This document shows positions 1-40,258 of a DNA stretch of 40,258 nucleotides, piece after piece. Under the pieces are notes generated by a model. The model worked only from the letters and a program-made list of their open reading frames with translations, had not been told where the DNA came from and ran no database searches. Both the position numbers and the translations under genes were made by a program. Positions within the stretch are counted from its first letter, which is position 1; each line of letters opens with the position of its first letter. The stretch is from the IMG/VR virus record IMGVR_UViG_2651869695_000011. One strand, given 5' to 3'. The stretch comes from a virus (Duplodnaviria; Heunggongvirae; Uroviricota; Caudoviricetes).

Positions 1-516
1 ATGAAATTTAAAAAATGTCTTCTGCCTGTGGCAATGTTAGCGTCATTCACTCTGGCAGGATGCCAGTCAAATGCTGATGATCATGCCGCCGATGTTTATC
101 AAACCGATCAACTGAATACCAAACAAGAAACTAAAACCGTTAATATTATTTCCATTCTTCCCGCAAAAGTTGCCGTAGACAACGCCCAAAATAAACGGAA
201 CGCACAAGCCTTCGGCGCGCTTATTGGCGCTGTCGCTGGCGGTGTTATCGGCCACAACGTCGGGTCTGGCAGCAATTCCGGAACGACAGCAGGTGCAGTT
301 GGCGGCGGAGCTGTTGGCGCAGCAGCGGGTTCTATGGTGAATGATAAAACCTTAGTGGAAGGTGTTTCTTTAACATATCAGGAAGGCACCAAAGTGTATA
401 CCTCCACCCAGGTGGGTAAAGAGTGCCAGTTTACGACAGGTTTAGCCGTTGTTATTACCACGACGTATAACGAAACGCGTATTCAGCCAAATACCAAATG
501 TCCTGAAAAGAGCTAA
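1..516 (+). CDS. Outer-membrane lipoprotein with glycine-zipper segment (SlyB/PCP-like); host flank
   Basis: ATG at window position 1; signal peptide MKFKKCLLPVAMLASFTLAG followed by lipobox Cys (LAGC); Gly/Ala-rich zipper GALIGAVAGGVIGHNVG...GGGAVGAAAG. Family assignment from recalled motifs only. Confidence 0.6.
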   Translation: MKFKKCLLPVAMLASFTLAGCQSNADDHAADVYQTDQLNTKQETKTVNIISILPAKVAVDNAQNKRNAQAFGALIGAVAGGVIGHNVGSGSNSGTTAGAVGGGAVGAAAGSMVNDKTLVEGVSLTYQEGTKVYTSTQVGKECQFTTGLAVVITTTYNETRIQPNTKCPEKS

Positions 517-531
517 TAATCAGGAGGAGTC

Positions 532-1071
532 ATGAAGAAAGTTTTTCTTTGCGCCATCTTAGCCTCCTTAAGCTATCCGGCTATCGCCTCATCATTGCAG
601 GATCAACTCTCGGCTGTCGCAGAAGCGGAACAGCAAGGTAAAAATGAAGAGCAAAGGCAGCATGACGAATGGGTCGCGGAGCGCAACAGGGAAATCCAGC
701 AAGAGAAGCAACGTCGCGCAAACGCCCAGGCCGCGGCTAATAAAAGAGCGGCAACGGCAGCAGCGAATAAGAAAGCTCGTCAGGATAAACTGGACGCCGA
801 AGCCACTGCGGACAAAAAACGCGATCAAAGTTATGAAGATGAGCTACGCAGCTTAGAGATTCAGAAACAAAAACTGGCGCTGGCGAAAGAAGAAGCCCGC
901 GTTAAGCGCGAAAACGAATTTATCGATCAGGAACTGAAGCACAAAGCTGCGCAAACCGATGTGGTGCAATCTGAAGCTGACGCAAACAGGAATATGACTG
1001 AAGGCGGTCGCGATCTGATGAAAAGCGTGGGCAAAGCAGAAGAGAATAAATCAGATAGCTGGTTTAACTAA
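532..1071 (+). CDS. Exported coiled-coil/low-complexity protein (signal peptide); host flank
   Basis: SD AGGAGG 6 nt upstream of ATG; N-terminal signal peptide MKKVFLCAILASLSYPAIA; K/E/Q/A-rich body; followed by a terminator. Confidence 0.5.
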   Translation: MKKVFLCAILASLSYPAIASSLQDQLSAVAEAEQQGKNEEQRQHDEWVAERNREIQQEKQRRANAQAAANKRAATAAANKKARQDKLDAEATADKKRDQSYEDELRSLEIQKQKLALAKEEARVKRENEFIDQELKHKAAQTDVVQSEADANRNMTEGGRDLMKSVGKAEENKSDSWFN

Positions 1072-1115
1072 ACGATGTTAGTAACTTCAAGTCTATAATT
1101 CTTTAGGATAAAAAA

Positions 1116-1141
1116 CCCTCTGTAGTAACAGAGGGTTTTGT
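1116..1141 (+). terminator. Rho-independent terminator ending the host-like operon
   Basis: CCCTCTGT-AGTA-ACAGAGGG perfect 8-bp stem followed by TTTTGTT. Confidence 0.6.
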
Positions 1142-1288
1142 TCATTCATAGTGCAGGGTCAAATCATTCCCACTCAATTATTTACGGCAGCCATAACCAA
1201 TTGAGTGATAACATTTTTCCAAAAACTAATTTTTTTAGTACCGTTTTATATACCGTCACCGGAAATCAGTACCATGAAAAATGCCATG

Positions 1289-1771
1289 CTATCTTGTCAG
1301 GGTGTCATACTGTTTTTCGCAGACTCTTCCGGCTTCGGCTGCCCGGTCAGCATACTCTGCCAGTTGTCTGTTTCTCTCGAGAGATTTGCTGAGCACGTCG
1401 GCAAGCAAAACTCCGGTATCTGCGGCTGACGCCCCAGCGCCGACAATGGCGTTATACTGCCTGAGCTGTTCACGGATGGCAACGAGCTGTTGCTGCAACC
1501 TGCCAGCGCGAGCGGCAGCATCAAGAGCATCATTGCGCGCCTGGTCGATCCTCTGCTGCGCTTCACGTTCATTGGTCACTTTCTCCTGTTCGTAGTACTG
1601 ACGAACTTTTTCTTCTTCGGCTTTGCGGTCTTCTTCCGCCTGCGCATACCCGGCATCGTACTGACGGCTGCCGTGTATATTCCAGGCAACAACTCCTGAT
1701 GTGGCAAGAACAGCAAGCATCGCCACGATAAGCAACTGTTTCCAGTATGCTTTTACGAATATCAGGATCAT
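1289..1771 (-). CDS. Rz-like i-spanin
   Basis: Last gene of lysis cassette; N-terminal TM segment ([18 protein letters not shown]) then coiled-coil periplasmic domain; start overlaps endolysin stop (ATGA). Confidence 0.6.
1297..1533 (-). CDS. Rz1-like o-spanin lipoprotein, embedded in Rz in another frame
   Basis: Internal ORF with start [12 protein letters not shown]|C (lipobox LAGC), Pro/Ser-rich mature part; fully nested in Rz as in lambda Rz/Rz1. Start chosen at internal ATG 1531-1533. Confidence 0.45.
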   Translation of the reverse strand: MMLLMLPLALAGCSNSSLPSVNSSGSITPLSALGRQPQIPEFCLPTCSANLSRETDNWQSMLTGQPKPEESAKNSMTP

Positions 1772-2397
1772 ACCGCCAGCACCTTACTGGCAGTTATGTA
1801 TCGCGCACGCCGGTCGTCGATGCCGTTCCGGCCACCATTGATAATCAGAGTTACACGTGCAATATCACCGGTATACTTCATGCAGCCTTTGCTGGCAAAA
1901 AACCACGCCGCACTACGAGCCGCATATTCATCCTGCGCCAGCAGTTCAGGACTCTCCAGCAGGTCAACTTTCAGACCGTTTCCACAGTCACGATAGTTAT
2001 TCAAACCGGTAATCTGGATAAGCCCGCGCCCACGGTAATTCCAGCCATCACCAGGGGCATTGTTACCCATGCGTTTGCTGTACACCAAATTTGCGATCGC
2101 TCTCTGGCGCTCAAGTGGCAATGGTGGTTCACCAGCACGGCGCCCCAATGCGTTGGCCTGCCCCTGAGTGAGACGCCCAGCCAGAACGAAGTTAGCCAGT
2201 CCGGTGACGCTGTAGTTGAAGTTCTCCTGCAGCCGGGTGAAGCCTCCAGACTCATGCCCGACCTGAGCAATAAACATTGCCTGATCTTCTGGTTTGCTGA
2301 TACCAAACTCTTTCATCGCAGAAGTTATATGCGAGAACCAGCGTGCGGCCAGCGCCTCGCTAATACCAGCAGCTCGCTGGAATTGTTTAATCTCCAT
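1768..2397 (-). CDS. Endolysin, glycoside hydrolase family 19 (chitinase-like)
   Basis: Motifs [26 protein letters not shown] typical of GH19 phage endolysins; lies between holin-like genes and Rz. Confidence 0.85.
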
Positions 2398-2695
2398 GTT
2401 TAGACCTCGTTATTTTGAAAATCTGAACGACGTTACCGCGAGTTTTAAGAACCGCAGCAAGCATGACAGCATTGATAATGACCTCAGATAAATCCACAGC
2501 CATTGGCGTGCGTAACCAGATTGCATAGACGACACGAACAGGAATACTGGCCGCAGCAACAATAAGGAAATAAGCAAGCCACCCTCCCCACCTTCGATGT
2601 TGTGAACCGTTACGCCGGAATGTGACAACACGAATTGCTATGCCAGTACAAATAAGTGCATTGGTGATAAGCAAAACAAGCTCATTAGTTACCAT
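2387..2695 (-). CDS. Holin/antiholin-like small membrane protein
   Basis: 102 aa, two to three hydrophobic segments, immediately upstream of endolysin with overlapping stop/start. Confidence 0.5.
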
Positions 2696-3086
2696 CGCCT
2701 TTTCTCCCCGGAATTAACTCGCGTGGATTATCGGAACGGTGATAGAGCCAGATGCCAATTCGAACTGCAACGATTGCTGACACGAATGCACCAGCAGAGA
2801 AAACAATCCCTTTCTCGAAAGAGTCCTGCGTGATGGTAGGGATCAGGCTGGCTACGCCGATAAGGATGGATGCAGTTGGTTTGTAGAAGAGAAGGCCGCA
2901 GAGAAAGCTGAGCATCGACAGGAGAACCCGGCGGCGGATCGGGTATTCGACAGCCGAGGTAACAAAGATTACCGCGCCTGCCAAAGACCCCAACGCCACT
3001 TCTGGCGGGACACCAGCGATTACCGCAGCGAGCGAACCCATACTAAGCCACTGATTTAAAGACTCACTTGTTAGCCCGGCTGACAT
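2685..3086 (-). CDS. Holin-like membrane protein
   Basis: About 133 aa with multiple TM segments; first gene of lysis cassette. Start set at ATG 3084-3086 (SD GGTGG); the ORF-track GTG at 3093 is less likely. Confidence 0.5.
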   Translation of the reverse strand: MSAGLTSESLNQWLSMGSLAAVIAGVPPEVALGSLAGAVIFVTSAVEYPIRRRVLLSMLSFLCGLLFYKPTASILIGVASLIPTITQDSFEKGIVFSAGAFVSAIVAVRIGIWLYHRSDNPRELIPGRKGDGN

Positions 3087-3175
3087 AATGACCACCGTTT
3101 ACTGTGCATAAAGAACCTCCTTAGTTGGTTCTCATATCATACACAATAAACCATATGTGTTTTAATTTGGTAACA

Positions 3176-3215
3176 AATGAAAAAGCCCTTTAGTGAAAAA
3201 CATTCATTAAAGGGC
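3176..3215 (-). terminator. Rho-independent terminator after tailspike (minus strand)
   Basis: On minus strand AGCCCTTTA...TAAAGGGCT hairpin followed by TTTTTCATTT, directly after the tailspike stop. Confidence 0.6.
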
Positions 3216-3226
3216 TAGATATTTAC

Positions 3227-5971
3227 TTAACCTTTAGAAAAAACAGACAGTAACGGAAGTGTAAAAGTCGACACACCAGTATTCATCATGCAGGTTTTAC
3301 CACCTGAGTATCCAGATATGGTTTGCGAAACTGGACTTCCTGTTGTTGGGAAAATGGTGATTTCATCCCCCCCCTTCAATACTCTAACTTTGCCTGTAAC
3401 ATCAACCGATGAACTTGAAACAGACGTGAGAGATCCGTTGGTCATTGTATAAAAGTTTATAGTTCCTGTTGCTGTTCTGCTTACACCACATCCTGATTTT
3501 TGCTTCTGTTTATAGTTAAACAATACCAGCAGGCCAACAGGCATTGACTCAAGCTCAACTGCTGTAGACTGGTAGGTCTTACTGCCGTTTCTCATGTCAG
3601 GAGCCTCATCATCTGGATCAGAAAAATTATACCCAAGAGTTAAATCATTAACCGTGGCATTATTCCCTGTTATTCCTTTGACTTGATTAACACTTAACGG
3701 TATGTAATTAAACCCTGCAAAAAGCGGTGTTAACTTTTCTCTAAATAAAAGGCCTGGTGGGTATACTAACGAAGGTGTACCATCATATGTCACTGAGATA
3801 ATATTAAGTCCCTTTTTAAGGGTTCCAATGCACGTTGTTTGTTTGCCTGTAAATGATGTTAGCCCATTGCTGGCAACTTTACCTGATAGATAAGAAGAGT
3901 TCCTGATGTCATTGAGAATGACATTGAACTGGTTAACACGATCTGATGAAGTATAAGTTGGGTTATATGGCTCAAATAATGTTACAGAGATATCGCTTGT
4001 ATCACTCCATACAAAATACCGACAAATAACATTTTCATTTGAAGGCGTAATCCTTCCCCATCCACCAAGTGCATCAAGATAATCACCTCCACTTAATATC
4101 GAAATTGATGGGTAGTATCTGGTATTTGAAGGGTATCCAATACCAATAAATGAAAGTTGAGTAGTAGGGATTAGGTTCTTATTTTTTACAGCTGTATAAA
4201 CGCGCTCTTTTAATACCTCTTTTGCAGCATAAGCACCGATGTATGCATGTCCTATCGTTGATGGATGGCTCTGGTCAAAGACAGTACCGCCGTCACGTTT
4301 GGCAACATCAGATATAGAGTACGCGCCTATATCTGCATAAGCGTCAGTCGTGGCAATGGACAAATCCAAAAACTCGACCTTTGGGAAAAGGCGTTCGATA
4401 CGCTTCTTAATGGCTGACTCCAGGAAAGCCTTTGGCGCATCGTTATTGTTTACAGTAACAAAGCATATCGGACAACCATATCCCCATGATTTTCTAATCA
4501 ACTTTTCAAACTCATGAAAATACGCTTCAAATCCTATTGTTGGAAGTATTCCATTGTCATTAAAACCAAGGCTTATAAAAAGAACATCAGGAGCTTTTTT
4601 TCCATACGCAGCATTCTGGAAAAATCCATAGTCGAAGTTTTCATAACCCCAACCTGTCGCAAGTGACTTGCCAGACGATCCGCAGTTATATGCTTTAAAA
4701 ATATTATCCGTGCTGTCGGATAGCATATTGAGGCAATCAGTAAAAATTCTGAACCATGAATGCTTACCGCCATTTAAATTATGATTGTAGTTGGTAGAGT
4801 TAAGATTTCCATCGCTACCAGTCGGGTTCGGGGTCCATCCTGAACTATAGGCTCCATCCGTTATAGAATCACCAATGATACCTACATGGCAATCTTCTAT
4901 AGTTGATTGGTAACTCTGCTTATTTGCAAATTTAGCAATTGTTCCAAGAGCAGTAAAATCAGGGCCATTGTTAGATAGCCCAACATCAAAAACATGCTCA
5001 TTACCCCATTTGTCTCTTGTGAGAATTTTACCTTCTCCAAGAAATTTAGTCACATCATCTGACGGTAAAAAATTACACCTGATGGTTACATCTTTTGGGA
5101 TGTAAATCTGACCAGGGAAAGCATAAATTGCACTTCTGTTGTCAGTTGTCGTGTTAATAACGACATTTGGAACATAAAATATTGACGTTGCGTCAGTTCT
5201 ATATTGTCCGTTAACAAGCTCAGATCTGAGAACCGCATCCCCAACACCTCTCCAAGCGCCAGGACCAACACCACCAGTAGTGGTAGGAGTTGATCCTGGA
5301 GGAACTACTTTGGGCAGTGGCCCGTCCCATCTGTAGTATTCGCCGTTGCTTTCCCAGAGAAGAACATCGTTAAGATAGATGATGGTATTACCCAACTCAA
5401 AAGATTTCTTCGTGTTATAGCCATACAATCCATTTTCTAAGGTTTCAATAATGGTGCTAAGTATGGTACTAAATTTTGCATAAAGATCATCAGTATATTT
5501 TTTTGTAGCAGCATCTTGGGGAAGAGATGGATCACGAAGATTTCTAATATAATTTGAAAGCGCGTCATAAAAAATTGCTACGTCATTTGGCTTTCTTAAA
5601 GCCAACTTATCATTTCTTAATGATTGTTGAATGAGCATAGTAAGTTTATCAAACGCATCCTCATGTACCTCAGCGAAGAACTTACCCTGATTACGTAAAT
5701 CCGTTTCCTGAGTAGCTGGTAGTTCTCGTGATATAGATATCTGATGACCGTTAGCCAACGCCTTCGAGAGAATTACATTACCGCCGTTATATCCTCCAGC
5801 CCCGGTAACTGTGTAATCAGTATCAAGAGCCAGCACAGCGATATTTTCGTCAAGGTCAACCACCTGTACTACCAGATCAGATTTATTGAAAACCCTAAAG
5901 GTGTACGGAAATGATGTCGTAACGCCGTTACCTGTGTATTCGTTGTGGTCAACTTCGGTTGAGACCGTCAT
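3227..5971 (-). CDS. Tailspike/tail fibre: T7 gp17-like N-terminal adaptor + SGNH (GDSL) esterase domain + C-terminal beta-rich domain
   Basis: N-terminus YTGNGVTTSFPYTF...DLVV...DYTVTG resembles podovirus fibre head-binding domain; SGNH blocks GIIGDSITDG (block I), ISLGFNDN (block III), DQSHPSTIGH (block V); SD GGAG 8 nt upstream; AT-rich body. Confidence 0.8.
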   Translation of the reverse strand: MTVSTEVDHNEYTGNGVTTSFPYTFRVFNKSDLVVQVVDLDENIAVLALDTDYTVTGAGGYNGGNVILSKALANGHQISISRELPATQETDLRNQGKFFAEVHEDAFDKLTMLIQQSLRNDKLALRKPNDVAIFYDALSNYIRNLRDPSLPQDAATKKYTDDLYAKFSTILSTIIETLENGLYGYNTKKSFELGNTIIYLNDVLLWESNGEYYRWDGPLPKVVPPGSTPTTTGGVGPGAWRGVGDAVLRSELVNGQYRTDATSIFYVPNVVINTTTDNRSAIYAFPGQIYIPKDVTIRCNFLPSDDVTKFLGEGKILTRDKWGNEHVFDVGLSNNGPDFTALGTIAKFANKQSYQSTIEDCHVGIIGDSITDGAYSSGWTPNPTGSDGNLNSTNYNHNLNGGKHSWFRIFTDCLNMLSDSTDNIFKAYNCGSSGKSLATGWGYENFDYGFFQNAAYGKKAPDVLFISLGFNDNGILPTIGFEAYFHEFEKLIRKSWGYGCPICFVTVNNNDAPKAFLESAIKKRIERLFPKVEFLDLSIATTDAYADIGAYSISDVAKRDGGTVFDQSHPSTIGHAYIGAYAAKEVLKERVYTAVKNKNLIPTTQLSFIGIGYPSNTRYYPSISILSGGDYLDALGGWGRITPSNENVICRYFVWSDTSDISVTLFEPYNPTYTSSDRVNQFNVILNDIRNSSYLSGKVASNGLTSFTGKQTTCIGTLKKGLNIISVTYDGTPSLVYPPGLLFREKLTPLFAGFNYIPLSVNQVKGITGNNATVNDLTLGYNFSDPDDEAPDMRNGSKTYQSTAVELESMPVGLLVLFNYKQKQKSGCGVSRTATGTINFYTMTNGSLTSVSSSSVDVTGKVRVLKGGDEITIFPTTGSPVSQTISGYSGGKTCMMNTGVSTFTLPLLSVFSKG

Positions 5972-6024
5972 GTTAAATCTCCAGATAGTCGCAGCACCCG
6001 TTGCGCCGCATATCCGATCATTCT

Positions 6025-6090
6025 ATTACCTAAAAAACCACATATGGATAGATAACCCATAAATACGAACAGATATTACCTTTCAGGTAA
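6025..6090. promoter_or_regulatory. Bipartite upstream element of the tailspike operon: ATTACC-TAAAAAACCACATATG plus palindrome TTACCTTTCAGGTAA
   Basis: Perfect 6+3+6 palindrome at 6076-6090; AACCACATATG at 6036-6046; same arrangement recurs upstream of portal and early-gene operons. Confidence 0.45.
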
Positions 6091-6129
6091 TTCGCAAAAC
6101 GTGCTGGATAGCAAACAAATTATTTGCTA

Positions 6130-6145
6130 CTGTATAAATATACAG
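6130..6145 (+). promoter_or_regulatory. LexA (SOS) box
   Basis: CTGTATAAATATACAG matches CTGT-N8-ACAG with AT-rich core (consensus TACTGTATATATATACAGTA); 8 nt upstream of SD GGAG and ATG at 6167. Confidence 0.7.
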
Positions 6146-6166
6146 TTATTACATGGAGAAGATAAG

Positions 6167-6424
6167 ATGCAGCAGTATCACTATCCACTGGAAGACGGAT
6201 TTACCGAAAGGATTCACACGCCGGGAGGCGTCAGGTCACTGGTGGAGGGATCGCACTTGATGAAATTACTCCGGGATCTCGATAAGGATGGATTTAATGT
6301 CGATGGCCCACTTGCCGAACTGACTGCACTGATTAACTACGTCACCAGCTCACAGATGTCTATGCGGGATCTGCAAACACATCTCGACTATTGTGCCGAA
6401 CAATTACGAAAACAAACCAGATAA
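6167..6424 (+). CDS. Small antirepressor-like protein (stand-alone paralogue of the Bro-N protein C-terminal domain), LexA-controlled
   Basis: 85 aa; SD GGAG at 6154-6157; aligns with last ~70 aa of the 6740-7450 product (shared IH.P.GV..L.E.S.LM.LL..L..DG..V.G..AELT...Y......RD.QTH..Y). Upstream GTG 6101 extension rejected. Confidence 0.5.
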   Translation: MQQYHYPLEDGFTERIHTPGGVRSLVEGSHLMKLLRDLDKDGFNVDGPLAELTALINYVTSSQMSMRDLQTHLDYCAEQLRKQTR

Positions 6425-6560
6425 GATTTGAAATTACCAAGAGGAGTGCTTATATTTACCTTTGCGGTAAATTTACATCGCACTCCTCTTGTGCCATAGT
6501 AATCGGGCACTGGCAAAATCCAGTGCCGGGATTGGCGTCCCGAGTTACTAAGTGGCGCAT

Positions 6561-6583
6561 ACCACGCCAGACGTGGTTTTTTT
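6561..6583 (+). terminator. Rho-independent terminator
   Basis: ACCACG-CCAGA-CGTGGT hairpin followed by TTTTTTT. Confidence 0.55.
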
Positions 6584-6739
6584 ATGCGTTAAGCACAGCC
6601 ATATCCGAATTATGGTGGGCTGGGCAGGGGTCCGAAAGGACGCCGGTACCACTTAGGCCGGTACGCCAACCTTGTCCAGTTCACCACCAGTAATTGGCGT
6701 TGCGGTGGTGATTAAAATCACTAAGTGGAGATAACCACC

Positions 6740-7450
6740 ATGGCTAATGCTCAAACTGCCATCTTCAAATTTGAATCTGTTAACCCTATCCGTTCCATCA
6801 TTATCGATGGCCAACCATGGTTTGTAGCCCAAGACGTTTGTAGTGCGCTGCGTATCCAAAACGTCACCCAAGCACTTGAAAAACTGGATGATGATGAAAG
6901 GTCTATGTTCAACATAGGGCATGAACATCGTGCAATTTTTGACAGCCGAGTAAAAGAGATCAACATCATCTCCGAGTCAGGCCTCTACACACTGATCCTC
7001 CGCTGCCGCGATGCGGTGACACCAGGCACTATCCCCTACCGCTTTCGTAAATGGGTTACAGGTGAGGTTCTTCCTCAGATCCGCCGCACCGGAAGTTACA
7101 TTAAAAACTCGCTCCCGCAGGAAGAACGCATAAAGATGGTTGCCGACCAGGTAGCCAACGCCACAGCATCAGCAGTGATGCAGGCAATGAAGATAGAGAA
7201 CAAAACCTACAGTGCCCCACTGAAGCCCGGCTACCGCAGTCTGATTCATTCTCCGTCTGGTGTTCTCGGCCTGACGGAGAACTCACTGCTGATGAATTTG
7301 CTGAACCAGTTGCAGGAAGACGGGCACGATGTATCGGGCGCGGCGGCGGAGCTGACCACCATGTTTTGCTACATCGTTGGTGTGAGCAAATGCCTGCGTG
7401 ATATCCAGACTCACGCGGAGTACATCAACGACAAGGCTGGGTTCTTCTGA
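6740..7450 (+). CDS. Bro-N domain antirepressor-family protein
   Basis: Classical Bro-N signature (FKFESVNPIRSIIIDGQPWFVAQDVCSAL...LDDDE...ISESGLYTLIL...FRKWVTGEVLPQIRRTG); SD GGAG 9 nt upstream of ATG 6740; C-terminal domain paralogous to 6167-6424. Confidence 0.75.
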   Translation: MANAQTAIFKFESVNPIRSIIIDGQPWFVAQDVCSALRIQNVTQALEKLDDDERSMFNIGHEHRAIFDSRVKEINIISESGLYTLILRCRDAVTPGTIPYRFRKWVTGEVLPQIRRTGSYIKNSLPQEERIKMVADQVANATASAVMQAMKIENKTYSAPLKPGYRSLIHSPSGVLGLTENSLLMNLLNQLQEDGHDVSGAAAELTTMFCYIVGVSKCLRDIQTHAEYINDKAGFF

Positions 7451-7597
7451 CGGGCGGCGGCACAGGGATGTGCCTTTAAATAATTCTGTACAGATTGCAG
7501 ACTGTGGGTGAATAGCGTACTATTACCTCAAGGGTAAACGGATTGGTTTCATTTTTATTAATCCGTGTAATGAACTTATGAGATATGAGGTAATGTC

Positions 7598-7777
7598 ATG
7601 CGAAACGAAAAATTGCAGATGCGTAGAGCGCAAGCTGCCGCAAGACGTTCTTTCAATGGAAGCGTAGAGTACGTAAAAGTTACTATGACAAAAGATCACG
7701 CAAGTCGCGTATCCCGAGCTTTCTTTGATTCTCGTAACAATAAGGAAAATTATGAGTTCGTCTGCGTCGCAGAATGA
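7598..7777 (+). CDS. Small basic protein (59 aa), possible DNA-binding or antitoxin-like partner
   Basis: Not in ORF track (below size cutoff); good SD TGAGGTAA 6 nt upstream of ATG; Arg-rich N-terminus; 3' end overlaps start of next gene in a different frame. Confidence 0.3.
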   Translation: MRNEKLQMRRAQAAARRSFNGSVEYVKVTMTKDHASRVSRAFFDSRNNKENYEFVCVAE

Positions 7778-8297
7778 TAAAAATCAAATTGTCAGATATA
7801 AGGGTCGAGTATTGCATACGCAAAATTTCTCGGCCCTTTGTGCATCTGATCTTGAGCTGAAGAAAGTATCTGATGCCTTTACCCAGTATTGGAAAACGGG
7901 ATACCATCCATCTCTTGGTAAAGATGCTGCATTTGCTCGTCCGACAGAAATGCTTAAACTAAATGTCAGGCATACTCATGTCGATAACCAAGACTATATT
8001 CCAGAAGATAGTGATAAAAAACACACTGGTAAAAAATCATCTTGGGATGCATGGAAAAATATAGCGTCTGTGCAAGTAAAATGCATACCAACAAGTGATT
8101 GCTTTTTAGTTTATTCGGTAAATCACAATCGTGATGCGCTGGTTATGTTTTTTGTTGACGCAGATGCCCACAACATAACTGAGCAAGAAGAGTTTAAAGA
8201 GGAAGCAATCACTATCAGTTATCAATTCTTTGAGAAAACAAAAACAGAACCAATGCCTTTAGAAGAAGATCTTTTTTCTGATAAATGGAAGGAATAA
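7752..8297 (+). CDS. Hypothetical moron protein (181 aa), no family recognised
   Basis: SD AAGGA 7 nt upstream of ATG 7752; AT-rich codon usage unlike neighbouring virion genes; followed by a strong terminator. Confidence 0.5.
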   Translation: MSSSASQNDKNQIVRYKGRVLHTQNFSALCASDLELKKVSDAFTQYWKTGYHPSLGKDAAFARPTEMLKLNVRHTHVDNQDYIPEDSDKKHTGKKSSWDAWKNIASVQVKCIPTSDCFLVYSVNHNRDALVMFFVDADAHNITEQEEFKEEAITISYQFFEKTKTEPMPLEEDLFSDKWKE

Positions 8298-8319
8298 GCC
8301 CGCGTTGCGGGCTTTTTTG
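8296..8319 (+). terminator. Rho-independent terminator
   Basis: GCCCGC-GTT-GCGGGC then TTTTTTG immediately after the stop codon. Confidence 0.65.
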
Positions 8320-8356
8320 TGTCTGCGGATTCCCGCCCGGGCGGCGGTGGCATTCG

Positions 8357-8383
8357 TTAAAAACAAGGCCGCGAAAGCGGCCT
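8357..8383 (-). terminator. Rho-independent terminator of the virion operon (minus strand)
   Basis: On minus strand GGCCGC-TTTC-GCGGCC followed by TTGTTTTTAA. Confidence 0.55.
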
Positions 8384-8395
8384 GTGACATGTCAC
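8384..8395. repeat. 12-bp perfect palindrome GTGACATGTCAC (copy 1 of 3)
   Basis: Exact 12-mer between convergent terminators at the moron/virion boundary. Confidence 0.6.
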
Positions 8396-8396
8396 G

Positions 8397-8957
8397 CTAC
8401 ATTGATATATGATTCATAAAGTAGCTTAAAGATTTACTTCCCAGAAAAGAAATTTCTTTTCCTGGATATGTCGCAATAATTGAGCATGACTTATCCCCGT
8501 TAGAGGTAACAAATCCTGAATAACCTACTTGTTCTTTACCATTTTGTTGCTTGGCTAAAAAGTAGAGGTAGCTTATCTTTTTGCCCTCTGGGTAAAACTC
8601 TGCCAAACCAGTATCGGTGATTGAATATTTTATTCTCCCGCCTTGAGTAACGTTTTCCATCTCAAGTTTAGCTATGTCTTTTCTGTTGTATTCAGCATTG
8701 ATTTTCCTTTCGAAATCAATGTTGTTTTCAAATGAGTAGGAAGCAACAGTCTGAATAGATGGGAACACGTTTATCTGGATGCCTCCACAGTCGGCACAGG
8801 TATAAAGGTATGAATCAGATGGAATCCCCATAAAAGAAAACTGAGTTACCTTAAATTTATCGTTATCTCCAAAGTATTGAAGTTCGCATTTAACATTTTG
8901 CCCTGCAAAAGAAAATGCAGACATCAATATTGAAACAAAAAATATAATTGCCTTCAT
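8397..8957 (-). CDS. Secreted protein (cleavable signal peptide), function unknown; last gene of virion operon
   Basis: N-terminus MKAIIFFVSILMSAFSFA|GQ; start 2 nt after stop of upstream 850-aa virion gene; markedly AT-rich. Confidence 0.55.
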   Translation of the reverse strand: MKAIIFFVSILMSAFSFAGQNVKCELQYFGDNDKFKVTQFSFMGIPSDSYLYTCADCGGIQINVFPSIQTVASYSFENNIDFERKINAEYNRKDIAKLEMENVTQGGRIKYSITDTGLAEFYPEGKKISYLYFLAKQQNGKEQVGYSGFVTSNGDKSCSIIATYPGKEISFLGSKSLSYFMNHISM

Positions 8958-8959
8958 TA

Positions 8960-11512
8960 TTATTTACCTAGCATGAACTGCGATGGTGGGATCAGAAAGT
9001 CGTTACCCTGCTCACGCTCAACACGGCGCTGATAACGCTCAAGAGAGCCTGGGTCAAGGGCATCTTGTATCCGGTTCAATATTAAACCATTCATCGCCGT
9101 ACGAAGCCAGAACACGTTGAGGAATGGCGTATTGTCAAGTGCCGTGCGATACCAGTCACCCAAATCTGCATCCCCTCTCGTGGTCTGCTGGAGCAGCGTG
9201 ATAATGCTGTCAGCGTTCGATGCTGCTGGCCCCATTAGCGACGTAACCGGCCCGGCCCCCATGCGGTTGACCTCGCCAAACATGAAGTCACCCAAGATGC
9301 CAAGACCGCCCCCCTGAGATGCGGCTGCGAGAAACGTCTTGGCATCTGCCGGGCGTGGTGTTTGCCCTTTCAGCATGAGTTTTGACTGCATGGAGATATA
9401 ACCAAACATAGTCGCCCAGACAAAGAGGTTTGCAGCACCAAGGAAAGCCCCCTTCCCGTTACGTAGCAGCGCATTCGTCAGCGATCCGGTTTTCGACTCA
9501 CCAAGCCCAGCAGGAATATAACCACGCCCGAATACTTCGCGTCCTAGTACGTTCTGCATGAAGCTTGCAGTGAACGATTTGTACTGACCAGCGAATCGTA
9601 TTGCTTCCCCAGCCACCGTTCCTGGCACCGTGCCCATCTTCATAAACGCCTGCGTGCGATCGCCAGGCTCTGACATGGCGATATTCAGGCGGTCAAGGAT
9701 GTAGCCGCGCAACTGCCCTTCCAATTGATCGCGTGCGTCAGCGATAGCGCGCTGCGTTGGTTTGATCCCCTTACTCTCTACATAACCGGCAATCACTTCG
9801 TCAGGCACGCCGCGGATGCCGCTGGTCGTCATGAACTTACGACCTTCGCTATCGGCCATGTCCATGTTGCGAAAAATTTCCCACTCACGTTCGCCAATAC
9901 CGTGCAGATCCAGCACGCGTCGCAGGTCTTCCGGTAGCCGCGCATGAGACTGGTCAGCATTCTTTGCAAGCCAGTTGGTTATCATCATGGCGTTGCTGTT
10001 GCGACCGCTCTCGGTCCAGAAGTTCATGAGGTTGTACTTAAAGAAAAGCTGCTGCGCGCGACCAAGCTTTCCATTCAGCGTGTCATCACCAGATATGCGC
10101 CGGATGATTTCCTGCGTCATGGAGTCGGAATAAACTCCGATAGAGGAAAGGATCTCTTTCTGCTCCGCGCTGTTGTAACGCGTGAAGCGGCCTCTCATAG
10201 CACCAAGCAACGCCTGCATAAAATTCTGCCCTTGGTAGCGCATCTCGGTAGCGGCGATAGGCACGTCGTTAAACGATGAGATTACCGCACCACCAAGTTG
10301 GCTCATACGCAACCAGCCGCGTACAGCCGCCGACGCATTGGCCCAGCCTACGCTGCCAGGAATATTTAGCGAGCCGTCAACCTGCGGCATTACGGTACGG
10401 TTAATGCGACGCACCTTCGTCATGTAGTCAGCCAACGCTGCCGGTCTTCCGGATTTGCTGATATCTTCAGCAATGGCGTCCGTCAGGTACTTAAACATGT
10501 TCTGTGGGTTAGTGCCCAGTACGCGCATCATGCCCGTTGTGCGGGCAGCGCTGTTTAAGCCACCAAACAGCGCTTCTCGCAGGCTGCCGGTGCCGAATTG
10601 CTGGTTGTACTCGTGCCACGAGATACCATCTTTGAAGTGCAAAATTCGCTCTTGGCTGGCGCGTTTAGCTGCGTTCGCCGATCCCTTAAAGCCATTCATC
10701 CAATCGGGCTTTTCAGATGTAAGATGCACGCCGGAAGCCAGCCCGTTATAAATGTTACGCATGAACTGCTCGCGGTCAGCCACGCCGTCAAAAGTGCGCT
10801 CATCAAGGCGCGGGAGAATAGCATTTCGCCATGCTTCATAACCTGCGGCGCGGATCTTCATGATGTCGTGTGACTGGCGAACTATATAGCCCGGCTCTTT
10901 GCGTATCCATGCCCCGGCGCGGTTCTCATCAATGCGCGCAGTTTCCTGCCATTTCATGATGATTTGTGCAGCGCTTACGGATTGCTTTGTCATACCGTCA
11001 GTTGACTGCCCGCGCCCTATGCGCCACATTGCATCGGCAATTTCCCGGTCATTGCTGCCGCTGGCGATGAATTGCACCAGTCCGGCACGGTCAAAATCGT
11101 AGTTGATACCGGAATGATACTTGCCGCGCAGTTGCGCCACCTCCGAAGATACCGACCGGCGGGCGCCGGTACGCGCATCGTTGCGGCCAACCAGCATTGC
11201 TTCAAGCCCGATATCCGGGCGGTCTTTCCAGATAGTACGAAGCTCTCTAAGTCGTTGTGCGGCAATACGGGCGTTGATTGCCTTATTGCGAGCCTCAATC
11301 TGTTTTGCCAGCATATCGGCATTGCTCAGTTCTTCCGCTGCGCGCATCGCGGCCTCTTCCAGAGACAGCGCCTCATTGGTCGCCAGAATTCGCCTAGTGG
11401 TGTCGTTCATGTCACGCACCAGCGACTCCATCTCATCGGAAGAAAGCTCGCGACCAGCGGCAGCATTTACACTGCGCTCGCACTGCGTCAAAAATTCGTT
11501 TGCTGCCATCAC
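8960..11512 (-). CDS. Large internal virion (ejection/core) protein
   Basis: 850 aa, in block of large proteins between tail tube and tailspike as in T7 gp15/gp16 region; call by position and size. Confidence 0.5.
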   Translation of the reverse strand: MMAANEFLTQCERSVNAAAGRELSSDEMESLVRDMNDTTRRILATNEALSLEEAAMRAAEELSNADMLAKQIEARNKAINARIAAQRLRELRTIWKDRPDIGLEAMLVGRNDARTGARRSVSSEVAQLRGKYHSGINYDFDRAGLVQFIASGSNDREIADAMWRIGRGQSTDGMTKQSVSAAQIIMKWQETARIDENRAGAWIRKEPGYIVRQSHDIMKIRAAGYEAWRNAILPRLDERTFDGVADREQFMRNIYNGLASGVHLTSEKPDWMNGFKGSANAAKRASQERILHFKDGISWHEYNQQFGTGSLREALFGGLNSAARTTGMMRVLGTNPQNMFKYLTDAIAEDISKSGRPAALADYMTKVRRINRTVMPQVDGSLNIPGSVGWANASAAVRGWLRMSQLGGAVISSFNDVPIAATEMRYQGQNFMQALLGAMRGRFTRYNSAEQKEILSSIGVYSDSMTQEIIRRISGDDTLNGKLGRAQQLFFKYNLMNFWTESGRNSNAMMITNWLAKNADQSHARLPEDLRRVLDLHGIGEREWEIFRNMDMADSEGRKFMTTSGIRGVPDEVIAGYVESKGIKPTQRAIADARDQLEGQLRGYILDRLNIAMSEPGDRTQAFMKMGTVPGTVAGEAIRFAGQYKSFTASFMQNVLGREVFGRGYIPAGLGESKTGSLTNALLRNGKGAFLGAANLFVWATMFGYISMQSKLMLKGQTPRPADAKTFLAAASQGGGLGILGDFMFGEVNRMGAGPVTSLMGPAASNADSIITLLQQTTRGDADLGDWYRTALDNTPFLNVFWLRTAMNGLILNRIQDALDPGSLERYQRRVEREQGNDFLIPPSQFMLGK

Positions 11513-13206
11513 ATCCCCCGGTTAATCATACAGGCGGCAAATGCCCGGAAAGCGTTGCTCATGCTATTGTCGCTGGCGTCGGCACGAATATCATTGAGTT
11601 TCTGGCGCAACGTGGTCGCAAGATCAGGGTTATCGACAGCGATATCGTCAAGCAGGGCGTTACTCAGGTTGAGCTCGTTATCAAGGTCTGCAGCGGCAGC
11701 GGTAATTTCATGATCTGCCTTTTGCGTTTCTTGATAAACCCGATCGGCTGTTTCGCTTGCTGGGCGAGCCGTTTCATCAACCTGCCGTGCCGGGTTCTGT
11801 ATGCGATGGATGGCGCGTTCACGCAGTGCCGGTTTGTGCAGTTCATAGAAGGGCTCAACATCTGGGCTACGTCCTTCCATCATGTGTGCCAGCGCAGCGC
11901 GATACGCCTGCTGGTTCACGTTCCAGTCAGCATCCCTGATGGCGCTTGCGGCAGTGCGAACTGCGCCAGCGACCGGCGACATCTGCATGCCGTCCAGGAT
12001 CTGCTGCGCACGCTCGGAAATGGTGACTTTCAGATCGTCGGGGATATCGCCGCGGGAAATCTGAGACTGGCGCCAGCGCGCCTGCTCTGCTGTCGCGTTC
12101 TGCTCCAGCGATGTGTTGATCTCCTGATTGCGTGCAGCGATGGCGTCTTTCTCGGCCTGAATCTCTTTCAGTGCCCTAGAGCGCGCATCCTTAAACTTCA
12201 TCCGCTGCCCCTGATACTTTTTGGTGCGCTGCTGCAGCGTCGCATCAAGCGAGTCAGCATGACGTTGATTAGCCGCAAGCTCGGCACGCAGGTCGGCAAC
12301 GTTACCGATCTGCCCGCTCTGTAACTCCTGCTGGCGCGCCATATAGTCAGGAACCACGTCGTCATAAGCCCGGCTGTATGCGTAGCTCTCCGCTTCACTG
12401 GAAATGGCCGCCGCCAGATCTGCGTTAGCGCCAACCTCAGGGATATTCACGCCCGCCGGAATGTTGTCAGGCGTTATCACCGGGGTTGGCTGCGCATCGC
12501 CAGAAAACGCCGGGGACTCTCCCGTTGCAGCATCGGGAACGCGACGCGGTCGCACGATATCGGCGATAAGGCCGCCGCCGGCATGCATTAGACCGCCAGC
12601 CATCGTGTTAAAGAAAGTACTTTCCAACGCGTTGCTATAGGTGAAGTCGTCACCTTCCGCCGCCGCTGCCAGCCCGGTAAGCGGCACGGTCACCACCGCC
12701 TGCGCTGCCCCCATGCGTGCACCAGCAACAAATCGCTCGCCAAATCGGCCAAGCACAGAAGCCGCCTTTGCTTCTCCAGCGAACGGAACCAGCGCCAGCG
12801 CCACGTTACCAGGATCTGCCATTGAACCAGCTAGGCTGGCTGCGAAATTAAGCGGCGTGGCTACCCACCCGCTCGGTGCCGACATCGCGATCTGCTGGCG
12901 TGCCAGAGAATCTTTGCGTTCGGCAATAACATGATCGAGAAAAGCCTGCGTAACGCCAGAATCTGGCACGTTTATGCTCTTTACGCCGTACTGCTTCAGG
13001 AGCTCATCCGCTTCCTGCTTACTGATAACTGTAGAGTTTGGGTCATTCGCCAGCGAGTCGGCCTGCGCAAAGCGGTAGCCGGACATGACCGGCCCCTCTT
13101 CAAATCCCTGCTTAAGGGAAGAAAGCAGCGATTCGCCAAGCCCTGCTGGCGCGTTGCCAATTGGCTGGTTAATTCCCTGTCCCGGATCATCTGTGTAAAT
13201 TGGCAT
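11509..13206 (-). CDS. Internal virion protein (coiled-coil rich)
   Basis: 565 aa, overlapping stop/start with neighbours, long Ala/Gln/Glu-rich helical segments; position-based call. Confidence 0.5.
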   Translation of the reverse strand: MPIYTDDPGQGINQPIGNAPAGLGESLLSSLKQGFEEGPVMSGYRFAQADSLANDPNSTVISKQEADELLKQYGVKSINVPDSGVTQAFLDHVIAERKDSLARQQIAMSAPSGWVATPLNFAASLAGSMADPGNVALALVPFAGEAKAASVLGRFGERFVAGARMGAAQAVVTVPLTGLAAAAEGDDFTYSNALESTFFNTMAGGLMHAGGGLIADIVRPRRVPDAATGESPAFSGDAQPTPVITPDNIPAGVNIPEVGANADLAAAISSEAESYAYSRAYDDVVPDYMARQQELQSGQIGNVADLRAELAANQRHADSLDATLQQRTKKYQGQRMKFKDARSRALKEIQAEKDAIAARNQEINTSLEQNATAEQARWRQSQISRGDIPDDLKVTISERAQQILDGMQMSPVAGAVRTAASAIRDADWNVNQQAYRAALAHMMEGRSPDVEPFYELHKPALRERAIHRIQNPARQVDETARPASETADRVYQETQKADHEITAAAADLDNELNLSNALLDDIAVDNPDLATTLRQKLNDIRADASDNSMSNAFRAFAACMINRGM

Positions 13207-13207
13207 G

Positions 13208-15829
13208 TTATCGTCCTGATTGCTGGCCGTTCTGGAAAATGTTAATCAGGTTGTCGCGCTGACTTTCTGCGCTGTATTCCTTAGACTGTCCGGGAGTATA
13301 TTTCACCGGAGTATCAATGAACTTGGTAATGCTGTTCCATACTGATCGGTTGGTTGTTCCCAGTTTCGCCAGATCGTTGAACGGCACCGTAATCGGGTTG
13401 CCGTCGGCACCGTTGACGATCAGCCCGTTGAGCATCAGGGTAAGTCCTGTTTCGTCGCTGTTGGTAACCCACTGCGCATTATCACGAATGCGGGAGATAC
13501 TCTGCTCACGGTTGACCTCATCAGGTAGCCTTGGGTCACCAATAAGCGGCATAATCTGATCTGCTGACAGGTTTTTCAGATACGCATTGGCACCATCGTT
13601 AACGTCACGAATATCTATCCCTGCACGCTTAGGTAGCCGCCAAGTGCCATTGGTCTGGTACTGCTCGCCGAGGATGTCCTGATACGCCTGTTTTGCTGCA
13701 TCAGACGCCGACATTCCGCGCTGCATGTTGATGTAAGTAAGTCGTTTTCCCTGCTCGTTGAAGTTATTCCACACGGCAGTGCCACCAGGCTGAACAACCA
13801 TCGTGCCAGCAAAATCTTTCGATTGGTCATTCCATGACGAGTCGGCGCTATCCGCGTCGGTTTTCTCAAGACTGCCGCGTAAGTCAGCAGTTTTAACGCT
13901 ACGGTTTTGCCAGAGCGCATTTGCCGCGCGCGGGTTCTCGGTAGCCATGACAACCTGCAACGCAGGATAAGCGCTCTTCTGAACCTGCTGCATCACCTGA
14001 TCCGAGTATTTGCCGAACGACTGCGCCACCGACTGAATGGCCTTTACGCTAGATTCCTGCGTGTTGTCAATACGCTGCAGTACATCATTGACCATGGACT
14101 CCGGTAAAACTTTTTTGCTCATTATCCCCAGGCGGTCTTTTTCAGACTGTATTCGGGAAACTAGGTATTCACCAGATGAAGGGTCATTCAGGTACTGCTG
14201 GAATGCAGCCTGCACAACCGGAGAGTTTTGTTGCAGCCATGCCCCCGGATCCGCTTCCCGCGCCTTCAGTACCTGCCCAAGCTTGACCTTTGCCGATGCA
14301 TAAAGCTCTGCTTTGTATTTAAAGTCAGGGTCGTTTTCCTGCGGTGCCATTGCCTGCACGGCGGCGGTACCCTGCTGGACGTTGCCCTGCATAATGGTCT
14401 GATAAACAGGTTGTAGCGTCATTGCCTGCTGGTATTGCTGGAAGGTTTTTTCCATCTGCAGGCGCTCGGCAGGCGCTGCCTGAAGCGGCATAACGGCGGC
14501 CCATTCGTGCGCTGAAATAGGCGTCACCTGCTTACCGGCCTCAATTTTGGATAGGTCGTCCTGCATTCGACTCTGTAGCGCAACGCGACCGGCTGAAGCC
14601 TGCATGTCGTACATGCCAGCAACCTTGCTCATCATCTGCGACTTTTTGTCCGGACTCATGGCGTTCCAGAATGGCTGTGCGATGAGGTTTTCCATCGTCG
14701 CAGATCCAGGAATAGCTCCAGCACTGCCAGTTACTTTTGCCACATAATTGCGCGTCTCGTCGTATGGGATAGCTGCGGCAAACTGGGCGTTACTGACTTC
14801 GCCTGTGCGCGGGTCGCCAATCTGTTTAATCCAGCCGTCAACCTTTCCTGGGCCAGCGTTATAGGCAGCTACTGCCAGAACCGGGTTATTGTCGTATTTC
14901 TTCATCTGCGCGCCGAAATAAGCTTGCCCCAAGCGGGCATTATAGCGCGGGTCATTCAACCATTTATCGCGGTCCCACGGCACGCCAGCAAGGCGGGCAG
15001 CTTCGGGGCCAGTATCTTCCGTCACCTGCGCTACGCCAACAGCGCCTTTTGGCGACACCAGAGGTGTTCCGTCCTTTCCGTACTGATTTCCGCCACTCTC
15101 CTGCCAGATTATTGCAGAGAATAACTGCGCCTCACTCGGTGTATCGGTTACCTCAATCTTGCCGTTCGGACCCATCATCTGTTGATACATCGGCACATAC
15201 CACGCCTCCGCCGCACCGTTCGCGGCATTCTCGCGCCACGAAACCCAGTTCTGTTCGATCTCTTCCTGACTCTGGCCGTGGGCTTCGCCGTAAGCGATGA
15301 TGCTATGATATGCCTTCAATCCTGCCTGGTTTGCCATTGTCGGGTTACGGAACTGCATCGATAGGTTTTTTAGTGTCGCATCCTGCATATCCGCCTCATA
15401 CTGGCGAACCTGTCCTATTTCGTACCTCCCGGCCTGCGTAGTGAACTGAATGCGCTGCTGCTGCGCCTGCTGCATGAAAGCATTACGAGCCTGTTCATCC
15501 GGCAGCGACATAGCCAGTTGCTCGACCTGGGCATCAAACTGCTGCGTATACTCCTGACCTTTTCCAATAGCATTTTTCCCTTTCAGGTTAAGCAATCCTG
15601 TTTCAGGATTATTCAGCAGATCGCTGCTTATCTGACTGAGGTTAAGAGATGCCTCCTGAGCCAGAGCGATATTGGCACGCTGTTTTGCCTGCCCCAAAAC
15701 ATCAATTGCCTCTGTCCCTGCCCGAACAAAAGCATCACCAATACCTTGCTGAGAAAACGTCTGCAAGCCTGCTGACTGAACTCCACGACTCTCAACCTGA
15801 CGTCCGGATACTGTTGGTACGACTGGCAT
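13208..15829 (-). CDS. Internal virion protein with lytic transglycosylase (SLT) domain
   Basis: Motifs IIWQESGGNQ...AVGVAQV...AAYNAGPGKV characteristic of family-1 lytic transglycosylases; start set at internal ATG 15827-15829 (SD GGAGG, TAATG overlap with upstream gene). Confidence 0.8.
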   Translation of the reverse strand: MPVVPTVSGRQVESRGVQSAGLQTFSQQGIGDAFVRAGTEAIDVLGQAKQRANIALAQEASLNLSQISSDLLNNPETGLLNLKGKNAIGKGQEYTQQFDAQVEQLAMSLPDEQARNAFMQQAQQQRIQFTTQAGRYEIGQVRQYEADMQDATLKNLSMQFRNPTMANQAGLKAYHSIIAYGEAHGQSQEEIEQNWVSWRENAANGAAEAWYVPMYQQMMGPNGKIEVTDTPSEAQLFSAIIWQESGGNQYGKDGTPLVSPKGAVGVAQVTEDTGPEAARLAGVPWDRDKWLNDPRYNARLGQAYFGAQMKKYDNNPVLAVAAYNAGPGKVDGWIKQIGDPRTGEVSNAQFAAAIPYDETRNYVAKVTGSAGAIPGSATMENLIAQPFWNAMSPDKKSQMMSKVAGMYDMQASAGRVALQSRMQDDLSKIEAGKQVTPISAHEWAAVMPLQAAPAERLQMEKTFQQYQQAMTLQPVYQTIMQGNVQQGTAAVQAMAPQENDPDFKYKAELYASAKVKLGQVLKAREADPGAWLQQNSPVVQAAFQQYLNDPSSGEYLVSRIQSEKDRLGIMSKKVLPESMVNDVLQRIDNTQESSVKAIQSVAQSFGKYSDQVMQQVQKSAYPALQVVMATENPRAANALWQNRSVKTADLRGSLEKTDADSADSSWNDQSKDFAGTMVVQPGGTAVWNNFNEQGKRLTYINMQRGMSASDAAKQAYQDILGEQYQTNGTWRLPKRAGIDIRDVNDGANAYLKNLSADQIMPLIGDPRLPDEVNREQSISRIRDNAQWVTNSDETGLTLMLNGLIVNGADGNPITVPFNDLAKLGTTNRSVWNSITKFIDTPVKYTPGQSKEYSAESQRDNLINIFQNGQQSGR

Positions 15830-16374
15830 TATAATCCTCCGGGTAATCTGGTTCCTGCTGCTGCCCCGATTGGCGCAGGAGTGCTTTGAGTAAACGGACT
15901 CCACGTCCCACCAAACATCTGGTACGCACCGTATGCCTTCAGAGGCGCAGTGAGCAATGTTGTTGCTGCTCCCACATTCCCCTGTTTACGGGCTGAACTG
16001 GCTTCTGCTTTATAGTTGGCAGCCTGAACCTGATAACCGTAAGCCTCGCGTTGCGCGTTATTCACCGTCGTCAGCGAATCAAGAGCGCCAAACTGGGCAG
16101 TGTCGCCAAATATATCCAGCGCGTTACCTGTAGATAAATCAGAGCCGGTAGCCCCCATTGTCGCCGCCTGTGTACCAAGCCGCTGTCGGGTCTCTCTGCG
16201 CCGTTGCTCAGCTTCAGCGTTACCCCTGTTTATTGCATCATTTGCCTGAGCTGTGGCTATATCTGCGTTCGCTTCTGCAACCTTCGAGGCATACTTTCCC
16301 TGTTGGTACTGGGTGTATGCCTGAATGCCACTCATGGCGAGCATTGCGCCACCAGCAATAACCGGATCGCACAT
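15829..16374 (-). CDS. Small internal virion protein (T7 gp14-like by size/position)
   Basis: 181 aa, Ala/Gly/Gln-rich, between gp13-position gene and large internal proteins. Confidence 0.4.
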   Translation of the reverse strand: MCDPVIAGGAMLAMSGIQAYTQYQQGKYASKVAEANADIATAQANDAINRGNAEAEQRRRETRQRLGTQAATMGATGSDLSTGNALDIFGDTAQFGALDSLTTVNNAQREAYGYQVQAANYKAEASSARKQGNVGAATTLLTAPLKAYGAYQMFGGTWSPFTQSTPAPIGAAAGTRLPGGL

Positions 16375-16838
16375 TATTTTCTCTCCATGTGAAATCTGTG
16401 GAAATTAAGACCAAGTGCACCATAAGGCGCGGCTTCTTCAAGCCTGAATCCAAGCCAGTGCAGCCATGCTTTGGCAACATGGTTTCGCTCATCGACATAG
16501 TTTTCCAGGCGCGGATAAACTGCCAGCATCTGCTGCAATACAGGGCGGCAGTGGCGCAGAAATGTCTTCTGATATTTTTCAATACGGCTGGTCCCGACCA
16601 GCCAGGGCGTACCATTGCCACCGATCATTGACGCCGGAGATACACCAAACATGGTTACCAGTTCTCCGTTTGCGAACCCTGACCAGGCCATAGTCGCAGT
16701 GCGAAGACCAACACGCAGCGCATCTTCGGTAGTCATCAGCGATACCGCATACAGTTCGTCAATATCAGCCTGACGAACATCCGGCAAAATCATCTGAAGA
16801 TGCTCTTCGGTGGCGGGAATAATTCGAACATCGATCAT
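16374..16838 (-). CDS. Virion assembly/internal protein (T7 gp13-like by position)
   Basis: 154 aa directly downstream of the gp12-like gene with 1-nt stop/start overlap. Confidence 0.35.
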   Translation of the reverse strand: MIDVRIIPATEEHLQMILPDVRQADIDELYAVSLMTTEDALRVGLRTATMAWSGFANGELVTMFGVSPASMIGGNGTPWLVGTSRIEKYQKTFLRHCRPVLQQMLAVYPRLENYVDERNHVAKAWLHWLGFRLEEAAPYGALGLNFHRFHMERK

Positions 16839-19303
16839 CAGAATCCCCCAACAGTAAGACGAGGAGTAACGGCAAGAACAGACAGCGGCAACGGGTCAAG
16901 CTGACGGATTCTTACACGTCCGTTTTTGCCCCAGTTACTGTCCAGTTTCACTTCTACTTTTCCGGTAGCGTCATCAACAGGATCATCGTAGAACTCGAAT
17001 TCACGCTGTGGATATTCGTACCATTTACCGCCGGGCGTAGTCGCCCAGATGCCGCGACTGGCATTCACAACCAGAGTAACGGACGGGATCACCTGTTTTT
17101 TGTCCAGCAGCGTTTCCTGTCCGTTAATGTTGATATCCAGTGTTTCGAATTCAGCAGTTATTGGCAGGCCGATGTGCACTACAGCCCCCGGAGATTCCAG
17201 CGTGACGGCACCTCCGGAAACAACTTTCTGTGGTTCCACGTTCGCATCAGAGAGAATGTTTACGGTCTGGCCTTCAAGATGAGACAGTCCTCCAAATGTC
17301 CGGCGCGCCATCTGCCAGTTCGTGGTGGCCACATTCCTGAGGGATGATGGGACGTTCCTGTTAGGGCGAACCACTACAGCGGTATTGCTGGTTACAGAAA
17401 TAATGTCGCAACGTAATTCTTTTGACACTTCATCGCCAGGATCAGTTCCGGTATAAGGGAACTGTAGTTGAGCACCGACATCACTACTGGTGAAGTACGC
17501 ACCACCAGAAACACTGATTGTATATTCCGCGCGGTAATCCCATTCGCCAGAACCACCAGTGATGATCATCGTTCTGTCAGACGTATTTCTTCCATCATAG
17601 CTAAGGCCAGAATCAACAAAGAAAGCATCTTCATCGCTGGTAAATAAACGGCTGGACAGTCGCTCGATGTATCTCACTGTTTGCCCGTTAACGGTTCGGT
17701 TAACGACGAAATACACCGCATCTTCATTGCCTTCGCTGATACTGCATGTGCTTTCATATTTTCCGGTACTGGATTGTGGTGCCCATGCAAAAACCTGCTG
17801 ATCACGCAAATAGGTCATCACCAGTAATTTACCGTCATCACGAATGCAGAAGGCGCTGGAGTAAGGGACAATCGAGAAGCACCAGTCAACAATGCTGTGC
17901 TTCTGAAAAAGATGATTGGCAAGGATGGTCAGGTCGTTCCCCTGATAGCCGTCAACATCGAATGAGTAGGCCAGATCACGGACAACGCTGCCTTTCTCCT
18001 GGACGAACAAAGCAATATTCGCCACGGCAATTGGCGGGACGTTGCTTGAGCCATTTGATCCCTGAGAGCTGAATGCAAATGATGATGGGGTTAACACTTT
18101 GTTCTGGTCGCCGGTGATGACGTACTCACCTCCGGAAGTCAGCGCCACCAGCGAACCAACATCAATCAGGTGACGGATCTCATTAACCTGACGCCCGGCA
18201 TAGGTGTAGATAATTCTGTCATCATCCTGCGTAGGATTGCTTTTGCCAAAATCCTTATAATCCCCAGTACGGCTGGCCCAGATAGTCTGAGGGAACGCAG
18301 TCGATGCGGCGAAGTAAAGACGTTGTTGATAATAAACAACAGTGCCAGGATAACCATTAACACTGTTCCAGGCATATTTAGCCCATTTATAGCTGGCATT
18401 ATCCTCGCCAACTACCTGCGAAGGGATATAGGAAATCACCTCGGCAGTTGCAGTAGTTCCATTTGCAGCAGTGATACGGGCAATGCCAAAACCACTGTGC
18501 AGATATTCCCACTCAATGCCAGTATCATCATCACCGGATCCGCCCCAGCCATCCCATGATGTGCCTTCTGTATGCGAAGGGCGCAAAGTACCTGTTTTGC
18601 CTGCTGTAACGGCGCGATAGTAGTTACTGTCTGCACGGCGAATATCGCCAATCGACGTACTCTTACTGGTTTCCCATACCGGCACAGAATCCACTGCAGG
18701 CTGTTCCAGATAGAACAATTTGCCTACCTGCTCCGCGCCAAAAATAGAGGCGCTTGCCGTTAACGTAATTGTCCCGGTGCTGGCGCTGGCATAAACCGTC
18801 ACTGACTCGTCAATATTGATATCTTCAAATGGCCCGTTCTTCGTTACCACATCAACCAGTTGCCAGTTGTCATGCGCATAGCGGCGCAACTCTTTCGGCG
18901 GGTATGCCGGGTGAACCAGCGTAAGCACGTCTGCGCTTTGCGTGAATTTAATTCGGAACAGATCGGCTTCAGTATATGGCGTGGCAATTTCATAAATAAC
19001 ATTGCTGCTGTTCAGCACCAACGCACCATCTTTGATAACGCGCATGTACTGGTGTCCGAACTCCAGAGCATAAGTCTGAACCGTCGAGAATTGGAACGGG
19101 ATCAGGCGGCATTTCCGATTTGGGTATTTGGCGGCACCGACAAAACGCGTACCAGGTCGATTCTCAACGCCGCCATACTGCCGCACGATAAAGTTATCGC
19201 ACTTGCGCAATGCCACCTGGTACTTCGCCATGTCGATACGACCGTACAACGACGGTCCAATCTCACCACCGGCAAAGCTGGGCTGGATCCAACTGATAGC
19301 CAT
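16838..19303 (-). CDS. Tail tubular protein B (T7 gp12-like nozzle)
   Basis: 821 aa; N-terminus MAISWIQPSFAGGEIGPSLYGRID resembles T7 gp12 N-terminus; immediately follows the gp11-like gene. Confidence 0.65.
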   Translation of the reverse strand: MAISWIQPSFAGGEIGPSLYGRIDMAKYQVALRKCDNFIVRQYGGVENRPGTRFVGAAKYPNRKCRLIPFQFSTVQTYALEFGHQYMRVIKDGALVLNSSNVIYEIATPYTEADLFRIKFTQSADVLTLVHPAYPPKELRRYAHDNWQLVDVVTKNGPFEDINIDESVTVYASASTGTITLTASASIFGAEQVGKLFYLEQPAVDSVPVWETSKSTSIGDIRRADSNYYRAVTAGKTGTLRPSHTEGTSWDGWGGSGDDDTGIEWEYLHSGFGIARITAANGTTATAEVISYIPSQVVGEDNASYKWAKYAWNSVNGYPGTVVYYQQRLYFAASTAFPQTIWASRTGDYKDFGKSNPTQDDDRIIYTYAGRQVNEIRHLIDVGSLVALTSGGEYVITGDQNKVLTPSSFAFSSQGSNGSSNVPPIAVANIALFVQEKGSVVRDLAYSFDVDGYQGNDLTILANHLFQKHSIVDWCFSIVPYSSAFCIRDDGKLLVMTYLRDQQVFAWAPQSSTGKYESTCSISEGNEDAVYFVVNRTVNGQTVRYIERLSSRLFTSDEDAFFVDSGLSYDGRNTSDRTMIITGGSGEWDYRAEYTISVSGGAYFTSSDVGAQLQFPYTGTDPGDEVSKELRCDIISVTSNTAVVVRPNRNVPSSLRNVATTNWQMARRTFGGLSHLEGQTVNILSDANVEPQKVVSGGAVTLESPGAVVHIGLPITAEFETLDININGQETLLDKKQVIPSVTLVVNASRGIWATTPGGKWYEYPQREFEFYDDPVDDATGKVEVKLDSNWGKNGRVRIRQLDPLPLSVLAVTPRLTVGGF

Positions 19304-19908
19304 CAGGACAACCTCGCAATGGTAAACTCGTCAACCGGTGGCTGTGGTTCCTGTGATTCATTCTGGCTATGCGAGCCAGCACTAAGAATCACGCGATTGT
19401 ACATATTGAGGGCAAACGTACCGAGGTCTGCATTCCCAGTCAGCGCCATGTTAATAGCTGCCGCAAGACGCCAGGCTAACGCCTCCATAAAAATGGCATC
19501 AAACATGTTCACATCTGTAACGCGAGAGACATACTTGAGCCATGCCTGAGGCTGGTCTGTGTAGATCAACTTTCCTGTTCCGTTGGTGTCTGCACCAACT
19601 TCGTACTGAACGCGCATTGGTGCTGCTGGATTGCGTACACCAGGAAGCATAATTTCAGTAATGCGCAGACAATCGGACGGGTACTGGTACGCATATTCCC
19701 AGTCAGGCGGTGGATTGCTCGTATCTGCAAGCGCCACGCGTTTGGTAGCAAAGTTCCAGTCAAAATCAGAAAGCACAGCATCACGGCAGGCCTCAAAGTG
19801 CAGCGAACATTCCCCCGCTTCCTTGCTGGCTTCCGTCAGGCTGTTAATGCTGCGGCTATTGCCAATATTGGACAGCGCGCGATTGCAGATCTCTACTACA
19901 GAGGCCAT
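19303..19908 (-). CDS. Tail tubular protein A (T7 gp11-like gatekeeper)
   Basis: 201 aa; N-terminal EICNRALSNIG...WNF pattern as in T7 gp11; canonical position before gp12-like gene. Confidence 0.65.
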   Translation of the reverse strand: MASVVEICNRALSNIGNSRSINSLTEASKEAGECSLHFEACRDAVLSDFDWNFATKRVALADTSNPPPDWEYAYQYPSDCLRITEIMLPGVRNPAAPMRVQYEVGADTNGTGKLIYTDQPQAWLKYVSRVTDVNMFDAIFMEALAWRLAAAINMALTGNADLGTFALNMYNRVILSAGSHSQNESQEPQPPVDEFTIARLS

Positions 19909-20231
19909 TACTCCCCCCCATTGCCGTACAGAGTTTCAGCCGCTGATTTTCCTACATCACCGGAAACAGGAGCGATAGCCATATCAGTGATCTGCAGATC
20001 GGCGCTGCGATTAACACCATCGTCAGTTTCTCTGGCAGACAGGCCTCGAATAACAGCCTTTGCAGTTATCATCACTTCTGTTCCGACGCCCTGAGGTTGC
20101 GCCTTCAGCTTATTCAATGTGTCGTTATTCAGCGTGATGCACAGCCCCCACGGGTATTCATCGCGAGTTCTGGTTTCTCCGCTCTCATCCTGGTAGCTGT
20201 CAGTGCCTGTTTTGAGGTTTACGAGTTCCAT
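19908..20231 (-). CDS. Hypothetical virion-module protein
   Basis: SD AGGAG 5 nt upstream of ATG at 20229-20231; overlaps gp11-like start. Confidence 0.4.
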   Translation of the reverse strand: MELVNLKTGTDSYQDESGETRTRDEYPWGLCITLNNDTLNKLKAQPQGVGTEVMITAKAVIRGLSARETDDGVNRSADLQITDMAIAPVSGDVGKSAAETLYGNGGE

Positions 20232-20281
20232 ATACACTCCTGCAATAAAGGGGCCGAAGCCCCTTGTCTGATTCGCGAGGC

Positions 20282-20617
20282 TTACACGCCCAGTTCTTTA
20301 CGCTTATCTGCGATCTTCTCGCGGAGCGTTTCGGCTTTGGCGTTATGGTGTGGCTTCTCGTTAAAGAGCAATTCGTACTCTTCACGGAGCTTATCCAGTT
20401 CACCATCATCTGACACATCGTTGATGATTTTGGTGCTGGTTGCTGCCATTGACACCTTTCCTGCAACTTTTGCTTTTGCCTGTCTGGCTGCATCGTTAAC
20501 AGGTTCCAGTGCGCTACCAGGCTCACCTTCGTATTCGATTTCTGCCCCCTCCGGCCACAGAGTGTTATGGATATGAGAGAGGCGCAGAACGCGGTATCTT
20601 GGTTTCTCACCTGACAT
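20282..20617 (-). CDS. Hypothetical virion-module protein
   Basis: SD AAGGTGA upstream of ATG 20615-20617; followed on minus strand by GGGGCTTCGGCCCC hairpin (possible attenuator). Confidence 0.4.
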   Translation of the reverse strand: MSGEKPRYRVLRLSHIHNTLWPEGAEIEYEGEPGSALEPVNDAARQAKAKVAGKVSMAATSTKIINDVSDDGELDKLREEYELLFNEKPHHNAKAETLREKIADKRKELGV

Positions 20618-20627
20618 CGATATCACC

Positions 20628-21065
20628 TTAACCAGTTACTTTTGAGCGGATCGGATACGGCGTATTGGCATCAACATCAAGACTGATACCAGCAGTGAAT
20701 TCGCCAGCCGTTAGTGGGCCAGTTGCGACGGAGTAGTTAACACGCAGATATCGCTGAACACCGGCAGGCACCTTTGCAGAAACAACTCGTTTACCTGCTG
20801 TCAGGGCGGTCTTTGCCAGTGCGCCACTATCATAAATAGTGGTCCATGAGCTGTTATTCTCACTCGTCTGCAACTGGATGTTTACAGTTGCATCACCGCT
20901 TGCCGCGGCGGCTGTGTTAACCAGCGCCCAAAACTCAAGCGGGTAACCCACGCCGATATCACGATGTTTTCCGTCAATTGGACCGAGATCGATTACGTCA
21001 GTAGAAGCCGCGGTATTCGTAACCGCCTGAGCTTCGGAGAACATCAACAGTTTGTCGGTGATCAT
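20628..21065 (-). CDS. Putative capsid decoration/minor capsid protein
   Basis: 145 aa beta-rich protein immediately after major capsid gene; SD GGAGAAAG upstream; positional inference only. Confidence 0.4.
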   Translation of the reverse strand: MITDKLLMFSEAQAVTNTAASTDVIDLGPIDGKHRDIGVGYPLEFWALVNTAAAASGDATVNIQLQTSENNSSWTTIYDSGALAKTALTAGKRVVSAKVPAGVQRYLRVNYSVATGPLTAGEFTAGISLDVDANTPYPIRSKVTG

Positions 21066-21116
21066 CTTCTTTCTCCATTAGTGGGTCTGTTACGACCCAC
21101 AGGTTAATAACAGGCG

Positions 21117-22109
21117 TTACACCACGCGGGCTTCTGTTTCCAGAAGCGCATCAGTCTCACGGATTGGTACACCACGGAATGAAGTCCACCACTCGCCTTC
21201 TGTCTCTTTTACGCTGATCGCCAGAGATGTTTTCTCCAGAGATTGCAGATCAAGAGCCTGGCCTACAGTGCGGTTCATGTAGAACACCGGGCGGCCCATG
21301 CCACGGTTTGGAATGCGATGCAGTGCTTTAACCATCAACTTCGCAATATTTGCTGCAGAGGAAGGTTCTGAAAGATTGCTGACATCAATGTTTGCAATGC
21401 GAACAACATAACGCCAGTCACGCAGAGCAAGCCCGTTGTCCCATTTGTAATGGGTACGGTAGCCTTCGTACTTGCCGCCATTCGCATCTTCCAGTGTCAC
21501 CTGGCCTTTATCTTCCATCTGGATGCCAGCCTTCTTCCCTTTCGGGAAGATGCCATGCACGGTGTTTTCGCCCCACACTACTAACCAGATTGAGGTGTTA
21601 TCTGTACCCGTACCACCAGCATCAATGATGTTCTGAGCATTACCCGCAGACAGGCTGGAATAGCGGGAGGACAGTCCCATAAACTGCTGAGGGTTAACGC
21701 TGGAATCACCATAAAACAGTGTCTGCGCCATCTGCTGATTCATCGCTTCAATAAATGCGCGGTCTTCAGACAGGCGGAATTCGGCGGTATTACCGTTCAG
21801 ATCAGCCAGTGACTTATCGACTTCAGCATAGGTTTCCAGCATGCCAACGGAATCGGTTACCTGCACTGTGGTTGATTTGCTTGGCTGTACGCCATAGTTC
21901 AGCAAACGCCAGGTAGCTGAAGGTAAACCAGAACGAATGGTGGTTCGGTGTCCGGTAGGAAGGTTCCCTTCGACAAAAGGCATATCCTGAAGGATCGGGT
22001 TAGTTTGACCGAGAAGCTCGATAATCTTATCGACTTTCCCGTTTGGATCGACGCGCTTACCCCAGTCAGCCAGCGTTAGCGCAGTTAAGCCTTTAACAGC
22101 CATTGTCAT
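21117..22109 (-). CDS. Major capsid protein
   Basis: 330 aa between scaffold and tail-tube genes; size and composition of an HK97-fold podovirus coat protein; positional plus compositional call. Confidence 0.75.
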   Translation of the reverse strand: MTMAVKGLTALTLADWGKRVDPNGKVDKIIELLGQTNPILQDMPFVEGNLPTGHRTTIRSGLPSATWRLLNYGVQPSKSTTVQVTDSVGMLETYAEVDKSLADLNGNTAEFRLSEDRAFIEAMNQQMAQTLFYGDSSVNPQQFMGLSSRYSSLSAGNAQNIIDAGGTGTDNTSIWLVVWGENTVHGIFPKGKKAGIQMEDKGQVTLEDANGGKYEGYRTHYKWDNGLALRDWRYVVRIANIDVSNLSEPSSAANIAKLMVKALHRIPNRGMGRPVFYMNRTVGQALDLQSLEKTSLAISVKETEGEWWTSFRGVPIRETDALLETEARVV

Positions 22110-22117
22110 TTCCTCTC

Positions 22118-22813
22118 TTATTTGCCATAGAGCACTTCGGCCGCACTACGCTGGCCTTCATTACCACCGGTGACCATGCCATCTTCAGACATCGCCTTTC
22201 CGATTTTCACGAACGTTTTGACCAGATCAGGGTGATTACCCAGCCCGGTGGTGTTCAGATATTCTTTGAGTTCAGGTGTCCCGAACTGGTCAAGCGCACG
22301 CTGTGCGGCGCTAAGGTTAGAAATCAACTTGTCGCCACCGATTTCTTTATCAGCTTTTACATCCGCAGCCCACTGCTCGGTTGTTTTCTGCCAGGCTTCT
22401 GCCTGGCGCTGCTGAACACCTGCCAGAATCTTCGGATAAGCATCAACCAGCTTTTGCGCTTGCTCGTTGGTCAGGTTTAGTTCTCGCGCCACCGGCTCGA
22501 ATTCCTTCAACGCTTCTGTATCCAGCTCTACGCCTTCGGCAGCCTGAAACTCGTACTTCTCCGGCGCACCATCCGGTTTATCGCCGTCCTTTTTTTCACC
22601 CTGCTTATCGCTTTCAGGCTTTTTGTCATCAGCAGGTTTATCGCCATCAGCAACAGGTTGCGGCTTATCACCTTCTTGTTGTGATGGATCACCAACTGGA
22701 GCATGGTTATCACCTGCAGGCGCTGATGGTTCTGACGCAGCCGGAGCTGCTCCACCATCGACTGGTTGCTCATTGCAAAGACGGCGATACAGCAAACGCT
22801 CAAATAAATTCAT
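22118..22813 (-). CDS. Scaffolding protein
   Basis: Acidic, Pro/Ala/Asp/Lys-rich low-complexity N-half and helical C-half, between portal and capsid; start set at ATG 22811-22813 with SD AGGAG. Confidence 0.6.
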   Translation of the reverse strand: MNLFERLLYRRLCNEQPVDGGAAPAASEPSAPAGDNHAPVGDPSQQEGDKPQPVADGDKPADDKKPESDKQGEKKDGDKPDGAPEKYEFQAAEGVELDTEALKEFEPVARELNLTNEQAQKLVDAYPKILAGVQQRQAEAWQKTTEQWAADVKADKEIGGDKLISNLSAAQRALDQFGTPELKEYLNTTGLGNHPDLVKTFVKIGKAMSEDGMVTGGNEGQRSAAEVLYGK

Positions 22814-22815
22814 GA

Positions 22816-23112
22816 TCACTCCTGTTCACTGGCCTCTTTGGCCATCTTCAAATACTGTTCAGGGCAATGCGCCATAACGCGCTGAAACAGCTCCAGCGCC
22901 AGATTGCGTTGCCCCTCATTAAATGCCATTGCCATAGCATCCATCGGAGAGATAGCGGAAAACACCCGGCCTTTCTCCAGCACAGACCAGACAACGCGAC
23001 GCCCCTGTTCACTGCTCATGACAAAGCGAATGTCATCAATTTCACGCTGTGCCATGTCACGTTGCTTACGGGCGTTTTCTTCTTTCAGTTGATCGTCTTC
23101 GTAATCTGTCAT
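22816..23112 (-). CDS. Hypothetical head-module protein
   Basis: 98 aa, overlapping stop/start with portal and scaffold genes. Confidence 0.45.
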   Translation of the reverse strand: MTDYEDDQLKEENARKQRDMAQREIDDIRFVMSSEQGRRVVWSVLEKGRVFSAISPMDAMAMAFNEGQRNLALELFQRVMAHCPEQYLKMAKEASEQE

Positions 23113-24788
23113 TGTGATTGCCCACCCTGACCACTAACTGCATTCGCCATAGCTGACAAAACACTCGGATCCGAAGTTTTAGCTTCGCTTAGCGTCTTGG
23201 CACCCTGTGCCGCCGCCATCCCCATCGCCATCATTTGTTGCTGCTGTTGTTGCTGTGCCCGTTGCTGGCGAGCCTGCTCAACCTGTTCCTGCGGAACAAT
23301 GACGGTTGGAGACACTCCAGACATATCAGCGAATGCATCGATCGCCTGATCAACGTTGAGTTTGTCGAGAGCTTCTGGTTTCGCTTGCGCAAGTTGACCA
23401 ATGAAGTTAACCGTGGACGCCAGACTGGACAGGCCGATAGACTTCTGCGCCTGAGCCATGACGGAAATGTATTCGACCTTCAGGGGCATGCCTTCCATCG
23501 CGTCAGGCGGTGGCGGCAACATGTTTTTACGCACCATCATCGAGAAAGCGCGGTCAATGAGAGGATTAAGACATTCGTCGTTCAGACGCTCCAGAACCGG
23601 CCCCAACATCAGAAGTTTTTCTTCTTTCATTTCGATCACCGCTTCAACAGGCATCGAGCGGGTATTGATGTTCTGCAACATCATGAACAGATCGACAAAG
23701 TAGGCGCTGTTAATGATTTGACGAGTGTCCTGAATGTCTGCCACCAAATCTGCTGTACTGGGGTTAACCAGATAAGCAGGCCTGAAGCCATCCTGACCAG
23801 TAATCTGATCGATATACGTGATGTCGCCAGGAAGAAGGGAGGCGCGCTGATTCTTGAGGGAAGTCGGAGCAACCATCGGAGGATTGGTGGCTTTATCAAT
23901 CAACTGCGACTTGCGCTTCTGGAGAAGCTGCAATGCCTTAACAGGTCCAAGCGCCAGCATACCCGGGCATGATGATCCATAAACATCTTCGCCGTTAACT
24001 TCCCAGCGCGGAGCCATAATTGGAAACTCATCGAATCCGGACTCACGCAACAACTTGTCGTTATCGCCACCAACCTCGTAATAAACCGATTTGAATGGCT
24101 TGTTCTTGCTATCCAGCTTCGATGTATCGCGGTCAATGTTCGGATAAACCGAATGCATCACTTCAATCCACTTCTCGTAGGTGCCGCTTTCCCACATGCT
24201 TTTTACGGATTCGCTGACGTTATTTAGTCCGAATTCCTGAACAAGCTGACGAACAGTCATAGAGAACTTGCGAAAACAGGTGTCCACACTGCCACGAGGT
24301 GAGTTAGCCAGGTAGTAACTTCCTATCGGGAATGGCATTGTACGAATGATGTCCTCGTCATCCTCCAGCACCGCCATTGCACCGGTGCTGTATGTGCCGA
24401 GGCTTCCGTATAACTGCGGCAGCGACTGATAGAGATTCGACTTATTGAACATATCGTTCATGCGGTTCTGCACTGCCTCAAGCCACAACTTAACAGGGCC
24501 ATAATCCATCATTTCAGGATCTGGCGTAGCCAGGCGAAACCACGGACGCACGGGGCTTGTGATGCCTGACATCATGCCGCTGGCGAGAGTGCGCGCCGCC
24601 ATAGTCCCAGTCGAATCAATAATGCGTGTATTGCGTCGATCGTTACGGTTGACCTCAGAAGTCAGAAAGCGGGAACCACGCGGGTTGATGTAATCACTCA
24701 ACTCGCGCCAGTGCGGCTCGAACGACTGACGCTCGCTTTCAAGTTGTGCGAACTGTTTGTTCAATCGCTCTTTAGTTGTTTCCGCCAT
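23109..24788 (-). CDS. Portal (head-to-tail connector) protein
   Basis: 559 aa; canonical position after terminase; Gln-rich C-terminal tail as in podovirus connectors; SD GGAG upstream. Confidence 0.8.
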   Translation of the reverse strand: MAETTKERLNKQFAQLESERQSFEPHWRELSDYINPRGSRFLTSEVNRNDRRNTRIIDSTGTMAARTLASGMMSGITSPVRPWFRLATPDPEMMDYGPVKLWLEAVQNRMNDMFNKSNLYQSLPQLYGSLGTYSTGAMAVLEDDEDIIRTMPFPIGSYYLANSPRGSVDTCFRKFSMTVRQLVQEFGLNNVSESVKSMWESGTYEKWIEVMHSVYPNIDRDTSKLDSKNKPFKSVYYEVGGDNDKLLRESGFDEFPIMAPRWEVNGEDVYGSSCPGMLALGPVKALQLLQKRKSQLIDKATNPPMVAPTSLKNQRASLLPGDITYIDQITGQDGFRPAYLVNPSTADLVADIQDTRQIINSAYFVDLFMMLQNINTRSMPVEAVIEMKEEKLLMLGPVLERLNDECLNPLIDRAFSMMVRKNMLPPPPDAMEGMPLKVEYISVMAQAQKSIGLSSLASTVNFIGQLAQAKPEALDKLNVDQAIDAFADMSGVSPTVIVPQEQVEQARQQRAQQQQQQQMMAMGMAAAQGAKTLSEAKTSDPSVLSAMANAVSGQGGQSQ

Positions 24789-24802
24789 TTCAATGACTCC
24801 GG

Positions 24803-25009
24803 TTACTGGCCAAGCAGCGTTTTACCGCTGGTATTAGCGGTTGATGTGTCGCCCTGAGAACCGGTAAGCAGCGTAGAACTACGACCAGCAGCAGCGCGAC
24901 GGCGACGAGTTTCTTCGTCGCGGGCATCAACAACGGCGGCATCCTGCTCCTGTGGTGCTGCCTGAACTTCTGGTGTTGCAGGCACTGACGGTGAGCTACC
25001 CATGCACAT
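24803..25009 (-). CDS. Small acidic protein preceding portal
   Basis: 68 aa; translation-initiation region GGAGTCATTGATATG nearly identical to portal TIR GGAGTCATTGAAATG. Confidence 0.4.
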   Translation of the reverse strand: MCMGSSPSVPATPEVQAAPQEQDAAVVDARDEETRRRRAAAGRSSTLLTGSQGDTSTANTSGKTLLGQ

Positions 25010-25033
25010 ATCAATGACTCCGTACGCAATTAA

Positions 25034-25113
25034 ATTATTACCAATTTAACCACATATGATTTATTTATCGTAGATAGTTGACATTTAACGCATGAATTAT
25101 TACCTTTAAGGTA
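25034..25113. promoter_or_regulatory. Bipartite upstream element of the head operon / tRNA promoter region: ATTACC-AATTTAACCACATATG, TTGACA, palindrome TTACCTTTAAGGTAA
   Basis: AACCACATATG at 25047-25057; TTGACA at 25077-25082; palindrome at 25099-25113. Confidence 0.45.
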
Positions 25114-25436
25114 AGCAAAGAGTTCATTCCGGTTACTAACCTGACTGGCTTGTCGTTAAATTGAACAGGTGGAGTGAGCTTTTATTTTGAGCAGTACGGC
25201 GTATGGCACATGCGCCGATAGCGGTCTGGATACGTTTAAGGGGCACCCTCCCTTGCTCGGGCAAACGAACCAGCTAGCCGGAATGTGCAAGTCGAGCGGT
25301 TTTATTCCGCGCACGGGGATTCACCATCCCGGCGATTCGGTGTGACGCCTCGGAAGAGACGAGGGTACAACGATGAGAGCATTTATGGAGCCGCGACAAA
25401 GTGTGGCGCCTTAACAGGCTAAGTGCTCTCAGCGTT

Positions 25437-25513
25437 GTGGCATTAGCTCAGTTGGACAGAGCAACCGCCTTCTAAGCGGTTGGTCGCAGGTTCGAATCCT
25501 GCATGCCGCGCCA
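25437..25513 (+). tRNA. tRNA-Arg (anticodon UCU)
   Basis: Cloverleaf by hand: acceptor GTGGCAT/ATGCCGC (one U-G pair), D-arm GCTC-AGTTGGACA-GAGC, anticodon arm ACCGC-CTTCTAA-GCGGT, T-arm GCAGG-TTCGAAT-CCTGC, discriminator G, encoded CCA; close to enterobacterial argU. Confidence 0.85.
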
Positions 25514-25556
25514 GAATCACGCCTAAGGACCGTGATGCCAGAAGTTCCAGGGGCTT

Positions 25557-25598
25557 GGCGGTGATGGTTTCCCTTGAAGGACTATCACCGCCCTTTTT
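25557..25598 (+). terminator. Rho-independent terminator after tRNA
   Basis: GGCGGTGAT...ATCACCGCC 9-bp stem followed by CTTTTT. Confidence 0.6.
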
Positions 25599-25676
25599 AC
25601 AGCAGGACGCCATTGCGATGACTTCATGCTGTAAACCCGTACAGCCACGGAAGGCATAACTCATTGCTTCCAGTTC

Positions 25677-25700
25677 GCCCGGTTCGCCGGGCATTTTTTT
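25677..25700 (+). terminator. Second hairpin/terminator immediately before the SD of the moron gene
   Basis: GCCCGG-TTCG-CCGGGC followed by ATTTTTTT, ending 1 nt before SD AAGGTGAG. Confidence 0.55.
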
Positions 25701-25711
25701 AAGGTGAGATT

Positions 25712-26068
25712 ATGAGCGACCAGCAAATCGAAAAAGAAATCGTTGAGAAAGGCAAAACCGCTCCGCGAGTTACGCCTCAATATATCGAAAGCATCATTCT
25801 TGAAGAGCATTTCTTTACTGCTTATGACGGCATTCGTGCTGCCAATATGGGCGTTGGCGATTCATGGACAGCGCATAAATCTACAGACCTCCTGACTTTC
25901 TGCGTATTGGTACTGAAGAATGGCTTCACCGTCACCGGAGAGAGTGCCTGTGCAAGTCCGGAAAACTTTGATGCGGAAATTGGTCGGAAGATTGCCCGGC
26001 AGAATGCTGTAAACAAAATCTGGATGCTCGAAGGTTACTTGCTGAAGCAGAAGTTAAGCGAGCAATAA
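25712..26068 (+). CDS. Hypothetical moron protein (118 aa) between tRNA and terminase
   Basis: SD AAGGTGAG 3 nt upstream of ATG; opposite strand to flanking late genes; bracketed by terminators. Confidence 0.55.
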   Translation: MSDQQIEKEIVEKGKTAPRVTPQYIESIILEEHFFTAYDGIRAANMGVGDSWTAHKSTDLLTFCVLVLKNGFTVTGESACASPENFDAEIGRKIARQNAVNKIWMLEGYLLKQKLSEQ

Positions 26069-26072
26069 CACC

Positions 26073-26084
26073 GTGACATGTCAC
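26073..26084. repeat. 12-bp perfect palindrome GTGACATGTCAC (copy 2 of 3)
   Basis: Exact 12-mer 5 nt after the moron gene stop, preceded by ATAACACC as in copy 3. Confidence 0.6.
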
Positions 26085-26088
26085 AAAC

Positions 26089-26116
26089 AGCCAGCCTATG
26101 AGCTGGCTTTGTTTTA
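26089..26116 (+). terminator. Rho-independent terminator of the moron gene
   Basis: AGCCAGC-CTATGA-GCTGGCT followed by TTGTTTT. Confidence 0.6.
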
Positions 26117-26158
26117 TCCTCACCAGAGGATATCAACGACATTATCCCCACCAGCGGA

Positions 26159-27634
26159 TTAAGCATAGGGATCGTAATCTGTGATGGCCTTGCCTTGCTG
26201 GTTCTGCTGACCGGGAATTCGCAGACGCTTCGACACAGGGAACGCAAACGTCAGCAGTAGCGCATCGCCTTTACCAGGAGAACGCCCAAGTCGCTCTTTG
26301 ATATCTTCCTTCGGTTCGATAACGATTTTACCGTCCACTCGAACTTTGTACTCTGCTGCCGACAGGTCGTCCGCTGTTTCCTGGTCATCAAGCATGCCGC
26401 CCAGCCTCAGCCATGTCTTGCATGAGTTGAACATCTCCCCACGCTTGTTGAGCATCTGCGGGTCAGTAGACGCGCCACCGAACGGAACAAGTTGCCATGT
26501 ACGACCCCAGCCGTCACCGATTGACTTCAGACCAGTTCCGTAACCGAAGTCGATGAACACTGCGTCAGCCTGGTACTGGTCTTCAAAGTCAGCGATACGC
26601 TTCGCCATAATCAGATCGTCAGTGGTCTTGTTGCCGGTCCACAGCACCTTACTATGCAGCCCCTGCCGCAGGTATATCACAGCGTCATCAACACCGGAGT
26701 ATGCCGGGTCAACGCCGATTATCACCGGAGCATGTGCCACCTGCGCAGCGGTTATCACCCGTTTCATTGCCTCGTCAGTAAGTCCGGTAGGGATAAACTG
26801 CAATTCAGATGCATCAGGGAATATTCCGCGCACACGGATTTTAACGAAGTCACTGTCTTCCCCGTAGTCATCAACCCATTTCTGCAACTGCTGTTTGTTG
26901 GTGCCTTCCACCGTCCGGCTGTCAATCTGCGCAGTTTTCCAGCGGTGTTTATACTTGCGGAAACATTCACGGAATCGCCCGGTATTACGCGTCGGGTTTC
27001 CGAACGCCACCCAAATAATCTCAGTGTCTTCGTCCGTAAGCGCACCCTCGGCAACTTCCCACACCAGATCCGCAATGTTCGACGCTTCATCGAATACCAC
27101 GATGATGCGTTTGCGCTCGTTGTGTAGTCCTGCGAATGCCTCAGTGTTGTGCTCAGACCAGGGGATTGCGTCAGCTCGCCACCGCTTGTCGTGTCCAGGA
27201 TCATTGCTGTACATCGCGGTAGCGGTGCAGGTGAACCAGTCTTTCGTGATAGCAAGGTTCGACCACTTGATAATTTCAGGCCAGGTCTTCGTTCGTAGCT
27301 GGTTGTCGGTGTTGGCGGTCACCACGACCTTACAATCCTCGCAAGTGGACATGCCCCAGTTGATCAGCATTGAGATGAATGCGGATTTACCAATACCGTG
27401 ACCCGAAGCACGTGCCAGCATAAGCGGCTGATAGCGCGTCTCTGGATTCTGCAGGTGATCACGTATCTCTCGGAACGCATCAGCCTGCCACTGACGTGGA
27501 CCTGTGGCATGTGCTAATTCAGTCCCCTCTTCCCCCCACGGGAACGCATAGAGGGCATAGCCAAGCGGATCGTGAGTGAACCCTGCAATATCCTCGATCA
27601 ACTGCTCTTCAGGAGATAACGCTGTATCTGTCAC
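26159..27634 (-). CDS. Terminase large subunit
   Basis: Walker A ARASGHGIGKS and Walker B IIVVFDEAS in N-terminal ATPase; acidic nuclease-domain residues in C-half; overlaps small-subunit stop. Confidence 0.9.
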   Translation of the reverse strand: MTDTALSPEEQLIEDIAGFTHDPLGYALYAFPWGEEGTELAHATGPRQWQADAFREIRDHLQNPETRYQPLMLARASGHGIGKSAFISMLINWGMSTCEDCKVVVTANTDNQLRTKTWPEIIKWSNLAITKDWFTCTATAMYSNDPGHDKRWRADAIPWSEHNTEAFAGLHNERKRIIVVFDEASNIADLVWEVAEGALTDEDTEIIWVAFGNPTRNTGRFRECFRKYKHRWKTAQIDSRTVEGTNKQQLQKWVDDYGEDSDFVKIRVRGIFPDASELQFIPTGLTDEAMKRVITAAQVAHAPVIIGVDPAYSGVDDAVIYLRQGLHSKVLWTGNKTTDDLIMAKRIADFEDQYQADAVFIDFGYGTGLKSIGDGWGRTWQLVPFGGASTDPQMLNKRGEMFNSCKTWLRLGGMLDDQETADDLSAAEYKVRVDGKIVIEPKEDIKERLGRSPGKGDALLLTFAFPVSKRLRIPGQQNQQGKAITDYDPYA

Positions 27635-28224
27635 TGATTACCATCCTGACGTTCTTTGAGTCGCTTCCTGGCTGCCGCTATGCGATCAGCAATTGTCACA
27701 TTCACATTAACATCCAGGCGTTCTTTGAATGCGTTGACGTCGACGTGCTTACCAATCAGTTCGAGGTTCTTCACCTTGTCAGGCCATTTAATTTTTTTGA
27801 GGATTGTCTCTATCGAATCCTCGTTCATGTTCATGATGGTCGATGACAGATCAAAGCCACTAAGCGTAGTGCGCCAGATTTTCGGCCACTCACGGATTGG
27901 TTTAAGGCTCCCATCGTCGTTGAGGATATCGATCACGTCCATCTGGTCGATCTCCACTAGGCGCATGAGAACGTAATCAGCACTGACGCGCATTCGTTTG
28001 TTGCGCTCCTCCATCAACTCGGCAATCCGTTTTTGAATGCGTTCATCGCGCATCATGACACAGGCTTTAACTGCCGCTGTATTTGGGGAGAATCCTGCGT
28101 TAATCGCTGCCTGAGTCTGGTTTTCAGGCGTTTTGATGTATGACTGGCAATAAGCCTCCTGCATTGCTGTTAGTGGCTTAAATTGCGTTGATTTGCGTTT
28201 ATAGGTTTTAGGTTCAGCAGGCAT
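27631..28224 (-). CDS. Terminase small subunit
   Basis: Terminase-small-like segment LTAMQEAYCQSYIKTPENQTQAAINAGFSPNTA; start uncertain: ATG pair 28222-28227 after SD GGTGG preferred; ORF-track TTG at 28305 (overlapping upstream stop) possible. Confidence 0.65.
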   Translation of the reverse strand: MPAEPKTYKRKSTQFKPLTAMQEAYCQSYIKTPENQTQAAINAGFSPNTAAVKACVMMRDERIQKRIAELMEERNKRMRVSADYVLMRLVEIDQMDVIDILNDDGSLKPIREWPKIWRTTLSGFDLSSTIMNMNEDSIETILKKIKWPDKVKNLELIGKHVDVNAFKERLDVNVNVTIADRIAAARKRLKERQDGNQ

Positions 28225-28301
28225 CATAACCACCGTGGTAATAGTTACCGTTGTGGTAATAGTACCATGCAAAATAAAGCCGCCATAGTTGGCGGCAGTA
28301 T

Positions 28302-28514
28302 TCAAAGTCCATCAAATTCATCGTAAAAACTCTCGTCAAGATACCCTTCCCATTTACCGCGAATGAAAATTACATCCTCGCCGCAAGGGTGCTGACTGTC
28401 GATAACTATATCCCTCCTGGCGCAACCATACTTATGCATGAGAAATTTAACCTCTTTCGGAAAATTTGCTGAGTTATCTCTCATATCTTCAAGGTCGTAG
28501 CGTATTTTTGGCAT
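28302..28514 (-). CDS. Hypothetical small protein (70 aa)
   Basis: ATG 28512-28514 with SD GAAGGTG; the GTGACATGTCAC palindrome lies immediately upstream of this SD. Confidence 0.4.
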   Translation of the reverse strand: MPKIRYDLEDMRDNSANFPKEVKFLMHKYGCARRDIVIDSQHPCGEDVIFIRGKWEGYLDESFYDEFDGL

Positions 28515-28523
28515 AACACCTTC

Positions 28524-28535
28524 GTGACATGTCAC
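28524..28535. repeat. 12-bp perfect palindrome GTGACATGTCAC (copy 3 of 3)
   Basis: Exact 12-mer in short gap between two minus-strand genes; shares upstream ATAACACC and downstream GCCAGCCT with copy 2. Confidence 0.6.
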
Positions 28536-28870
28536 ACTATTAATTTCGTTTCATGCCAGCCTTTGGTCACCCAGCATTGCGAGTCACCATTACACGGGCA
28601 TGAATTCACAGGAACTCTCTCGCCGCACTTACCGCAACGTTTTCTGCTGATCGATTTTATACGCCCGCGCACGCGTGCATCATCCTGGCGGATCAGTAAC
28701 GCTATATACTCACCAAATTCGTAAGGCGCGCGCCCGGGGCGACGCGTGGCACAGTTACGCTCCAGCATTTCAATTTCCTGAGCATCAAGCACAATTTCCA
28801 GCTTACGCACACCGGATTCAGCTTGTCTGGCTCTCTGAGCGGCTTTGCGCTCTGCTGCTGATTTAGCCAT
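28532..28870 (-). CDS. Putative DNA-binding protein with C-terminal Cys-rich zinc-ribbon (possible late regulator)
   Basis: Basic N-terminus (KAAQRARQ...), C-terminal CGKCGERVPVNSCPCNGDSQC; last gene before terminase; SD AAGGTGA upstream of ATG 28868-28870. Confidence 0.4.
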   Translation of the reverse strand: MAKSAAERKAAQRARQAESGVRKLEIVLDAQEIEMLERNCATRRPGRAPYEFGEYIALLIRQDDARVRGRIKSISRKRCGKCGERVPVNSCPCNGDSQCWVTKGWHETKLIV

Positions 28871-29144
28871 CAATATTCACCTTTATCGCGAACACCTTTA
28901 CCGGTTTATCGCCGAAGTGGGGATGTGTGATTGTCTTGATTTCATATCCGTCATACGGAACATCAATTCTGCGGCTGGAATCGTCGCGCTTCGGATATCC
29001 CTTTGTGATAATCAGGCGGTCATACTTACGGTTAACGAGGCGCTTATTCCAGTAGTCATTACACAGGCGATACTCTTCCGTTTTCTCCCCGCGAATCATG
29101 GCATCGAAGTATTCACCTTTAACGGCAAGTTGCAGGTTAGCCAT
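28863..29144 (-). CDS. ASCH/DUF3850-like (PUA-fold) domain protein
   Basis: Motif YFDAMIRGEKTEEYRLCND resembling ASCH-like proteins (recalled, unverified); strong SD GGAGGTGAGG before ATG 29142-29144. Confidence 0.4.
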   Translation of the reverse strand: MANLQLAVKGEYFDAMIRGEKTEEYRLCNDYWNKRLVNRKYDRLIITKGYPKRDDSSRRIDVPYDGYEIKTITHPHFGDKPVKVFAIKVNIDG

Positions 29145-29404
29145 TACCTCACCTCCAGTCTCCATACAGCCTGACCAATCCGGCTGGCATGGGTATCTTT
29201 GGATACTGTTCCGTCTTTAGCCAGCTCCATAAGAATTTTGCGCAAATCTGCCGAACGCCATTCTTCATCAGGAAATTCCTTCTCCATTGCCAACCGCAGA
29301 TTCCAGGTTGCCATCCTGAATGGATATTTCCCGCCGAGAGCTTTATCTTGCAGGGCAGCCCGGGAACGCATCACCTGCAAAACCTTCTCTTTTACATCCA
29401 TCAT
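29144..29404 (-). CDS. Hypothetical early protein
   Basis: SD AGGAGG 4 nt upstream of ATG pair near 29399-29404; ORF-track start at 29461 lacks SD. Confidence 0.35.
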   Translation of the reverse strand: MMDVKEKVLQVMRSRAALQDKALGGKYPFRMATWNLRLAMEKEFPDEEWRSADLRKILMELAKDGTVSKDTHASRIGQAVWRLEVR

Positions 29405-29739
29405 TTCGCCTCCTGCGGCGGTTCTGGTAGCAGCATCCAGTACAAGGCGTTCCCTAACCACGATAAAGTGCCGTCGCTCAACTCCACGTATTCCTCTTGT
29501 ACCTGTCCTGCCATATACTCACCGTGCTTTGAATAAATTAAAATCCAATCATCTTGAGCGGGCATTCGCTCACTACAGCTTATCCAACCACCCGGACTTA
29601 CCGGAGAGTTGCCAGTCTTACGCATGGCAATCTCCACGATTTCAACCATATCTCCTGGCAGAATTTTACAAAGCTGGCCAAAGCGCCTCTGCTGCCTGGC
29701 ATACTCGAGGATGTGCTTCAGTTTGGTTCGATTAATCAT
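29401..29739 (-). CDS. DUF551-like early protein
   Basis: C-terminal WMLLPEPP-type ending and CSERMP motif recalled from DUF551 lambdoid proteins (unverified). Confidence 0.45.
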   Translation of the reverse strand: MINRTKLKHILEYARQQRRFGQLCKILPGDMVEIVEIAMRKTGNSPVSPGGWISCSERMPAQDDWILIYSKHGEYMAGQVQEEYVELSDGTLSWLGNALYWMLLPEPPQEAK

Positions 29740-30122
29740 GATTTATCTCCCTTAAGCATGGCTGCACGGCAGGCGTTCCAGCCTCTCACCTCTGCAATAG
29801 CTGCAACAGCATCAACTGTGTACATGCTAAGAGGGTTAGGCATTGGTTTTTCTTCCGGTACTACTGGAACGGGTGGAGCGGCGTAGACCTCAATAATTCC
29901 ATTATCAACAGGCCATTCTCCATCCTTGAGGTAGTCACTTGTGCCGTCAACTTGCTGTTCTGCAATGTGGAATGCACCTATTGGTTTTGCTTCCAGTGAT
30001 GCCAGCGCAATCCGTGCCAGCTCTTCCGCTTCTTCTGCTGGCAGTACAACGTTGCTACCAGGTCCGTATGTTTCGCGCCACTCCTTGATTGTCAGCAGTC
30101 GCTCTTTGGTAATAGTGATCAT
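29736..30122 (-). CDS. Hypothetical early protein
   Basis: 128 aa, ATGA overlap with upstream gene; no family recognised. Confidence 0.4.
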   Translation of the reverse strand: MITITKERLLTIKEWRETYGPGSNVVLPAEEAEELARIALASLEAKPIGAFHIAEQQVDGTSDYLKDGEWPVDNGIIEVYAAPPVPVVPEEKPMPNPLSMYTVDAVAAIAEVRGWNACRAAMLKGDKS

Positions 30123-30634
30123 GCCGCGTTTCCTTCTTTCTTATTAACAATTACACCGTCATATATTTCATTAAGGTGCCCTCTCAACTCCATGCGCCTT
30201 AATGCAGATAACATGTAATCGCATTCAACCTGCTTATTCCCAATAAAAGGTTTATCTTCAGGGTTACCCCAACAGCAATTCCCCTTGGGCCATCCATGTA
30301 CTTTCCGTACTCTTCCGTTAACAACGTGAAGTAATCCCCAGCCAGGAGGTAAATCCTCAATTGAAATAATTCCCGGCTCACTAATAAAGAATCGCCAGTC
30401 GCCCATGCCAAGTGAGGGATTTTTACGGAAACGCTTTTTTCTATCTGCCAACAAGTCAGCACGAGAACACTTCGCCTCTATCAGGCATGATGCTGAATTT
30501 CTGAATCCCATAGCATCTGGCTGTTCTCCGGTACTGGTTACAGCAACAAAGCGGTCATGAAAGCAAACCTTGAACCCGTTGCGCTTAAGGAACTTGTACG
30601 CAATCTGACAGAGTTCGTGGTGTGTTAACGCCAT
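30119..30634 (-). CDS. Putative PD-(D/E)xK-fold nuclease
   Basis: D...E.K arrangement (PDAMGF...CLIEAKCSRAD) in N-terminal half; strong SD AAGGAG 6 nt upstream of ATG 30632-30634. Confidence 0.4.
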   Translation of the reverse strand: MALTHHELCQIAYKFLKRNGFKVCFHDRFVAVTSTGEQPDAMGFRNSASCLIEAKCSRADLLADRKKRFRKNPSLGMGDWRFFISEPGIISIEDLPPGWGLLHVVNGRVRKVHGWPKGNCCWGNPEDKPFIGNKQVECDYMLSALRRMELRGHLNEIYDGVIVNKKEGNAA

Positions 30635-30635
30635 A

Positions 30636-31121
30636 TCACTCTCCTTTGATGCGAATGCCTGTTGCAATGCTGTTTATGATGCTGTCAGTGCATGGGGTAG
30701 AAAGCTGGGCATCTCCAGCAATTTTCATGACCTCAACATCTGCATATCGAATACCGAGGTGTATCAGACCGGCTATGCCTGACTTAAGCCGAGCATTTTC
30801 CATAAATAGAACTTTTGCCCGCTGTTTTTCTGCTTCAAGCTCAACGCGCAGCTTCCCTACCGTTAGCGCAATATCCTCGTTCTCCTGGTCACGGCGTTTG
30901 ATGTATTGCTGGTTTCTTTCCCGTTCATCCAGTAGTGCCAGCACGGTTTCTGGTCCGGCCAGAAATTTGAAGGCGTTGAGCGCATCAATATCCACACCGT
31001 AATCTTTAAGTTCCTGTTCACTTAACAAATCATCATCAGCTGGCAACATTAACAGGCGTTCCATTGCTGGAATTGCACGTTTCGCCGCCTCACGCAGTGC
31101 CTGATAGTCAATCTTGCTCAC
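30636..31121 (-). CDS. Coiled-coil early protein (Ead/Ea22-like by composition)
   Basis: 161 aa, helical/coiled-coil, in early accessory block; family recalled not verified. Confidence 0.35.
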   Translation of the reverse strand: MSKIDYQALREAAKRAIPAMERLLMLPADDDLLSEQELKDYGVDIDALNAFKFLAGPETVLALLDERERNQQYIKRRDQENEDIALTVGKLRVELEAEKQRAKVLFMENARLKSGIAGLIHLGIRYADVEVMKIAGDAQLSTPCTDSIINSIATGIRIKGE

Positions 31122-31666
31122 TGGTTGCCTCCTTTGCGAAGCTTCGCCGCAAAATCAGCCGCAACCTCTTTGACCATATTGGATAGCGGAGTGCCACCTC
31201 CGAATTTTTCTGAGAACATCTCCACACCCTGTGCCCTCACTTCAGCCAGGAAAGCATCGGTGGCTGGGGTGTCTGATTGCAGAGACTTTGCGCGATAGTC
31301 ATTCCACCCTCTTGCATACATGGGATTAACTTGCACTCCATCTTTTACGCAATATGCCTGCCCTCCACGGTTGATAACCTTGATTTCGTCCATAGCGCCA
31401 GACTTCAGCCCCGCATTCTCCGCCGCAAGCGCCGAAAACTTCTCGTGTGCCAACTTAACAGCCGCATCAGCCTGCTTAATTGACTCAATCGCTTTCTGGT
31501 GCTCTTCGGCCAGCTCATTAGCACGCACCAACTGAACTTCCAGTTGCGTTGCCAAATCGCTGATCAGCTTTGCCACACTGCGCATATCAACGGCACCACA
31601 TTCTGCTTTCAGTTCCGAAGCCATCTCATGCCCGGCAGCAACTAACCCTTTGATATTACGTTCCAT
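31118..31666 (-). CDS. Coiled-coil early protein (Ead/Ea22-like by composition)
   Basis: 182 aa, coiled-coil N-half; ATGA overlap with downstream gene. Confidence 0.35.
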   Translation of the reverse strand: MERNIKGLVAAGHEMASELKAECGAVDMRSVAKLISDLATQLEVQLVRANELAEEHQKAIESIKQADAAVKLAHEKFSALAAENAGLKSGAMDEIKVINRGGQAYCVKDGVQVNPMYARGWNDYRAKSLQSDTPATDAFLAEVRAQGVEMFSEKFGGGTPLSNMVKEVAADFAAKLRKGGNQ

Positions 31667-31727
31667 CTTTACCCTCGCTTATCCACATAACTTATTGATT
31701 ACATTGATAACTAAAAAGATCGTCGAT

Positions 31728-32072
31728 TCAGAACTCTTCGATGTTCCAGCCACCACCTGCTTTCTTTGGTTTAACCGTTACCCCGATGATTCGGAACGGA
31801 TACTGATCTGCGGCGACTTTGGTTTTCACCCTGGCGTCGTCGGTCCAGAAACCTTTCACTTCGTGCAGTTCCATCTCGCCGGTGGCGAGCATCACAGCAA
31901 AATCGGGCGTATAGAACGTGTTGTCAGCTAACCGCAGCTTGATACCCTCAAATCGATACCAGACGATTTCTCCTGCACGTTTACGCAGCTCAAGGTGCTG
32001 GCAATACGCAGATTCTGTTTTGTTCATCTGGCCTGTTTTGAGTCGACCAAGAGCCTGTATCTGTTTTCTCAT
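31728..32072 (-). CDS. Small PD-(D/E)xK-like protein (DUF1064-like)
   Basis: Motif YTPDFAV...ELHEVKG (D...E.K); SD GAGGTAA upstream of ATG 32070-32072 that is part of palindrome TTACCTCTGAGGTAA. Confidence 0.4.
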   Translation of the reverse strand: MRKQIQALGRLKTGQMNKTESAYCQHLELRKRAGEIVWYRFEGIKLRLADNTFYTPDFAVMLATGEMELHEVKGFWTDDARVKTKVAADQYPFRIIGVTVKPKKAGGGWNIEEF

Positions 32073-32075
32073 GAT

Positions 32076-32152
32076 TTACCTCTGAGGTAATTAAAAACCA
32101 CATAAGACACGAAATCAATAGATTTTAGAATATTTTATTACCCATAAGGTAA
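32076..32152. promoter_or_regulatory. Intergenic regulatory region with two TTACC-N5-GGTAA palindromes and AACCACATAAG
   Basis: TTACCTCTGAGGTAA 32076-32090, AACCACATAAG 32096-32106, TTACCCATAAGGTAA 32138-32152; only sizeable gap in the early minus-strand operon. Confidence 0.45.
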
Positions 32153-32189
32153 TTATCGAGACGTAAAAAAATGCGCTATCGCGCTGGTA

Positions 32190-32990
32190 TTACTTGATAA
32201 ATCCTGACGCCTTTCCCCGCCTGTATTCCTCCATCAGCCACTGCGCCGGTGTTATTCCCCCCAGGGTGGCGGCGTTAGGCATGCACCCGAAACTTCGCCC
32301 TGGTGGATGGTAAACGTCTCTCCCTGTGTCCGGAGGTGTACTCATAGGCTCTGGCTTTGCCTGTATGCTGATCACCGGATCGGGTATCTGCTGTCCGGAA
32401 GCCACCTTTTTCGCCCAATCATCGAGCAGCCTGCGCGCGTGTTTCTCAACCTCAATCTCGCTAAGCTGGCGCTGATACATTGCACGGCGGGTATCACATA
32501 CGACCCAGTACATAACCGGATGCCGCCACGGGAATCTTTCGGGACCACCAGGATATAAACTTTTTTCCTTGCTGTACCGGTGAAACTCCGCCATCACATC
32601 GTCAATGGTGACGCCAAGAACCATCTTGCTGTCTTTACACCACTTGATAAATTGCCCTGGCGACGGCCAGAACGGAGATTCACTGGAGCGGGCGTGGCGC
32701 ATACCAGCAGAAACCTGTTCACGGGTTCGGATCCCCCCTTCGGCAAACGCAGCAATCCACTGCTGTTTTGCAGCGACTTCCTGCTCTGGCGTCTTCAGGT
32801 TGGTTACCACTGCCGCCGGAAACAGTTGTTTCAACTGTTTGAAAAGGGCATCAACAAGCCTCTCTGCTGACATGTTCACTACGTTGTCATTGTTGGTGTA
32901 CTGATGCTCATAACCTGACATGCGAGAAAGGGCTTCTCCGTCACGGTTTTGTATTGCGGTAAAAACGTTGTTCACAAGAAATCCTCCCAT
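32190..32990 (-). CDS. Replication protein, lambda P-like (helicase loader)
   Basis: Segment QWIAAFAEGGIRTREQVSAGMRHARSSESPFWPSPGQFIKWCK closely parallels lambda P (QWVLAFRENGITTMEQVNAGMRVARRQNRPFLPSPGQFVAWCR). Confidence 0.7.
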   Translation of the reverse strand: MGGFLVNNVFTAIQNRDGEALSRMSGYEHQYTNNDNVVNMSAERLVDALFKQLKQLFPAAVVTNLKTPEQEVAAKQQWIAAFAEGGIRTREQVSAGMRHARSSESPFWPSPGQFIKWCKDSKMVLGVTIDDVMAEFHRYSKEKSLYPGGPERFPWRHPVMYWVVCDTRRAMYQRQLSEIEVEKHARRLLDDWAKKVASGQQIPDPVISIQAKPEPMSTPPDTGRDVYHPPGRSFGCMPNAATLGGITPAQWLMEEYRRGKASGFIK

Positions 32991-33763
32991 GCTTCAGGGC
33001 TGTTCCAGTGCGGAACGTTGTTATCAGGTAATGTTGATTGCTTCTGTCTGCTAATCTGCAGCCGCCTTGCCAGCTTCTGCTCCCACTGTGCCTGATGGTA
33101 TGCCTTACCCTCAGCCATCCAGTAAATTCTGAATTCTGCAAGTTCCTGTGCCGTTGGCAGACTGTCCAGGTAGATCCCCTGCAATGAGCTTTTCCGAAGA
33201 AAGTCATCTGATGGCTGCCATTGTTCATGCATGACAAATTTGCCTAATTGCCCTGGCCCACCAGGAGGAACAAAGTTATTCATCACGGCGTTGTTTGCGC
33301 CGGGGTCATGAGGCACAGAATCCCCGCTTTTTGTCCTGCTCTCCCTCTCTTGGTTAAATGACTGGTTATATGACTGGTTCTGGATCCCGTTTTTGGGATC
33401 ATTCAACATCCCGTTTTTGGGTATATTCCCGTTTTCGGTAACATTACCGTTTTCGGGTTCATTACCCCCTTCCCGGTTGCCTTTAATGTTCCCGTTTTTG
33501 GTTATATTAAGAGAGAAAACCCGCACTCTTTTCGTCGCTCCCTTTCTCTCACCGGTATCTGAAATAAGCCCCATTTTCATGAGCGATATAAGCCCGGCCT
33601 GCACGGTTTTTTTATTCAGACAAGTGTCTTTAACGAGGCGTTCTATGCTGGGATAGCAGAGGTTATATTCATCGGCTCTGTCAGCCATCGAGAGCAGTAT
33701 GAGCTTTAATGACGAGCTACCTGGATCTGTCTCCCAGGCCCAATCTGTTGCATGTCTGCTCAT
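32972..33763 (-). CDS. Replication initiator, lambda O-like (N-terminal winged-helix, ori iterons in linker, C-terminal DnaT-like region)
   Basis: N-terminal DNA-binding region; Asn/Gly-rich repetitive linker encoded by iterons; C-terminal region recalled as DnaT-like; upstream of P-like gene; SD GGAG. Confidence 0.6.
   Translation of the reverse strand: MSRHATDWAWETDPGSSSLKLILLSMADRADEYNLCYPSIERLVKDTCLNKKTVQAGLISLMKMGLISDTGERKGATKRVRVFSLNITKNGNIKGNREGGNEPENGNVTENGNIPKNGMLNDPKNGIQNQSYNQSFNQERESRTKSGDSVPHDPGANNAVMNNFVPPGGPGQLGKFVMHEQWQPSDDFLRKSSLQGIYLDSLPTAQELAEFRIYWMAEGKAYHQAQWEQKLARRLQISRQKQSTLPDNNVPHWNSPEAWEDFL
33384..33503. repeat. Origin-like iteron array (CCCGTTTT[T/C]GG direct repeats) inside the O-like gene
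   Basis: Copies at 33386, 33410, 33428, 33446 (variant), 33491 spaced 18-24 bp (one gap with a degenerate copy), followed by AT-rich GGTTATATTAAGAGAGAAAA. Confidence 0.6.
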
Positions 33764-33778
33764 GATTAATCTCCGCTA

Positions 33779-33979
33779 TCAGCTTGAATGTTGTGGGGAG
33801 GAATTAATCATGATCTGCTTAATCTCTGCCCTGATGCGACGGTTTGATTCCATGGTGCACTCAACACAGTGTCCGTTGTAAACCCAGCGTTCACTGTCAT
33901 GTCCGTGCTTACATGTTTTTCCGGTGTAGTAGCGTTTAAGTCCGCGCTTTGCGGCATCAATACGTGTAATGATTTCCAT
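33779..33979 (-). CDS. Small zinc-finger protein (regulator candidate)
   Basis: CKHGH...(x)...CVEC metal-binding arrangement; start at ATG 33977-33979 tentative (weak SD); upstream in-frame ATG at 34015 possible. Confidence 0.35.
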   Translation of the reverse strand: MEIITRIDAAKRGLKRYYTGKTCKHGHDSERWVYNGHCVECTMESNRRIRAEIKQIMINSSPQHSS

Positions 33980-34082
33980 GGTAAGCCCTGTTATTAGTAT
34001 TGGGATTACGGTCATTTTGTGCTGACACAAAAAAAAGATCAACCAGATTTGGTTTTTTATTACCTTTGAGGTACGAATAGAT

Positions 34083-34108
34083 ATGAAAAGACCGCCGGGT
34101 GGCGGTCT
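34083..34108 (-). terminator. Terminator after cro-like gene (tR1-like position)
   Basis: On minus strand GACCGCC-ACCC-GGCGGTC followed by TTTTCAT. Confidence 0.5.
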
Positions 34109-34129
34109 ACAGAGGGTTGTAGCTGGATA

Positions 34130-34360
34130 TCATGAGTAGAAGAAGTATGCCAGTTCTGCTTTTGAGCGCAGCCATTGTCTTGTTTTACAGGCTTTAAAAA
34201 GCCCATCCATCAATACCTTACCTGGCATTTTGCGCTTACCTGTTAAGTGAGTCTGGATATAGTGACTCGTCGTTCCGGCTTCCTGTGCGAAGGCTTCACG
34301 CTCATCCGGAGTAAGTGCAAGCCAGTGCTTTTTGAAATCGAAATGTCCGTTATCGCTCAT
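34130..34360 (-). CDS. Cro-like HTH regulator
   Basis: 76 aa with HTH-like segment (EAFAQEAGTTSHYIQTHLTGKR); divergent from repressor across the operator cluster; candidate promoter TTGTTA-N17-TATTAT upstream. Confidence 0.5.
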   Translation of the reverse strand: MSDNGHFDFKKHWLALTPDEREAFAQEAGTTSHYIQTHLTGKRKMPGKVLMDGLFKACKTRQWLRSKAELAYFFYS

Positions 34361-34396
34361 AGCTATTGCCTGATATTTATTTCAGATAATAAATAT

Positions 34397-34459
34397 TCAC
34401 CCATAAGGTAACAAAAATCAAGGATAGTTACCTATGGGGTGCATTTACCTGTTGGGTAA
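34397..34459. promoter_or_regulatory. O_R-like tripartite operator between cro-like and repressor genes
   Basis: TCACCCATAAGGTAA (34397-34411), TTACCTATGGGGTGC (34428-34442), TTACCTGTTGGGTAA (34445-34459); one overlaps the candidate cro promoter. Confidence 0.6.
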
Positions 34460-34514
34460 TATTGCTTTAAATTGAATCATCTACTGATTCATATATGAGG
34501 CGATTTTCCAGAAA

Positions 34515-35099
34515 ATGAAAAGTATCCAGGACGTCCGCAGGCAAAATCTCAACGACTTGATCGACCGTGAATTCAATGGTGTTCAGACGCGGATGGCAGA
34601 AAAACTTGGAACTCAGGCAAATCTGGTAAACCGCTGGGCTCTTGGCAAGAAGGTTATCGGCGACCAGGTTGCGCGAAAAATTGAAGCTGCCGCCAATAAG
34701 CCCCGTAACTGGCTTGATATCGATCGCTCGCTTTCTCAGGAAGGTTTTCAGCCTGTCGGCCCAAGCGACATTGGTCAGCTGGCGGCCCACAACCTGGAAC
34801 GCTGGATGAGCGAAAGCCGCGACCTTTCAACACAGGGAAAACTTCACCGCGCATCCGGAGTCGCCCAGGTGACAATCAGCCGCCTGTTAAACAATGAGGT
34901 CAGCGTTTCCATTTCCACCCTGGAGAATGTTGCATCTGCATTCGGGCGTCACGGATATGAACTACTGATTCACCCGCACGACCCTGCAACTATCAACTAT
35001 GACCGCTCGCGCTACGCATTGTTACCTGAAACCGAGAAAGCAAAGATCGAAAGTTACATTGAATTTGTCATCAACCAGAACGAAAAAAACAAACAATAA
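34515..35099 (+). CDS. Prophage repressor, two HTH-like segments, no recognisable S24 peptidase/autocleavage domain
   Basis: HTH-like segments at about residues 20-65 and 110-155; no Ala-Gly/Ser-Lys LexA-like C-domain; no SD within 12 nt of ATG (possibly leaderless). Confidence 0.6.
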   Translation: MKSIQDVRRQNLNDLIDREFNGVQTRMAEKLGTQANLVNRWALGKKVIGDQVARKIEAAANKPRNWLDIDRSLSQEGFQPVGPSDIGQLAAHNLERWMSESRDLSTQGKLHRASGVAQVTISRLLNNEVSVSISTLENVASAFGRHGYELLIHPHDPATINYDRSRYALLPETEKAKIESYIEFVINQNEKNKQ

Positions 35100-35120
35100 A
35101 ATCATATTTTTCAGTAAGTA

Positions 35121-35146
35121 AGCCGCCAAATGGCGGCTTTTTTATT
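35121..35146 (+). terminator. Rho-independent terminator after repressor gene
   Basis: AGCCGCC-AAAT-GGCGGCT followed by TTTTTTATT. Confidence 0.65.
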
Positions 35147-35156
35147 GCCAGATAGA

Positions 35157-35233
35157 TTACCTGTTGGGTGATTTTTTTAACTCATATCTATTGACATCAA
35201 ACCAGATACGAATAATTATTACCTCAACGGTAG
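35157..35233 (+). promoter_or_regulatory. O_L/P_L-like operator-promoter driving the recombination/xis/methylase operon
   Basis: TTACCTGTTGGGTGA (35157-35171); -35 TTGACA (35191-35196), 17-bp spacer, -10 AATTAT (35214-35219); TTACCTCAACGGTAG (35219-35233) over the start site. Confidence 0.55.
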
Positions 35234-35252
35234 CAGACCGAGGTAACAAGTT

Positions 35253-35405
35253 ATGCAGTGGAAAATCATCAACGGTTGGTACTGCGTTACTGCATGCGGA
35301 TTCATGAGCTGGAAGTTCCGCACCTTACAGGAAGGCATTAAGTGGGCTTTCGTCAGCAAAGAAGCTCGCGATGTGGCCAACGATAACGAGATATGGGAGG
35401 GCTGA
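35253..35405 (+). CDS. Small ORF (50 aa), first gene of the P_L-like operon
   Basis: SD GAGGTAA 6 nt upstream of ATG; stop TGA 2 nt before next ATG (TGATAATG coupling); below ORF-track cutoff. Confidence 0.3.
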   Translation: MQWKIINGWYCVTACGFMSWKFRTLQEGIKWAFVSKEARDVANDNEIWEG

Positions 35406-35407
35406 TA

Positions 35408-35707
35408 ATGAACGTTAATCAGCAGAAAAATCTTCAAAAAATCATGCTGGCATTCGACAAGGACTACCGCCTGTCAGAACAGCTATATGACCGACAAGTT
35501 GAACTGATTGAGAGCATCCGACTTCATCAACTGTCCTCAACTTTCGACGTTGTAACAGGCAAAGGCGTTCGTCAGGAAGTACTGGAGGCTGCTAAAGACA
35601 GCCCTGAGTTCGAAGAACTGATGGATGCCTACCGGCGCGAGGCAATGGCAATTATCGCCCGCTGGGATCTGGCGGATCAGCTTGATGGACAGAGGGACGC
35701 GGCATGA
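35408..35707 (+). CDS. Hypothetical protein preceding exonuclease (possible recombination accessory factor)
   Basis: SD GGGAGGG upstream of ATG 35408; ATGA overlap with exonuclease gene. Confidence 0.4.
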   Translation: MNVNQQKNLQKIMLAFDKDYRLSEQLYDRQVELIESIRLHQLSSTFDVVTGKGVRQEVLEAAKDSPEFEELMDAYRREAMAIIARWDLADQLDGQRDAA

Positions 35708-36525
35708 AAGCGGGAATTTATTTCGACATCAGCAACGAAGACTACCACGCCGGTGACGGCGTGAGTAAATCGCAACTGGACATGGTTGCCAAGAATCCGG
35801 CGCTTCTTAAATGGGTTCAGGCAGCACCAGAAGACGAAGAGAAAAAGTCTGCACTGGATATGGGAACCGCATTGCACTGTCTGCTTCTGGAGCCTGGAGA
35901 GTTCGACAAACGCTTCATTGTTTCACCGAAATTCGAACGTCGGACGAAACAAGGTAAAGCTGACGAAGAGGCATTTCTTCGTGATATGGCGGATATGGGG
36001 ATTACGGTACTTGATGCCGAGCAGTGGCGGAAACTGGAGCTGATGCGTGATAGCGCAATGGCTCACCCGGCGGCACGCTGGATGCTGGAAGCACCTGGTT
36101 ACTGCGAAGCATCAATGTACTGGAACGATGAAGATACTGGTGAGTTGTGCCGCATTCGTCCAGACAAATGGCTGAACGAGCACAACGTGATCGTCGACGT
36201 GAAAAAGGTTGCAGATATGGACCGTTTTGCACGCCACATCGAGGAATTCCGCTACCACGTGCAGGACGCAATGTACCGCGAAGGCGCAATGAGGGTTACT
36301 GGTCAGCCGCATGGTTTTTTCTTTCTTGCCGTGAGCGAAAGCATTGATTGTGGTCGATATCCGGTACGCGTGTTCGAGCTGGATGCGCCGGATGTCGATG
36401 CCGGGCACGCTCTGTTCCGCCGGGATCTGAATACCTATCACGAATGCCGCATCAACGATGAGTGGGGCGGAGTGGAAATTATTAAACGCCCTGACTGGGC
36501 ACGCAAACAGGATATGTACATATGA
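35704..36525 (+). CDS. PD-(D/E)xK-type exonuclease partner of the annealase (RecE/YqaJ-like)
   Basis: Position immediately upstream of the annealase with ATGA overlap; motif IRPDKW...VIVDVKKVAD (D...D.K). Confidence 0.55.
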   Translation: MKAGIYFDISNEDYHAGDGVSKSQLDMVAKNPALLKWVQAAPEDEEKKSALDMGTALHCLLLEPGEFDKRFIVSPKFERRTKQGKADEEAFLRDMADMGITVLDAEQWRKLELMRDSAMAHPAARWMLEAPGYCEASMYWNDEDTGELCRIRPDKWLNEHNVIVDVKKVADMDRFARHIEEFRYHVQDAMYREGAMRVTGQPHGFFFLAVSESIDCGRYPVRVFELDAPDVDAGHALFRRDLNTYHECRINDEWGGVEIIKRPDWARKQDMYI

Positions 36526-37463
36526 GCAACGACATCGCAAACATCAACGCACCAGTAGACACAGCAATCGCTGGAACTGCTGCAACTATTTTCAGCCCAG
36601 ACGGCTTGAACCAACTGATGAAATTCGCCGAGGTAATGGCGCAAAGCCGCGTAACGGTACCGGCGCACCTCGCCGGGAAACCAGCTGATTGCATGGCCGT
36701 GGCAATGCAGGCTGCGCAGTGGGGAATGAACCCGTTTGCCGTTGCTCAGAAAACCCATGTTGTGAACGGCACGCTAGGTTATGAAGCCCAATTAGTAAAC
36801 GCAGTTATCTCAACGATGTCGCCAACAAAAGATCGCATCAACTACGAGTGGTTCGGGCCGTGGGAACGCGTGATCGGTAAGTTTGTTGAGAAAACATCCA
36901 AAAACGGCAATCCATATATCGCACCAGGCTGGACTCTAAAAGACGAAGAAGGCTGCGGTGTTCGCGTATGGGCAACCATGAAGGGCGAGGATCAACCTCG
37001 AGTGCTTGAGTTAATGCTGTCTCAAGCACAGGTAAGAAACTCCACACTTTGGGCCAGTGATCCGAAACAACAACTCGCATACCTTGCGACAAAACGCTGG
37101 TCTCGCTTGCACTGTCCTGACGTAATCATGGGCGTCTACACACCAGACGAATTACAGGAAACGGCACCGCGCGTTGAGCGAGACATTACTCCGCAAATGA
37201 CCACTGCTGCGGGAATGAACAGTCTGATCAACGCTAAACAAGTGAAAAAGCCTGATGAGCAAACGCGTAAAGCGGATAGCCGTGATCCAGAAGAAATGCT
37301 GATGGCCTTTACCAGCGCAGCGATGAATTACAGCACTGTCTCCGAACTGGATAAAGCTTACAAATACATTGCACAAAAACTTTCAGATGATGACGAACTG
37401 CTGGCAAAAGCCACCGACGTTTACAGCGTTCGTCGGGAAGAATTAAACGAAACATCTATGTAA
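36522..37463 (+). CDS. Single-strand annealing protein, RecT/Red-beta family
   Basis: GMNPFAV and VERDITPQ segments parallel lambda Bet (GLNPW, ERDITPV); classic exo-annealase gene pair. Confidence 0.75.
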   Translation: MSNDIANINAPVDTAIAGTAATIFSPDGLNQLMKFAEVMAQSRVTVPAHLAGKPADCMAVAMQAAQWGMNPFAVAQKTHVVNGTLGYEAQLVNAVISTMSPTKDRINYEWFGPWERVIGKFVEKTSKNGNPYIAPGWTLKDEEGCGVRVWATMKGEDQPRVLELMLSQAQVRNSTLWASDPKQQLAYLATKRWSRLHCPDVIMGVYTPDELQETAPRVERDITPQMTTAAGMNSLINAKQVKKPDEQTRKADSRDPEEMLMAFTSAAMNYSTVSELDKAYKYIAQKLSDDDELLAKATDVYSVRREELNETSM

Positions 37464-37512
37464 CCACCACCGCGGCGCCACGCGCGCCGCACTGCAACCA
37501 AGAGAGGTATTT

Positions 37513-37761
37513 ATGAAAGGTGCATTAGGTAAGAAGGAACTCCTGGCGGTGGTGCCACTGTCATGGAGCACTATCGACCGCATGGAGCGCGCAGGGGAAT
37601 TTCCTAAACGCTGGTATATCACTGACAAACGCTGCGCATGGAACCGTGATGAAGTTGAGCGTTGGCTTGATGAACGTCAGGCAGCAAGCCCGGCAGAGTT
37701 CCAGGGTAAAAAGCCTCCTGTTCAGCAACGTGTATATCGTCCTGTGAGCAACGCTGCATGA
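37513..37761 (+). CDS. AlpA-family HTH protein (excisionase/regulator-like)
   Basis: 82 aa with AlpA-like pattern LLAVVPLSWSTIDRMERAGEFPKRWYITDKRCAWNRDEVERWL. Confidence 0.6.
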   Translation: MKGALGKKELLAVVPLSWSTIDRMERAGEFPKRWYITDKRCAWNRDEVERWLDERQAASPAEFQGKKPPVQQRVYRPVSNAA

Positions 37762-37870
37762 GTGTGCTGCTAAGGCACTGGAGCAAATGGTCAGGATGGT
37801 ACTTATTCCTAGCCTCTGTTTCAGCATGGCTTTATCTGCTGGCATTAATTTTCAGAGAGGGTTGGATTAA

Positions 37871-38170
37871 GTGAAAAAGTTAAGCCGACTTGAAAAATAT
37901 CACATGAACAAGGTTTCAATGCGCAGCCCTTCAAAGGTTGTTGCCGTTACTCCTGCGGCGATAGAGATCGAAAAACGCGCGATTGAAAGAGAGAAAAAAG
38001 GGCAGTTCCGCATTGCCGCCCACCTTTGGCTTCAGTGTATGGATGTTGCTTCTGGTGATGTTGAGCGTGCAAGGATCGCGGTTCGCAGGGACCAATGTAT
38101 CACAAAAGGTAACGGCCTTCGCCGTGGCGACTATAGCGGCATAGGATGTTGTGGGGTGGTTTATGACTAA
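37871..38170 (+). CDS. Hypothetical protein
   Basis: GTG start with SD GAGGG upstream; no family recognised. Confidence 0.3.
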   Translation: MKKLSRLEKYHMNKVSMRSPSKVVAVTPAAIEIEKRAIEREKKGQFRIAAHLWLQCMDVASGDVERARIAVRRDQCITKGNGLRRGDYSGIGCCGVVYD

Positions 38171-38813
38171 GAAATACACACTAATCTATGCAGATCCACC
38201 TTGGGTATACCGGGACAAAGCCGCAGATGGTAATCGCGGTGCCGGTTTTAAATATCCGGTTATGAGTGTGCTGGATATCTGCCGCCTTCCTGTGTGGGAT
38301 TTGGCCGATGAAAACTGTCTGTTGGCCATGTGGTGGGTGCCAACACAACCACTCGAAGCACTAAAAGTTGTTGAAGCCTGGGGATTCCGTCTGATGACCA
38401 TGAAGGGCTTCACGTGGATAAAATGTGGTAGTCGACAACCAGATAAACTGGTTATGGGTATGGGTCACATGACTCGCGCCAATAGTGAAGATTGCCTGTT
38501 TGCAGTAAAGGGAAAACTACCTCCGCGCATTAATGCAGGGATCGTTCAGTCATTTACCGCACCGCGGCTTGAGCATTCAAGAAAACCAGATGTCGTTCGT
38601 GAAAAACTTGTGCAATTGTTAGGCGATGTTTCTCGCATTGAACTGTTCGCCCGCCAGACGTCTCATGGTTTCGATGTTTGGGGTAATCAGTGTGAAGACC
38701 CGGCAGTGCAACTACACCCCGGATACGCGTTGGATATTGGCGGATTAACAAATGTATTCAGCAATGCTCCGCTGTCACCAACAGACAACCAGGGGCGGGA
38801 GCGTGCAGCATGA
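38163..38813 (+). CDS. MT-A70 family N6-adenine DNA methyltransferase
   Basis: Catalytic DPPW motif (LIYADPPWVY) near N-terminus; start set at internal ATG 38163 (SD GGGGTGG). Confidence 0.8.
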   Translation: MTKKYTLIYADPPWVYRDKAADGNRGAGFKYPVMSVLDICRLPVWDLADENCLLAMWWVPTQPLEALKVVEAWGFRLMTMKGFTWIKCGSRQPDKLVMGMGHMTRANSEDCLFAVKGKLPPRINAGIVQSFTAPRLEHSRKPDVVREKLVQLLGDVSRIELFARQTSHGFDVWGNQCEDPAVQLHPGYALDIGGLTNVFSNAPLSPTDNQGRERAA

Positions 38814-39004
38814 ACCGGGCATCACCAGCAGATTTAAGGAAATGCCTTGAAACTGCAAACATGCTTGCACACAGCGGGATCAGGTTTGTTCCAATTCCCG
38901 CTGTCACTGATGCTGAATTTGCAACGCTGTCAGCAATATTCGCAGACAAAATTGAATCACTGGCAGCAGAAGCCGAGAGGGAAGAAAATCAGCAGAATAA
39001 TTAA
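38810..39004 (+). CDS. Hypothetical small protein adjacent to integrase
   Basis: 64 aa, ATGA overlap with methyltransferase gene; convergent with int. Confidence 0.35.
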   Translation: MNRASPADLRKCLETANMLAHSGIRFVPIPAVTDAEFATLSAIFADKIESLAAEAEREENQQNN

Positions 39005-39007
39005 ACG

Positions 39008-40258
39008 TTATTCCCCCGCCATCCACTTCTCAAACTTCGACGGGGAGAACGGAATCAGATCCGTATGCTCCCCGTTAATCCAGGAATCAATCATATCGGC
39101 CCACTGCTGCAACATGTAGGCGCGCTGTCTGGCGTATTCCGCTTTGTTATATACGGCGCGTACACCTTTCTGCTCATGTGCCAGAGCCTTTTCAATCCAG
39201 TCTGAAGGATAACCAGCCTCATGCAACAACGTACTGGCTGTACGGCGCATATCATGTACAGTGAAGTCCTGAATATGCTCACCATCTTCATTTATTATTT
39301 TCACCGTTCTGTCGATCAGAGAGTTCAGAGCGGCATTAGATAATGGCTTCCGGAAGTTGTAACGACCAGGAACCAGATATTCACTTCCACCAGCGCACAT
39401 CTGTAACCCGACCAATATATCCTGTGCCTGTTTAGGCAGGTAAATAACGTGCGCCCGGCTTCCCTTCATGCGGTCTGAAGGAATTGTCCATGTCCATTTT
39501 TTAAAATCTATTTCATCCCACGTTGCATTGGTGAACTCGCCTTTACGAACCATAGTGATAAGCACCAGCTTTAAAGCCATTTTCATAGTGCCCATAGCAC
39601 CAATGGCATCCAGCGTACGGAAGAACAGGCCAATTTCTTCTGGTGTCAGTGTTCGCTCTCGTGGTTTAAATATGGCGATAGACGAAGGTTTAATGTCAGC
39701 CGCAGGATTAAACAAACCATGACCACGGTCATTGGCGTGACGGTATACGCTGCTGATAATCTCCCTGGCCTGTACTGCTGTTGCCCGGCCACCGCGTTCG
39801 ACAATCCGGTCACACAAATCACGAACCATCGATGTGGTAATTTCAGTCATCATTTTGTTGCCAAGAACCGGAAGTATGTCACGGTCGATCACCGCCTGCT
39901 TCATTGCGCGGGTACTTTCAGCCAGGATGACGTGTTTCATATAACTGTCGGTATGTACCGCAAACGTCTCGGCACCACGAATCTTTTTGATACCGTCACG
40001 TTTAGCCGCAGCCGGCGACTGGCCTGCTTTAAGCAGCTTCTTTGCAGCAATCAGTTCTTCTCGCGCTTCTGCCAAGCTGATACCGTCACGCCCATACTGC
40101 CCGATTACCAGTGTTTCGCGGCGACCGTTGATACGGTAGTCATAGCGAAACGAGACCGTACCTGACGTAAGCACAGCTACATACAGCCCGTCACGATCGG
40201 AAACTTTGTACAGTTTGTCCTGTGGCTTGAGGTTTTTTAATTTTGTATCGGTAAGCAC
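39008..40258 (-). CDS. int: Tyrosine integrase (P4-type); 5' end at window edge
   Basis: N-terminus LTDTKLKNLKPQDKLYKVSDRDGLYVAVLTSG (arm-binding domain typical of P4-like integrases); C-terminal HDMRRT (HxxR) and catalytic Tyr region; first codon in window is GTG, true start may lie 1-2 codons beyond the window. Confidence 0.85.
   Translation of the reverse strand: MLTDTKLKNLKPQDKLYKVSDRDGLYVAVLTSGTVSFRYDYRINGRRETLVIGQYGRDGISLAEAREELIAAKKLLKAGQSPAAAKRDGIKKIRGAETFAVHTDSYMKHVILAESTRAMKQAVIDRDILPVLGNKMMTEITTSMVRDLCDRIVERGGRATAVQAREIISSVYRHANDRGHGLFNPAADIKPSSIAIFKPRERTLTPEEIGLFFRTLDAIGAMGTMKMALKLVLITMVRKGEFTNATWDEIDFKKWTWTIPSDRMKGSRAHVIYLPKQAQDILVGLQMCAGGSEYLVPGRYNFRKPLSNAALNSLIDRTVKIINEDGEHIQDFTVHDMRRTASTLLHEAGYPSDWIEKALAHEQKGVRAVYNKAEYARQRAYMLQQWADMIDSWINGEHTDLIPFSPSKFEKWMAGE

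Follow-up and report, generated by a model that had tools for sequence, protein, structure and literature searches.

What does the AT-rich two-gene cassette at positions 7598 to 8297 of this DNA encode, and which circuit controls its expression? The window, that is, the whole stretch of 40,258 nucleotides analysed here, is an Epsilon15/phiV10-like (Uetakevirus) E. coli prophage. A previous sequence-only reading had described the cassette as an uncharacterised moron in which a small basic gene precedes a larger effector. We conclude that it is a two-gene type II toxin-antitoxin-like module and that its large gene belongs to a known family, YafO, and not to an unknown one. What is new is the small, usually unannotated partner and the placement of the pair behind a promoter and operator owned by the phage. 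In the literature searched we found no experimental work on the pair; the papers on phage TL-2011b and on Uetakevirus do not discuss it, and the mentions of YafO-like genes in prophages that we found there are by annotation only (PMC9836087, PMC12066637).

The cassette is exchangeable cargo in a prophage slot

The cargo and its parts are as follows.

7541-8321, + strand: exchangeable cargo (5′-UTR, both genes and the terminator), delimited by the homology break against phage phiv142-3 and by GC content
7538-7566, + strand: 10-bp hairpin in the 5′-UTR (arms 7538-7547 and 7557-7566), unconserved and of doubtful significance
7598-7777, + strand: gene for a 59-aa basic protein, probable antitoxin, identified by its Shine-Dalgarno (SD) sequence GAGGT (7587-7591, 6 nt 5′ of the ATG), dN/dS and co-occurrence with the toxin gene
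7752-8297, + strand: codes for the 181-aa toxin, a long form of the YafO family whose fold is of the RelE/ParE type; SD AAGGA (7742-7746), 5 nt before the ATG and within the small gene
8296-8321, + strand: intrinsic terminator that ends the cargo, with an 8-bp stem of which 6 pairs are G-C, a 3-nt loop and a T-run

Much of the geometry proposed previously was confirmed. The two open reading frames overlap by 26 nt in different frames, each with its own SD site, and the small one is indeed Arg-rich, with 8 Arg and 4 Lys in a protein of pI 10.0. GC content is 0.385 in the cargo compared with 0.496 in the whole window, 0.508 in the BRO gene upstream and 0.55 in the injection-protein gene downstream, and the strong terminator at the cassette end was recovered by the terminator scan, which placed the stem at 8296-8314 with the T-run after it. 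The hairpin that had been pointed out in front of the cassette also exists, but there is nothing notable about it: its fold energy is ordinary (z = -1.49) and it falls in an indel region of the alignment of divergent loci, and we discarded it as a functional element. No Rfam family was found inside the cassette.

The region 7450-8400 is 98.7% identical to that of phage TL-2011b. Among 5426 complete E. coli genomes, 61 have prophages with a 99-100% identical copy of it and 523 have the flanks, so that the cassette occupies 61 of the 523 flank-carrying genomes, or ∼12% of the related prophages. In phiv142-3, homology to the window stops at about 7540 and restarts at about 8322, and three unrelated small ORFs lie in between. 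The cassette is thus exchangeable cargo in an accessory slot that has the antirepressor genes on one side and the injection-protein genes on the other.

Downstream lies a convergent gene of 186 aa (8397-8957, - strand), which is very AT-rich (GC 0.353) and has its own terminator at 8383-8366. Its product has a signal-peptide-like segment at the N-terminus, matches PHROG 11983 (unknown function) and gave neither a Pfam nor a PADLOC match. The position of this gene is variable in the related loci checked, and we consider it a second, independent piece of accessory cargo beside the cassette.

The large gene encodes a divergent long-form member of the YafO family

The large gene starts at the ATG at 7752; a longer version from TTG 7725 was rejected because the homologues all start at MSSSAS. 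Its product had been thought to have no recognisable family, a view that does not survive comparison with Pfam, where it matched YafO_toxin (PF13957) over residues 46-152 and model positions 3-92 of 101 with a marginal score of 26.3 bits (gathering score 25; E = 8e-6). RefSeq already names the protein "type II toxin-antitoxin system YafO family toxin" (WP_001555612.1; TL-2011b gp44), and the sequence also matches PHROG 1651. No NCBIfam family was found for the cassette. According to the literature, PF_YafO is one of 13 BECR-fold families of type II toxins, with the order antitoxin then toxin and mRNA degradation as its activity, while the ribosome dependence of YafO is still debated (PMC11980606).

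Because the Pfam score was marginal and a BLASTP comparison of the 181-aa protein with E. coli K-12 YafO (reference sequence from NC_000913.3) was not significant, we tested family membership independently. Alignment by hhalign against the single K-12 YafO sequence gave a probability of 6%. A profile built from 23 close homologues retrieved only 70 cluster representatives (at 50% identity) from 1.84 billion proteins, and these grade continuously from long forms of 165-200 aa into canonical YafO-like proteins of 131-150 aa. PF13957 was matched by 33 of 60 relatives found in the profile search, the best at 1e-39.

Several motifs aligned with K-12 YafO: F43-x-x-Y, G56-[KR]-D58, R63-P64, H74-x-H76, S115-D, Y121 and A-H140. 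An alignment of 60 sequences, K-12 YafO among them, showed two invariant residues, G56 and H76, and at least 90% conservation of F43, D58, P64, S115, Y121 and H140; K-12 YafO has Ser in the P64 column and Asn in the S115 column. The 181-aa protein keeps every residue conserved across the family, with Lys at the variable position of the G56-[KR]-D58 motif and with F43, R63-P64, H74-x-H76, S115-D, Y121 and A-H140 all in place. To our knowledge, the catalytic residues of YafO have never been defined experimentally.

Structure prediction pointed in the same direction. An AlphaFold2 model from the 23 close homologues was poor (pLDDT 57), and the 70-sequence alignment was used instead, which gave a model with a pLDDT of 92.5 and a pTM of 0.87. 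The predicted structure has the RelE/ParE (BECR) fold. A Foldseek search with this model returned no significant match, and a sequence search of the PDB with the toxin found chance matches only and no YafO structure. All in all, we assign the 181-aa product to the YafO family as a divergent long form that has a RelE/HigB-type endoribonuclease fold; this membership rests on the Pfam match, the profile continuum and the fold.

Compared with canonical YafO, the long form has an insert of ∼35 aa at about residues 78-117 and a conserved C-terminal extension of 18 aa (PMPLxEDLFSDKW). The gene is under strong purifying selection (dN/dS 0.065-0.086). The toxin is acidic (pI 5.8) and its partner basic, which is the reverse of the usual charge pattern of RelE-type pairs.

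The 59-aa upstream ORF is a real gene and a probable antitoxin

RefSeq/PGAP calls the YafO-family toxin and omits the 59-aa ORF in the two E. coli chromosomes that we inspected (L001 and L058), where the toxin looks like an orphan because the ORF upstream of it is not called; in TL-2011b it is annotated as hypothetical gp45. This omission is what favours a chance ORF, or an untranslated leader, in front of a toxin gene that acts alone. The coding signal argues against it. In the part outside the overlap (codons 1-51), dN/dS was 0.16-0.22 in frame and 1.2-2.2 in the other two frames, which supports a real gene on the question, raised before, of whether the ORF is translated. Moreover, divergent loci all have the same SD and start context, and the ORF was intact in 45 of 45 loci checked.

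Conservation of the pair, which had been proposed as a check, was found throughout the long-form loci. A homologous small ORF lies 5′ of every long-form toxin examined, including those in other phage types and genera, and such partners persist down to ∼20-30% identity beside toxins that are ∼30-45% identical to the one in the window. In all 13 compiled long-form loci, the stop codon of the small ORF either falls within the toxin gene or precedes its start by 2 nt; at one further long-form locus it ends 76 nt upstream of the toxin. The partner is usually 53-84 aa long and reaches 133 aa in one locus, which was left out of the small-protein alignment and of the identity correlation. Pairwise identities of partners and toxins correlated with r = 0.94 (78 pairs). 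The chance-ORF reading is effectively refuted: purifying selection acts on the 59-aa ORF, which is a real gene and is co-inherited with the toxin gene.

The 59-aa protein has a basic N-terminus (AAARR), a strand-like segment (VKVTMTK), a helix-like segment and a C-terminal N-Y-E-F with an invariant Glu53. The small proteins align over their full length with the same layout, namely a basic N-terminus, VKVTMTK-like and helix-like segments and a C-terminal [YN]-E-[FL] with the invariant Glu. Because part of the N-Y-E-F motif overlaps the toxin start codon in several lineages, its codons including the ATG, conservation of the motif could be partly at the nucleotide level; L056 and L051 nevertheless have the motif without this overlap. 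The only decayed copy found (L045) has an 8-bp deletion that frameshifts the toxin gene and leaves the small ORF intact.

We found no link to a known antitoxin. The protein matches PHROG 6685, and 5.8 billion clusters yielded 33 members of its family, all of them unnamed and none with a Pfam domain. Pfam antitoxin families gave no match to 18 family members even at E ≤ 10, and Pfam recognised no DNA-binding domain in the 59-aa protein. BLASTP against YafN gave zero alignment, and the PDB sequence search yielded chance matches only. Two canonical short YafO relatives have partners of 52-62 aa, also with no Pfam match on record. Since it is an adjacent, co-directional and tightly spaced companion of a member of a known toxin superfamily, as in type II systems, the 59-aa protein is a probable antitoxin. 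The idea of a toxin-antitoxin-like pair, put forward from the sequence, thus stands as far as the YafO/RelE-fold effector and the co-inherited small gene are concerned; the effector itself was not undescribed, as it already has a public annotation.

Some related loci have a particular layout. In one (L049:2136-2523), two tandem paralogues of the small partner (58 and 55 aa) precede a single toxin gene. Another (L048:4085-4681) has an OspG-kinase-like gene just 3′, beyond a 49-aa gene on the opposite strand, and in two more (L055 and L056) the cassette lies directly 5′ of a type I restriction-modification gene.

The cassette lies behind a putative promoter and operator of the phage backbone

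Three elements of the phage backbone precede the cargo.

7459-7481, + strand: GC-rich hairpin GGCACA-GGGA-TGTGCC followed by TTTAAAT, right after the stop codon of the BRO-N gene, recognised from its sequence
7495-7523, + strand: putative sigma-70 slot promoter, with -35 TTGCAG (7495-7500), a 17-nt spacer and -10 TACTAT (7518-7523)
7523-7537, no strand assigned: operator-like palindrome TTACC-TCAAG-GGTAA, over the -10/+1 of the slot promoter

Most of the aligned divergent loci keep the hairpin, which fails the T-run criterion of the terminator scan; it is probably a weak terminator that isolates the slot. The putative promoter has 7 of 12 consensus positions, which is under the threshold of the promoter scan. 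Its -10 reads TAATAT in most related loci, and the stretch 7495-7523 is identical in phiv142-3 despite the different cargo there.

The palindrome noted in front of the cassette is present, but it is not specific to it. TTACC-N5-GGTAA occurs at 15 sites in the window, 8 of them exact, against 0.67 expected (6076, 6456, 7523, 25100, 28227/28245, 32076, 32138, 34060, 34397, ∼34424, 34445, 35157 and 35219). Three of these sites fall in the intergenic region that separates a cro-like gene transcribed leftward (34130-34360) from a rightward gene for a 194-aa HTH repressor-like protein (34515-35099), and others precede antirepressor, replication, terminase and tRNA units. In many transcription units the palindrome coincides with a -10-like hexamer or comes just after it. 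The palindromes at 6456, 7523 and 35219 begin on the last base of a -10-like hexamer, 17 nt past a -35-like hexamer, so that the layout of the slot promoter recurs at 6428-6456 and at about 35191-35219. The copy in front of the cassette is invariant in 8 divergent loci. We considered the possibility that it is the module's own operator, bound by the antitoxin, and rejected it in view of the 15 sites in the window, its retention in phiv142-3, which has no cassette, and its absence from distant cassettes in other phage types.

These results indicate that the palindrome and the adjoining putative promoter are elements of the phage backbone and common to many transcription units. The dispersed palindromes, of which we found no description in the literature searched, resemble a genome-wide set of operators for the prophage repressor, comparable to the C1 operators of P1. 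No promoter or operator borne by the cargo was found, nor was there a LexA box (CTGT-N8-ACAG) in 7400-7600, the nearest one being at 6130-6145 before a different gene. Because the backbone palindrome recurs at the repressor/cro region and lies outside the cargo (∼7541-8321), expression of the cassette is probably tied to the phage repressor, or to Cro; the protein that binds the palindrome and control by repressor or Cro are read solely from the positions of the sites.

This arrangement bears on whether the cassette is a moron. In lambdoid phages, in the definition of Hendrix and Juhala, a moron is an extra transcription unit with deviant GC content, patchy presence and its own promoter and terminator, and its hallmark is expression that is independent of phage circuits. 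The cassette resembles these morons in its deviant GC content, its own terminator and its presence in only some related phages. Unlike them, it uses a promoter that is outside the inserted unit, belongs to the backbone slot and carries a phage operator, and because of this a moron-like independence from phage circuits is doubtful.

Other elements of the prophage

Directly 5′ of the BRO-N antirepressor gene (6725-7450), Rfam recognised isrK at 6507-6583 (67 bits) and a C4 antisense RNA at 6608-6691 (66 bits), both on the + strand, together with an a1/b1 target element at 6494-6546 just under the gathering score; all of them lie behind a promoter that bears the palindrome at 6456. The region 6494-6691 is a P1-type immI (c4-ant) control unit in a podophage. 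Farther upstream, a near-perfect LexA box, taCTGTATAAATATACAGtt, is located at 6128-6147 (+ strand), ∼20 nt 5′ of the SD/ATG (6167) of an 85-aa gene (6167-6424). The product of this gene has the C-terminal domain of the BRO-N antirepressor (PHROG 450) and is probably a small, SOS-inducible antirepressor.

The 194-aa repressor-like protein (34515-35099, + strand) has an HTH_3 domain at residues 106-147 and a weaker HTH-like match at 21-61, and a peptidase S24 domain is absent from it. For this reason, the prophage would be induced through antirepressors rather than through RecA-mediated cleavage. A tRNA-Arg gene (anticodon TCT; 25437-25513, + strand) lies 3′ of a TTGACA box and of the palindrome copy at 25100 (region 25078-25513); the terminase and portal genes around it are on the other strand. 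The tailspike gene (3227-5971, - strand) encodes G7C gp63.1-type domains and a GDSL esterase domain, which suggests a receptor-binding protein that deacetylates O-antigen.

Comparison with known toxin-antitoxin systems

The closest known system is YafN-YafO of E. coli K-12 (dinB-yafNOP; PMC2814082, PMC11980606; Zhang, Yamaguchi and Inouye 2009, as cited there), with which the cassette shares the toxin family PF13957 and its motifs (FxxY, G-[KR]-D, RP, HxH, SD, LxY and AH), the order antitoxin then toxin with a small upstream partner, and the predicted activity, namely cleavage of mRNA that inhibits translation. The differences are also clear. The cassette toxin has 181 aa, including the ∼35-aa insert and the 18-aa extension, whereas YafO has 132; the partner is basic and has 59 aa, whereas YafN is a Phd/YefM-type protein of 97 aa to which it has no similarity. 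YafN-YafO belongs to a chromosomal SOS operon; in contrast, the cassette has no LexA box and is prophage cargo under a phage promoter and operator.

HigB2 of Vibrio cholerae (PDB 5mje and 8a0x) and HigB1 of M. tuberculosis (PDB 7nbu) are ribosome-dependent mRNases of the RelE superfamily. The cassette toxin is only 8-9% identical to them, with Foldseek E-values that are not significant, and is ∼75 residues longer, and HigBA systems differ further in that the toxin gene comes first and the antitoxin has an HTH. Phage P1 phd-doc and other type II addiction modules of prophages and plasmids resemble the cassette as small two-gene units, carried in the P1 case on a temperate phage, with the antitoxin gene first and with translational coupling of the genes, which is probable in the cassette. 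However, Doc is a Fic kinase from an unrelated toxin family, and phd-doc is autoregulated from its own promoter, whereas the cassette is promoterless cargo behind a phage operator.

A proposed mechanism and its alternatives

We propose, with a probability of roughly 0.6, that the cassette is a type II toxin-antitoxin-like module in which an mRNase is neutralised by its small partner and which is carried as phage-controlled cargo. In this proposal the toxin would arrest translation by cutting mRNA, probably at the ribosome, where E. coli YafO is reported to act, and the 59-aa basic protein would bind and neutralise the toxin, most likely through its conserved C-terminal N-Y-E-F segment. Co-inheritance of the two genes and the single copy that decayed in the toxin only lend such neutralisation indirect support. 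Translational coupling over the 26-nt overlap may fix the ratio of partner to toxin. Having no promoter of its own, the cargo would be read from the backbone promoter, and since the phage-wide operator covers the -10/+1 of that promoter, the prophage repressor probably keeps the pair off until induction or infection, in place of the autoregulation of classical type II systems. A bolder version, which we offer only tentatively, has the pair, as a long-form RelE-fold RNase and a member of a hitherto unrecognised family of small basic antitoxins, wired into the lysis-lysogeny switch, with no autoregulation, silenced by the repressor through the dispersed operator and released only when the prophage is induced or a cell infected, as a device for host shutoff or against competitors.

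The same molecules might instead serve the lysogen, in abortive-infection defence or superinfection exclusion; leaky expression would then keep the complex in the cell, and an incoming phage that shuts off host expression would let the labile small protein decay and release the RNase. In keeping with such a role, the cassette occupies a variable accessory slot, in 61 of the 523 flank-carrying genomes and with other cargo in phiv142-3, a distant relative adjoins a type I restriction-modification gene, and the RelE/ParE superfamily includes defence toxins (PMC11980606). Against this, a search of PADLOC-DB 2.0 (E ≤ 1) gave zero matches for either cassette protein or for two neighbouring proteins, and the sole promoter is under a phage-wide operator that is also present in the repressor/cro region, which suggests repression in the lysogen and argues against free expression there. 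Nothing that we found showed the defensive role advanced in the sequence-only reading, and we regard it as unlikely. A lytic-phase effector would be placed on the other side of the switch: once the repressor is gone, the RNase would remodel or shut off host translation or block co-infecting phages, and the small protein would time or limit its activity. The operator over the slot promoter agrees with this, as do the unrelated phiv142-3 cargo driven by the same promoter and operator, the same palindrome on the neighbouring antirepressor units and the lack of a promoter or operator in the cargo itself. Yet this reading comes from the positions of the sites only, the phage mRNAs too would suffer from an untargeted mRNA endonuclease, and a cassette present in only ∼12% of related prophages is dispensable for lytic growth, all of which makes it a rather improbable explanation. 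Addiction is another candidate role.

A further alternative concerns the activity of the protein. The 181-aa product might be a catalytically tame RelE-fold protein, for example a regulator that binds RNA or the ribosome, and the 59-aa protein its co-factor, its chaperone or a DNA- or RNA-binding regulator. The unusual charges of the acidic toxin and its basic partner, the insert and the PMPLxEDLFSDKW extension that canonical YafO lacks, and the absence, as far as is known, of experimentally defined catalytic residues in YafO would all be compatible with this. We nevertheless consider it very improbable, because the conserved His, Asp, Arg and Tyr of the family are all retained under strong purifying selection, because the strict arrangement with an upstream partner in overlapping or nearly abutting genes is typical of toxin-antitoxin systems, and because the decayed copy has lost the reading frame of the toxin only and keeps its partner intact. 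The toxin-antitoxin-like module is therefore the explanation that we retain.

Significance

YafO is among the least understood RelE-type toxins, and no PDB structure of it was found by sequence. The long forms that this locus defines make up a rare branch of the family (∼70 clusters at 50% identity), which is consistently accompanied by an unannotated family of small proteins. If this partner were named, the "orphan toxin" annotations in the E. coli chromosomes that we inspected would be put right. Should the pair prove to be an ordinary toxin-antitoxin system with no phage phenotype, the gain would be an improved annotation only. If instead the wiring into the lysis-lysogeny switch were true, the small-protein family would explain many YafO toxins that appear as "orphans" devoid of an antitoxin. 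The pair is a compact system for the structural study of YafO neutralisation, and its phage-owned promoter and operator bear on when prophage toxin-antitoxin systems act, in the lysogen, as addiction or defence modules, or during lytic growth.

Follow-up and report, generated by a model that had tools for sequence, protein, structure and literature searches.

What an exported protein does at the end of a phage ejection operon is the question raised by a 186-aa ORF within a 40,258-nucleotide stretch of viral DNA (the window), which represents an epsilon15/phiV10-like (Uetakevirus) prophage of E. coli whose integration adjoins yfgH/yfgI. This ORF, referred to here as the slot gene and its product as the slot protein, lies directly behind a minus-strand ejection block that includes genes for a phrog_308 internal-virion protein, a T7 gp14-like protein, the 898-aa protein with an SLT domain, a 565-aa protein, and the 850-aa protein of phrog_684. 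On its other side it converges with a plus-strand antirepressor unit that ends in a terminator of its own (8296-8314); convergence with a moron cassette had been noted in the preliminary description of this DNA. The coordinates of these features are collected in Table 1. Four ejection proteins are encoded at 15829-16374, 13208-15904, 11509-13206, and 8960-11512, and a phrog_536 regulator at 28532-28873.

Table 1. Position of the slot gene and of neighbouring features in the window.
Feature	Position	Strand	Remark
Lysis cassette: two holin-like genes, GH19 endolysin, spanin	1289-3095		
Tailspike/tail-fibre gene, 914 aa	3227..5971	-	differs among slot-gene carriers
immI-like convergent unit	6507..8297	+	isrK, C4, Bro-N antirepressor, YafO-like ORF
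isrK RNA	6507-6583	+	
C4 antisense RNA	6608-6691	+	
Bro-N antirepressor	6725-7450	+	
YafO-like ORF	7725-8297	+	
Convergent terminator of the antirepressor/YafO-like unit	8296..8324	+	
Intrinsic terminator of the late/ejection operon	8356..8383	-	hairpin 8383..8366 plus T-run
Perfect 12-bp palindrome GTGACATGTCAC	8384..8395	.	1 nt past the slot-gene stop codon
Slot gene, 186-aa ORF, phrog_11983, allele A	8397..8957	-	slot matching epsilon15 gp18
Signal peptide MKAIIFFVSILMSAFSFA, codons 1-18	8904..8957	-	cleavage predicted before G19, by rule
Left junction: ejection-gene codons CTA GGT AAA TAA, SD-like AGG, 2-nt spacer	8958..8971	-	
Last internal-virion/ejection gene, 850 aa, phrog_684	8960..11512	-	positional counterpart of epsilon15 gp17
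SLT-domain ejection protein, 898 aa	13208-15904	-	

The ORF is a real gene, beyond chance. Its exact product sits in a cluster of 139 members, in which every member named by its source is a "hypothetical protein"; 56 of 5426 complete E. coli genomes, or about 1%, carry its DNA; and it is under purifying selection (dN/dS about 0.11-0.14 against close homologues). The protein nonetheless evolves at 3-4 times the rate of the ejection protein next to it (dN 0.20 vs 0.055). It is encoded on 16 IMG/VR viral contigs, and a word-indexed search of 5.8 billion proteins returned 17 clusters, of which the named ones are all from Enterobacterales, while an exhaustive profile search of 1.84 billion representative proteins gave only 8 matches, so that the family is a very small one. 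By tblastn there were no matches in 50,697 deposited phage records, and a scan of one genome per species gave none. The slot protein matches no model in Pfam, NCBIfam or PADLOC; with the Pfam threshold relaxed to E up to 0.1, there were still zero families, and in particular neither PsbP (PF01789) nor DcrB/DUF1795 (PF08786). The PHROGs match is phrog_11983, annotated "unknown function".

At its left edge the gene nearly touches the ejection operon. Reading along the minus strand, the TAA of the ejection gene (8960-8962) is followed by TA and then by the ATG of the slot gene (8955-8957), which agrees with the start 2 nt past the stop of the last internal-virion gene that had been described before. 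The accompanying statement that the two are translationally fused does not hold, since they are separate ORFs in different reading frames. Translational coupling to the upstream gene is possible, and an AGG within the final codons of the ejection gene (8967-8969) lies 9 nt ahead of the slot-gene ATG. At the right edge, the terminator hairpin reads AGGCCGC-TTTC-GCGGCCT on the minus strand and is followed by TGTTTTT; the gene thus has the terminator ascribed to it earlier, and a counterpart is annotated in phiV10 and epsilon15. In composition the slot gene is, as had been said, strongly AT-rich, with 35.3% GC (GC3 34%) as compared with 55.0% (GC3 61%) in the ejection gene before it and 49.6% over the window in its entirety, and low GC is common to all members of its family. 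Two consensus scans of the 440 nt upstream on the minus strand found no sigma-70-like site, a type of scan that a weak or non-canonical promoter could escape. Because no promoter was detected within this distance, expression together with the late/ejection operon is the simplest reading of the sequence, and the earlier suggestion of late-gene expression would stand.

The slot protein begins MKAIIFFVSILMSAFSFA|GQNVKC, where the bar marks the predicted cleavage site. Its leader, with MK as n-region and a 15-residue hydrophobic core, can be divided into MK, AIIFFVSILMSAFSF and SFA|G, which places S-F-A at -3/-1; the signal peptide and its cleavage site, both of which had been proposed before, were judged here by rule rather than by a predictor. 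In a family alignment of 19 members with 29-92% identity, a hydrophobic leader is found at the N-terminus of 19/19, and small residues occur near the predicted cleavage site in most. No second hydrophobic window of at least 1.0 is present in the slot protein, so the mature part contains no TM segment. A lipobox (L-[AS]-[GA]-C) occurs in none of the 19 aligned members; the first cysteine of the slot protein, C24, comes after GQNVK, five residues past the predicted cleavage. Four cysteines (C24, C54, C57, and C158) are invariant across the 19. These features indicate that the mature product is a 168-residue soluble periplasmic protein, exported through Sec and SPase I and probably disulfide-bonded, which bears out the periplasmic location given in the preliminary description.

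Such a product is hard to reconcile with a structural or assembly role in the virion, or with service to the tailspike, and a reading of either kind is very improbable. Placement of the gene at the end of the internal-virion block, and its coupling to that block, would suit a virion component. However, an export signal and four conserved cysteines are what a protein of the oxidising periplasm would have, while it is in the cytoplasm that capsids are built, and related phages swap in unrelated membrane proteins. As for an accessory of the tailspike, which had been put forward for this gene, copies at least 92% identical adjoin at least 10 tailspike types, an endosialidase among them, and that idea can be set aside.

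A further indication comes from the predicted structure. An AlphaFold model built from 14 close homologues has a pLDDT of only 39.8; with the five divergent members added, the resulting 19-member alignment yields a pLDDT of 86.7 and a pTM of 0.81, and low pLDDT is confined to residues 11-19. This confident model has the Mog1/PsbP/DcrB fold, an alpha-beta-alpha sandwich with a central antiparallel sheet, and Foldseek agrees with a fold of the Mog1/PsbP type. Structure comparison with the model gives scores of 11.7 for cyanobacterial PsbP (PDB 2xb3), 10.0 for plant PsbP, 9.7 for the Eag chaperone SciW, 9.6 for Mog1, 9.5 for PA0094, 8.9 for LpqN, 8.3 for Apa/MTC28, and 7.9 for DcrB, together with 8.0, 7.8, and 7.4 for the T6SS immunity proteins Tsi3, TplEi, and Tli4, respectively; all of these are matches at the level of the fold only, with 5-13% identity, and the top ones, PsbP and Mog1, are not immunity proteins. 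With E values allowed up to 10, a profile search retrieved no PsbP or DcrB chain from the PDB sequences. The structure prediction and homology search that had been advised for this protein gave a confident model on the one hand and, on the other, only a family of "unknown function"; the slot protein defines a new family, uncharacterised so far, whose fold is already known.

In bacteria, the Mog1/PsbP fold is typically a protein-binding module, and T6SS immunity proteins and DcrB are among its periplasmic representatives. Eag chaperones are cytoplasmic versions of it that clamp transmembrane helices. DcrB is a host lipoprotein that aids phage entry, and phages C1, C6, and Arnold need it to inject their DNA; the slot protein differs from it in having no lipobox and a 4-Cys pattern of its own. 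Among predicted viral structures (BFVD) there are two significant neighbours, both annotated as phage lipoproteins, and the better of them (A0A8S5SJ17, E 8e-5) carries a UniProt name of the Ltp family, although it is a 406-aa multidomain protein and the name may belong to another of its domains. Two other leads were discarded. The C54-x-x-C57 motif recalls thioredoxin and DsbA, but it lies in a beta-hairpin turn rather than at the N-terminus of a helix, and there are no matches to the thioredoxin fold. A match to Llp among PDB sequences (E 0.3) covers the signal peptide alone and is at chance level.

The position of the slot gene is as informative as its product. In a survey of this position, the last 300 aa of the ejection protein served to fetch 66 IMG/VR loci, of which 61 allowed the ejection-gene end to be located. 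In 61/61 the following ORF has its start at -4 to +16 nt relative to the ejection-gene stop and encodes an envelope-targeted product, whether a secreted protein, a lipoprotein, or a small protein with 1-3 TM segments. Allele A, the family of the 186-aa protein, occupies 16 loci; allele B, a 123-aa secreted protein, 15; allele E, a two-TM protein of 66-68 aa, 13; allele F, a 99-aa three-TM protein, 6; allele D, a secreted protein of 118-129 aa, 3; allele G, a 51-aa TM protein, 3; and allele C, a 160-aa lipoprotein, 1, with other TM proteins (108-131 aa) in the remaining 4. BLASTP separates these into at least 12 families with no relation to one another, and all are AT-rich compared with their phage. 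The same slot holds gp18 (64 aa) in epsilon15 and p21 (46 aa) in phiV10, whose genes overlap the end of the last ejection gene or adjoin it, with GTGACATGTCAC and the terminator coming next; both are two-TM proteins, unrelated in sequence to the slot protein and uncharacterised. The slot in epsilon15-like (Uetakevirus) phages is a hypervariable cassette locus.

Both edges of this locus are well defined. On the left, the conserved ejection-gene end ...YTDGGNAARTAA (L-G-K-stop) stands ahead of every cassette type, and we infer that the AGG/GGGA motif in these final codons is used as the ribosome-binding site of whichever gene follows. On the right, 73 of the 100 loci fetched have an exact copy of the palindrome, those of epsilon15, phiV10, TL-2011b, and phiv142-3 among them, and together with the terminator it forms the edge of the slot in most cassette types. 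Between these edges, phages with 100%-identical ejection-gene ends hold either allele A or allele B. One member of the family that is 74% identical to the slot protein sits beside an ejection gene of 25% identity, while another of 45% sits beside one of 87%; because the identities of the two genes are uncoupled in this way, the cassette recombines at the gene boundary. For the same reason, the idea that the slot protein has co-evolved with the ejection protein next to it was rejected, and since slot alleles vary independently of the ejection protein encoded in cis, no specific target is indicated.

Since several of the slot alleles are proteins with 1-3 TM segments, the size of holins and antiholins, a late accessory of lysis or release has to be considered, either a periplasmic timing regulator like the T4 antiholin RI or a factor, set free at lysis, that prevents ejection by progeny into debris or outer-membrane vesicles. 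A gene that is coupled to the late operon and has a periplasmic product would suit a late function of this kind. It is nevertheless an improbable one: a complete lysis cassette is present elsewhere in the window, the slot alleles vary while the lysis gene set stays the same where it is visible (in an unsystematic comparison), and a Rap1a-type allele, described below, fits it poorly.

Although the cassette is exchanged independently of its neighbour, the association of allele A with its position is old, because family members down to 35% identity occupy the same place. All members at 35-43% identity that have enough flanking sequence are still directly behind an ejection gene of about 850 aa, whereas the genes downstream of the divergent members differ (several kinds of tailspike, a tail fibre with its chaperone, Arc/Ant). 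The slot gene is compositionally foreign, in line with the horizontal acquisition proposed in the preliminary description; a recent acquisition is not supported, given that members so distant keep their position in diverged phages.

The same observations bear on the view that the slot gene is a moron for lysogenic conversion or host fitness with no bearing on phage or toxin entry, acting for instance in envelope stress, adhesion, or virulence and transcribed from an undetected promoter inside the ejection gene. AT-richness and presence/absence polymorphism are typical of morons, and both deviant composition and presence/absence among close relatives are found here. The carriers include clinical and animal isolates of E. 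coli, Salmonella, and Klebsiella, with allele A occurring also in isolates of Citrobacter, Cronobacter, Enterobacter, and Hafnia, and some secreted proteins with the PsbP fold (the mycobacterial antigens Apa and MTC28, and the lipid-binding LpqN) have roles in the envelope or in host interaction. But the locus does not look like an autonomous transcription unit, having a terminator, no promoter that could be found, and an intergenic space of 2 nt, and a strict link to the ejection gene across 35-92% identity would be unexpected for generic cargo. A function of this type would therefore seem a poor prospect.

A different line of thought starts from the sister alleles. Allele D, in its 118-aa form, scores above the Pfam threshold for Rap1a (PF18602), with an E value of 1.7e-12 and 48 bits vs a cutoff of 27.7, and Rap1a is an immunity-protein family by Pfam's description. 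Rap1a neutralises a T6SS peptidoglycan amidase in the periplasm. Tsi3, Tli4, and TplEi, for their part, share the PsbP-like fold with the modelled slot protein, while having no sequence similarity to it. It could thus be proposed that the slot protein is an orphan immunity protein directed against interbacterial toxins (T6SS peptidoglycan hydrolases or lipases, or bacteriocins), which would protect the host and not block phages. To the common fold and the Rap1a-family allele can be added that the small TM alleles resemble, as a matter of general knowledge, the immunity proteins for pore-forming toxins, and that the most divergent member of the family, P0023, lies on a 1.5-kb contig after a SymE toxin gene, outside any recognisable phage context. 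However, T6SS immunity genes adjoin their cognate effector, whereas the slot gene is part of a phage late operon: in the contexts examined no T6SS effector or other effector-like gene lies beside it, and wherever there is enough flanking sequence its upstream neighbour is the ejection gene, P0023 excepted. A gene that lacks a promoter and depends on the late operon would, moreover, give lysogens no protection, and the family is seen almost only behind phage ejection genes. An orphan immunity protein is accordingly regarded as unlikely.

The reading that is tentatively preferred is that the slot protein is a late-operon-coupled periplasmic neutraliser of envelope-breaching proteins, with superinfection exclusion as its most likely purpose. 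The protein would be made together with the late/ejection operon and would accumulate in the periplasm, where it would act as an immunity-type binder and neutralise envelope-breaching proteins that arrive from outside. The likeliest targets would be muralytic or channel-forming ejection proteins of superinfecting phages, and the outcome would be superinfection exclusion or protection from lysis-from-without, by analogy with T4 Spackle and P22 SieA. The diversity of slot alleles may then reflect an arms race over entry. Superinfection exclusion, which the preliminary description had offered as one possibility, is consistent with the fold of immunity proteins and DcrB, with a slot that holds envelope proteins throughout the survey and includes a Rap1a allele, and with the synteny to P22 sieA.

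The P22 gene order runs from ejection genes 7-20-16 to sieA, the immI region (mnt, arc, ant), and the tailspike, and it is matched here by ejection genes, slot gene, C4/isrK-controlled antirepressor region, and tailspike. Both SieA and the slot protein are phage accessory proteins located in the envelope. SieA is an inner-membrane protein, whereas the slot protein is predicted to be soluble and periplasmic with no TM segment in its mature part; and sieA lies antisense to the ejection genes and is expressed in the lysogen from its own promoter, whereas the slot gene is co-oriented with the ejection genes, abuts them, and has no promoter that could be found. Homology to SieA (phrog_7745) was rejected, with an hhalign probability of 0.3%; the slot protein matches phrog_11983 instead. 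SieA is known to block the conduit formed by the ejection proteins, and mutations that allow escape from it lie in gp16/gp20 (PMC10883804). There is also a recent precedent for the blocking of phage DNA entry in the periplasm (PMC13128918).

Other exported inhibitors may be compared as well. In T4, a virulent phage, Spackle (Sp) is a helical protein of about 97 aa with a cleavable signal peptide, which inhibits the incoming gp5 tail lysozyme in the periplasm and so guards against superinfection and lysis-from-without. The slot protein would resemble it as a small exported phage protein, and its counterpart to the gp5 target could be the SLT-domain protein of the epsilon15-like ejection set. 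Incoming phages are also blocked by two exported phage lipoproteins, Cor (phi80/N15/T1) and T5 Llp, and cor is co-oriented at the end of the late (tail) gene block. Ltp of phage TP-J34 is likewise an exported lipoprotein that blocks entry, whereas the slot protein has no lipobox. An exported accessory protein that ends a phage late operon is therefore already known, as Cor, SieA, Spackle, and Llp illustrate.

The overall assessment of exclusion took in, on the positive side, the export signal, the invariant cysteines, the confident model, the 61/61 result of the slot survey, the number of allele families (at least 12), the Rap1a allele, the P22 gene order, an evolution that is fast yet constrained, and recombination independent of the neighbour. 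Entered on the negative side were the generic nature of the fold match and the failure to find a sequence link to SieA, DcrB, PsbP, or the PADLOC models. Expression in the lysogen, where exclusion pays most, is not supported, because there is no promoter-like site within 440 nt, and this missing lysogen promoter is the main weakness of all protective readings.

A more far-reaching form of the argument would make the slot a dedicated and rapidly exchanged "anti-entry" locus with a built-in ribosome-binding site and a palindrome-terminator, in which each of at least 12 alleles neutralises a different part of incoming ejectosomes or of envelope-breaching toxins; this would make the 186-aa protein the first case of a PsbP fold in a soluble periplasmic protein that inhibits phage DNA delivery, made late in the lytic cycle and not in the lysogen. 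In this full form the proposal is doubtful. Searches of the literature on the slot, on exclusion genes of Uetakevirus, and on orphan T6SS immunity genes borne by prophages found nothing specific, and four features appear to be new to the literature searched: the fixed slot with its ribosome-binding site built in, the palindrome-terminator edge, the dozen unrelated envelope alleles, and the recruitment of immunity-type folds.

Should the preferred reading prove wrong, the locus would still be a clean case of a conserved accessory gene. If it is true, the slot would constitute a natural library of a dozen unrelated small envelope proteins in one genetically defined place, each of them probably tuned against a phage-entry step or an envelope-targeting toxin, and the ejection step of podoviruses and its inhibition would become open to direct test by the swapping of alleles. 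If allele A does block entry, the susceptibility of carrier strains to therapeutic podoviruses would be affected. In that event, too, the "immunity" folds of PsbP/DcrB and Rap1a would reach from interbacterial warfare into the conflict of phage with phage.

The sequence GTGACATGTCAC is a perfect 12-bp palindrome that is present in three exact copies within the 40-kb window, and it is found, again exactly, in 73 of the 100 fetched loci. By our own calculation, an estimate made separately from the shuffle control (which scored matches with up to two mismatches), the number of exact copies expected by chance in the window is well under 0.01. In two of the three copies a stop codon precedes the palindrome and a terminator hairpin comes after it: one lies 3' of the slot gene (the gene for the 186-aa secreted protein that follows the last ejection-protein gene) and the other lies 3' of a 118-aa ORF. 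The third directly follows the stop codon of a transcriptional-regulator gene (phrog_536), where the terminase/late genes begin. Most types of slot cassette have the palindrome on their 3' side. The palindrome might serve for protein binding, mark a recombination boundary, or belong to a termination module.

The 118-aa ORF and a tRNA-Arg(TCT) form an antisense insert that separates the portal gene from the large-terminase gene. At its end is the palindrome-plus-terminator module that is also found after the slot gene.

Features at the slot, at the portal/terminase insert and in divergent family members (L-numbers, fetched loci)
Feature	Location	Strand	Source or remark
Palindrome, exact	window 8384-8395, 26073-26084, 28524-28535
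Palindrome, one mismatch	window 23049-23060
Palindrome, epsilon15	L100:7518-7529
Palindrome, phiV10	L002:4004-4015
tRNA-Arg(TCT)	window 25437-25513	+
118-aa ORF	window 25712-26068	+	phrog_322, no assigned function
isrK	window 6507-6583	+	Rfam, 67 bits
C4 antisense RNA	window 6608-6691	+	Rfam, 66 bits
ORF convergent with slot gene	window 7725-8297	+	counterparts L001:9804-10343, L006:8616-9155
Secreted 118-129-aa protein, alternative slot allele	L059:3906-4262, L060, L098:3306-3695		IMG/VR contigs
Tandem slots	L042/L047/L089 (about 3905-4580), L058 (3905-about 4300), L030:9001-10049
P0018 locus	L026 and L027, 233-15709		GCA_006035975.1 contig AAELBO010000003.1; SRR5440666
P0023 gene	L024:861-1421		SRR10692002 contig, 1.5 kb

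In some loci the slot holds a tandem pair of envelope genes, for example where a 99-aa three-TM protein comes after a 123-aa secreted protein, a lipoprotein (MKTMFPAIFISILALSGC...) after a 51-aa TM protein, or a 137-aa lipoprotein (phrog_8691) after a member of the slot gene's own family. The secreted 118-129-aa allele scores above the Pfam gathering score for PF18602 (E 1.7e-12), a family of periplasmic T6SS immunity proteins. This allele sits in a phage late operon, and no effector gene is present near it in L059, L060, or L098. Pfam's own description of PF18602 is Rap1a immunity proteins.

Variation between carriers extends to the ORF that converges on the slot gene. In the window and in a Hafnia prophage it encodes a 190-aa YafO-toxin-like protein, whose Pfam match (26.1 bits) barely exceeds the cutoff of 25 and for which no antitoxin partner is evident; other phages with this slot gene have a DUF4760 protein there. 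The isrK and C4 RNAs lie directly 5' of a Bro-N antirepressor gene (6725-7450), and this set is a P1/P7-type immI control module within a podovirus prophage.

P0018, a divergent member of the slot-gene family (43% identity), is accompanied by SLT, 562-aa, and 848-aa ejection genes, with no capsid genes alongside, in an element of roughly 16 kb that has an integrase at its boundary, carries AlpA and a DUF927 primase, and lies between yicC and a LysR gene. It resembles a P4-like satellite, or else a remnant in which ejection genes persist. P0023, the most divergent member (29% identity), has no ejection gene before it on its 1.5-kb contig; a SymE-family toxin gene and then a terminator lie upstream, and its leader is 123 nt and AT-rich. 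P0023 may stand alone in the chromosome, as a copy that has its own promoter.

When all family loci (L005-L007, L024-L030) were compared with their neighbours, the family genes were 13-23 GC points lower than the adjacent ejection gene, and their GC3 was 0.24-0.46 versus 0.46-0.70 for the neighbours. Because this deficit is kept in every lineage, even down to 35% protein identity, the composition of the family is one without amelioration, and the low GC may itself be selected.

Follow-up and report, generated by a model that had tools for sequence, protein, structure and literature searches.

In a phiV10-like Escherichia coli phage, the translation initiation regions of two consecutive genes, a small gp3-like gene and the portal gene, are almost identical over 16 nt. 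This near-identity is best read, with a probability that we put at roughly 60%, as an accident in the history of a single lineage, where the end of the gp3 leader was copied onto the spacer in front of the portal gene and both sites then came under independent constraint, with no need for them to be alike.

Phage type and gene neighbourhood

The window, i.e. the whole 40,258-nt stretch of DNA analysed (IMG/VR record IMGVR_UViG_2651869695_000011), belongs to a phage of the phiV10/epsilon15 type (Uetakevirus). The 4.7 kb around the repeat are 96% identical to the Escherichia phages phiV10 and vB_EcoP_ZX5 and ~80% identical to Enterobacter phage Tyrion and Salmonella phage epsilon15, of the genus Uetakevirus. 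A further 64 Synechococcus phage records match the same query at 80-90% identity, presumably via the tRNA-Arg gene only. The genes around the repeat are the following.

27631-28305, minus strand: terS
26159-27634, minus strand: terL
25712-26068, plus strand: PF13876 gene, in the insert between terL and gp3
25437-25513, plus strand: tRNA-Arg(tct), in the same insert
24803-25009, minus strand: gp3-like gene, 68 aa, homologue of epsilon15 gp3 and PhiV10p06 (ORF; PHROG 831, E=2.4e-36)
23109-24788, minus strand: portal (head-to-tail connector), 559 aa, T7 gp8 type (PF12236 Head-tail_con, E=5e-187)

The PF12236 match begins at residue 7 of the portal protein, the counterparts of which are annotated as portal or head-tail adaptor in the phiV10, epsilon15 and Tyrion records. 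Beyond the portal gene, the downstream minus-strand genes comprise a Bbp19-like gene, a gene annotated as a protease and the major capsid gene. Since the plus-strand insert separates terL from the gp3-like gene, the latter heads a separate gp3-portal-head operon. An 83-aa minus-strand ORF (25443-25694), equivalent to PhiV10p04, overlaps the tRNA-Arg gene in antisense, and the last residues of its product translate the complement of the tRNA; phiV10-type records probably annotate this ORF in error.

Anatomy of the two initiation regions

The two stretches, CGGAGTCATTGATATG in front of the gp3-like gene (25007-25022, minus strand) and CGGAGTCATTGAAATG in front of the portal gene (24786-24801, minus strand), form a direct repeat of 16 nt with 15/16 identical positions and 221 nt from start to start. 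A sequence-only reading of this DNA had quoted two 15-mers alike at 14/15 positions, and the minus strand carries both of them letter for letter (GGAGTCATTGATATG, 25007-25021; GGAGTCATTGAAATG, 24786-24800). Their identity grows by one 5' base (C), giving the 16-nt repeat, and the interval that had been proposed for the feature (24789-25025) ends 3 bases short of the portal ATG (24786-24788). The two copies are built as follows.

25007-25022, minus strand: copy 1, initiation region of the gp3-like gene, CGGAGTCATTGAT+ATG
25018-25021, 25010-25017 and 25007-25009, minus strand: Shine-Dalgarno (SD) GGAG, 8-nt spacer and ATG of copy 1
24786-24801, minus strand: copy 2, initiation region of the portal gene, CGGAGTCATTGAA+ATG
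24797-24800, 24789-24796 and 24786-24788, minus strand: SD GGAG, spacer and ATG of copy 2

The conserved leader of the gp3-portal operon ends, on its 3' side, in copy 1, and copy 2 occupies 13 of the 14 nt that separate the gp3 TAA (24803-24805) from the portal ATG. Around the start of gp3 the minus strand reads ...GCGTACGGAGTCATTGATATGTGC..., and around that of the portal gene ...CAGTAACCGGAGTCATTGAAATGGCG...; the identity stops at 16 nt, with coding sequence on both flanks. In both copies GGAG lies at positions -12 to -9, 8 nt before the ATG, and the same geometry is found in the homologues. Both ATGs open conserved coding sequences, as judged by pN/pS for gp3 and by PF12236 for the portal, and the Tyrion record annotates the ribosome-binding sites (RBSs) of both genes at the same positions. 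From this anatomy and the conserved ORFs, both copies are ordinary Shine-Dalgarno initiation regions, presumably used as RBSs.

No further copy of the motif with up to 2 mismatches occurs on either strand of the whole window, nor does any complement of it at the same threshold. The mRNA fold of the segment running from the leader through gp3 to the portal start is unremarkable (z = -1.56), and an explanation by RNA structure was rejected on this ground and for want of a complementary partner of the motif in the window. The predicted opening energy over positions -15 to +12 is 9.5 vs 7.4 kcal/mol between the two sites. The gp3 stop lies 14 nt from the portal ATG, a spacing kept in 12 of the 16 loci tabulated, and initiation at the portal gene is probably helped by coupling or re-initiation behind this stop. 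With the portal site directly behind a stop and coupling probably contributing, identical SD-spacer sequences need not mean identical rates.

Likeness measured against chance

The likeness was set against all annotated gene starts of phiV10, anchored on the start codon and compared over positions -14 to -1. PhiV10 carries the same two sequences as the window at both sites, and only 2 of its 1,431 start-anchored pairs reach 12/14, gp3/portal being one of these. Of the 45 pairs formed by neighbouring genes on one strand, the second-ranking one reaches 8/14. Under a position-specific model, 0.07 pairs with at least 12/14 would be expected genome-wide and 0.002 among adjacent pairs, while the empirical rate leads to ~0.06 expected adjacent pairs. 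A shuffle test of the motif was circular, the pattern having been taken from the same sequence, and was given no weight. The likeness is therefore real and unlikely to be due to pure chance, and its significance is moderate.

The other 12/14 pair joins the tail protein gene PhiV10p14 and PhiV10p49 (AACGGAGGTGAGTG and AAAGGAGGTGAGTA), 28 kb apart. These sites, at 8444-8457 and 37033-37046 of phiV10 (L183), serve as an internal control for RBS likeness. That an unrelated, non-adjacent pair of the same genome scores as high speaks for convergence by chance, in which the GGAG spacing and an unstructured A/T-rich spacer would be constrained and the other 7-8 matches would have come by drift. The same reading can draw on (A)CGGAG, already common to both sites in most lineages, and on the recurrence of ATTG spacers, as in the portal spacers of L012 (CTTATTGA) and L013 (CGATTGCAG) and in front of epsilon15 gp3 (CTATTGCT). 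However, p14 and p49 are alike because both sites are almost perfectly complementary to the 16S rRNA 3' end, each following the extended SD consensus AAGGAGGTGA, whereas the TCATTGA shared by gp3 and portal lies outside that consensus. The low numbers of adjacent pairs expected under the model and from the empirical rate also weigh against drift, as do the 13/14 identity in Tyrion, the identity of the L244-type leader to the phiV10 portal copy (13/13 over CGGAGTCATTGAA) and the scores of ~30 other haplotypes, none of which exceeds 7/14. Chance convergence is thus an unlikely origin of the repeat.

Distribution among relatives

In the relatives, the gp3 leader was compared with the gp3-portal spacer, in register, over positions -14 to -1. 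The sample comprises 6 phage records, 13 Enterobacterales prophages from species-dereplicated genomes with portals 65-83% identical, and, from IMG/VR, ~160 contigs retrieved by portal queries and 97 loci (~35 haplotypes) retrieved by an anchor pattern. This pattern consists of the gp3 stop and the portal start only and is hence unbiased for spacer content; the two portal-based IMG/VR scans gave almost only near-identical phiV10-type contigs.

The in-register identity is 12/14 in the window and phiV10, 13/14 in Tyrion and 12/14 in L104; L104/L186, L263 and L278 score 11-12/14. Within the Tyrion clade, L105/L257 score 7/14. Twelve other lineages from the dereplicated genomes and phage records score 2-7/14, and in the spacer-unbiased IMG/VR scan values of 11-13/14 occur only with portals of the MAETTKERLN type, against 1-5/14 elsewhere. 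In all, ~30 other haplotypes score 1-7/14, among them those of the epsilon15/SPN1S/65FD group, Klebsiella, Scandinavium, Superficieibacter, Kluyvera, Pseudocitrobacter, Buttiauxella, Pseudescherichia, Rahnella, Providencia and Erwinia, and many uncultured contigs. These unmatched lineages retain gp3, the portal and usually the exact 14-nt spacer, and their two sites share only (A)CGGAG; the epsilon15-type portal spacer, for instance, is CGGAGTAGGCAGAG. Since every matched case comes with a MAETTKERLN-type portal, the match arose once.

The comparison with homologous prophages that had been proposed on the basis of the sequence alone therefore comes out divided, the match being kept in close homologues and absent from ~30 haplotypes. 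The outcome that would have undone the proposal, conservation in no homologue at all, is not what is found, the phiV10/Tyrion clade having kept the match.

Across the IMG/VR loci L184-L280, the alleles of the gp3 leader and of the portal spacer are reassorted: GTGAGGTTATCGCT, a leader, goes with four portal spacers, and CGGAGCGCGCAGAG, a spacer, goes with two leaders. Such reassortment points to frequent recombination, or else to fast turnover of the spacer, between the leader and the portal start.

Polarity of the match and its probable origin by copying

The likeness has a direction. The GGAGTCATTGA motif belongs by origin to the gp3 leader: L244 has it there, its leader being ACGGAGTCATTGAA, next to a portal spacer of unrelated sequence, CGGAGCGCGCAAAG, and a portal of the epsilon15 type. 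Leaders of the type GGAG(T/C)(C/T)ATTG.T are common to gp3 in the phiV10, Tyrion and epsilon15 clades and in L244. Orthologous portal spacers turn over, with 1-7/14 identity at a portal pN of at least 0.10, and gp3 leaders are better conserved, the mean orthologous identity being 7.0/14 for the leader vs 5.1/14 for the portal spacer. With the motif present in the leaders of L244 and the epsilon15 clade and the portal match limited to one clade, the leader version is the original one and the portal copy is derived.

Of the two origins that the sequence-only reading had offered, local duplication gains support from this picture: the match is derived and belongs to one clade, its motif is native to the leader, and the SD consensus does not account for TCATTGA. 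Before the phiV10-type and Tyrion-type phages split, a copy of the final ~13-14 nt of the gp3 leader would have replaced the 14-nt spacer in their shared ancestor. A short-patch gene conversion or a template switch across the intervening ~8 nt would be the likely route and a crossover the alternative one, with the microhomology of GTA(A)CGGAG at the 5' side and ATG at the 3' side as anchor. Both of these anchors are already present on the two sites in most family members, and the microhomology can be seen as GTACGGAG in the leader and GTAACGGAG in the spacer of the epsilon15, L010, L013 and L018 lineages. After the copying, ordinary purifying selection on initiation regions would have held each copy while the two diverged separately. 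The copied tract measures ~13-14 nt and lies between coding sequences, with no flanking homology that would prove copying over convergence, and no intermediate or donor configuration was recovered.

The scar of a module exchange would account for the same pattern in another way, a MAETTKERLN-type portal having come from a relative devoid of gp3 by a crossover at CGGAG and having brought a leader-derived RBS with it. The match coincides exactly with one distinct portal clade (pN of at least 0.10 to all others), and the several combinations of leader and portal-spacer alleles imply that recombination in this interval occurs. However, the gp3-less fusion of leader and portal predicted by such an exchange is absent from scans of IMG/VR (strict pattern) and of the JGI metagenomes (looser pattern), and every Enterobacterales relative with a detectable portal homologue has gp3. 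We regard this exchange as quite improbable. An insertion of gp3 as a cassette with target-site duplication was likewise rejected, gp3 being present in all Enterobacterales relatives, most of them without the repeat.

Independent constraint on the two copies

The match is old, as the synonymous sites of the portal gene are near saturation between the phiV10-type phages and Tyrion (pS 0.65, pN 0.040). Its persistence is nonetheless that of any constrained site: the portal spacers of phiV10 and Tyrion are identical at 11/14 positions at a pN of 0.040, exactly as those of the unmatched pairs epsilon15-L010 and epsilon15-L018 (11/14, pN 0.04). Judged by these comparisons, persistence would reflect the normal per-site constraint, each site being conserved on its own account.

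Within the clade the two copies change one at a time. The portal SD has gone from GGAG to GGGG in L104 and L186, the portal spacer from TCATTG to TAATTG in L263 and to TCATGG in L027/L143, and the gp3 leader from GGAGTC to GGAGTA in L160; L278 also carries a single-copy change. At position -2, phiV10 has A in both copies, whereas Tyrion and L104 have T in both, which hints at concerted evolution; this candidate is broken by L105/L257 (A in the gp3 leader and T in the portal spacer of L105) and by several of the single-copy variants.

A match kept for its own sake would mean that selection equalises the initiation of gp3 and portal, or that a common trans-acting factor such as a repressor or a small RNA recognises GGAGUCAUUGA at both. 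It could appeal to a match that outlived the near-saturation of synonymous sites and to the paired states at position -2. However, no other lineage shows the match despite its conserved gp3, portal and 14-nt spacing, the copies drift separately even inside the clade (7/14 in L105/L257; the altered portal SD of L104/L186), and persistence is the same as the per-site conservation of the unmatched epsilon15 clade. Nor does the window hold a third copy of the motif or a remarkable local mRNA structure, and the two sites differ in predicted accessibility, with coupling likely at the portal. Adaptive matching is accordingly very improbable, and the selection for matched initiation rates that the sequence-only reading had put forward finds no backing in the ~30 unmatched haplotypes that kept both genes, in the independent mutations, in the ordinary degree of conservation or in the unequal opening energies. 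An adaptive retuning of the RBS in the phiV10/Tyrion lineage alone, whether of the portal:gp3 level or towards a shared trans-acting regulator, with the state of position -2 as occasional re-homogenisation by gene conversion, would be more improbable still. Copying of the leader followed by independent constraint remains the preferred reading.

The conserved block upstream of gp3

The segment directly upstream of copy 1 is itself conserved and contains the following elements.

25023-25118, minus strand: strongly conserved non-coding block (alignment of 14 lineages)
25100-25114: palindrome TTACCTTAAAGGTAA
25033-25042 and 25095-25104: 10-nt direct repeat GGTAATAATT (AATTATTACC)
3879, 6076, 6456, 7523, 15576, 28245, 32076, 32138, 34060, 34445 and 35219: ~11 other sites of the TTACC-N5-GGTAA palindrome

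These ~95 nt are nearly invariant across lineages with saturated synonymous sites. The block also holds TGTCAAT, CTACG, TGTGGTTAAATTGGTAATAATTTAAT and, by eye, the extended -10-like TGTGGTTAAAT. A strict consensus scan found no sigma-70 promoter, and a sigma-70 promoter overlapping copy 1 was discarded as a candidate. The block is probably a divergent promoter/operator for the head operon and the plus-strand tRNA/moron. One copy of the palindrome is perfect; it lies ~90 nt upstream of the gp3 ATG and coincides with a feature that the epsilon15 record labels 'repressor, lysogeny'. With 2 mismatches allowed, TTACC-N5-GGTAA is found at ~12 distinct sites of the window vs 0.13 expected, which suggests a regulator with many putative sites genome-wide, one of them directly before the head operon.

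The gp3-like gene

The gp3-like protein is Arg-rich and of low complexity, with an invariant N-terminal Met-Cys, an RRRR stretch and a C-terminal SGKTLLGQ (alignment A1). In the lineages without the match gp3 is 70-100% identical, and against 8 homologues its pN/pS is 0.02-0.19, so that gp3 is a real and strongly constrained coding gene. Searches of Pfam, NCBIfam and PDB sequences return no relative. In annotated phage records and in a search of 5.8 billion proteins, every named match is "hypothetical", the only other assignment being PHROG 831, and literature searches on epsilon15 gp3 and on phiV10 turned up nothing on the gp3 gene or the two initiation sites. The label of head gene that the sequence-only reading had given it is thus unproven.

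In the T7 record, gp6.7, whose gene lies upstream of the portal gene of T7, is annotated as a virion protein that is injected into the host cell. Like gp3, T7 gp6.7 (PF17570, T7-like_gp67) is small (88 vs 68 aa), of low complexity and encoded upstream of a T7-gp8-type portal, and it shares with divergent gp3 members a Met-Cys start and, after it, a (S)PK(I/V/M)x(T/A)P-like motif. The Providencia gp3 begins MCGGLFGGTPKIKTPP and T7 gp6.7 begins MCFSPKIKTPK, with TPKIKTPP aligning with SPKIKTPK (BLASTP E=0.001 for this best pair, over a short low-complexity region). In contrast, the two proteins belong to different PHROGs (831 for gp3, 1391 for gp6.7), their C-terminal halves are unrelated, and gp3 returns no Pfam hit with PF17570 even at E up to 10. 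The hhalign analysis of two alignments reports a probability of 2-6% over only 10-26 N-terminal columns, and local HMM searches give 5-12 bits. An outright identification of gp3 as T7 gp6.7 was rejected, as BLASTP, hhalign and local HMM searches show only a weak N-terminal resemblance. From gene position and N-terminus, gp3 may be a counterpart of T7 gp6.7.

Relation to known systems and significance

The RBSs of PhiV10p06 and PhiV10p07 (phiV10, NC_007804) are identical in sequence to the window at both sites, and the window shows no functional difference from the RBSs of phiV10 and Tyrion; what is added here is their mutual likeness and the lineages in which it occurs. The lambdoid literature describes mosaic temperate phages in which gene boundaries are marked by short conserved junctions or 'linkers'. 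The present repeat resembles these linkers in its ~15-nt length, its location exactly at gene starts, its reassorted alleles and the company of a RecE/RecT-type recombinase, encoded according to the phiV10 annotation. Unlike them, both copies lie in one genome, 221 nt apart, and flank one small gene; the product of recombination between them, with loss of gp3, was found neither in IMG/VR nor in the JGI metagenomes. Translational operators can also be shared by several mRNAs, the targets of T4 RegA being an example. As in these targets, a sequence shared between genes overlaps their SD-to-AUG intervals; unlike them, it has just two copies and is not kept in homologues, and the copies drift separately.

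Nothing in the repeat is new in kind, and its sequences are already in deposited phiV10-type genomes. The feature is real, ordinary and apparently inconsequential; it neither opens nor resolves a larger question. At most, it offers a small example of a ~14-nt tract copied between neighbouring gene starts of a temperate phage and persisting for long through the individual constraint on each RBS, and a caution that the identity of adjacent initiation regions need not imply co-regulation. For annotation, two by-products may be of more use: the gp3 family, which accompanies T7-type portals as a conserved partner and is gp6.7-like at its N-terminus, and the genome-wide TTACC-N5-GGTAA palindrome.

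Follow-up and report, generated by a model that had tools for sequence, protein, structure and literature searches.

Stable RNAs from phage tRNA operons are known as the species 1 and species 2 RNAs of T4, and GOLLD and ROOL are large phage RNAs that lie beside tRNAs. The argN and argO genes encode tRNA-Arg in Stx phages, and 3′ETS-leuZ is an sRNA formed from a tRNA trailer. The put RNAs antiterminate by RNA alone and remain bound without a tether (PMC9378689). The protein family PF13876 is that of the Acb4 anti-CBASS sponges (PMC11722364). The unit described here is located in an epsilon15/phiV10-like prophage, and the window that was analyzed (the whole stretch of DNA) comprises 40,258 nucleotides. 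The preliminary description had concluded that the locus is not the attachment site, and the prophage is indeed integrated elsewhere, at a site adjoining guaA (the E. coli locus is 98.6% identical). As had been noted, phage genes lie on both sides and on the strand opposite to the tRNA: a gp3-like ORF of 68 aa (24803-25009, minus strand) and the portal gene (23109-24788, minus strand) on one side and terL (26159-27634, minus strand) on the other. The tRNA, the TTGACA element, the two terminators, the Shine-Dalgarno sequence and the gene for a 118-aa protein reported between them were all found again at their positions. A predicted promoter (25078-25106) and terminators (T1-T3) of its own, between genes of another module, give the unit the layout of a moron. 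The label of a self-contained moron is nevertheless doubtful, since an operator-like palindrome overlaps the predicted −10 element. The 118-aa gene appears to be exchangeable and dispensable cargo. The locus is best explained as a largely non-coding transcription unit that is probably expressed early and controlled by the repressor, and not as a tRNA moron.

The region upstream of the tRNA had been taken for an ordinary non-coding leader of ca. 320 nt. It is more than a plain leader: it contains a structured RNA that is conserved and that, in 103 of 150 distinct contexts, has no tRNA with it. This pseudoknotted RNA represents a family that is absent from Rfam 15. Its core of ca. 195 nt (25192-25386, plus strand as all features of the unit; 153 bits with covariance model R1) consists of helices P1-P5 and a pseudoknot and is closed by the long helix P6, giving ca. 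245 nt altogether. Within the core are located P1 (25197-25217), P2 (25221-25228 with 25271-25278), P3 (25291-25293 with 25331-25333), P4 (25316-25319 with 25327-25330), P5 (25348-25352 with 25360-25364), the pseudoknot (25322-25325 with 25339-25342) and the invariant sequence UAGCCGGAAUGUGCAAG (25275-25291). P6 (25369-25436) pairs AACGAUGAGAGCA with UGCUCUCAGCGUU, strands that pair in 44 variants; it encloses a variable insert, and its 3′ end abuts the first base of the tRNA. The core is preceded by a long 5′ hairpin, P0 (AAAGAGUUCAUUCC ... GGUGGAGUGAGCUUUU, 25117-25183), which was obtained from the minimum-free-energy fold and resembles the 3′-domain helix of other copies, its sequence being similar to the P6-type helices of copies L013 and L008.

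The structure is supported by covariation. In the core and pseudoknot, 97.8% of the cells are paired in a set of 36 sequences and 98.2% in a set of 58 diverse sequences, with 71 and 112 cells, respectively, changed in a compensatory way on both sides; both partners vary in 11 pairs. Sliding the partners gave only 28-47% paired cells, and none of 500 shuffles reached the observed values. The strands of P6 covary as well, with a pairing energy of −20.2 kcal/mol for cognate and −14.2 kcal/mol for non-cognate strands. At the DNA level, lambdoid phages have non-coding DNA that shares ca. 82% identity with positions 25196-25436, and DNA of P1, P7 and D6 shares ca. 79% with positions 25196-25358. In a search against Rfam 15 at E ≤ 10, covering positions 24900-26200 and mEp460, neither the core nor the tRNA-like module was matched by any family; at gathering and permissive thresholds the tRNA was matched and, elsewhere in the window, isrK and C4. 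No description of the structured RNA was found in the literature on P1 ban, tRNA-like prophage RNA, phage RyhB and the phiV10 tRNA. A protein-coding leader was considered and rejected: the lengths of the variable segments are spread over all three mod-3 classes, and stop codons interrupt all six frames in 15 of 58 copies.

The core was found in 1830 of 5426 complete E. coli genomes, about a third, at 2460 places of which 546 are on plasmids, and it carries no annotation at the places counted. It is also present in 23 other species, mostly Enterobacteriaceae (of 24 exact matches, one is a chance hit), and in over 120 viral contigs. In some records ORFs are annotated over the core, on strands that differ between records, and a rough ORF-based survey of the orientation of neighboring genes was disturbed by spurious ORFs called antisense to the RNA. 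The settings of the core are the pL leader of lambdoid phages, the ban operon of P1 and the epsilon15-like phages. Phage P1 has the core only, lacking P6, a tRNA-like module and T1; the modules are thus separable. In epsilon15 the tRNA slot and most of the core are gone while T2 and the cargo gene are kept, so that at least one viable phage can do without the core. In the relative L129 the entire non-coding unit stops at T2, directly against the convergent terL and without a cargo gene, which argues that the RNAs are made for their own sake. Nested tRNA-like pieces occur in the variable region of L038 and L129.

Transcription probably starts at a predicted σ70 promoter read from the sequence (25078-25106), in which TTGACA (25078-25083) and TACCTT (25101-25106) are separated by a 17-nt spacer. 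The TTGACA element noticed earlier is located 359 nt upstream of the tRNA, and the predicted start site near 25113 is ca. 320 nt upstream of the tRNA. A simple consensus scan did not call this promoter because its −10 element matches at only 3 of 6 positions; the TTGACA-N17-TACCYT layout is also kept in epsilon15, Tyrion and L129. The predicted −10 element and start site are overlapped by an operator-like perfect palindrome, TTACCTTTAAGGTAA (25100-25114). With up to three mismatches this pattern occurs 16 times in the window against 1.15 expected, and the copies at 34397 and 34445 are found between the cro-like and repressor ORFs. The homologous site of epsilon15 is annotated in GenBank as 'repressor, lysogeny'. 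The position of the palindrome over the −10 element predicts silence in the lysogen and expression early in the lytic cycle, and the unit looks repressor-controlled and early instead of being a moron expressed by the lysogen. Other copies likewise follow repressor-controlled promoters: in mEp460 and mEp390 a pL-type promoter with operators is located 35-40 nt upstream, and the P1 copy is part of the C1-controlled ban operon.

The single tRNA found by ARAGORN in the window is a tRNA-Arg(UCU) of 77 nt (25437-25513), a length that includes the encoded GCCA (25510-25513). This agrees with the intact tRNA with UCU anticodon and encoded CCA of the preliminary description, and Rfam model RF00005 matches it over its full length with 69.4 bits (gathering score 29). 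The identity elements recognized by ArgRS are A20 and C35. Both are present, together with the UCU anticodon and a full cloverleaf; the D-loop has the sequence AGUUGGACA, in which A occupies position 20 in our own numbering. The tRNA therefore looks functional. The supposed enrichment of its codons is likewise borne out, with 6.0 AGA and 5.2 AGG per 1000 codons in 49 long ORFs, or two- to three-fold typical E. coli values. These codons are concentrated in some early genes and in the tailspike-like gene: in the latter ORF (3227-5971) 16 AGA and 4 AGG are found among 29 Arg codons.

The position of the tRNA behaves as a slot. A tRNA-Arg starts exactly where P6 ends in 28 of the 150 contexts, 18 P1-like contexts have a tRNA-Ile ending 14 nt upstream, and in other contexts the slot is filled by cloverleaf-like modules, for example the tRNA-like module that replaces tRNA-Arg in Tyrion. 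The tRNA is thus interchangeable with non-decoding tRNA-like modules. The cloverleaf of the latter is supported by single-sequence folds only, and an automatic search for their acceptor-like stem was too noisy to serve as a covariation test. Many of these modules have a 3′ tail AAC(A) that can pair with GUU just upstream, by which cleavage by RNase P could be blocked.

Downstream of the slot, a conserved trailer hairpin, AAUCACG-CCUAAGGAC-CGUGAU (25515-25536), follows tRNA and tRNA-like modules alike in many unrelated contexts. The two hairpin and T-run terminators described before were recovered at 25557-25592 and 25677-25692 in a terminator scan that gave 4 sites in the region against 1.7 ± 1.4 in shuffled sequences. 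The first, T1 (25557-25598 with its tail), is a long-stem intrinsic terminator of 14 pairs followed by CUUUUU; its frame UUGGCGGU...ACCGCCCUUUU is kept and its stems covary in epsilon15-like and lambdoid copies. It is followed by an sRNA-like module (25599-25700) composed of a conserved 5′ part, a seed, T2 and a U run extending to 25700. The seed, single-stranded CAUUGCUUCCAGU (25662-25674), is a 13-mer identical to the RyhB seed, is conserved and adjoins a terminator as in RyhB; the RyhB model RF00057 gives 18.1 bits (E 2.3), below the gathering score of 55. Of 32 contexts, 31 carry the 11-mer UUGCUUCCAGU without change, and the stem of T2 (25677-25692) covaries. Both terminators are therefore present as claimed; they are not only attenuators, since they are conserved parts of RNA modules. 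The unit ends with a terminator-like hairpin, T3 (26089-26108), 50 nt from the stop codon of the convergent terL; in the phiV10 record this hairpin is labeled a rho-independent terminator.

The T run of T2 ends at 25700 and the Shine-Dalgarno sequence AAGGTGAG starts at 25701 (to 25708), which confirms the close spacing reported, and the ORF for the 118-aa protein follows at 25712-26068. Its product, named 'Gp49 family protein' by PGAP, matches Pfam PF13876 with 118.6 bits (cut-off 27, E 1.6e-34) over the whole profile (1-82), and its sequence matches the solved Acb4 structure 9e4w weakly (E 0.006). The gene had been regarded as part of a tRNA moron. The homology search instead assigns it to the Acb4 sponge family, and the gene is exchangeable and is absent in L129. 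In a Klebsiella relative the cargo slot is occupied by a Tad2-like gene, and in a BLASTP comparison the Tad2-like cargo and the Acb4-family protein were unrelated. Judged by its sequence, the gene is a candidate anti-CBASS sponge gene and would constitute exchangeable and dispensable cargo.

A possible course of events is as follows. Upon infection or induction the repressor would leave the operator over the −10 element, and RNA polymerase would make a precursor bearing several non-coding RNAs. Cutting of the 5′ end of the tRNA by RNase P would release the structured RNA with its 3′ end sealed in P6, the tRNA would add AGA-decoding capacity, and partial read-through of T1 and T2 would give the sRNA-like RNA and the sponge protein. 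To this reading of the unit as a whole, an early and repressor-controlled source of free-standing RNAs, we give about an even chance. Most likely the structured RNA itself would be a free-standing, protein-binding RNA of the early lytic phase, with RNA polymerase as one candidate target. Its position as the first element of pL operons would fit a cis-acting role equally well.

Such a role, in which the core is a put-like processive antiterminator, is less probable. The nascent RNA would bind its own polymerase, which would then read through T1, T2 and later terminators, so that the downstream RNAs and genes would be expressed only by transcripts from the early promoter. The RNA comes first after repressor-controlled early promoters, in the place of nutL or putL, in at least three unrelated lambdoid lineages; in mEp460, mEp390 and Stenotrophomonas BUCT708 it is located 35-40 nt after a pL-type promoter and followed by T1. 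Terminators follow the RNA and no recognizable promoter precedes the next gene, no N gene, annotated or otherwise, was detected where these early-left operons begin, and put itself is a precedent for RNA-only antitermination by an RNA that stays bound without a tether (PMC9378689). On the other hand, the RNA is three times the size of put and shows no similarity to it: model R1 did not match HK022 or HK639, and local alignment to HK639 putL scored 26 against 24.7 ± 4.5 in shuffles. There is one copy per phage, with none on the pR side in the lambdoid phages searched, and the early-left operons of mEp460 and mEp390 yielded no further strong terminators. Phage P1 has no terminator between the core and ban, L129 has nothing downstream for which antitermination would be needed, and epsilon15 retains T2 and the cargo gene in the absence of the core.

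The original proposal, a moron supplying an AGA/AGG decoder behind an ordinary leader, with T2 attenuating a co-oriented moron gene, we consider unlikely. It accounts for the intact tRNA, for the raised AGA/AGG usage mainly in the tailspike-like and some early genes, and for the location between late genes of the other strand. It is disfavored by a leader that covaries, is structured and mostly occurs without a tRNA, by the repressor operator over the −10 element, by the exchange of the tRNA for non-decoding modules and by a cargo gene of the anti-defense sponge type that can be missing. It is quite improbable that the core is a riboswitch-like sensor of a ligand or factor that governs how efficiently T1 terminates. 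The highly conserved junction nucleotides and the pseudoknot are reminiscent of aptamers and a conserved terminator lies downstream; in addition, RNAalifold proposes a long-range alternative in which the invariant GCACAU pairs with AUGUGC in competition with helix P1, and because both sides are invariant, covariation cannot decide on this pairing. Against such a sensor, the core lies 200 to 400 nt away from T1 with an entire tRNA or tRNA-like module in between, phage P1 has no terminator, and the downstream genes share no common function. It is very improbable that the conservation stems from an element of the DNA, such as a recombination site or the border of a module, or from the remains of a protein gene. 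The varied positions in mosaic phage genomes and the ORFs annotated over the element in some records speak for this reading; against it are G-U-compatible and compensatory changes that are strand-specific, annotated ORFs on differing strands, and the length classes and stop codons mentioned above.

Returning to the free-standing RNA, we tentatively raise a broader, rather speculative possibility: the structured RNA may be the founding member of a very common and hitherto unannotated class of phage RNAs and may act, with its attached tRNA or tRNA mimic, in an early operon for counter-defense or host takeover, together with nucleotide sponges (Acb4, Tad2) and a RyhB-mimicking sRNA. It might serve as a decoy for tRNA-targeting nucleases or as a shield against them, or it might be a new RNA that reprograms RNA polymerase. 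The RNA is carried by a third of the complete E. coli genomes, by P1-type phage-plasmids and by many enterobacterial phages, where annotation is blank or shows spurious ORFs, and the covariation support of its structure is as strong as that of accepted riboswitch and ribozyme classes. It heads early phage transcripts and adjoins anti-defense genes in epsilon15-like phages. Its function could reveal a second, unrelated RNA-only control of early transcription or an RNA component of phage counter-defense. The phiV10-type tRNA-Arg is best regarded as one exchangeable part of an extended RNA cassette, and the adjacent "Gp49 family" gene as a candidate gene for an anti-CBASS sponge.

Similar to putL and putR of HK022 and putL of HK639, the RNA heads a repressor-controlled early-left operon, before terminators and in operons with no recognized N gene. 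Whereas put consists of two stem-loops in ca. 70 nt (126 nt annotated in HK639), the RNA described here forms five helices, a pseudoknot and P6 in ca. 245 nt; unlike put, it is a single-copy element, comes coupled with a tRNA or tRNA-like module and is found at sites other than pL as well. With the species 1 and 2 RNAs of T4, GOLLD and ROOL it shares that a structured phage RNA is co-transcribed with or adjacent to tRNAs. It matches no Rfam model at E ≤ 10, those of GOLLD and ROOL among them, and it differs in its smaller size, in its occurrence in enterobacterial temperate phages and in the fixed junction to the tRNA slot. The 118-aa protein resembles the Acb4 sponges in its PF13876 match and, more weakly, in its match to the solved SPO1 Acb4 structure; it is only a distant relative of SPO1 Acb4, and nucleotide binding is putative. 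As with other phage tRNA-Arg genes, the tRNA-Arg(UCU) is encoded by a temperate coliphage that uses more AGA and AGG than its host. The one tRNA known from phiV10-type phages is already annotated in related records and is mentioned for vB_EcoP_ZX5; unlike genes of the argN/argO type, it fills here one position within an extended RNA cassette and can be exchanged for non-decoding tRNA mimics. The sRNA-like module scores far below the Rfam gathering score for RyhB and lacks the first RyhB hairpin, so a RyhB-like function is putative; it shares with RyhB a 13-nt seed identity directly 5′ of an intrinsic terminator, and it is located in the trailer of a tRNA transcript, as are tRNA-trailer sRNAs such as 3′ETS-leuZ.

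The epsilon15/phiV10-like (Uetakevirus) prophage of the window is integrated beside guaA in a 98.6% identical E. coli locus. Its sole tRNA, as checked with ARAGORN, is an intact tRNA-Arg(UCU) at 25437-25513 (+), with GCCA encoded; the Rfam tRNA model scores it at 69.4 bits, the gathering score being 29. The tRNA lies opposite to the phage genes that flank the unit, which are the portal gene (23109-24788), a gp3-like ORF of 68 amino acids (24803-25009) and terL (26159-27634), all on the (-) strand. The TTGACA element is present at 25078-25083, and a terminator scan located the two tandem terminators as hairpins at 25557-25592 (T1) and 25677-25692 (T2); the region holds four terminator-like sites as compared to 1.7 ± 1.4 in shuffled sequences. 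The U run of T2 ends at 25700 and is directly followed by AAGGTGAG and a 118-aa ORF (25712-26068). The preliminary description of these features was accurate. ORFs antisense to the cassette are annotated or predictable in the window (25443-25694, -), in phiV10 (L002 3744-3995, -) and in mEp460 (L005 2443-2811 and 2853-2996, both -); such ORFs, for example phiV10p04 and mEp460 gp36 and gp37, are probably spurious.

The segment of about 320 nt upstream of the tRNA, described earlier as a non-coding leader, is indeed non-coding but not a mere leader, as it contains a conserved RNA of its own with covarying structure. Covarying column pairs in a 36-sequence alignment define five helices and a pseudoknot on the (+) strand: P1 (25197-25217), P2 (25221-25228 with 25271-25278), P3 (25291-25293 with 25331-25333), P4 (25316-25319 with 25327-25330), a pseudoknot between the P4 loop UCACC and GGUG (25322-25325 with 25339-25342), and P5 (25348-25352 with 25360-25364). 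Standard pairs fill 97.8% of the cells in the 36 sequences; shifting the partners by 1-3 columns lowers this to 28-47%. Both sides have changed in 11 pairs (71 cells), including a C-G to A-U replacement of a pseudoknot pair in five sequences, and none of 500 shuffles reached the observed values. When 58 diverse copies were aligned with R1, a covariance model built from the core, 98.2% of cells were paired and 112 were compensatory. A long helix, P6 (25369-25381 with 25424-25436, +), identified by strand pairing, closes the RNA around a variable insert; its cognate strands give -20.2 kcal/mol versus -14.2 for non-cognate ones. RNAalifold also suggested a possible alternative pairing of GCACAU with AUGUGC, invariant on both sides, that competes with helix P1. 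A protein-coding reading of the segment was rejected: the variable segments have lengths in all three mod-3 classes, 15 of the 58 copies carry stops in all six frames, and the ORFs annotated over the RNA in phiV10, mEp460 and mEp390 are on different strands.

Searches with the leader alone showed that 25196-25436 is about 82% identical to non-coding DNA of the lambdoid phages cdtI, mEp460, Stx2c phages, Ayreon and 2H10, and that 25196-25358 is about 79% identical to phages P1, P7, D6 and SJ46; more distant copies are found in phages of Klebsiella, Enterobacter and Stenotrophomonas. Exact scans were based on the invariant 17-mer UAGCCGGAAUGUGCAAG (25275-25291), which has exact matches in at least 120 viral contigs. 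A 19-mer containing it matches the genomes of 24 species, most of them Enterobacteriaceae; the match in an Oscillospiraceae contig (L020) was dismissed as chance, R1 not recognising it. Among the matches listed, the scans yielded 131 distinct cores, which clustering at 88% identity reduces to 57 groups. Of the 5426 complete E. coli genomes searched by blastn, 1830 contain the core, at 2460 places with up to four per genome; 546 of these places are on plasmids, which are phage-plasmids of the P1 type, and PGAP leaves the matches unannotated. One viral contig (L052) has tandem cores at 4784-4962 (-) and 3977-4157 (-), of which the second is divergent (125 bits) and has no exact 17-mer, so that exact-word scans understate the diversity of the family.

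Among 150 distinct contexts scanned for tRNAs, a tRNA-Arg(UCU) begins exactly at the base that follows P6 in 28, a tRNA-Ile(CAU) ends 14 nt upstream of the RNA in 18 P1-like copies, one context has a tRNA further downstream, and in 103 no tRNA was found. In tRNA-less copies the slot after ...GUU is filled by a module that starts with GUGGUGAAU-GCGCAGGCUGAUGCGC and ends with GCCGGAGAUCAGCACCGG-(C/U)CACCAC-AAC(A), some variants having a canonical GGUUCGAUUCC arm. When folded as single sequences, six of seven variants take on a shape resembling a cloverleaf: an acceptor-like stem of 6 bp, a D-like hairpin, middle arms that vary, and a T-like hairpin that abuts the 3' strand, followed by a 4-nt tail. 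Since Enterobacter phage Tyrion carries such a module exactly at the position of the tRNA-Arg in the window, the tRNA is one filling of a tRNA-shaped slot. In two contexts (L129 3680-3770, and L038) the variable insert of P6 holds tRNA-like pieces with GGUUCGAUUCC or GGUUCAAUUCC arms, not called by ARAGORN. The module of another context (L041) folds with an anticodon-arm-like hairpin whose 7-nt loop, CUUUUAA, is similar to that of Lys UUU, which hints at a tRNA-Lys mimic. The T-like hairpin GCCGGAGAUCAGCACCGG of mEp460 (L005 2845-2862) shows a match (13.7 bits, E 4.2), probably due to chance, to a hairpin of the E. coli RNA rydB.

Regarding expression, the predicted -10 element TACCTT shares bases with a perfect palindrome, TTACCTTTAAGGTAA (25100-25114), whose homologue in epsilon15 carries the annotation of a repressor-binding site. 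At up to three mismatches the window contains 16 TTACC-N5-GGTAA palindromes versus 1.15 expected, a 14-fold enrichment. Those at 34397 and 34445 lie between the cro-like and repressor ORFs, further ones are at 32076, 32138 and elsewhere, and others adjoin the isrK/C4 antirepressor region; this dispersed arrangement is like that of operators bound by a multi-site repressor. The RNA of mEp460 begins about 40 nt past a pL-type promoter with two operators, just beyond the terminator of the cI-like gene, a layout shared by mEp390 and a Stenotrophomonas phage, and in phage P1 it is located within the C1-controlled ban operon. We infer that in all three settings the RNA is part of a repressor-controlled early transcript. 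Such control speaks against the unit being expressed in the lysogen, as a moron characteristically is, and thus against the moron label proposed for it previously. Additionally, isrK (6507-6583) and C4 antisense RNA (6608-6691) both exceed their Rfam gathering scores, indicating an immI region of the P1/P7 type for antirepressor control in this epsilon15-like prophage; palindromes resembling the operator lie on either side of this region, at 6076 and 6456.

Downstream of the tRNA or tRNA-like module a hairpin AAUCACG...CGUGAU (25515-25536) precedes T1, a terminator with a long stem. Its frame UUGGCGGU...ACCGCCCUUUU is found repeatedly, with stems that covary, also in the lambdoid copies, where a simple finder misses T1 because of the long loop. 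The interval between T1 and T2 contains a conserved segment whose last bases, CAUUGCUUCCAGU (25662-25674), lie right next to T2 on its 5' side. The 11-mer UUGCUUCCAGU is unchanged in all but one of 32 contexts, also where the sequence before it is different, and the T2 stem covaries (GCCCGG/CCGGGC, GCCCAC/GUGGGC, GCCCGC/GCGGGC). The 13-mer CAUUGCUUCCAGU, invariant across genera, matches the RyhB seed of the Rfam consensus exactly, whereas the module as a whole scores only 18.1 bits versus the gathering score of 55 (E 2.3). The T2-ended segment may be regarded, as a lead, as a phage RyhB-mimic sRNA.

As had been anticipated, AGA and AGG are elevated in phage genes: the 49 long ORFs of the window use 6.0 and 5.2 per 1000 codons, respectively, where about 2 and 1 are typical for E. 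coli. The tailspike-like ORF (3227-5971) has 16 AGA and 4 AGG among 29 Arg codons; capsid, portal and terL have almost none, and three flanking host genes none. Codon supply by the tRNA thus stays plausible. A homology search assigned the 118-aa protein to PF13876 (E 1.6e-34), defined in a 2024 preprint as the Acb4 anti-CBASS sponge family (PMC11722364); its direct match to the solved SPO1 Acb4 structure is weak (E 0.006). Klebsiella phage ST512-KPC3phi13.3 encodes a Tad2-like protein in the same slot (L003 5697-6218; PF11195, E 4e-26), both families being nucleotide-signal sponges, and the slot proteins of other relatives gave no Pfam match. In L129, with a terL 80% identical to that of the window, the non-coding unit is complete and runs up to T2, which abuts the terL stop. 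As no cargo gene is present there, the RNAs appear to be made for their own sake, with the protein gene as an optional passenger.

The explanation we favour, at about an even chance of being correct, is that several non-coding RNAs are made early as parts of one precursor. RNase P would cut at the 5' end of the tRNA and so free the structured RNA, whose 3' end would be enclosed in P6, and in P1-like phages the 5' side would be set by processing of tRNA-Ile; the tRNA-Arg would raise the capacity to decode AGA, and transcription continuing past T1 and T2 would give a seed-bearing RNA and the sponge. The main rival, a processive antiterminator like the put RNA of HK022 and HK639, would be in keeping with the place of the RNA as pL leader, with terminators that have no promoter between them and with the absence of an N gene. 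It is less likely than the favoured reading, as the RNA has no similarity to put and occurs in one copy per phage, the early-left operons have no further strong terminators, phage P1 has none ahead of ban, and L129 has no cargo to be expressed. Moreover, epsilon15 (L006 2809-2931) is deleted from P2 of the core into the 3' half of T1, losing the tRNA slot, yet retains T2 and the cargo gene, together with promoter, operator, the 5' hairpin P0 and helix P1. Riboswitch, DNA-element and plain-moron readings rank lower still.

Compared with known systems, the structured RNA, its fixed junction to the tRNA or tRNA-like slot and the composite early unit have no description in Rfam 15 or in the searchable, incomplete literature, and Rfam 15 gave no match to the structured RNA at E<=10 for the window and mEp460. 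The tRNA itself is already known, being annotated in related records and mentioned for vB_EcoP_ZX5, and the Acb4 family has likewise been published.

Follow-up and report, generated by a model that had tools for sequence, protein, structure and literature searches.

The 40,258-bp stretch of viral DNA analysed here (the window) carries on its minus strand a gene for a 263-residue protein, in which an N-terminal Pfam HTH_36 domain (aa 18-67, E 1.7e-10) and a C-terminal DnaT domain (PF17948; aa 176-244, E 1.1e-15) are joined by a linker encoded by a cluster of short direct repeats. The features of this locus are listed in Table 1.

Table 1. Features of the initiator locus, with coordinates on the window; sequences are given for the sense strand of the initiator gene
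Feature	Coordinates	Strand	Remarks
Lambda-P-family helicase loader gene	32190..32990	-	Overlaps initiator stop by 19 nt
Initiator gene, 263 aa	32972..33763	-	HTH_36 N-terminal domain, iteron-encoded linker, DnaT-like C-terminal domain
C-domain coding region, aa 172-257	32993..33250	-	Homologous to DnaT C-terminal domain
Purine-rich run	33321..33351	-	AAGAGAGGGAGAGCAGGACAAAAAGCGGGGA; 28/31 purines
Three tandem 12-mers	33352..33380	-	GAACCAGTCATA TAACCAGTCATT TAACC; Tandem Repeats Finder array, directly downstream of last iteron
Iteron 5	33386..33397	-	CCCAAAAACGGG, within dyad GATCCCAAAAACGGGATC; belongs to 24-bp unit of variable copy number
Iteron 4	33410..33421	-	CCCAAAAACGGG
Iteron 3	33428..33439	-	ACCGAAAACGGG
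Iteron 2	33446..33457	-	CCCGAAAACGGT
Degenerate half-iteron	33470..33482	-	GGCAACCGGGAAG; most polymorphic stretch among 72 close relatives
Iteron 1	33491..33502	-	ACCAAAAACGGG
N-terminal domain coding region, aa 1-88	33500..33763	-	Presumed iteron-binding winged helix-turn-helix
Short AT-rich patch	33502..33519		Upstream of iterons in gene sense; encodes end of N-domain
Promoter-like site	34386..34414	-	Upstream of cro-like gene; consensus scan, not enriched over shuffles

The initiator gene and its neighbours

The protein matches PHROG 1032, "replication initiation protein", over residues 1-261 (E 1.5e-102), and thus shows both the N-terminal HTH_36 domain and the full-length PHROG 1032 match by which HTH_36-type initiators are recognised. 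Judged from its sequence, the C-terminal domain is a clear homologue of the single-stranded DNA-binding C-terminal domain of DnaT. In a phmmer search of the PDB, residues 172-257 aligned with residues 85-170 of E. coli DnaT (9zbt_D, E 6e-21), and further structures of this domain were also matched (4ou6, 4ou7, 6aep and 2ru8; E range 6e-21 to 2e-19). Most databases name the protein after DnaT. The NCBIfam DnaT equivalog model NF002770 gives 85 bits against a cut-off of 201, the match covering only profile positions 86-169 of 179, and the N-terminal domain of DnaT is absent from the protein. Its sequence-specific helix-turn-helix N-domain and its place among phage replication genes make the name "primosomal protein I" a misnomer; the widespread "primosomal protein I / DnaT" annotation should probably give way to that of a phage origin-binding initiator.

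The protein had been predicted to be O-like, which is apt for its presumed function and its architecture but not for its sequence. It has no match to PF04492 (Phage_rep_O) at E<=0.01, a model to which lambda O (5.7e-36) and phi80 gp15 (6e-25) both conform; BLASTP reveals no significant similarity to either of these proteins, and the lambda-O-type C-terminal domain is absent, its place being taken by the DnaT-like one. Comparison of 36 N-domains with hhalign gave weak probabilities of 14% for lambda O and 18% for phi80 gp15, both alignments spanning the equivalent helix-turn-helix segment, and PHROGs 678 and 345 are matched by lambda O as well as by the window initiator. These comparisons suggest that its analogy to lambda O is one of function only. 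A search of the PDB with the N-domain profile returned assorted winged-helix regulators and nothing better than E>0.1, and a sequence search of the PDB found no solved structure of lambda O. An AlphaFold2 model of the initiator, built from a shallow alignment of close relatives, had a mean pLDDT of 34.

The gene directly downstream, which had been described as lambda P-like, is indeed a P-type loader, the arrangement found at lambdoid origins. It matches Pfam Phage_lambda_P (E 2e-56), shares 31% identity with lambda P (E 6e-36) and hits the lambda P chains 8v9t and 6bbm in the PDB (E 2e-31). On the other side, divergent repressor and cro-like genes are present near the promoter-like site, which may be an early promoter with a transcript crossing the origin; scanning the window for promoters and terminators gave counts equal to those of shuffled sequences. 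A terminator-like match at 33394-33413 (+) was rejected, being merely an iteron. No DnaA boxes are found near the repeats and no cluster of them occurs in the window, where the sole perfect box lies at 31679-31687 and boxes are in all scarcely more numerous than chance predicts.

The repeat array and its flanks

Within this minus-strand gene, at 33386-33501, CCCGTTTT(T/C)GG is present in five good copies and a degenerate one, the good cores occupying 33386-33396, 33410-33420, 33428-33438, 33446-33456 (ACCGTTTTCGG, with one mismatch) and 33491-33501, with start-to-start spacings of 24, 18, 18 and 45. The 45-bp gap houses the degenerate copy, a weak half-copy in which only the CGGGA half is retained. 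The original prediction of five to six direct repeats, with a degenerate copy in one gap, agrees with this count, and the clustering is far beyond chance: CCCGTTTTYGG occurs six times in the window when one mismatch or less is permitted (1.32 expected), none of 100 shuffled windows reaches six copies, and five of the six occurrences fall inside 116 bp. Tandem Repeats Finder reports just three arrays across the whole window, two of which are at this locus (an 18-mer at 33411-33466 and a 12-mer at 33351-33379), and reveals no other repeat cluster beyond it; the iterons dominate the repeats of the window.

The repeats occupy codons 88-126 of the initiator gene, between the parts encoding the HTH_36 and DnaT-like domains, which confirms their predicted seat in the linker and conforms to the lambdoid pattern of at least four direct repeats between the N- and C-domain coding parts. 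On the sense strand the iteron consensus is CC(C/G)AAAA(A/C)(C)GG(G), an A-tract flanked by short CC/GG arms; CCCAAAAACGGG and CCGAAAACGG are of the CCC-A-tract-GGG type with a sense-strand A-tract.

The triple 12-mer pattern that follows the last iteron occurs once in the window. The 30-mer at 33346-33375, in the 12-mer region, ranks at the 96th percentile of the window for instability, and the purine-rich run beyond it is 45% A+T. We consider the 12-mers (33352-33380) a candidate unwinding element or, alternatively, a candidate second recognition element.

An AT-rich stretch next to the repeats had also been predicted. Such a stretch is real (ttatattaagagagaaaa at 33502-33519, three G/C in 18 bases), but it is short, precedes the iterons when the gene is read in its own sense, and is no family-wide feature, its AT-richness not being conserved beyond the iteron flank. 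The 40 bp at 33480-33519 have the lowest GC content (0.30) within 500 bp on either side, and the 30-mer at 33482-33511 ranks at the 98th percentile of the window for instability; at -33.5 kcal/mol it is nevertheless much more stable than the AT-rich 30-mer of lambda (-30.3). No strongly AT-rich unwinding element of the lambda kind, which is far less stable, adjoins the array in the window.

Conservation among relatives

Two sets of relatives were compared. A scan of genome contigs yielded a diverse set of 80 prophage loci from different bacterial species, sharing the initiator N-domain at 40-87% identity, while a scan of viral contigs yielded near-identical N-domains only and served for copy-number polymorphism, not diversity. 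In the diverse set the 11-mer CCCAAAAACGG, with at most one mismatch, turns up 139 times on the sense strand between positions +240 and +620 of the gene, and 17 times in the remaining 564 kb, both strands. This is an approximately 150-fold enrichment just past the N-domain, on the sense strand only. All three reading frames (0, 1 and 2) contain the 11-mer, often inside one gene, and it encodes peptides such as TQKR, DPKTE and PKNG, so that it is the DNA rather than the peptide which is conserved. The motif is likewise independent of reading frame in phages PPompW, H20 and GF-2. Homologues sharing only the C-domain (Tyrion, SPN1S) have none of these iterons; the diverged N-domains of Acinetobacter and Desulfovibrionaceae are accompanied by variant iterons at the same place, with spacings that are not multiples of 3.

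Among 80 loci with near-identical N-domains the iterons number from four to nine, in genes of 792-888 nt, the number varying by whole units. The iteron cores are almost invariant, and the degenerate copy and the spacers vary.

Tandem GAAYC units, corresponding to the 12-mers, are present in 71 of the 80 diverse loci in two or three copies with a spacing of 11, 12 or 13 (approximately 130-fold enriched). They stand in two reading frames in 60 of these 71, and 61 of 124 intervals measure 11 or 13 nt. The 10 nt past the last 12-mer are, family-wide, 87% A+T and 62% A. The flank conserved in the family is the promoter-distal one, formed in the window by the three 12-mers and the purine-rich run (33321-33380). 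Since the 12-mers go with the N-domain regardless of which C-domain is attached, they are not specifically the target of the DnaT-like domain.

The N-domain comprises 560 protein clusters at 50% identity (E<=1e-10), from prophages of Gamma-, Beta-, Alpha- and Deltaproteobacteria, and HTH_36 is present in 73 of 73 homologues, always at the extreme N-terminus. The iteron motif follows it across podovirus-like, lambdoid, Acinetobacter and Vibrio prophages with different neighbouring genes. What lies beyond the linker varies. Of 9 loci with the DnaT-like C-domain, 8 have a P-like partner gene, compared with 10 of 77 for other C-domains; Edwardsiella phage GF-2 has a lambda-O-type C-domain joined to the same N-domain; and 5 of the 73 homologues end in the Pfam domain Phg_2220_C, as does G38P of phage SPP1. 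An apparent fusion of initiator and P in PPompW-like loci was rejected, the P-like frame overlapping the 3' end of the initiator gene in another frame.

The array as a probable replication origin

We consider it likely, with a probability of roughly 85%, that the array serves a temperate E. coli phage or prophage of the phiV10-like group (Uetakevirus) as its origin of theta-type replication, situated within its own initiator gene. Origin iterons embedded in an O-like initiator gene had been proposed in the original prediction, and comparison lends the proposal support: the motif tracks the N-domain in 80 loci, the iterons resemble those of phi80 and lambda, and position and polarity agree. Built like the lambda and phi80 origins, it is an ordinary, expected feature, and current understanding of lambdoid replication is not overturned.

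The closest counterpart is phi80, whose origin in gene 15 contains four mid-gene iterons annotated as gp15-binding, TTCCCGAAAACGGGAA, almost identical to iterons 2-5 of the window. Here too the sense strand carries the A-tract, and the gene for a lambda-P-family loader (gp14) comes next; phi80 differs in that gp15 is a Phage_rep_O protein with a C-domain that is not DnaT-like, and in the regular 20-21 bp spacing and the lack of a GAAYC 12-mer triple. The origin of lambda consists of four 18-bp iterons and a 38-bp AT-rich region in gene O, and that of Shiga toxin phages has six iterons (PMC7466680, PMC3349717), so that iteron number differs between relatives (4 vs 6) as it does among the relatives of the window. 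The lambda iterons, ATCCCTCAAAACGAGGGA and TCCCTCAAAACGAGGGA, resemble those of the window in having short dyad arms around an A-tract; in both phages the origin lies in the linker-coding middle of the initiator gene with the P loader gene directly downstream, and the unwinding side of lambda is promoter-distal, the same polarity as the conserved flank described above. Both phi80 and lambda possess an A-rich stretch on the sense strand downstream of the iterons, where the window has its purine-rich run. Unlike lambda, the window has shorter iteron arms, a much weaker AT-rich element, tandem 12-mers and a DnaT-like C-domain.

The oriL of Bacillus phage SPP1 comprises AB-box iterons and an AT-rich unwinding element in gene 38, which encodes the non-AAA+ initiator and replisome organizer G38P (PMC5737612); it is likewise embedded in the initiator gene and followed by the genes for loader and helicase, but the host clade is different and the partners are G39P and G40P in place of P and host DnaB. 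Comparison with G38P by BLASTP, and of the N-domains of the window family and G38P by hhalign, revealed no similarity. At the origins of plasmids RK2 (TrfA) and F (RepE) and at oriC (DnaA), double-stranded initiator sites stand beside tandem 12- or 13-mers that open, the same logic as that proposed for the window. These origins are intergenic, unlike that of the window, where the origin region lacks DnaA boxes, and no sequence relationship is implied. Once the repeats of iteron plasmids and oriC have opened, the initiator makes contact with one of their strands as well (PMC4081077), and the C-terminal domain of DnaT forms filaments on single-stranded DNA (PMC13377028). A full-text literature search for the motif, for the origin of phiV10 and for iterons with DnaT-like phage initiators returned nothing relevant and no replication experiment for this phage group.

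On the model of lambda, phi80 and SPP1, the initiator would bind the iterons in several copies, through its HTH_36 winged-helix N-domain, bending or wrapping the DNA, and the bound protein might then stress the adjacent 12-mer and purine-rich segment (33321-33380) and cause it to open. The C-terminal domain could hold the exposed single strand, as DnaT filaments do, or dock the P-like loader, or both, after which the P-like protein would deliver host DnaB. Part of this mechanistic transfer is by analogy, the homology of the N-domain to lambda O and gp15 being weak. Because the origin is at the same time coding sequence, gains and losses of iteron units, which measure 18 and 24 bp, and of 12-mer units preserve the reading frame and would change the linker peptide with its NGN, PKNG and NQSY repeats.

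Alternatively, the initiator might use its iteron sites chiefly to exert control, through autoregulation, through titration or handcuffing, or by a transcriptional roadblock in the early operon, with DNA opening and helicase loading taking place elsewhere. Plasmid and lambda iterons are also inhibitory or regulatory, those of lambda being needed for a replication-silencing phenotype (PMC3349717), and the lack of a strong AT-rich region beside the array would suit such a role. Position, polarity and the conserved downstream flank nevertheless match the proven origins of lambda and phi80, the 12-mers and the A-rich element past the last iteron recur in 71 of 80 loci, and the window offers neither a second repeat cluster nor a DnaA-box cluster, all of which makes a mainly controlling function improbable.

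That the repeats are a low-complexity protein linker (NGN/PKNG) varying by slippage and devoid of DNA function might be suspected from the window itself, where all five iterons share one reading frame and the unit lengths of 18, 24 and 12 are multiples of 3; the copy-number polymorphism is also what slippage would give. We find this very hard to maintain against the homologues, in which a strand-specific 11-mer, enriched at one position, is read in three frames as different peptides and half of the 12-mer intervals (61/124) are of 11 or 13 nt, and against the match to the phi80 sites annotated as initiator-binding.

In other phages repeat arrays can serve as pac or recombination sites, but nothing specific favours a site of this kind here, and that the array is a site for packaging, recombination or host-factor binding merely overlapping the initiator gene is most improbable, given that the motif tracks the initiator N-domain across unrelated phage types with different neighbours.

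Returning to the origin reading, a bolder extension can be drawn, which we hold to be rather unlikely. The window would belong to a large, apparently undescribed origin family defined by the HTH_36 N-domain, CCCAAAAACGG-type iterons and the GAAYC 12-mer triple, in which the 12-mers are a sequence-specific unwinding element read in single-stranded form by the initiator, and the DnaT-like domain of the phiV10 branch forms filaments on the opened strand. If this were true, origin melting in a lambda-type replicon would proceed through an ssDNA filament, in the manner of DnaA/DnaT, and the strand would then pass to P-DnaB.

One iteron motif and one origin layout appear to be common to initiators whose sequences show no recognisable relationship (Phage_rep_O and HTH_36 types), and the origin-binding module seems to have been recombined with several helicase-recruitment modules. 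For the phiV10-like phages, which are used as reporter phages for E. coli O157, a likely replication origin has been located, and its position should be useful in phage engineering and in reading length polymorphism in the initiator gene. About 8% of complete E. coli genomes carry this gene.

The initiator gene and its iteron array

The repeat region 33384-33503 is contained in a 263-codon ORF; along its entire length the product hits PHROG 1032, "replication initiation protein" (E 1.5e-102). Pfam matches are to HTH_36 in the N-terminal part (residues 18-67) and to the DnaT DNA-binding domain in the C-terminal part (residues 176-244); residues 172-257 can be aligned to positions 85-170 of E. 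coli DnaT (PDB 9zbt, 4ou6, 6aep; E about 1e-20). The protein is not DnaT itself: it lacks the DnaT N-domain, and its score with the NCBIfam equivalog is 85 bits where the cut-off is 201. The original prediction, which placed the repeats inside an O-like initiator gene followed by a lambda P-like gene, was right about the gene and its neighbor (Table). As a statement of family membership "O-like" has to be dropped: the initiator is not a Pfam Phage_rep_O protein, and neither lambda O nor phi80 gp15 is significantly similar to it by BLASTP.

Table. Features of the probable origin region and other sites in the window
Feature	Coordinates	Strand	Remarks
Tandem array	13410-13438		Period 15, 1.9 copies, 85% matches
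Perfect DnaA box	31679-31687	plus	TTATCCACA
Lambda P family gene	32190-32990	minus	Pfam E 2e-56; 31% identity to lambda P; solved lambda P chains matched
Initiator gene	32972-33763	minus
Purine-rich run	33321-33351		28/31 bases purine
12-mers	33352-33380		Pattern found once in window
CCCGTTTTYGG copies	Starts 33386, 33410, 33428, 33446 (one mismatch), 33491	plus	Iterons
Decayed half-copy	Near 33470-33482		Within 45-bp gap
Antisense ORF	33393-33656	plus	Crosses iterons
AT-rich patch	33502-33519		17% GC
Terminator-like hairpin	34089-34108	minus	Consensus match only
Promoter-like site	34386-34414	minus	Consensus match only
Two-HTH repressor gene	34515-35099

Five copies of the 11-mer at no more than one mismatch, spaced 24, 18, 18 and 45 bp, together with one decayed half-copy account for the five to six repeats that had been predicted. 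The whole window holds six such matches, where 1.3 are expected, and no shuffle got to six. In gene sense the units are, in order, ACCAAAAACGGG, CCCGAAAACGGT, ACCGAAAACGGG, CCCAAAAACGGG and CCCAAAAACGGG, the last of which is part of the dyad GATCCCAAAAACGGGATC. In the 40-kb window Tandem Repeats Finder detects no more than three arrays, two of which are the iterons and the 12-mers; the remaining one lies in the structural-gene half. The ORF antisense to the iterons, whose counterpart in Escherichia phage YDC107_2 (L006) is annotated as "putative membrane protein", is most likely an artefact of the repeat. The initiator gene copy of YDC107_2 (601-1416) is disrupted by frameshifts.

Upstream of the initiator gene are a small phrog_1081 gene, a cro-like gene and a divergent two-HTH repressor. 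The hairpin between the cro-like and phrog_1081 genes and the promoter-like site in the divergent region, adjoining the repressor gene, recall the pR/tR1 layout upstream of the lambda replication genes. The sole perfect DnaA box of the window, which is compatible with chance, lies 1.7 kb from the iterons where two minus-strand genes leave a short gap. The window is the genome or prophage of a phiV10/TL-2011b-like Uetakevirus; of 5,426 complete E. coli genomes, 424 carry its initiator gene at no less than 90% identity.

Conservation of the iterons and of a second element

All iteron copies here are in one reading frame, so that the window alone does not discriminate between a DNA element and a repetitive peptide. 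Among close relatives the initiator gene is 792, 816, 828 or 864 nt long, the lengths differing by entire units of 24 bp (peptide MLNDPKNG), 18 bp or 12 bp (NQSY). The N-domain is 99-100% identical in 80 IMG/VR loci, where gene length is mostly 792-888 nt and iterons number four to nine; the mode is six, which puts the five of the window at the low end. The iteron cores of these loci are almost invariant, the common polymorphisms falling in the degenerate copy and the spacers.

The more distant N-domain homologues of PPompW, Vibrio H20, Edwardsiella GF-2 and Acinetobacter AP22 (35-49% identity) all have the same core in mid-gene; three of them have a first copy out of frame with the rest. We also compared 80 loci from different species of Gamma-, Beta-, Alpha- and Deltaproteobacteria, with N-domains 40-87% identical. 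At up to one mismatch, 139 sense-strand copies of the 11-mer occur at gene positions +240 to +620, against 17 in the other 564 kb on both strands; all three reading frames are used, often in a single gene. Where the exact core is missing, variant iterons stand at the same place, ACAGTACCAACAWTGGAAC in Acinetobacter loci (spacings 17 and 22) and a GC-rich form in a Desulfovibrionaceae genome (spacing 22). The motif is absent from Tyrion and SPN1S, homologues that share the C-domain only. From this frame-independent, one-strand recurrence with the N-domain we conclude, on comparative grounds, that conservation of the element is at the DNA level and strand-specific, and that the element goes with the N-terminal domain, the pattern expected of binding sites for that domain.

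Directly downstream of the iterons, in gene sense, are three tandem 12-mers, GAACCAGTCATA TAACCAGTCATT TAACC, followed by the purine-rich run. GAAYC-type units with the consensus (A)GAAYCTAnCA(A)(T) follow the last iteron in 71 of the 80 species-level loci, 53 of which have three copies. They are spaced 11 (10 intervals), 12 (63) or 13 nt (51), occupy two different reading frames in 60 of the 71 loci, and are enriched about 130-fold relative to the rest of the loci. Across loci, A+T makes up 87%, and A alone 62%, of the 10 sense-strand nt past the last unit. The units go with the N-domain irrespective of the C-domain type.

The AT-rich stretch of the original prediction is real, but the patch is short and promoter-proximal, codes for the last part of the folded N-domain and, outside the flank of the iteron itself, is not shared by the family. 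On the opposite side of the iterons, the 12-mers reach the 96th percentile of instability, and A+T is just 45% in the purine-rich run; neither comes near the instability of the AT-rich 30-mer of lambda. By analogy, and from the conservation in the family, 33321-33380 is the candidate duplex-opening segment.

Comparison with the origins of lambda and phi80

In lambda, the origin is made up of four 18-bp iterons plus a 38-bp AT-rich region, halfway along gene O (PMC3349717, PMC7466680; annotated in NC_001416). Its sense-strand iterons are ATCCCTCAAAACGAGGGA, with the A-rich region downstream. In the phi80 record (JX871397), gene 15 has four sites in its middle annotated as gp15-binding (AAACCGGAAACGGGAAG, TTCCCGAAAACGGGAA, TTCCCGAAATCAGGAA and TTCCCGAAAACGGTAG), two of which match the 11-mer core at one mismatch; these phi80 iterons (6664-6740; TTCCCGAAAACGGGAA) are almost identical to those of the window. 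By sequence the iteron motif is essentially that of phi80, and both phages agree with the window in gene position, in the strand of the A-tract and in the side on which the A-rich flank lies. Unlike the HTH_36 initiator, lambda O and gp15 are Phage_rep_O proteins, with no pairwise similarity to it. Profile comparison of the N-domains gives a probability of only 14-18%, both alignments falling on the equivalent helix-turn-helix segment, and PHROGs 678 and 345 are matched by lambda O and the window initiator alike. Remote common ancestry of the three N-domains is plausible; the near-identical iterons of phi80 and the window mean either that the DNA-binding domains are homologous, very remotely, or that they converged on one type of site.

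Given the demonstrated anatomy, DNA-level conservation, linkage of motif and N-domain, and identity of C-domain and loader, initiation may be pictured as follows. The N-domain would bind the iterons, and the assembled complex would open the adjoining 12-mer and purine-rich segment. The C-domain, a homologue of the DnaT C-terminal domain, which forms helical filaments on ssDNA (PMC13377028), might bind the exposed strand, the P-like protein or both, and the P-like protein would load host DnaB. Early-operon transcription presumably runs through the origin, as in lambda.

An intragenic origin with iterons in variable number and a P-like loader is textbook lambdoid biology. A full-text literature search found no description of the origin in phiV10-like phages, of the size of the HTH_36 initiator family sharing it (560 clusters at 50% identity, E ≤ 1e-10), of the conserved 12-mer triple, or of a DnaT C-terminal-domain homologue replacing the lambda O C-domain.

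Exchange of initiator modules and partner genes

Shuffling of initiator domains is evident from the sequences compared. All 73 N-domain homologues have HTH_36, and the C-domain is DnaT-like in seven of them, Phg_2220_C in five and DnaA_N in two. Phage GF-2 (L010, 1501-2343) encodes a hybrid, with N-domain and iterons of the window type, a C-domain much like that of lambda O, and a lambda-like P gene after it; as judged from sequence, modules have been cleanly exchanged here at the iteron-coding linker. Tyrion joins a different N-domain to a DnaT-like C-domain. In Salmonella phage SPN1S (L013, 1048-1863), a Uetakevirus lacking CCCAAAAACGG iterons, the initiator has a DnaT-like C-domain and an N-domain not of the window type, and a DUF1064 gene rather than a P-like gene follows it.

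The downstream partners include P-like (16/54), DnaB-like and IstB/DnaC-like genes. A P-like gene follows a DnaT-like C-domain in eight of nine loci, versus 10 of 77 for other C-domains. At five PPompW-like loci (L008, L146, L148, L152 and L158) similarity to P begins about 160 nt before the initiator stop codon, in another frame; the true P-like gene may therefore extend beyond its annotation there and may overlap the initiator gene substantially.

Follow-up and report, generated by a model that had tools for sequence, protein, structure and literature searches.

How is a phage repressor that does not cleave itself taken off its operators when the DNA of the host is damaged? The closest described answer is the Rep–Ant antirepression switch of the phage SPC32H, reportedly worked out by Kim & Ryu in 2013 and by Kim et al. 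in 2016; SPC32H Rep has been crystallized with its antirepressor Ant (PDB entries 5D50 and 5D4Z). Indirect, SOS-linked induction by way of an antirepressor is already known, having been published since 2013–2016. In PMC9986798, SPC32H Rep is described as an N-terminal DNA-binding domain, a middle dimerization domain (MDD) and a C-terminal domain (CAD); the last, a p53-like ‘TetDloop’, is responsible both for tetramer formation and for contact with the antirepressor. According to PMC9638917, DNA binding needs the Rep tetramer, which the Ant tetramer splits into dimers. A preprint of 2025 likens this type of mechanism to other antirepressors.

A comparable logic is found in Gifsy-1 and Gifsy-3, whose uncleavable repressors GfoR and GfhR are countered by the LexA-controlled antirepressors GfoA and GfhA (Lemire et al. 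2011, PMC3121763). Nearer to the phage considered here is vB_EcoP_ZX5 (ZX5), in which overexpression of ORF21 abolished free phage and lowered the mRNAs of holin and endolysin by 99.97–99.99% (Li et al. 2022, PMC9782041).

Here we describe the corresponding locus in the IMG/VR virus record IMGVR_UViG_2651869695_000011, the whole 40,258-nucleotide stretch of which is referred to below as the window. Our subject is an open reading frame of 194 codons with an ATG start, the product of which ends in HPHDPATINYDRSRYALLPETEKAKIESYIEFVINQNEKNKQ. It very probably encodes a non-cleavable immunity repressor, Rep, of the SPC32H family, induced by way of a LexA-controlled antirepressor, Ant. The features discussed are collected in table 1.

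Table 1. Features of the immunity region, of the ant region and of the Rep protein. Positions are those of the window.
Feature	Position	Strand	Remarks
Perfect Rep-operator-like palindrome TTACCTTTCAGGTAA	6076..6090		Upstream of ant promoter; epsilon15 counterpart annotated as repressor site
LexA box TACTGTATAAATATACAGTT	6128..6147		Overlaps ant promoter region; 20 nt before ant ATG
ant, 85-aa antirepressor	6167..6424	+	Orthologue of SPC32H Ant
Second antirepressor, Bro-N domain and Ant-like C-terminus	6740..7450	+	Orthologue of ZX5 ORF4, 81%
cro/cII-like regulator, 76 aa	34130..34360	-	Divergent from rep; phiV10 gp41; PHROG 35 ‘transcriptional repressor’
Sigma70-like early promoter TTGTTA-17-TATTAT (PR-like)	34386..34414	-	Reads into cro-like and replication genes
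Operator-like palindrome TCACCCATAAGGTAA, 1 mismatch	34397..34411		In spacer of leftward early promoter; conserved in 9 phages
Middle operator-like site TTACCTATGGGGTGC, 2 mismatches	34428..34442		Position conserved in related phages
Perfect operator palindrome TTACCTGTTGGGTAA	34445..34459		Immediately precedes the promoter-like block conserved before rep
rep, lysogeny repressor	34515..35099	+	194 aa, SPC32H-Rep type
Rep N-terminal DNA-binding domain, ~aa 1–70	34515..34724	+	Pfam, model helices; DNA-binding role taken from SPC32H Rep
Rep middle domain, ~aa 86–152, HTH_3-like fold	34770..34970	+	Pfam 106–147, alignment to 5D4Z/5D50
Rep C-terminal domain, ~aa 153–194 (CAD/TetDloop counterpart)	34971..35096	+	Alignment to 5D50_A through residue 190; boundaries are an estimate
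Intrinsic terminator ending rep transcript	35120..35139	+	Predicted; annotated in phiV10
Operator-like palindrome TTACCTGTTGGGTGA	35157..35171		Upstream of PL-like promoter
Sigma70-like promoter TTGACA-17-AATTAT (PL-like), 10/12 matches, strong	35191..35219	+	Reads into gp39/gp38/recE/recT/xis
Operator-like palindrome TTACCTCAACGGTAG	35219..35233		Abuts -10 of PL-like promoter

Identity and distribution of Rep

The window covers a phage genome in full, circularly permuted, with an attP core, ATTGAGTGGGAATGATT, at 1162–1178 and the integrase gene placed at its right end. The 1.5 kb surrounding rep is 97.9% identical to the DNA of Escherichia phage phiV10 and similarly close (97–98%) to that of a set of E. 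coli podophages related to it. Epsilon15-like phages (genus Uetakevirus) of Enterobacter, Klebsiella and Salmonella match less well. To judge by these matches, the window is the genome of a phiV10/epsilon15-like (Uetakevirus) temperate podophage. Its accessory ORFs at 1–516, 532–1071, 7725–8297 and 25712–26068 gave no PADLOC matches to defence systems.

Rep is 100% identical to gp40 of phiV10 and to ORF21 of vB_EcoP_ZX5. The GenBank record of phiV10 describes PhiV10p40 as a ‘putative transcriptional repressor’ with two helix-turn-helix motifs (PF01381), similar to the putative repressor epsilon15p38. Other labels are less informative: RefSeq calls the gene product only a ‘helix-turn-helix domain-containing protein’, and the record of phage BP9 names the counterpart a ‘plasmid maintenance system antidote protein VapI’. 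A phmmer search against the PDB matched residues 1–190 of Rep to residues 2–197 of the SPC32H chain 5D50_A, ‘Repressor’ (E = 4e-42), and the C-terminal half also to 5D4Z; by tblastn the SPC32H rep gene (KC911856) shows 41.8% identity. Rep is a full-length orthologue of SPC32H Rep, at 42% identity. The protein, its two HTH motifs and its function as a repressor are thus already on record in GenBank, in the PDB and in published work. How widespread is it? The rep region is present at 95% identity or more in 539 of 5,426 complete E. coli genomes (~10%).

Domain architecture of Rep

The original prediction had read two HTH-like segments in this protein and a C-terminus without LexA-like features, and had named a domain search and a structure prediction as checks. 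Pfam places HTH_3 in two stretches of Rep, the best being residues 106–147 (E = 1.2e-9); a weaker match, of Cro/YdaS type, covers residues 21–61. An internal duplication of the two segments was considered and is ruled out, since BLASTP gave no alignment between them at E ≤ 100. The same Pfam search found no Peptidase_S24 (PF00717) in Rep even at E ≤ 1. None of the 86 homologues has an S24 domain either; all are of about 190–200 aa and carry HTH families only. Within the 194 residues of Rep there is neither an Ala-Gly nor a Cys-Gly dipeptide, and no cysteine whatever.

The AlphaFold2 model of Rep, made from 23 homologues, is all-helical with a pLDDT of 77. It consists of two domains, residues 1–70 and 83–193, with a disordered linker at 74–83. 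The N-terminal helices (4–19, 24–31, 35–43 and 50–59) have a pLDDT of 83–90, while residues 157–162, in the C-terminal tetramerization segment, are modelled with low confidence (pLDDT < 50). The top Foldseek matches of this model are 5D50 and 5D4Z (‘Rep-Ant complex from Salmonella-temperate phage’), and those ranked below are all XRE-type HTH proteins; the catalytic domain of LexA or cI (S24 structures) is not among the fold matches. In the whole window no credible S24-like ORF was found with phmmer and the LexA and lambda cI queries; the one match, at 14 bits, is of chance level and comes from a reading frame on the strand opposite the tail fibre gene. Both segments and the C-terminus were therefore read correctly, and neither the domain search nor the structure prediction detected an S24 peptidase fold. 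We conclude that Rep is not one of the S24 self-cleaving repressors, as it has neither the S24 domain nor the cleavage-site features.

What roles might be played by the parts that it does have? The N-terminal HTH is the predicted DNA-binding domain. The second ‘HTH’ corresponds to the dimerization domain (MDD) of SPC32H Rep, and the C-terminal tail to its tetramerization and Ant-binding domain. Because these counterparts are the MDD and the CAD, neither the second HTH nor the tail is a leftover.

Operators and promoters

The palindrome TTACC-N5-GGTAA, allowing one mismatch, is matched 15 times in the window, compared with 0.67 matches expected by chance. The three-operator arrangement between rep and the cro-like gene (table 1) is conserved in nine related phages. 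Three sites in this gap and two beyond the rep terminator have the layout of lambda OR and OL. In SPC32H the motif recurs at syntenic places, and the GenBank record of epsilon15 annotates the equivalent palindromes as repressor-binding sites.

Further intergenic copies lie at 6076 (upstream of ant), 6456 (after ant) and 7523; at 25100, ahead of the structural operon; at 28227 and 28245, ahead of the terminase genes; at 32076 and 32138, between the replication and DUF1064 genes; and at 34060, after the cro-like gene. Since repressor sites are annotated in epsilon15 at a number of the corresponding places, this spread is already recorded at the level of annotation.

Translation start and leader of rep

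The start codon of rep is secure because the N-terminus MKSI is invariant in 23 Rep homologues. Is it preceded by a Shine–Dalgarno sequence? The original prediction had seen none, and in this too it is borne out. Between positions -17 and -4 the energy of the duplex with the anti-Shine–Dalgarno sequence is -2.4 kcal/mol, as against -6 to -10.7 kcal/mol for the majority of the other window genes, and the sole GAGG lies 14 nt upstream of the ATG. The absence is common to nine related phages, and the cro-like gene is likewise without a Shine–Dalgarno sequence.

A promoter scan found no consensus sigma70 promoter for rep, and the hexamer at -12 to -7 from the ATG, ATTTTC, is not -10-like. Footprinting across nine phages showed that the 20–35 nt before the ATG differ both in sequence and in length, whereas directly after the third operator, 35–50 nt upstream of the ATG, there is a conserved promoter-like block, GCTTTAAATTGAAT, which may carry a -35 element; no convincing -10 emerged from the same nine sequences. 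The position of the conserved block suggests a short leader without a Shine–Dalgarno sequence rather than a leaderless mRNA. A weak promoter, TTGCTT-17-GATTCA, followed by such a leader of 15–20 nt would fit best. Our guess, by analogy with lambda P_RM, is that Rep on the neighbouring operator may assist this promoter.

Ant and its LexA box

The product of ant matches the chain 5D50_E, ‘Anti-repressor protein’, with E = 1.4e-46; by tblastn it shares 87% identity with SPC32H Ant. The gene has a Shine–Dalgarno sequence, GGAGAAG, and is transcribed divergently from the tail fibre/tailspike gene, as is its counterpart in SPC32H. The box that precedes it, TACTGTATAAATATACAGTT, agrees with the 20-mer LexA consensus at 18 of 20 positions and is the sole such site in the window, none being expected by chance; its core is a perfect CTGT-N8-ACAG at 6130–6145. 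By itself the loose pattern (CTGT-N8-ACAG, no more than one mismatch) is not enriched, with 15 matches against 13.6 expected. Among these only the site at 6130 appears meaningful, and the 20-mer consensus confirms it. Comparison of the window with SPC32H, epsilon15 and ZX5 shows no variation in the core of the box, in the block GCTGGATAG or in the palindrome upstream. LexA presumably binds the box before ant.

The original prediction had connected indirect induction with a LexA-controlled antirepressor locus some 28 kb from the repressor. Such a locus, with its LexA box and ant, does lie at that distance, the ATG of ant being 28,348 nt from that of rep. The proposed fit also holds up, Rep and Ant being orthologues of the SPC32H pair, with the LexA box before ant.

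How, then, would the switch operate? In the lysogen, the N-terminal HTH of Rep would bind the 15-bp TTACC-N5-GGTAA palindromes, three OR-like and two OL-like, and Rep on these sites would shut both early promoters; by the lambda analogy, it might also stimulate its own weak promoter. The middle, HTH_3-like domain would dimerize Rep and the C-terminal tail would tetramerize it. Since Rep has no S24 protease domain, RecA* could not trigger its self-cleavage. Instead, DNA damage would inactivate the host LexA on the box at the ant promoter, so that the 85-aa Ant is made. Ant would bind the C-terminal domains of Rep and convert the tetramer to two dimers that bind DNA poorly; with Rep released from the DNA, the lytic genes would fire.

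We infer that the two proteins interact as the SPC32H pair does. Conservation with respect to SPC32H is unequal, Rep being only 42% identical and Ant 87%; the mechanism is carried over to this more distant Rep because it is an orthologue, the gene order is shared and a highly conserved Ant accompanies it.

A second antirepressor

Directly after ant there is a promoter at 6428–6456, abutted by a perfect palindrome at 6456–6470. It is followed by a match to the Hfq-binding sRNA isrK at 6507–6583 (67 bits), with a terminator, then by a match to the C4 antisense RNA at 6608–6691 (66 bits), and then by the ORF with the Bro-N domain. Both RNA matches exceed the gathering scores of Rfam. The last ~75 residues of the Bro-N protein are 43% identical to Ant (E = 2e-16). 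A scan of the window for LexA patterns showed no SOS box ahead of this gene, and SPC32H and epsilon15 are without the isrK/C4/Bro-N module. It was the ZX5 orthologue of this Bro-N protein, ORF4, and not the small Ant, that was tested as the antirepressor in the ZX5 study: its overexpression lowered prophage counts ~1000-fold and rep mRNA by 75% (PMC9782041).

We tentatively propose, as a possibility to which we give somewhat less than even weight, that the Ant module is used twice, once as the free 85-aa Ant under LexA and once as the C-terminus of the Bro-N protein, behind isrK/C4-like RNAs and a palindrome-abutted promoter; that SOS and an RNA circuit converge in this way on Rep; and that the ~8 further intergenic palindromes give genome-wide repression. 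If this is true, SOS and an RNA circuit like those of P1 immI and Gifsy isrK would be two inputs on one non-cleavable repressor in the E. coli branch.

Alternative readings

Could Rep nevertheless be a repressor of the lambda cI/LexA type, inactivated by RecA-stimulated self-cleavage? Only its lambda-like position, divergent from a cro-like gene and with operators on its flanks, would speak for this. The absence of S24 from Rep at E ≤ 1 and from all 86 homologues, the all-helical model without matches to LexA or cI catalytic domains, the lack of an Ala-Gly or Cys-Gly site, the alignment of the whole length to SPC32H Rep, and the absence of a credible S24-like ORF from the window (by phmmer with LexA and lambda cI) refute it at the level of both sequence and fold, and we leave it practically no probability. 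Scarcely more can be given to the idea that the ORF is some other XRE-family regulator or an antitoxin rather than the immunity repressor, a reading that could appeal to the VapI label in the BP9 record and to a Pfam YdaS_toxin match that, at 21 bits, is below the gathering cut-off of 30. No toxin gene is adjacent, however; rep sits, as in lambda, between two divergent promoters under operator control; its product is orthologous to a repressor characterized both structurally and genetically; and the identical ZX5 protein silences the lytic genes when overexpressed (PMC9782041).

Two other alternatives leave the identity of Rep intact. The rep message might be leaderless, starting at the A of the ATG, as lambda cI is from P_RM. 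The lack of a Shine–Dalgarno sequence, conserved in nine related phages, speaks for this, but ATTTTC is not -10-like, the scan gave no consensus promoter, and the sequence immediately before the ATG is variable while the conserved block GCTTTAAATTGAAT stands further upstream, a layout that suits a weak promoter of the TTGCTT-17-GATTCA type with its ~15–20 nt leader. We consider a leaderless message improbable. Just as unlikely, in our estimate, is induction led by the Bro-N antirepressor, with the LexA-controlled small Ant secondary or redundant. The likeness of its C-terminus to Ant, the effects of its 81%-identical ZX5 orthologue on prophage counts and rep mRNA (PMC9782041), and the promoter, perfect palindrome and above-threshold RNA matches that precede it all favour such a role. 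Yet SPC32H and epsilon15 have the same Rep, Ant and LexA arrangement without this module, no SOS box was seen ahead of the gene, and a promoter repressed by Rep cannot start induction before the activity of Rep drops. If it is so repressed, the module is more suggestive of an amplifier or of a circuit for superinfection, and the small Ant under LexA is our preferred inducer.

Significance

Antirepressor-based, LexA-linked induction being already in the literature, the assignment carries little weight as a discovery. It does serve as a useful sanity check, for the published SPC32H model was arrived at correctly from raw sequence. Of the whole picture, only the Bro-N antirepressor with its Ant-like domain may add to the published record. 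Correct annotation is nonetheless worthwhile: the immunity region occurs in ~10% of complete E. coli genomes (539/5,426), and its current labels are a generic RefSeq HTH name and, in one phage record, a VapI antidote. The phages of this group convert O-antigens, and they include the O157:H7-specific phiV10 and the O157 typing phages.

Comparison with known systems

A close characterized relative is SPC32H, which belongs to the same genus (Uetakevirus) and has the same gene order; its Rep is homologous over the full length (E = 4e-42), and its Ant is a homologue as well (E = 1.4e-46). It shares the TTACC-N5-GGTAA motif, with three sites in the rep/cro gap and further sites after rep, as well as the LexA box before ant and the conserved palindrome upstream. 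The phage of the window differs in having the isrK/C4/Bro-N module and a YafO-like ORF by ant, both absent from SPC32H. Every sequence-level feature that defines the SPC32H Rep family was found in Rep or elsewhere in the window, and we assign Rep to that family. In phiV10 (gp40) and ZX5 (ORF21) the repressor protein is without any difference from that of the window.

With the lambda cI region the locus has in common a repressor gene divergent from a cro-like gene with a tripartite operator between them, another group of operators beyond the repressor gene, controlling the other early operon, a weak repressor promoter and a repressor message without a Shine–Dalgarno sequence. It differs in that Rep has no S24 autocleavage domain and induction would be antirepressor-based. 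Oligomerization, too, would be of the Rep type, through an HTH-like dimerization domain and a p53-like tetramerization motif.

Gifsy-1 and Gifsy-3 likewise have a small, LexA-repressed antirepressor gene outside the immunity region, the product of which binds the repressor and frees it from the DNA (PMC3121763). They are lambdoid siphophages, however, and are likened to Rep/Ant by regulatory logic only. For the Gifsy proteins PMC3121763 reports interaction most probably as dimers; SPC32H Ant and Rep, by contrast, act as tetramers (PMC9638917).

P1 immI (c4-icd-ant) and the Gifsy-1 isrK-orf45-anrP locus bear comparison with the second antirepressor only. As in these, C4 and isrK matches stand directly upstream of the Bro-N gene, in a module whose promoter is adjoined by a palindrome resembling the repressor operators; the Bro-N antirepressor of the window differs from both in its C-terminal domain, a homologue of the SPC32H-type Ant.

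Operator-like sites and switch genes

Are palindromes resembling the operator of Rep, the lysogeny repressor, confined to the immunity region? Copies of TTACC-N5-GGTAA also lie outside it (see table), in intergenic positions before or between operons: those of ant (the small antirepressor gene), the structural genes, the terminase and the replication/DUF1064 genes. SPC32H, a related phage, carries such outlying palindromes at syntenic places too, and the epsilon15 record labels several of the corresponding ones as repressor sites. The spread suggests that many promoters are directly repressed, or road-blocked, via these sites.

The divergent cro/cII-like gene has no Shine-Dalgarno sequence (ΔG −2.5 kcal/mol). 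Since rep likewise lacks one, both regulators of the switch are without it.

Features of the window
Feature	Position	Strand	Remarks
Two accessory ORFs	1-1071	+	Glycine-zipper/TraT-like protein, 171 aa; DUF5384 protein, 179 aa
attP core	1162-1178		
Outlying operator-like palindromes	6076, 6456, 7523, 25100, 28227, 28245, 32076, 32138, 34060		TTACC-N5-GGTAA
Sigma70-like promoter	from 6428		TTGAAA-17-TATATT
Palindrome abutting promoter	6456-6470		Perfect TTACC-N5-GGTAA
isrK sRNA match	6507-6583		Rfam; with terminator
C4 antisense RNA match	6608-6691		Rfam
Bro-N antirepressor ORF	6740-7450		Bro-N domain
YafO-like ORF	7725-8297	+	190 aa
tRNA-Arg gene	25437-25513	+	Anticodon TCT
cro/cII-like gene	34130-34360	-	PHROG 35
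RecE-like and RecT ORFs	35704-37463	+	4-nt overlap

Accessory and recombination genes

The two accessory ORFs, between the integrase gene and attP, are both found in TL-2011b and are absent from phiV10. They look like a moron, which would occupy the prophage end beside int. The YafO-like ORF, with the antirepressor module on one side and the end of the structural operon on the other, matches YafO_toxin weakly (E = 9e-6, barely over the gathering score); PADLOC returned no matches for it. The structural operon is preceded by a phage-encoded tRNA-Arg gene, an arrangement shared with SPC32H. RecT and the RecE-like PD-(D/E)XK exonuclease (DUF3799) are encoded here by two distinct ORFs; the phiV10 record has one fused 'recET' CDS.

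The module 3′ of ant

Directly 3′ of ant follow, in order, the promoter with its palindrome, the isrK match with terminator, the C4 match and the Bro-N ORF, which over its C-terminal ~75 aa shares 43% identity with the small Ant. This module is missing from both SPC32H and epsilon15; similar layouts occur in P1 immI and in the isrK-anrP module of Gifsy-1.
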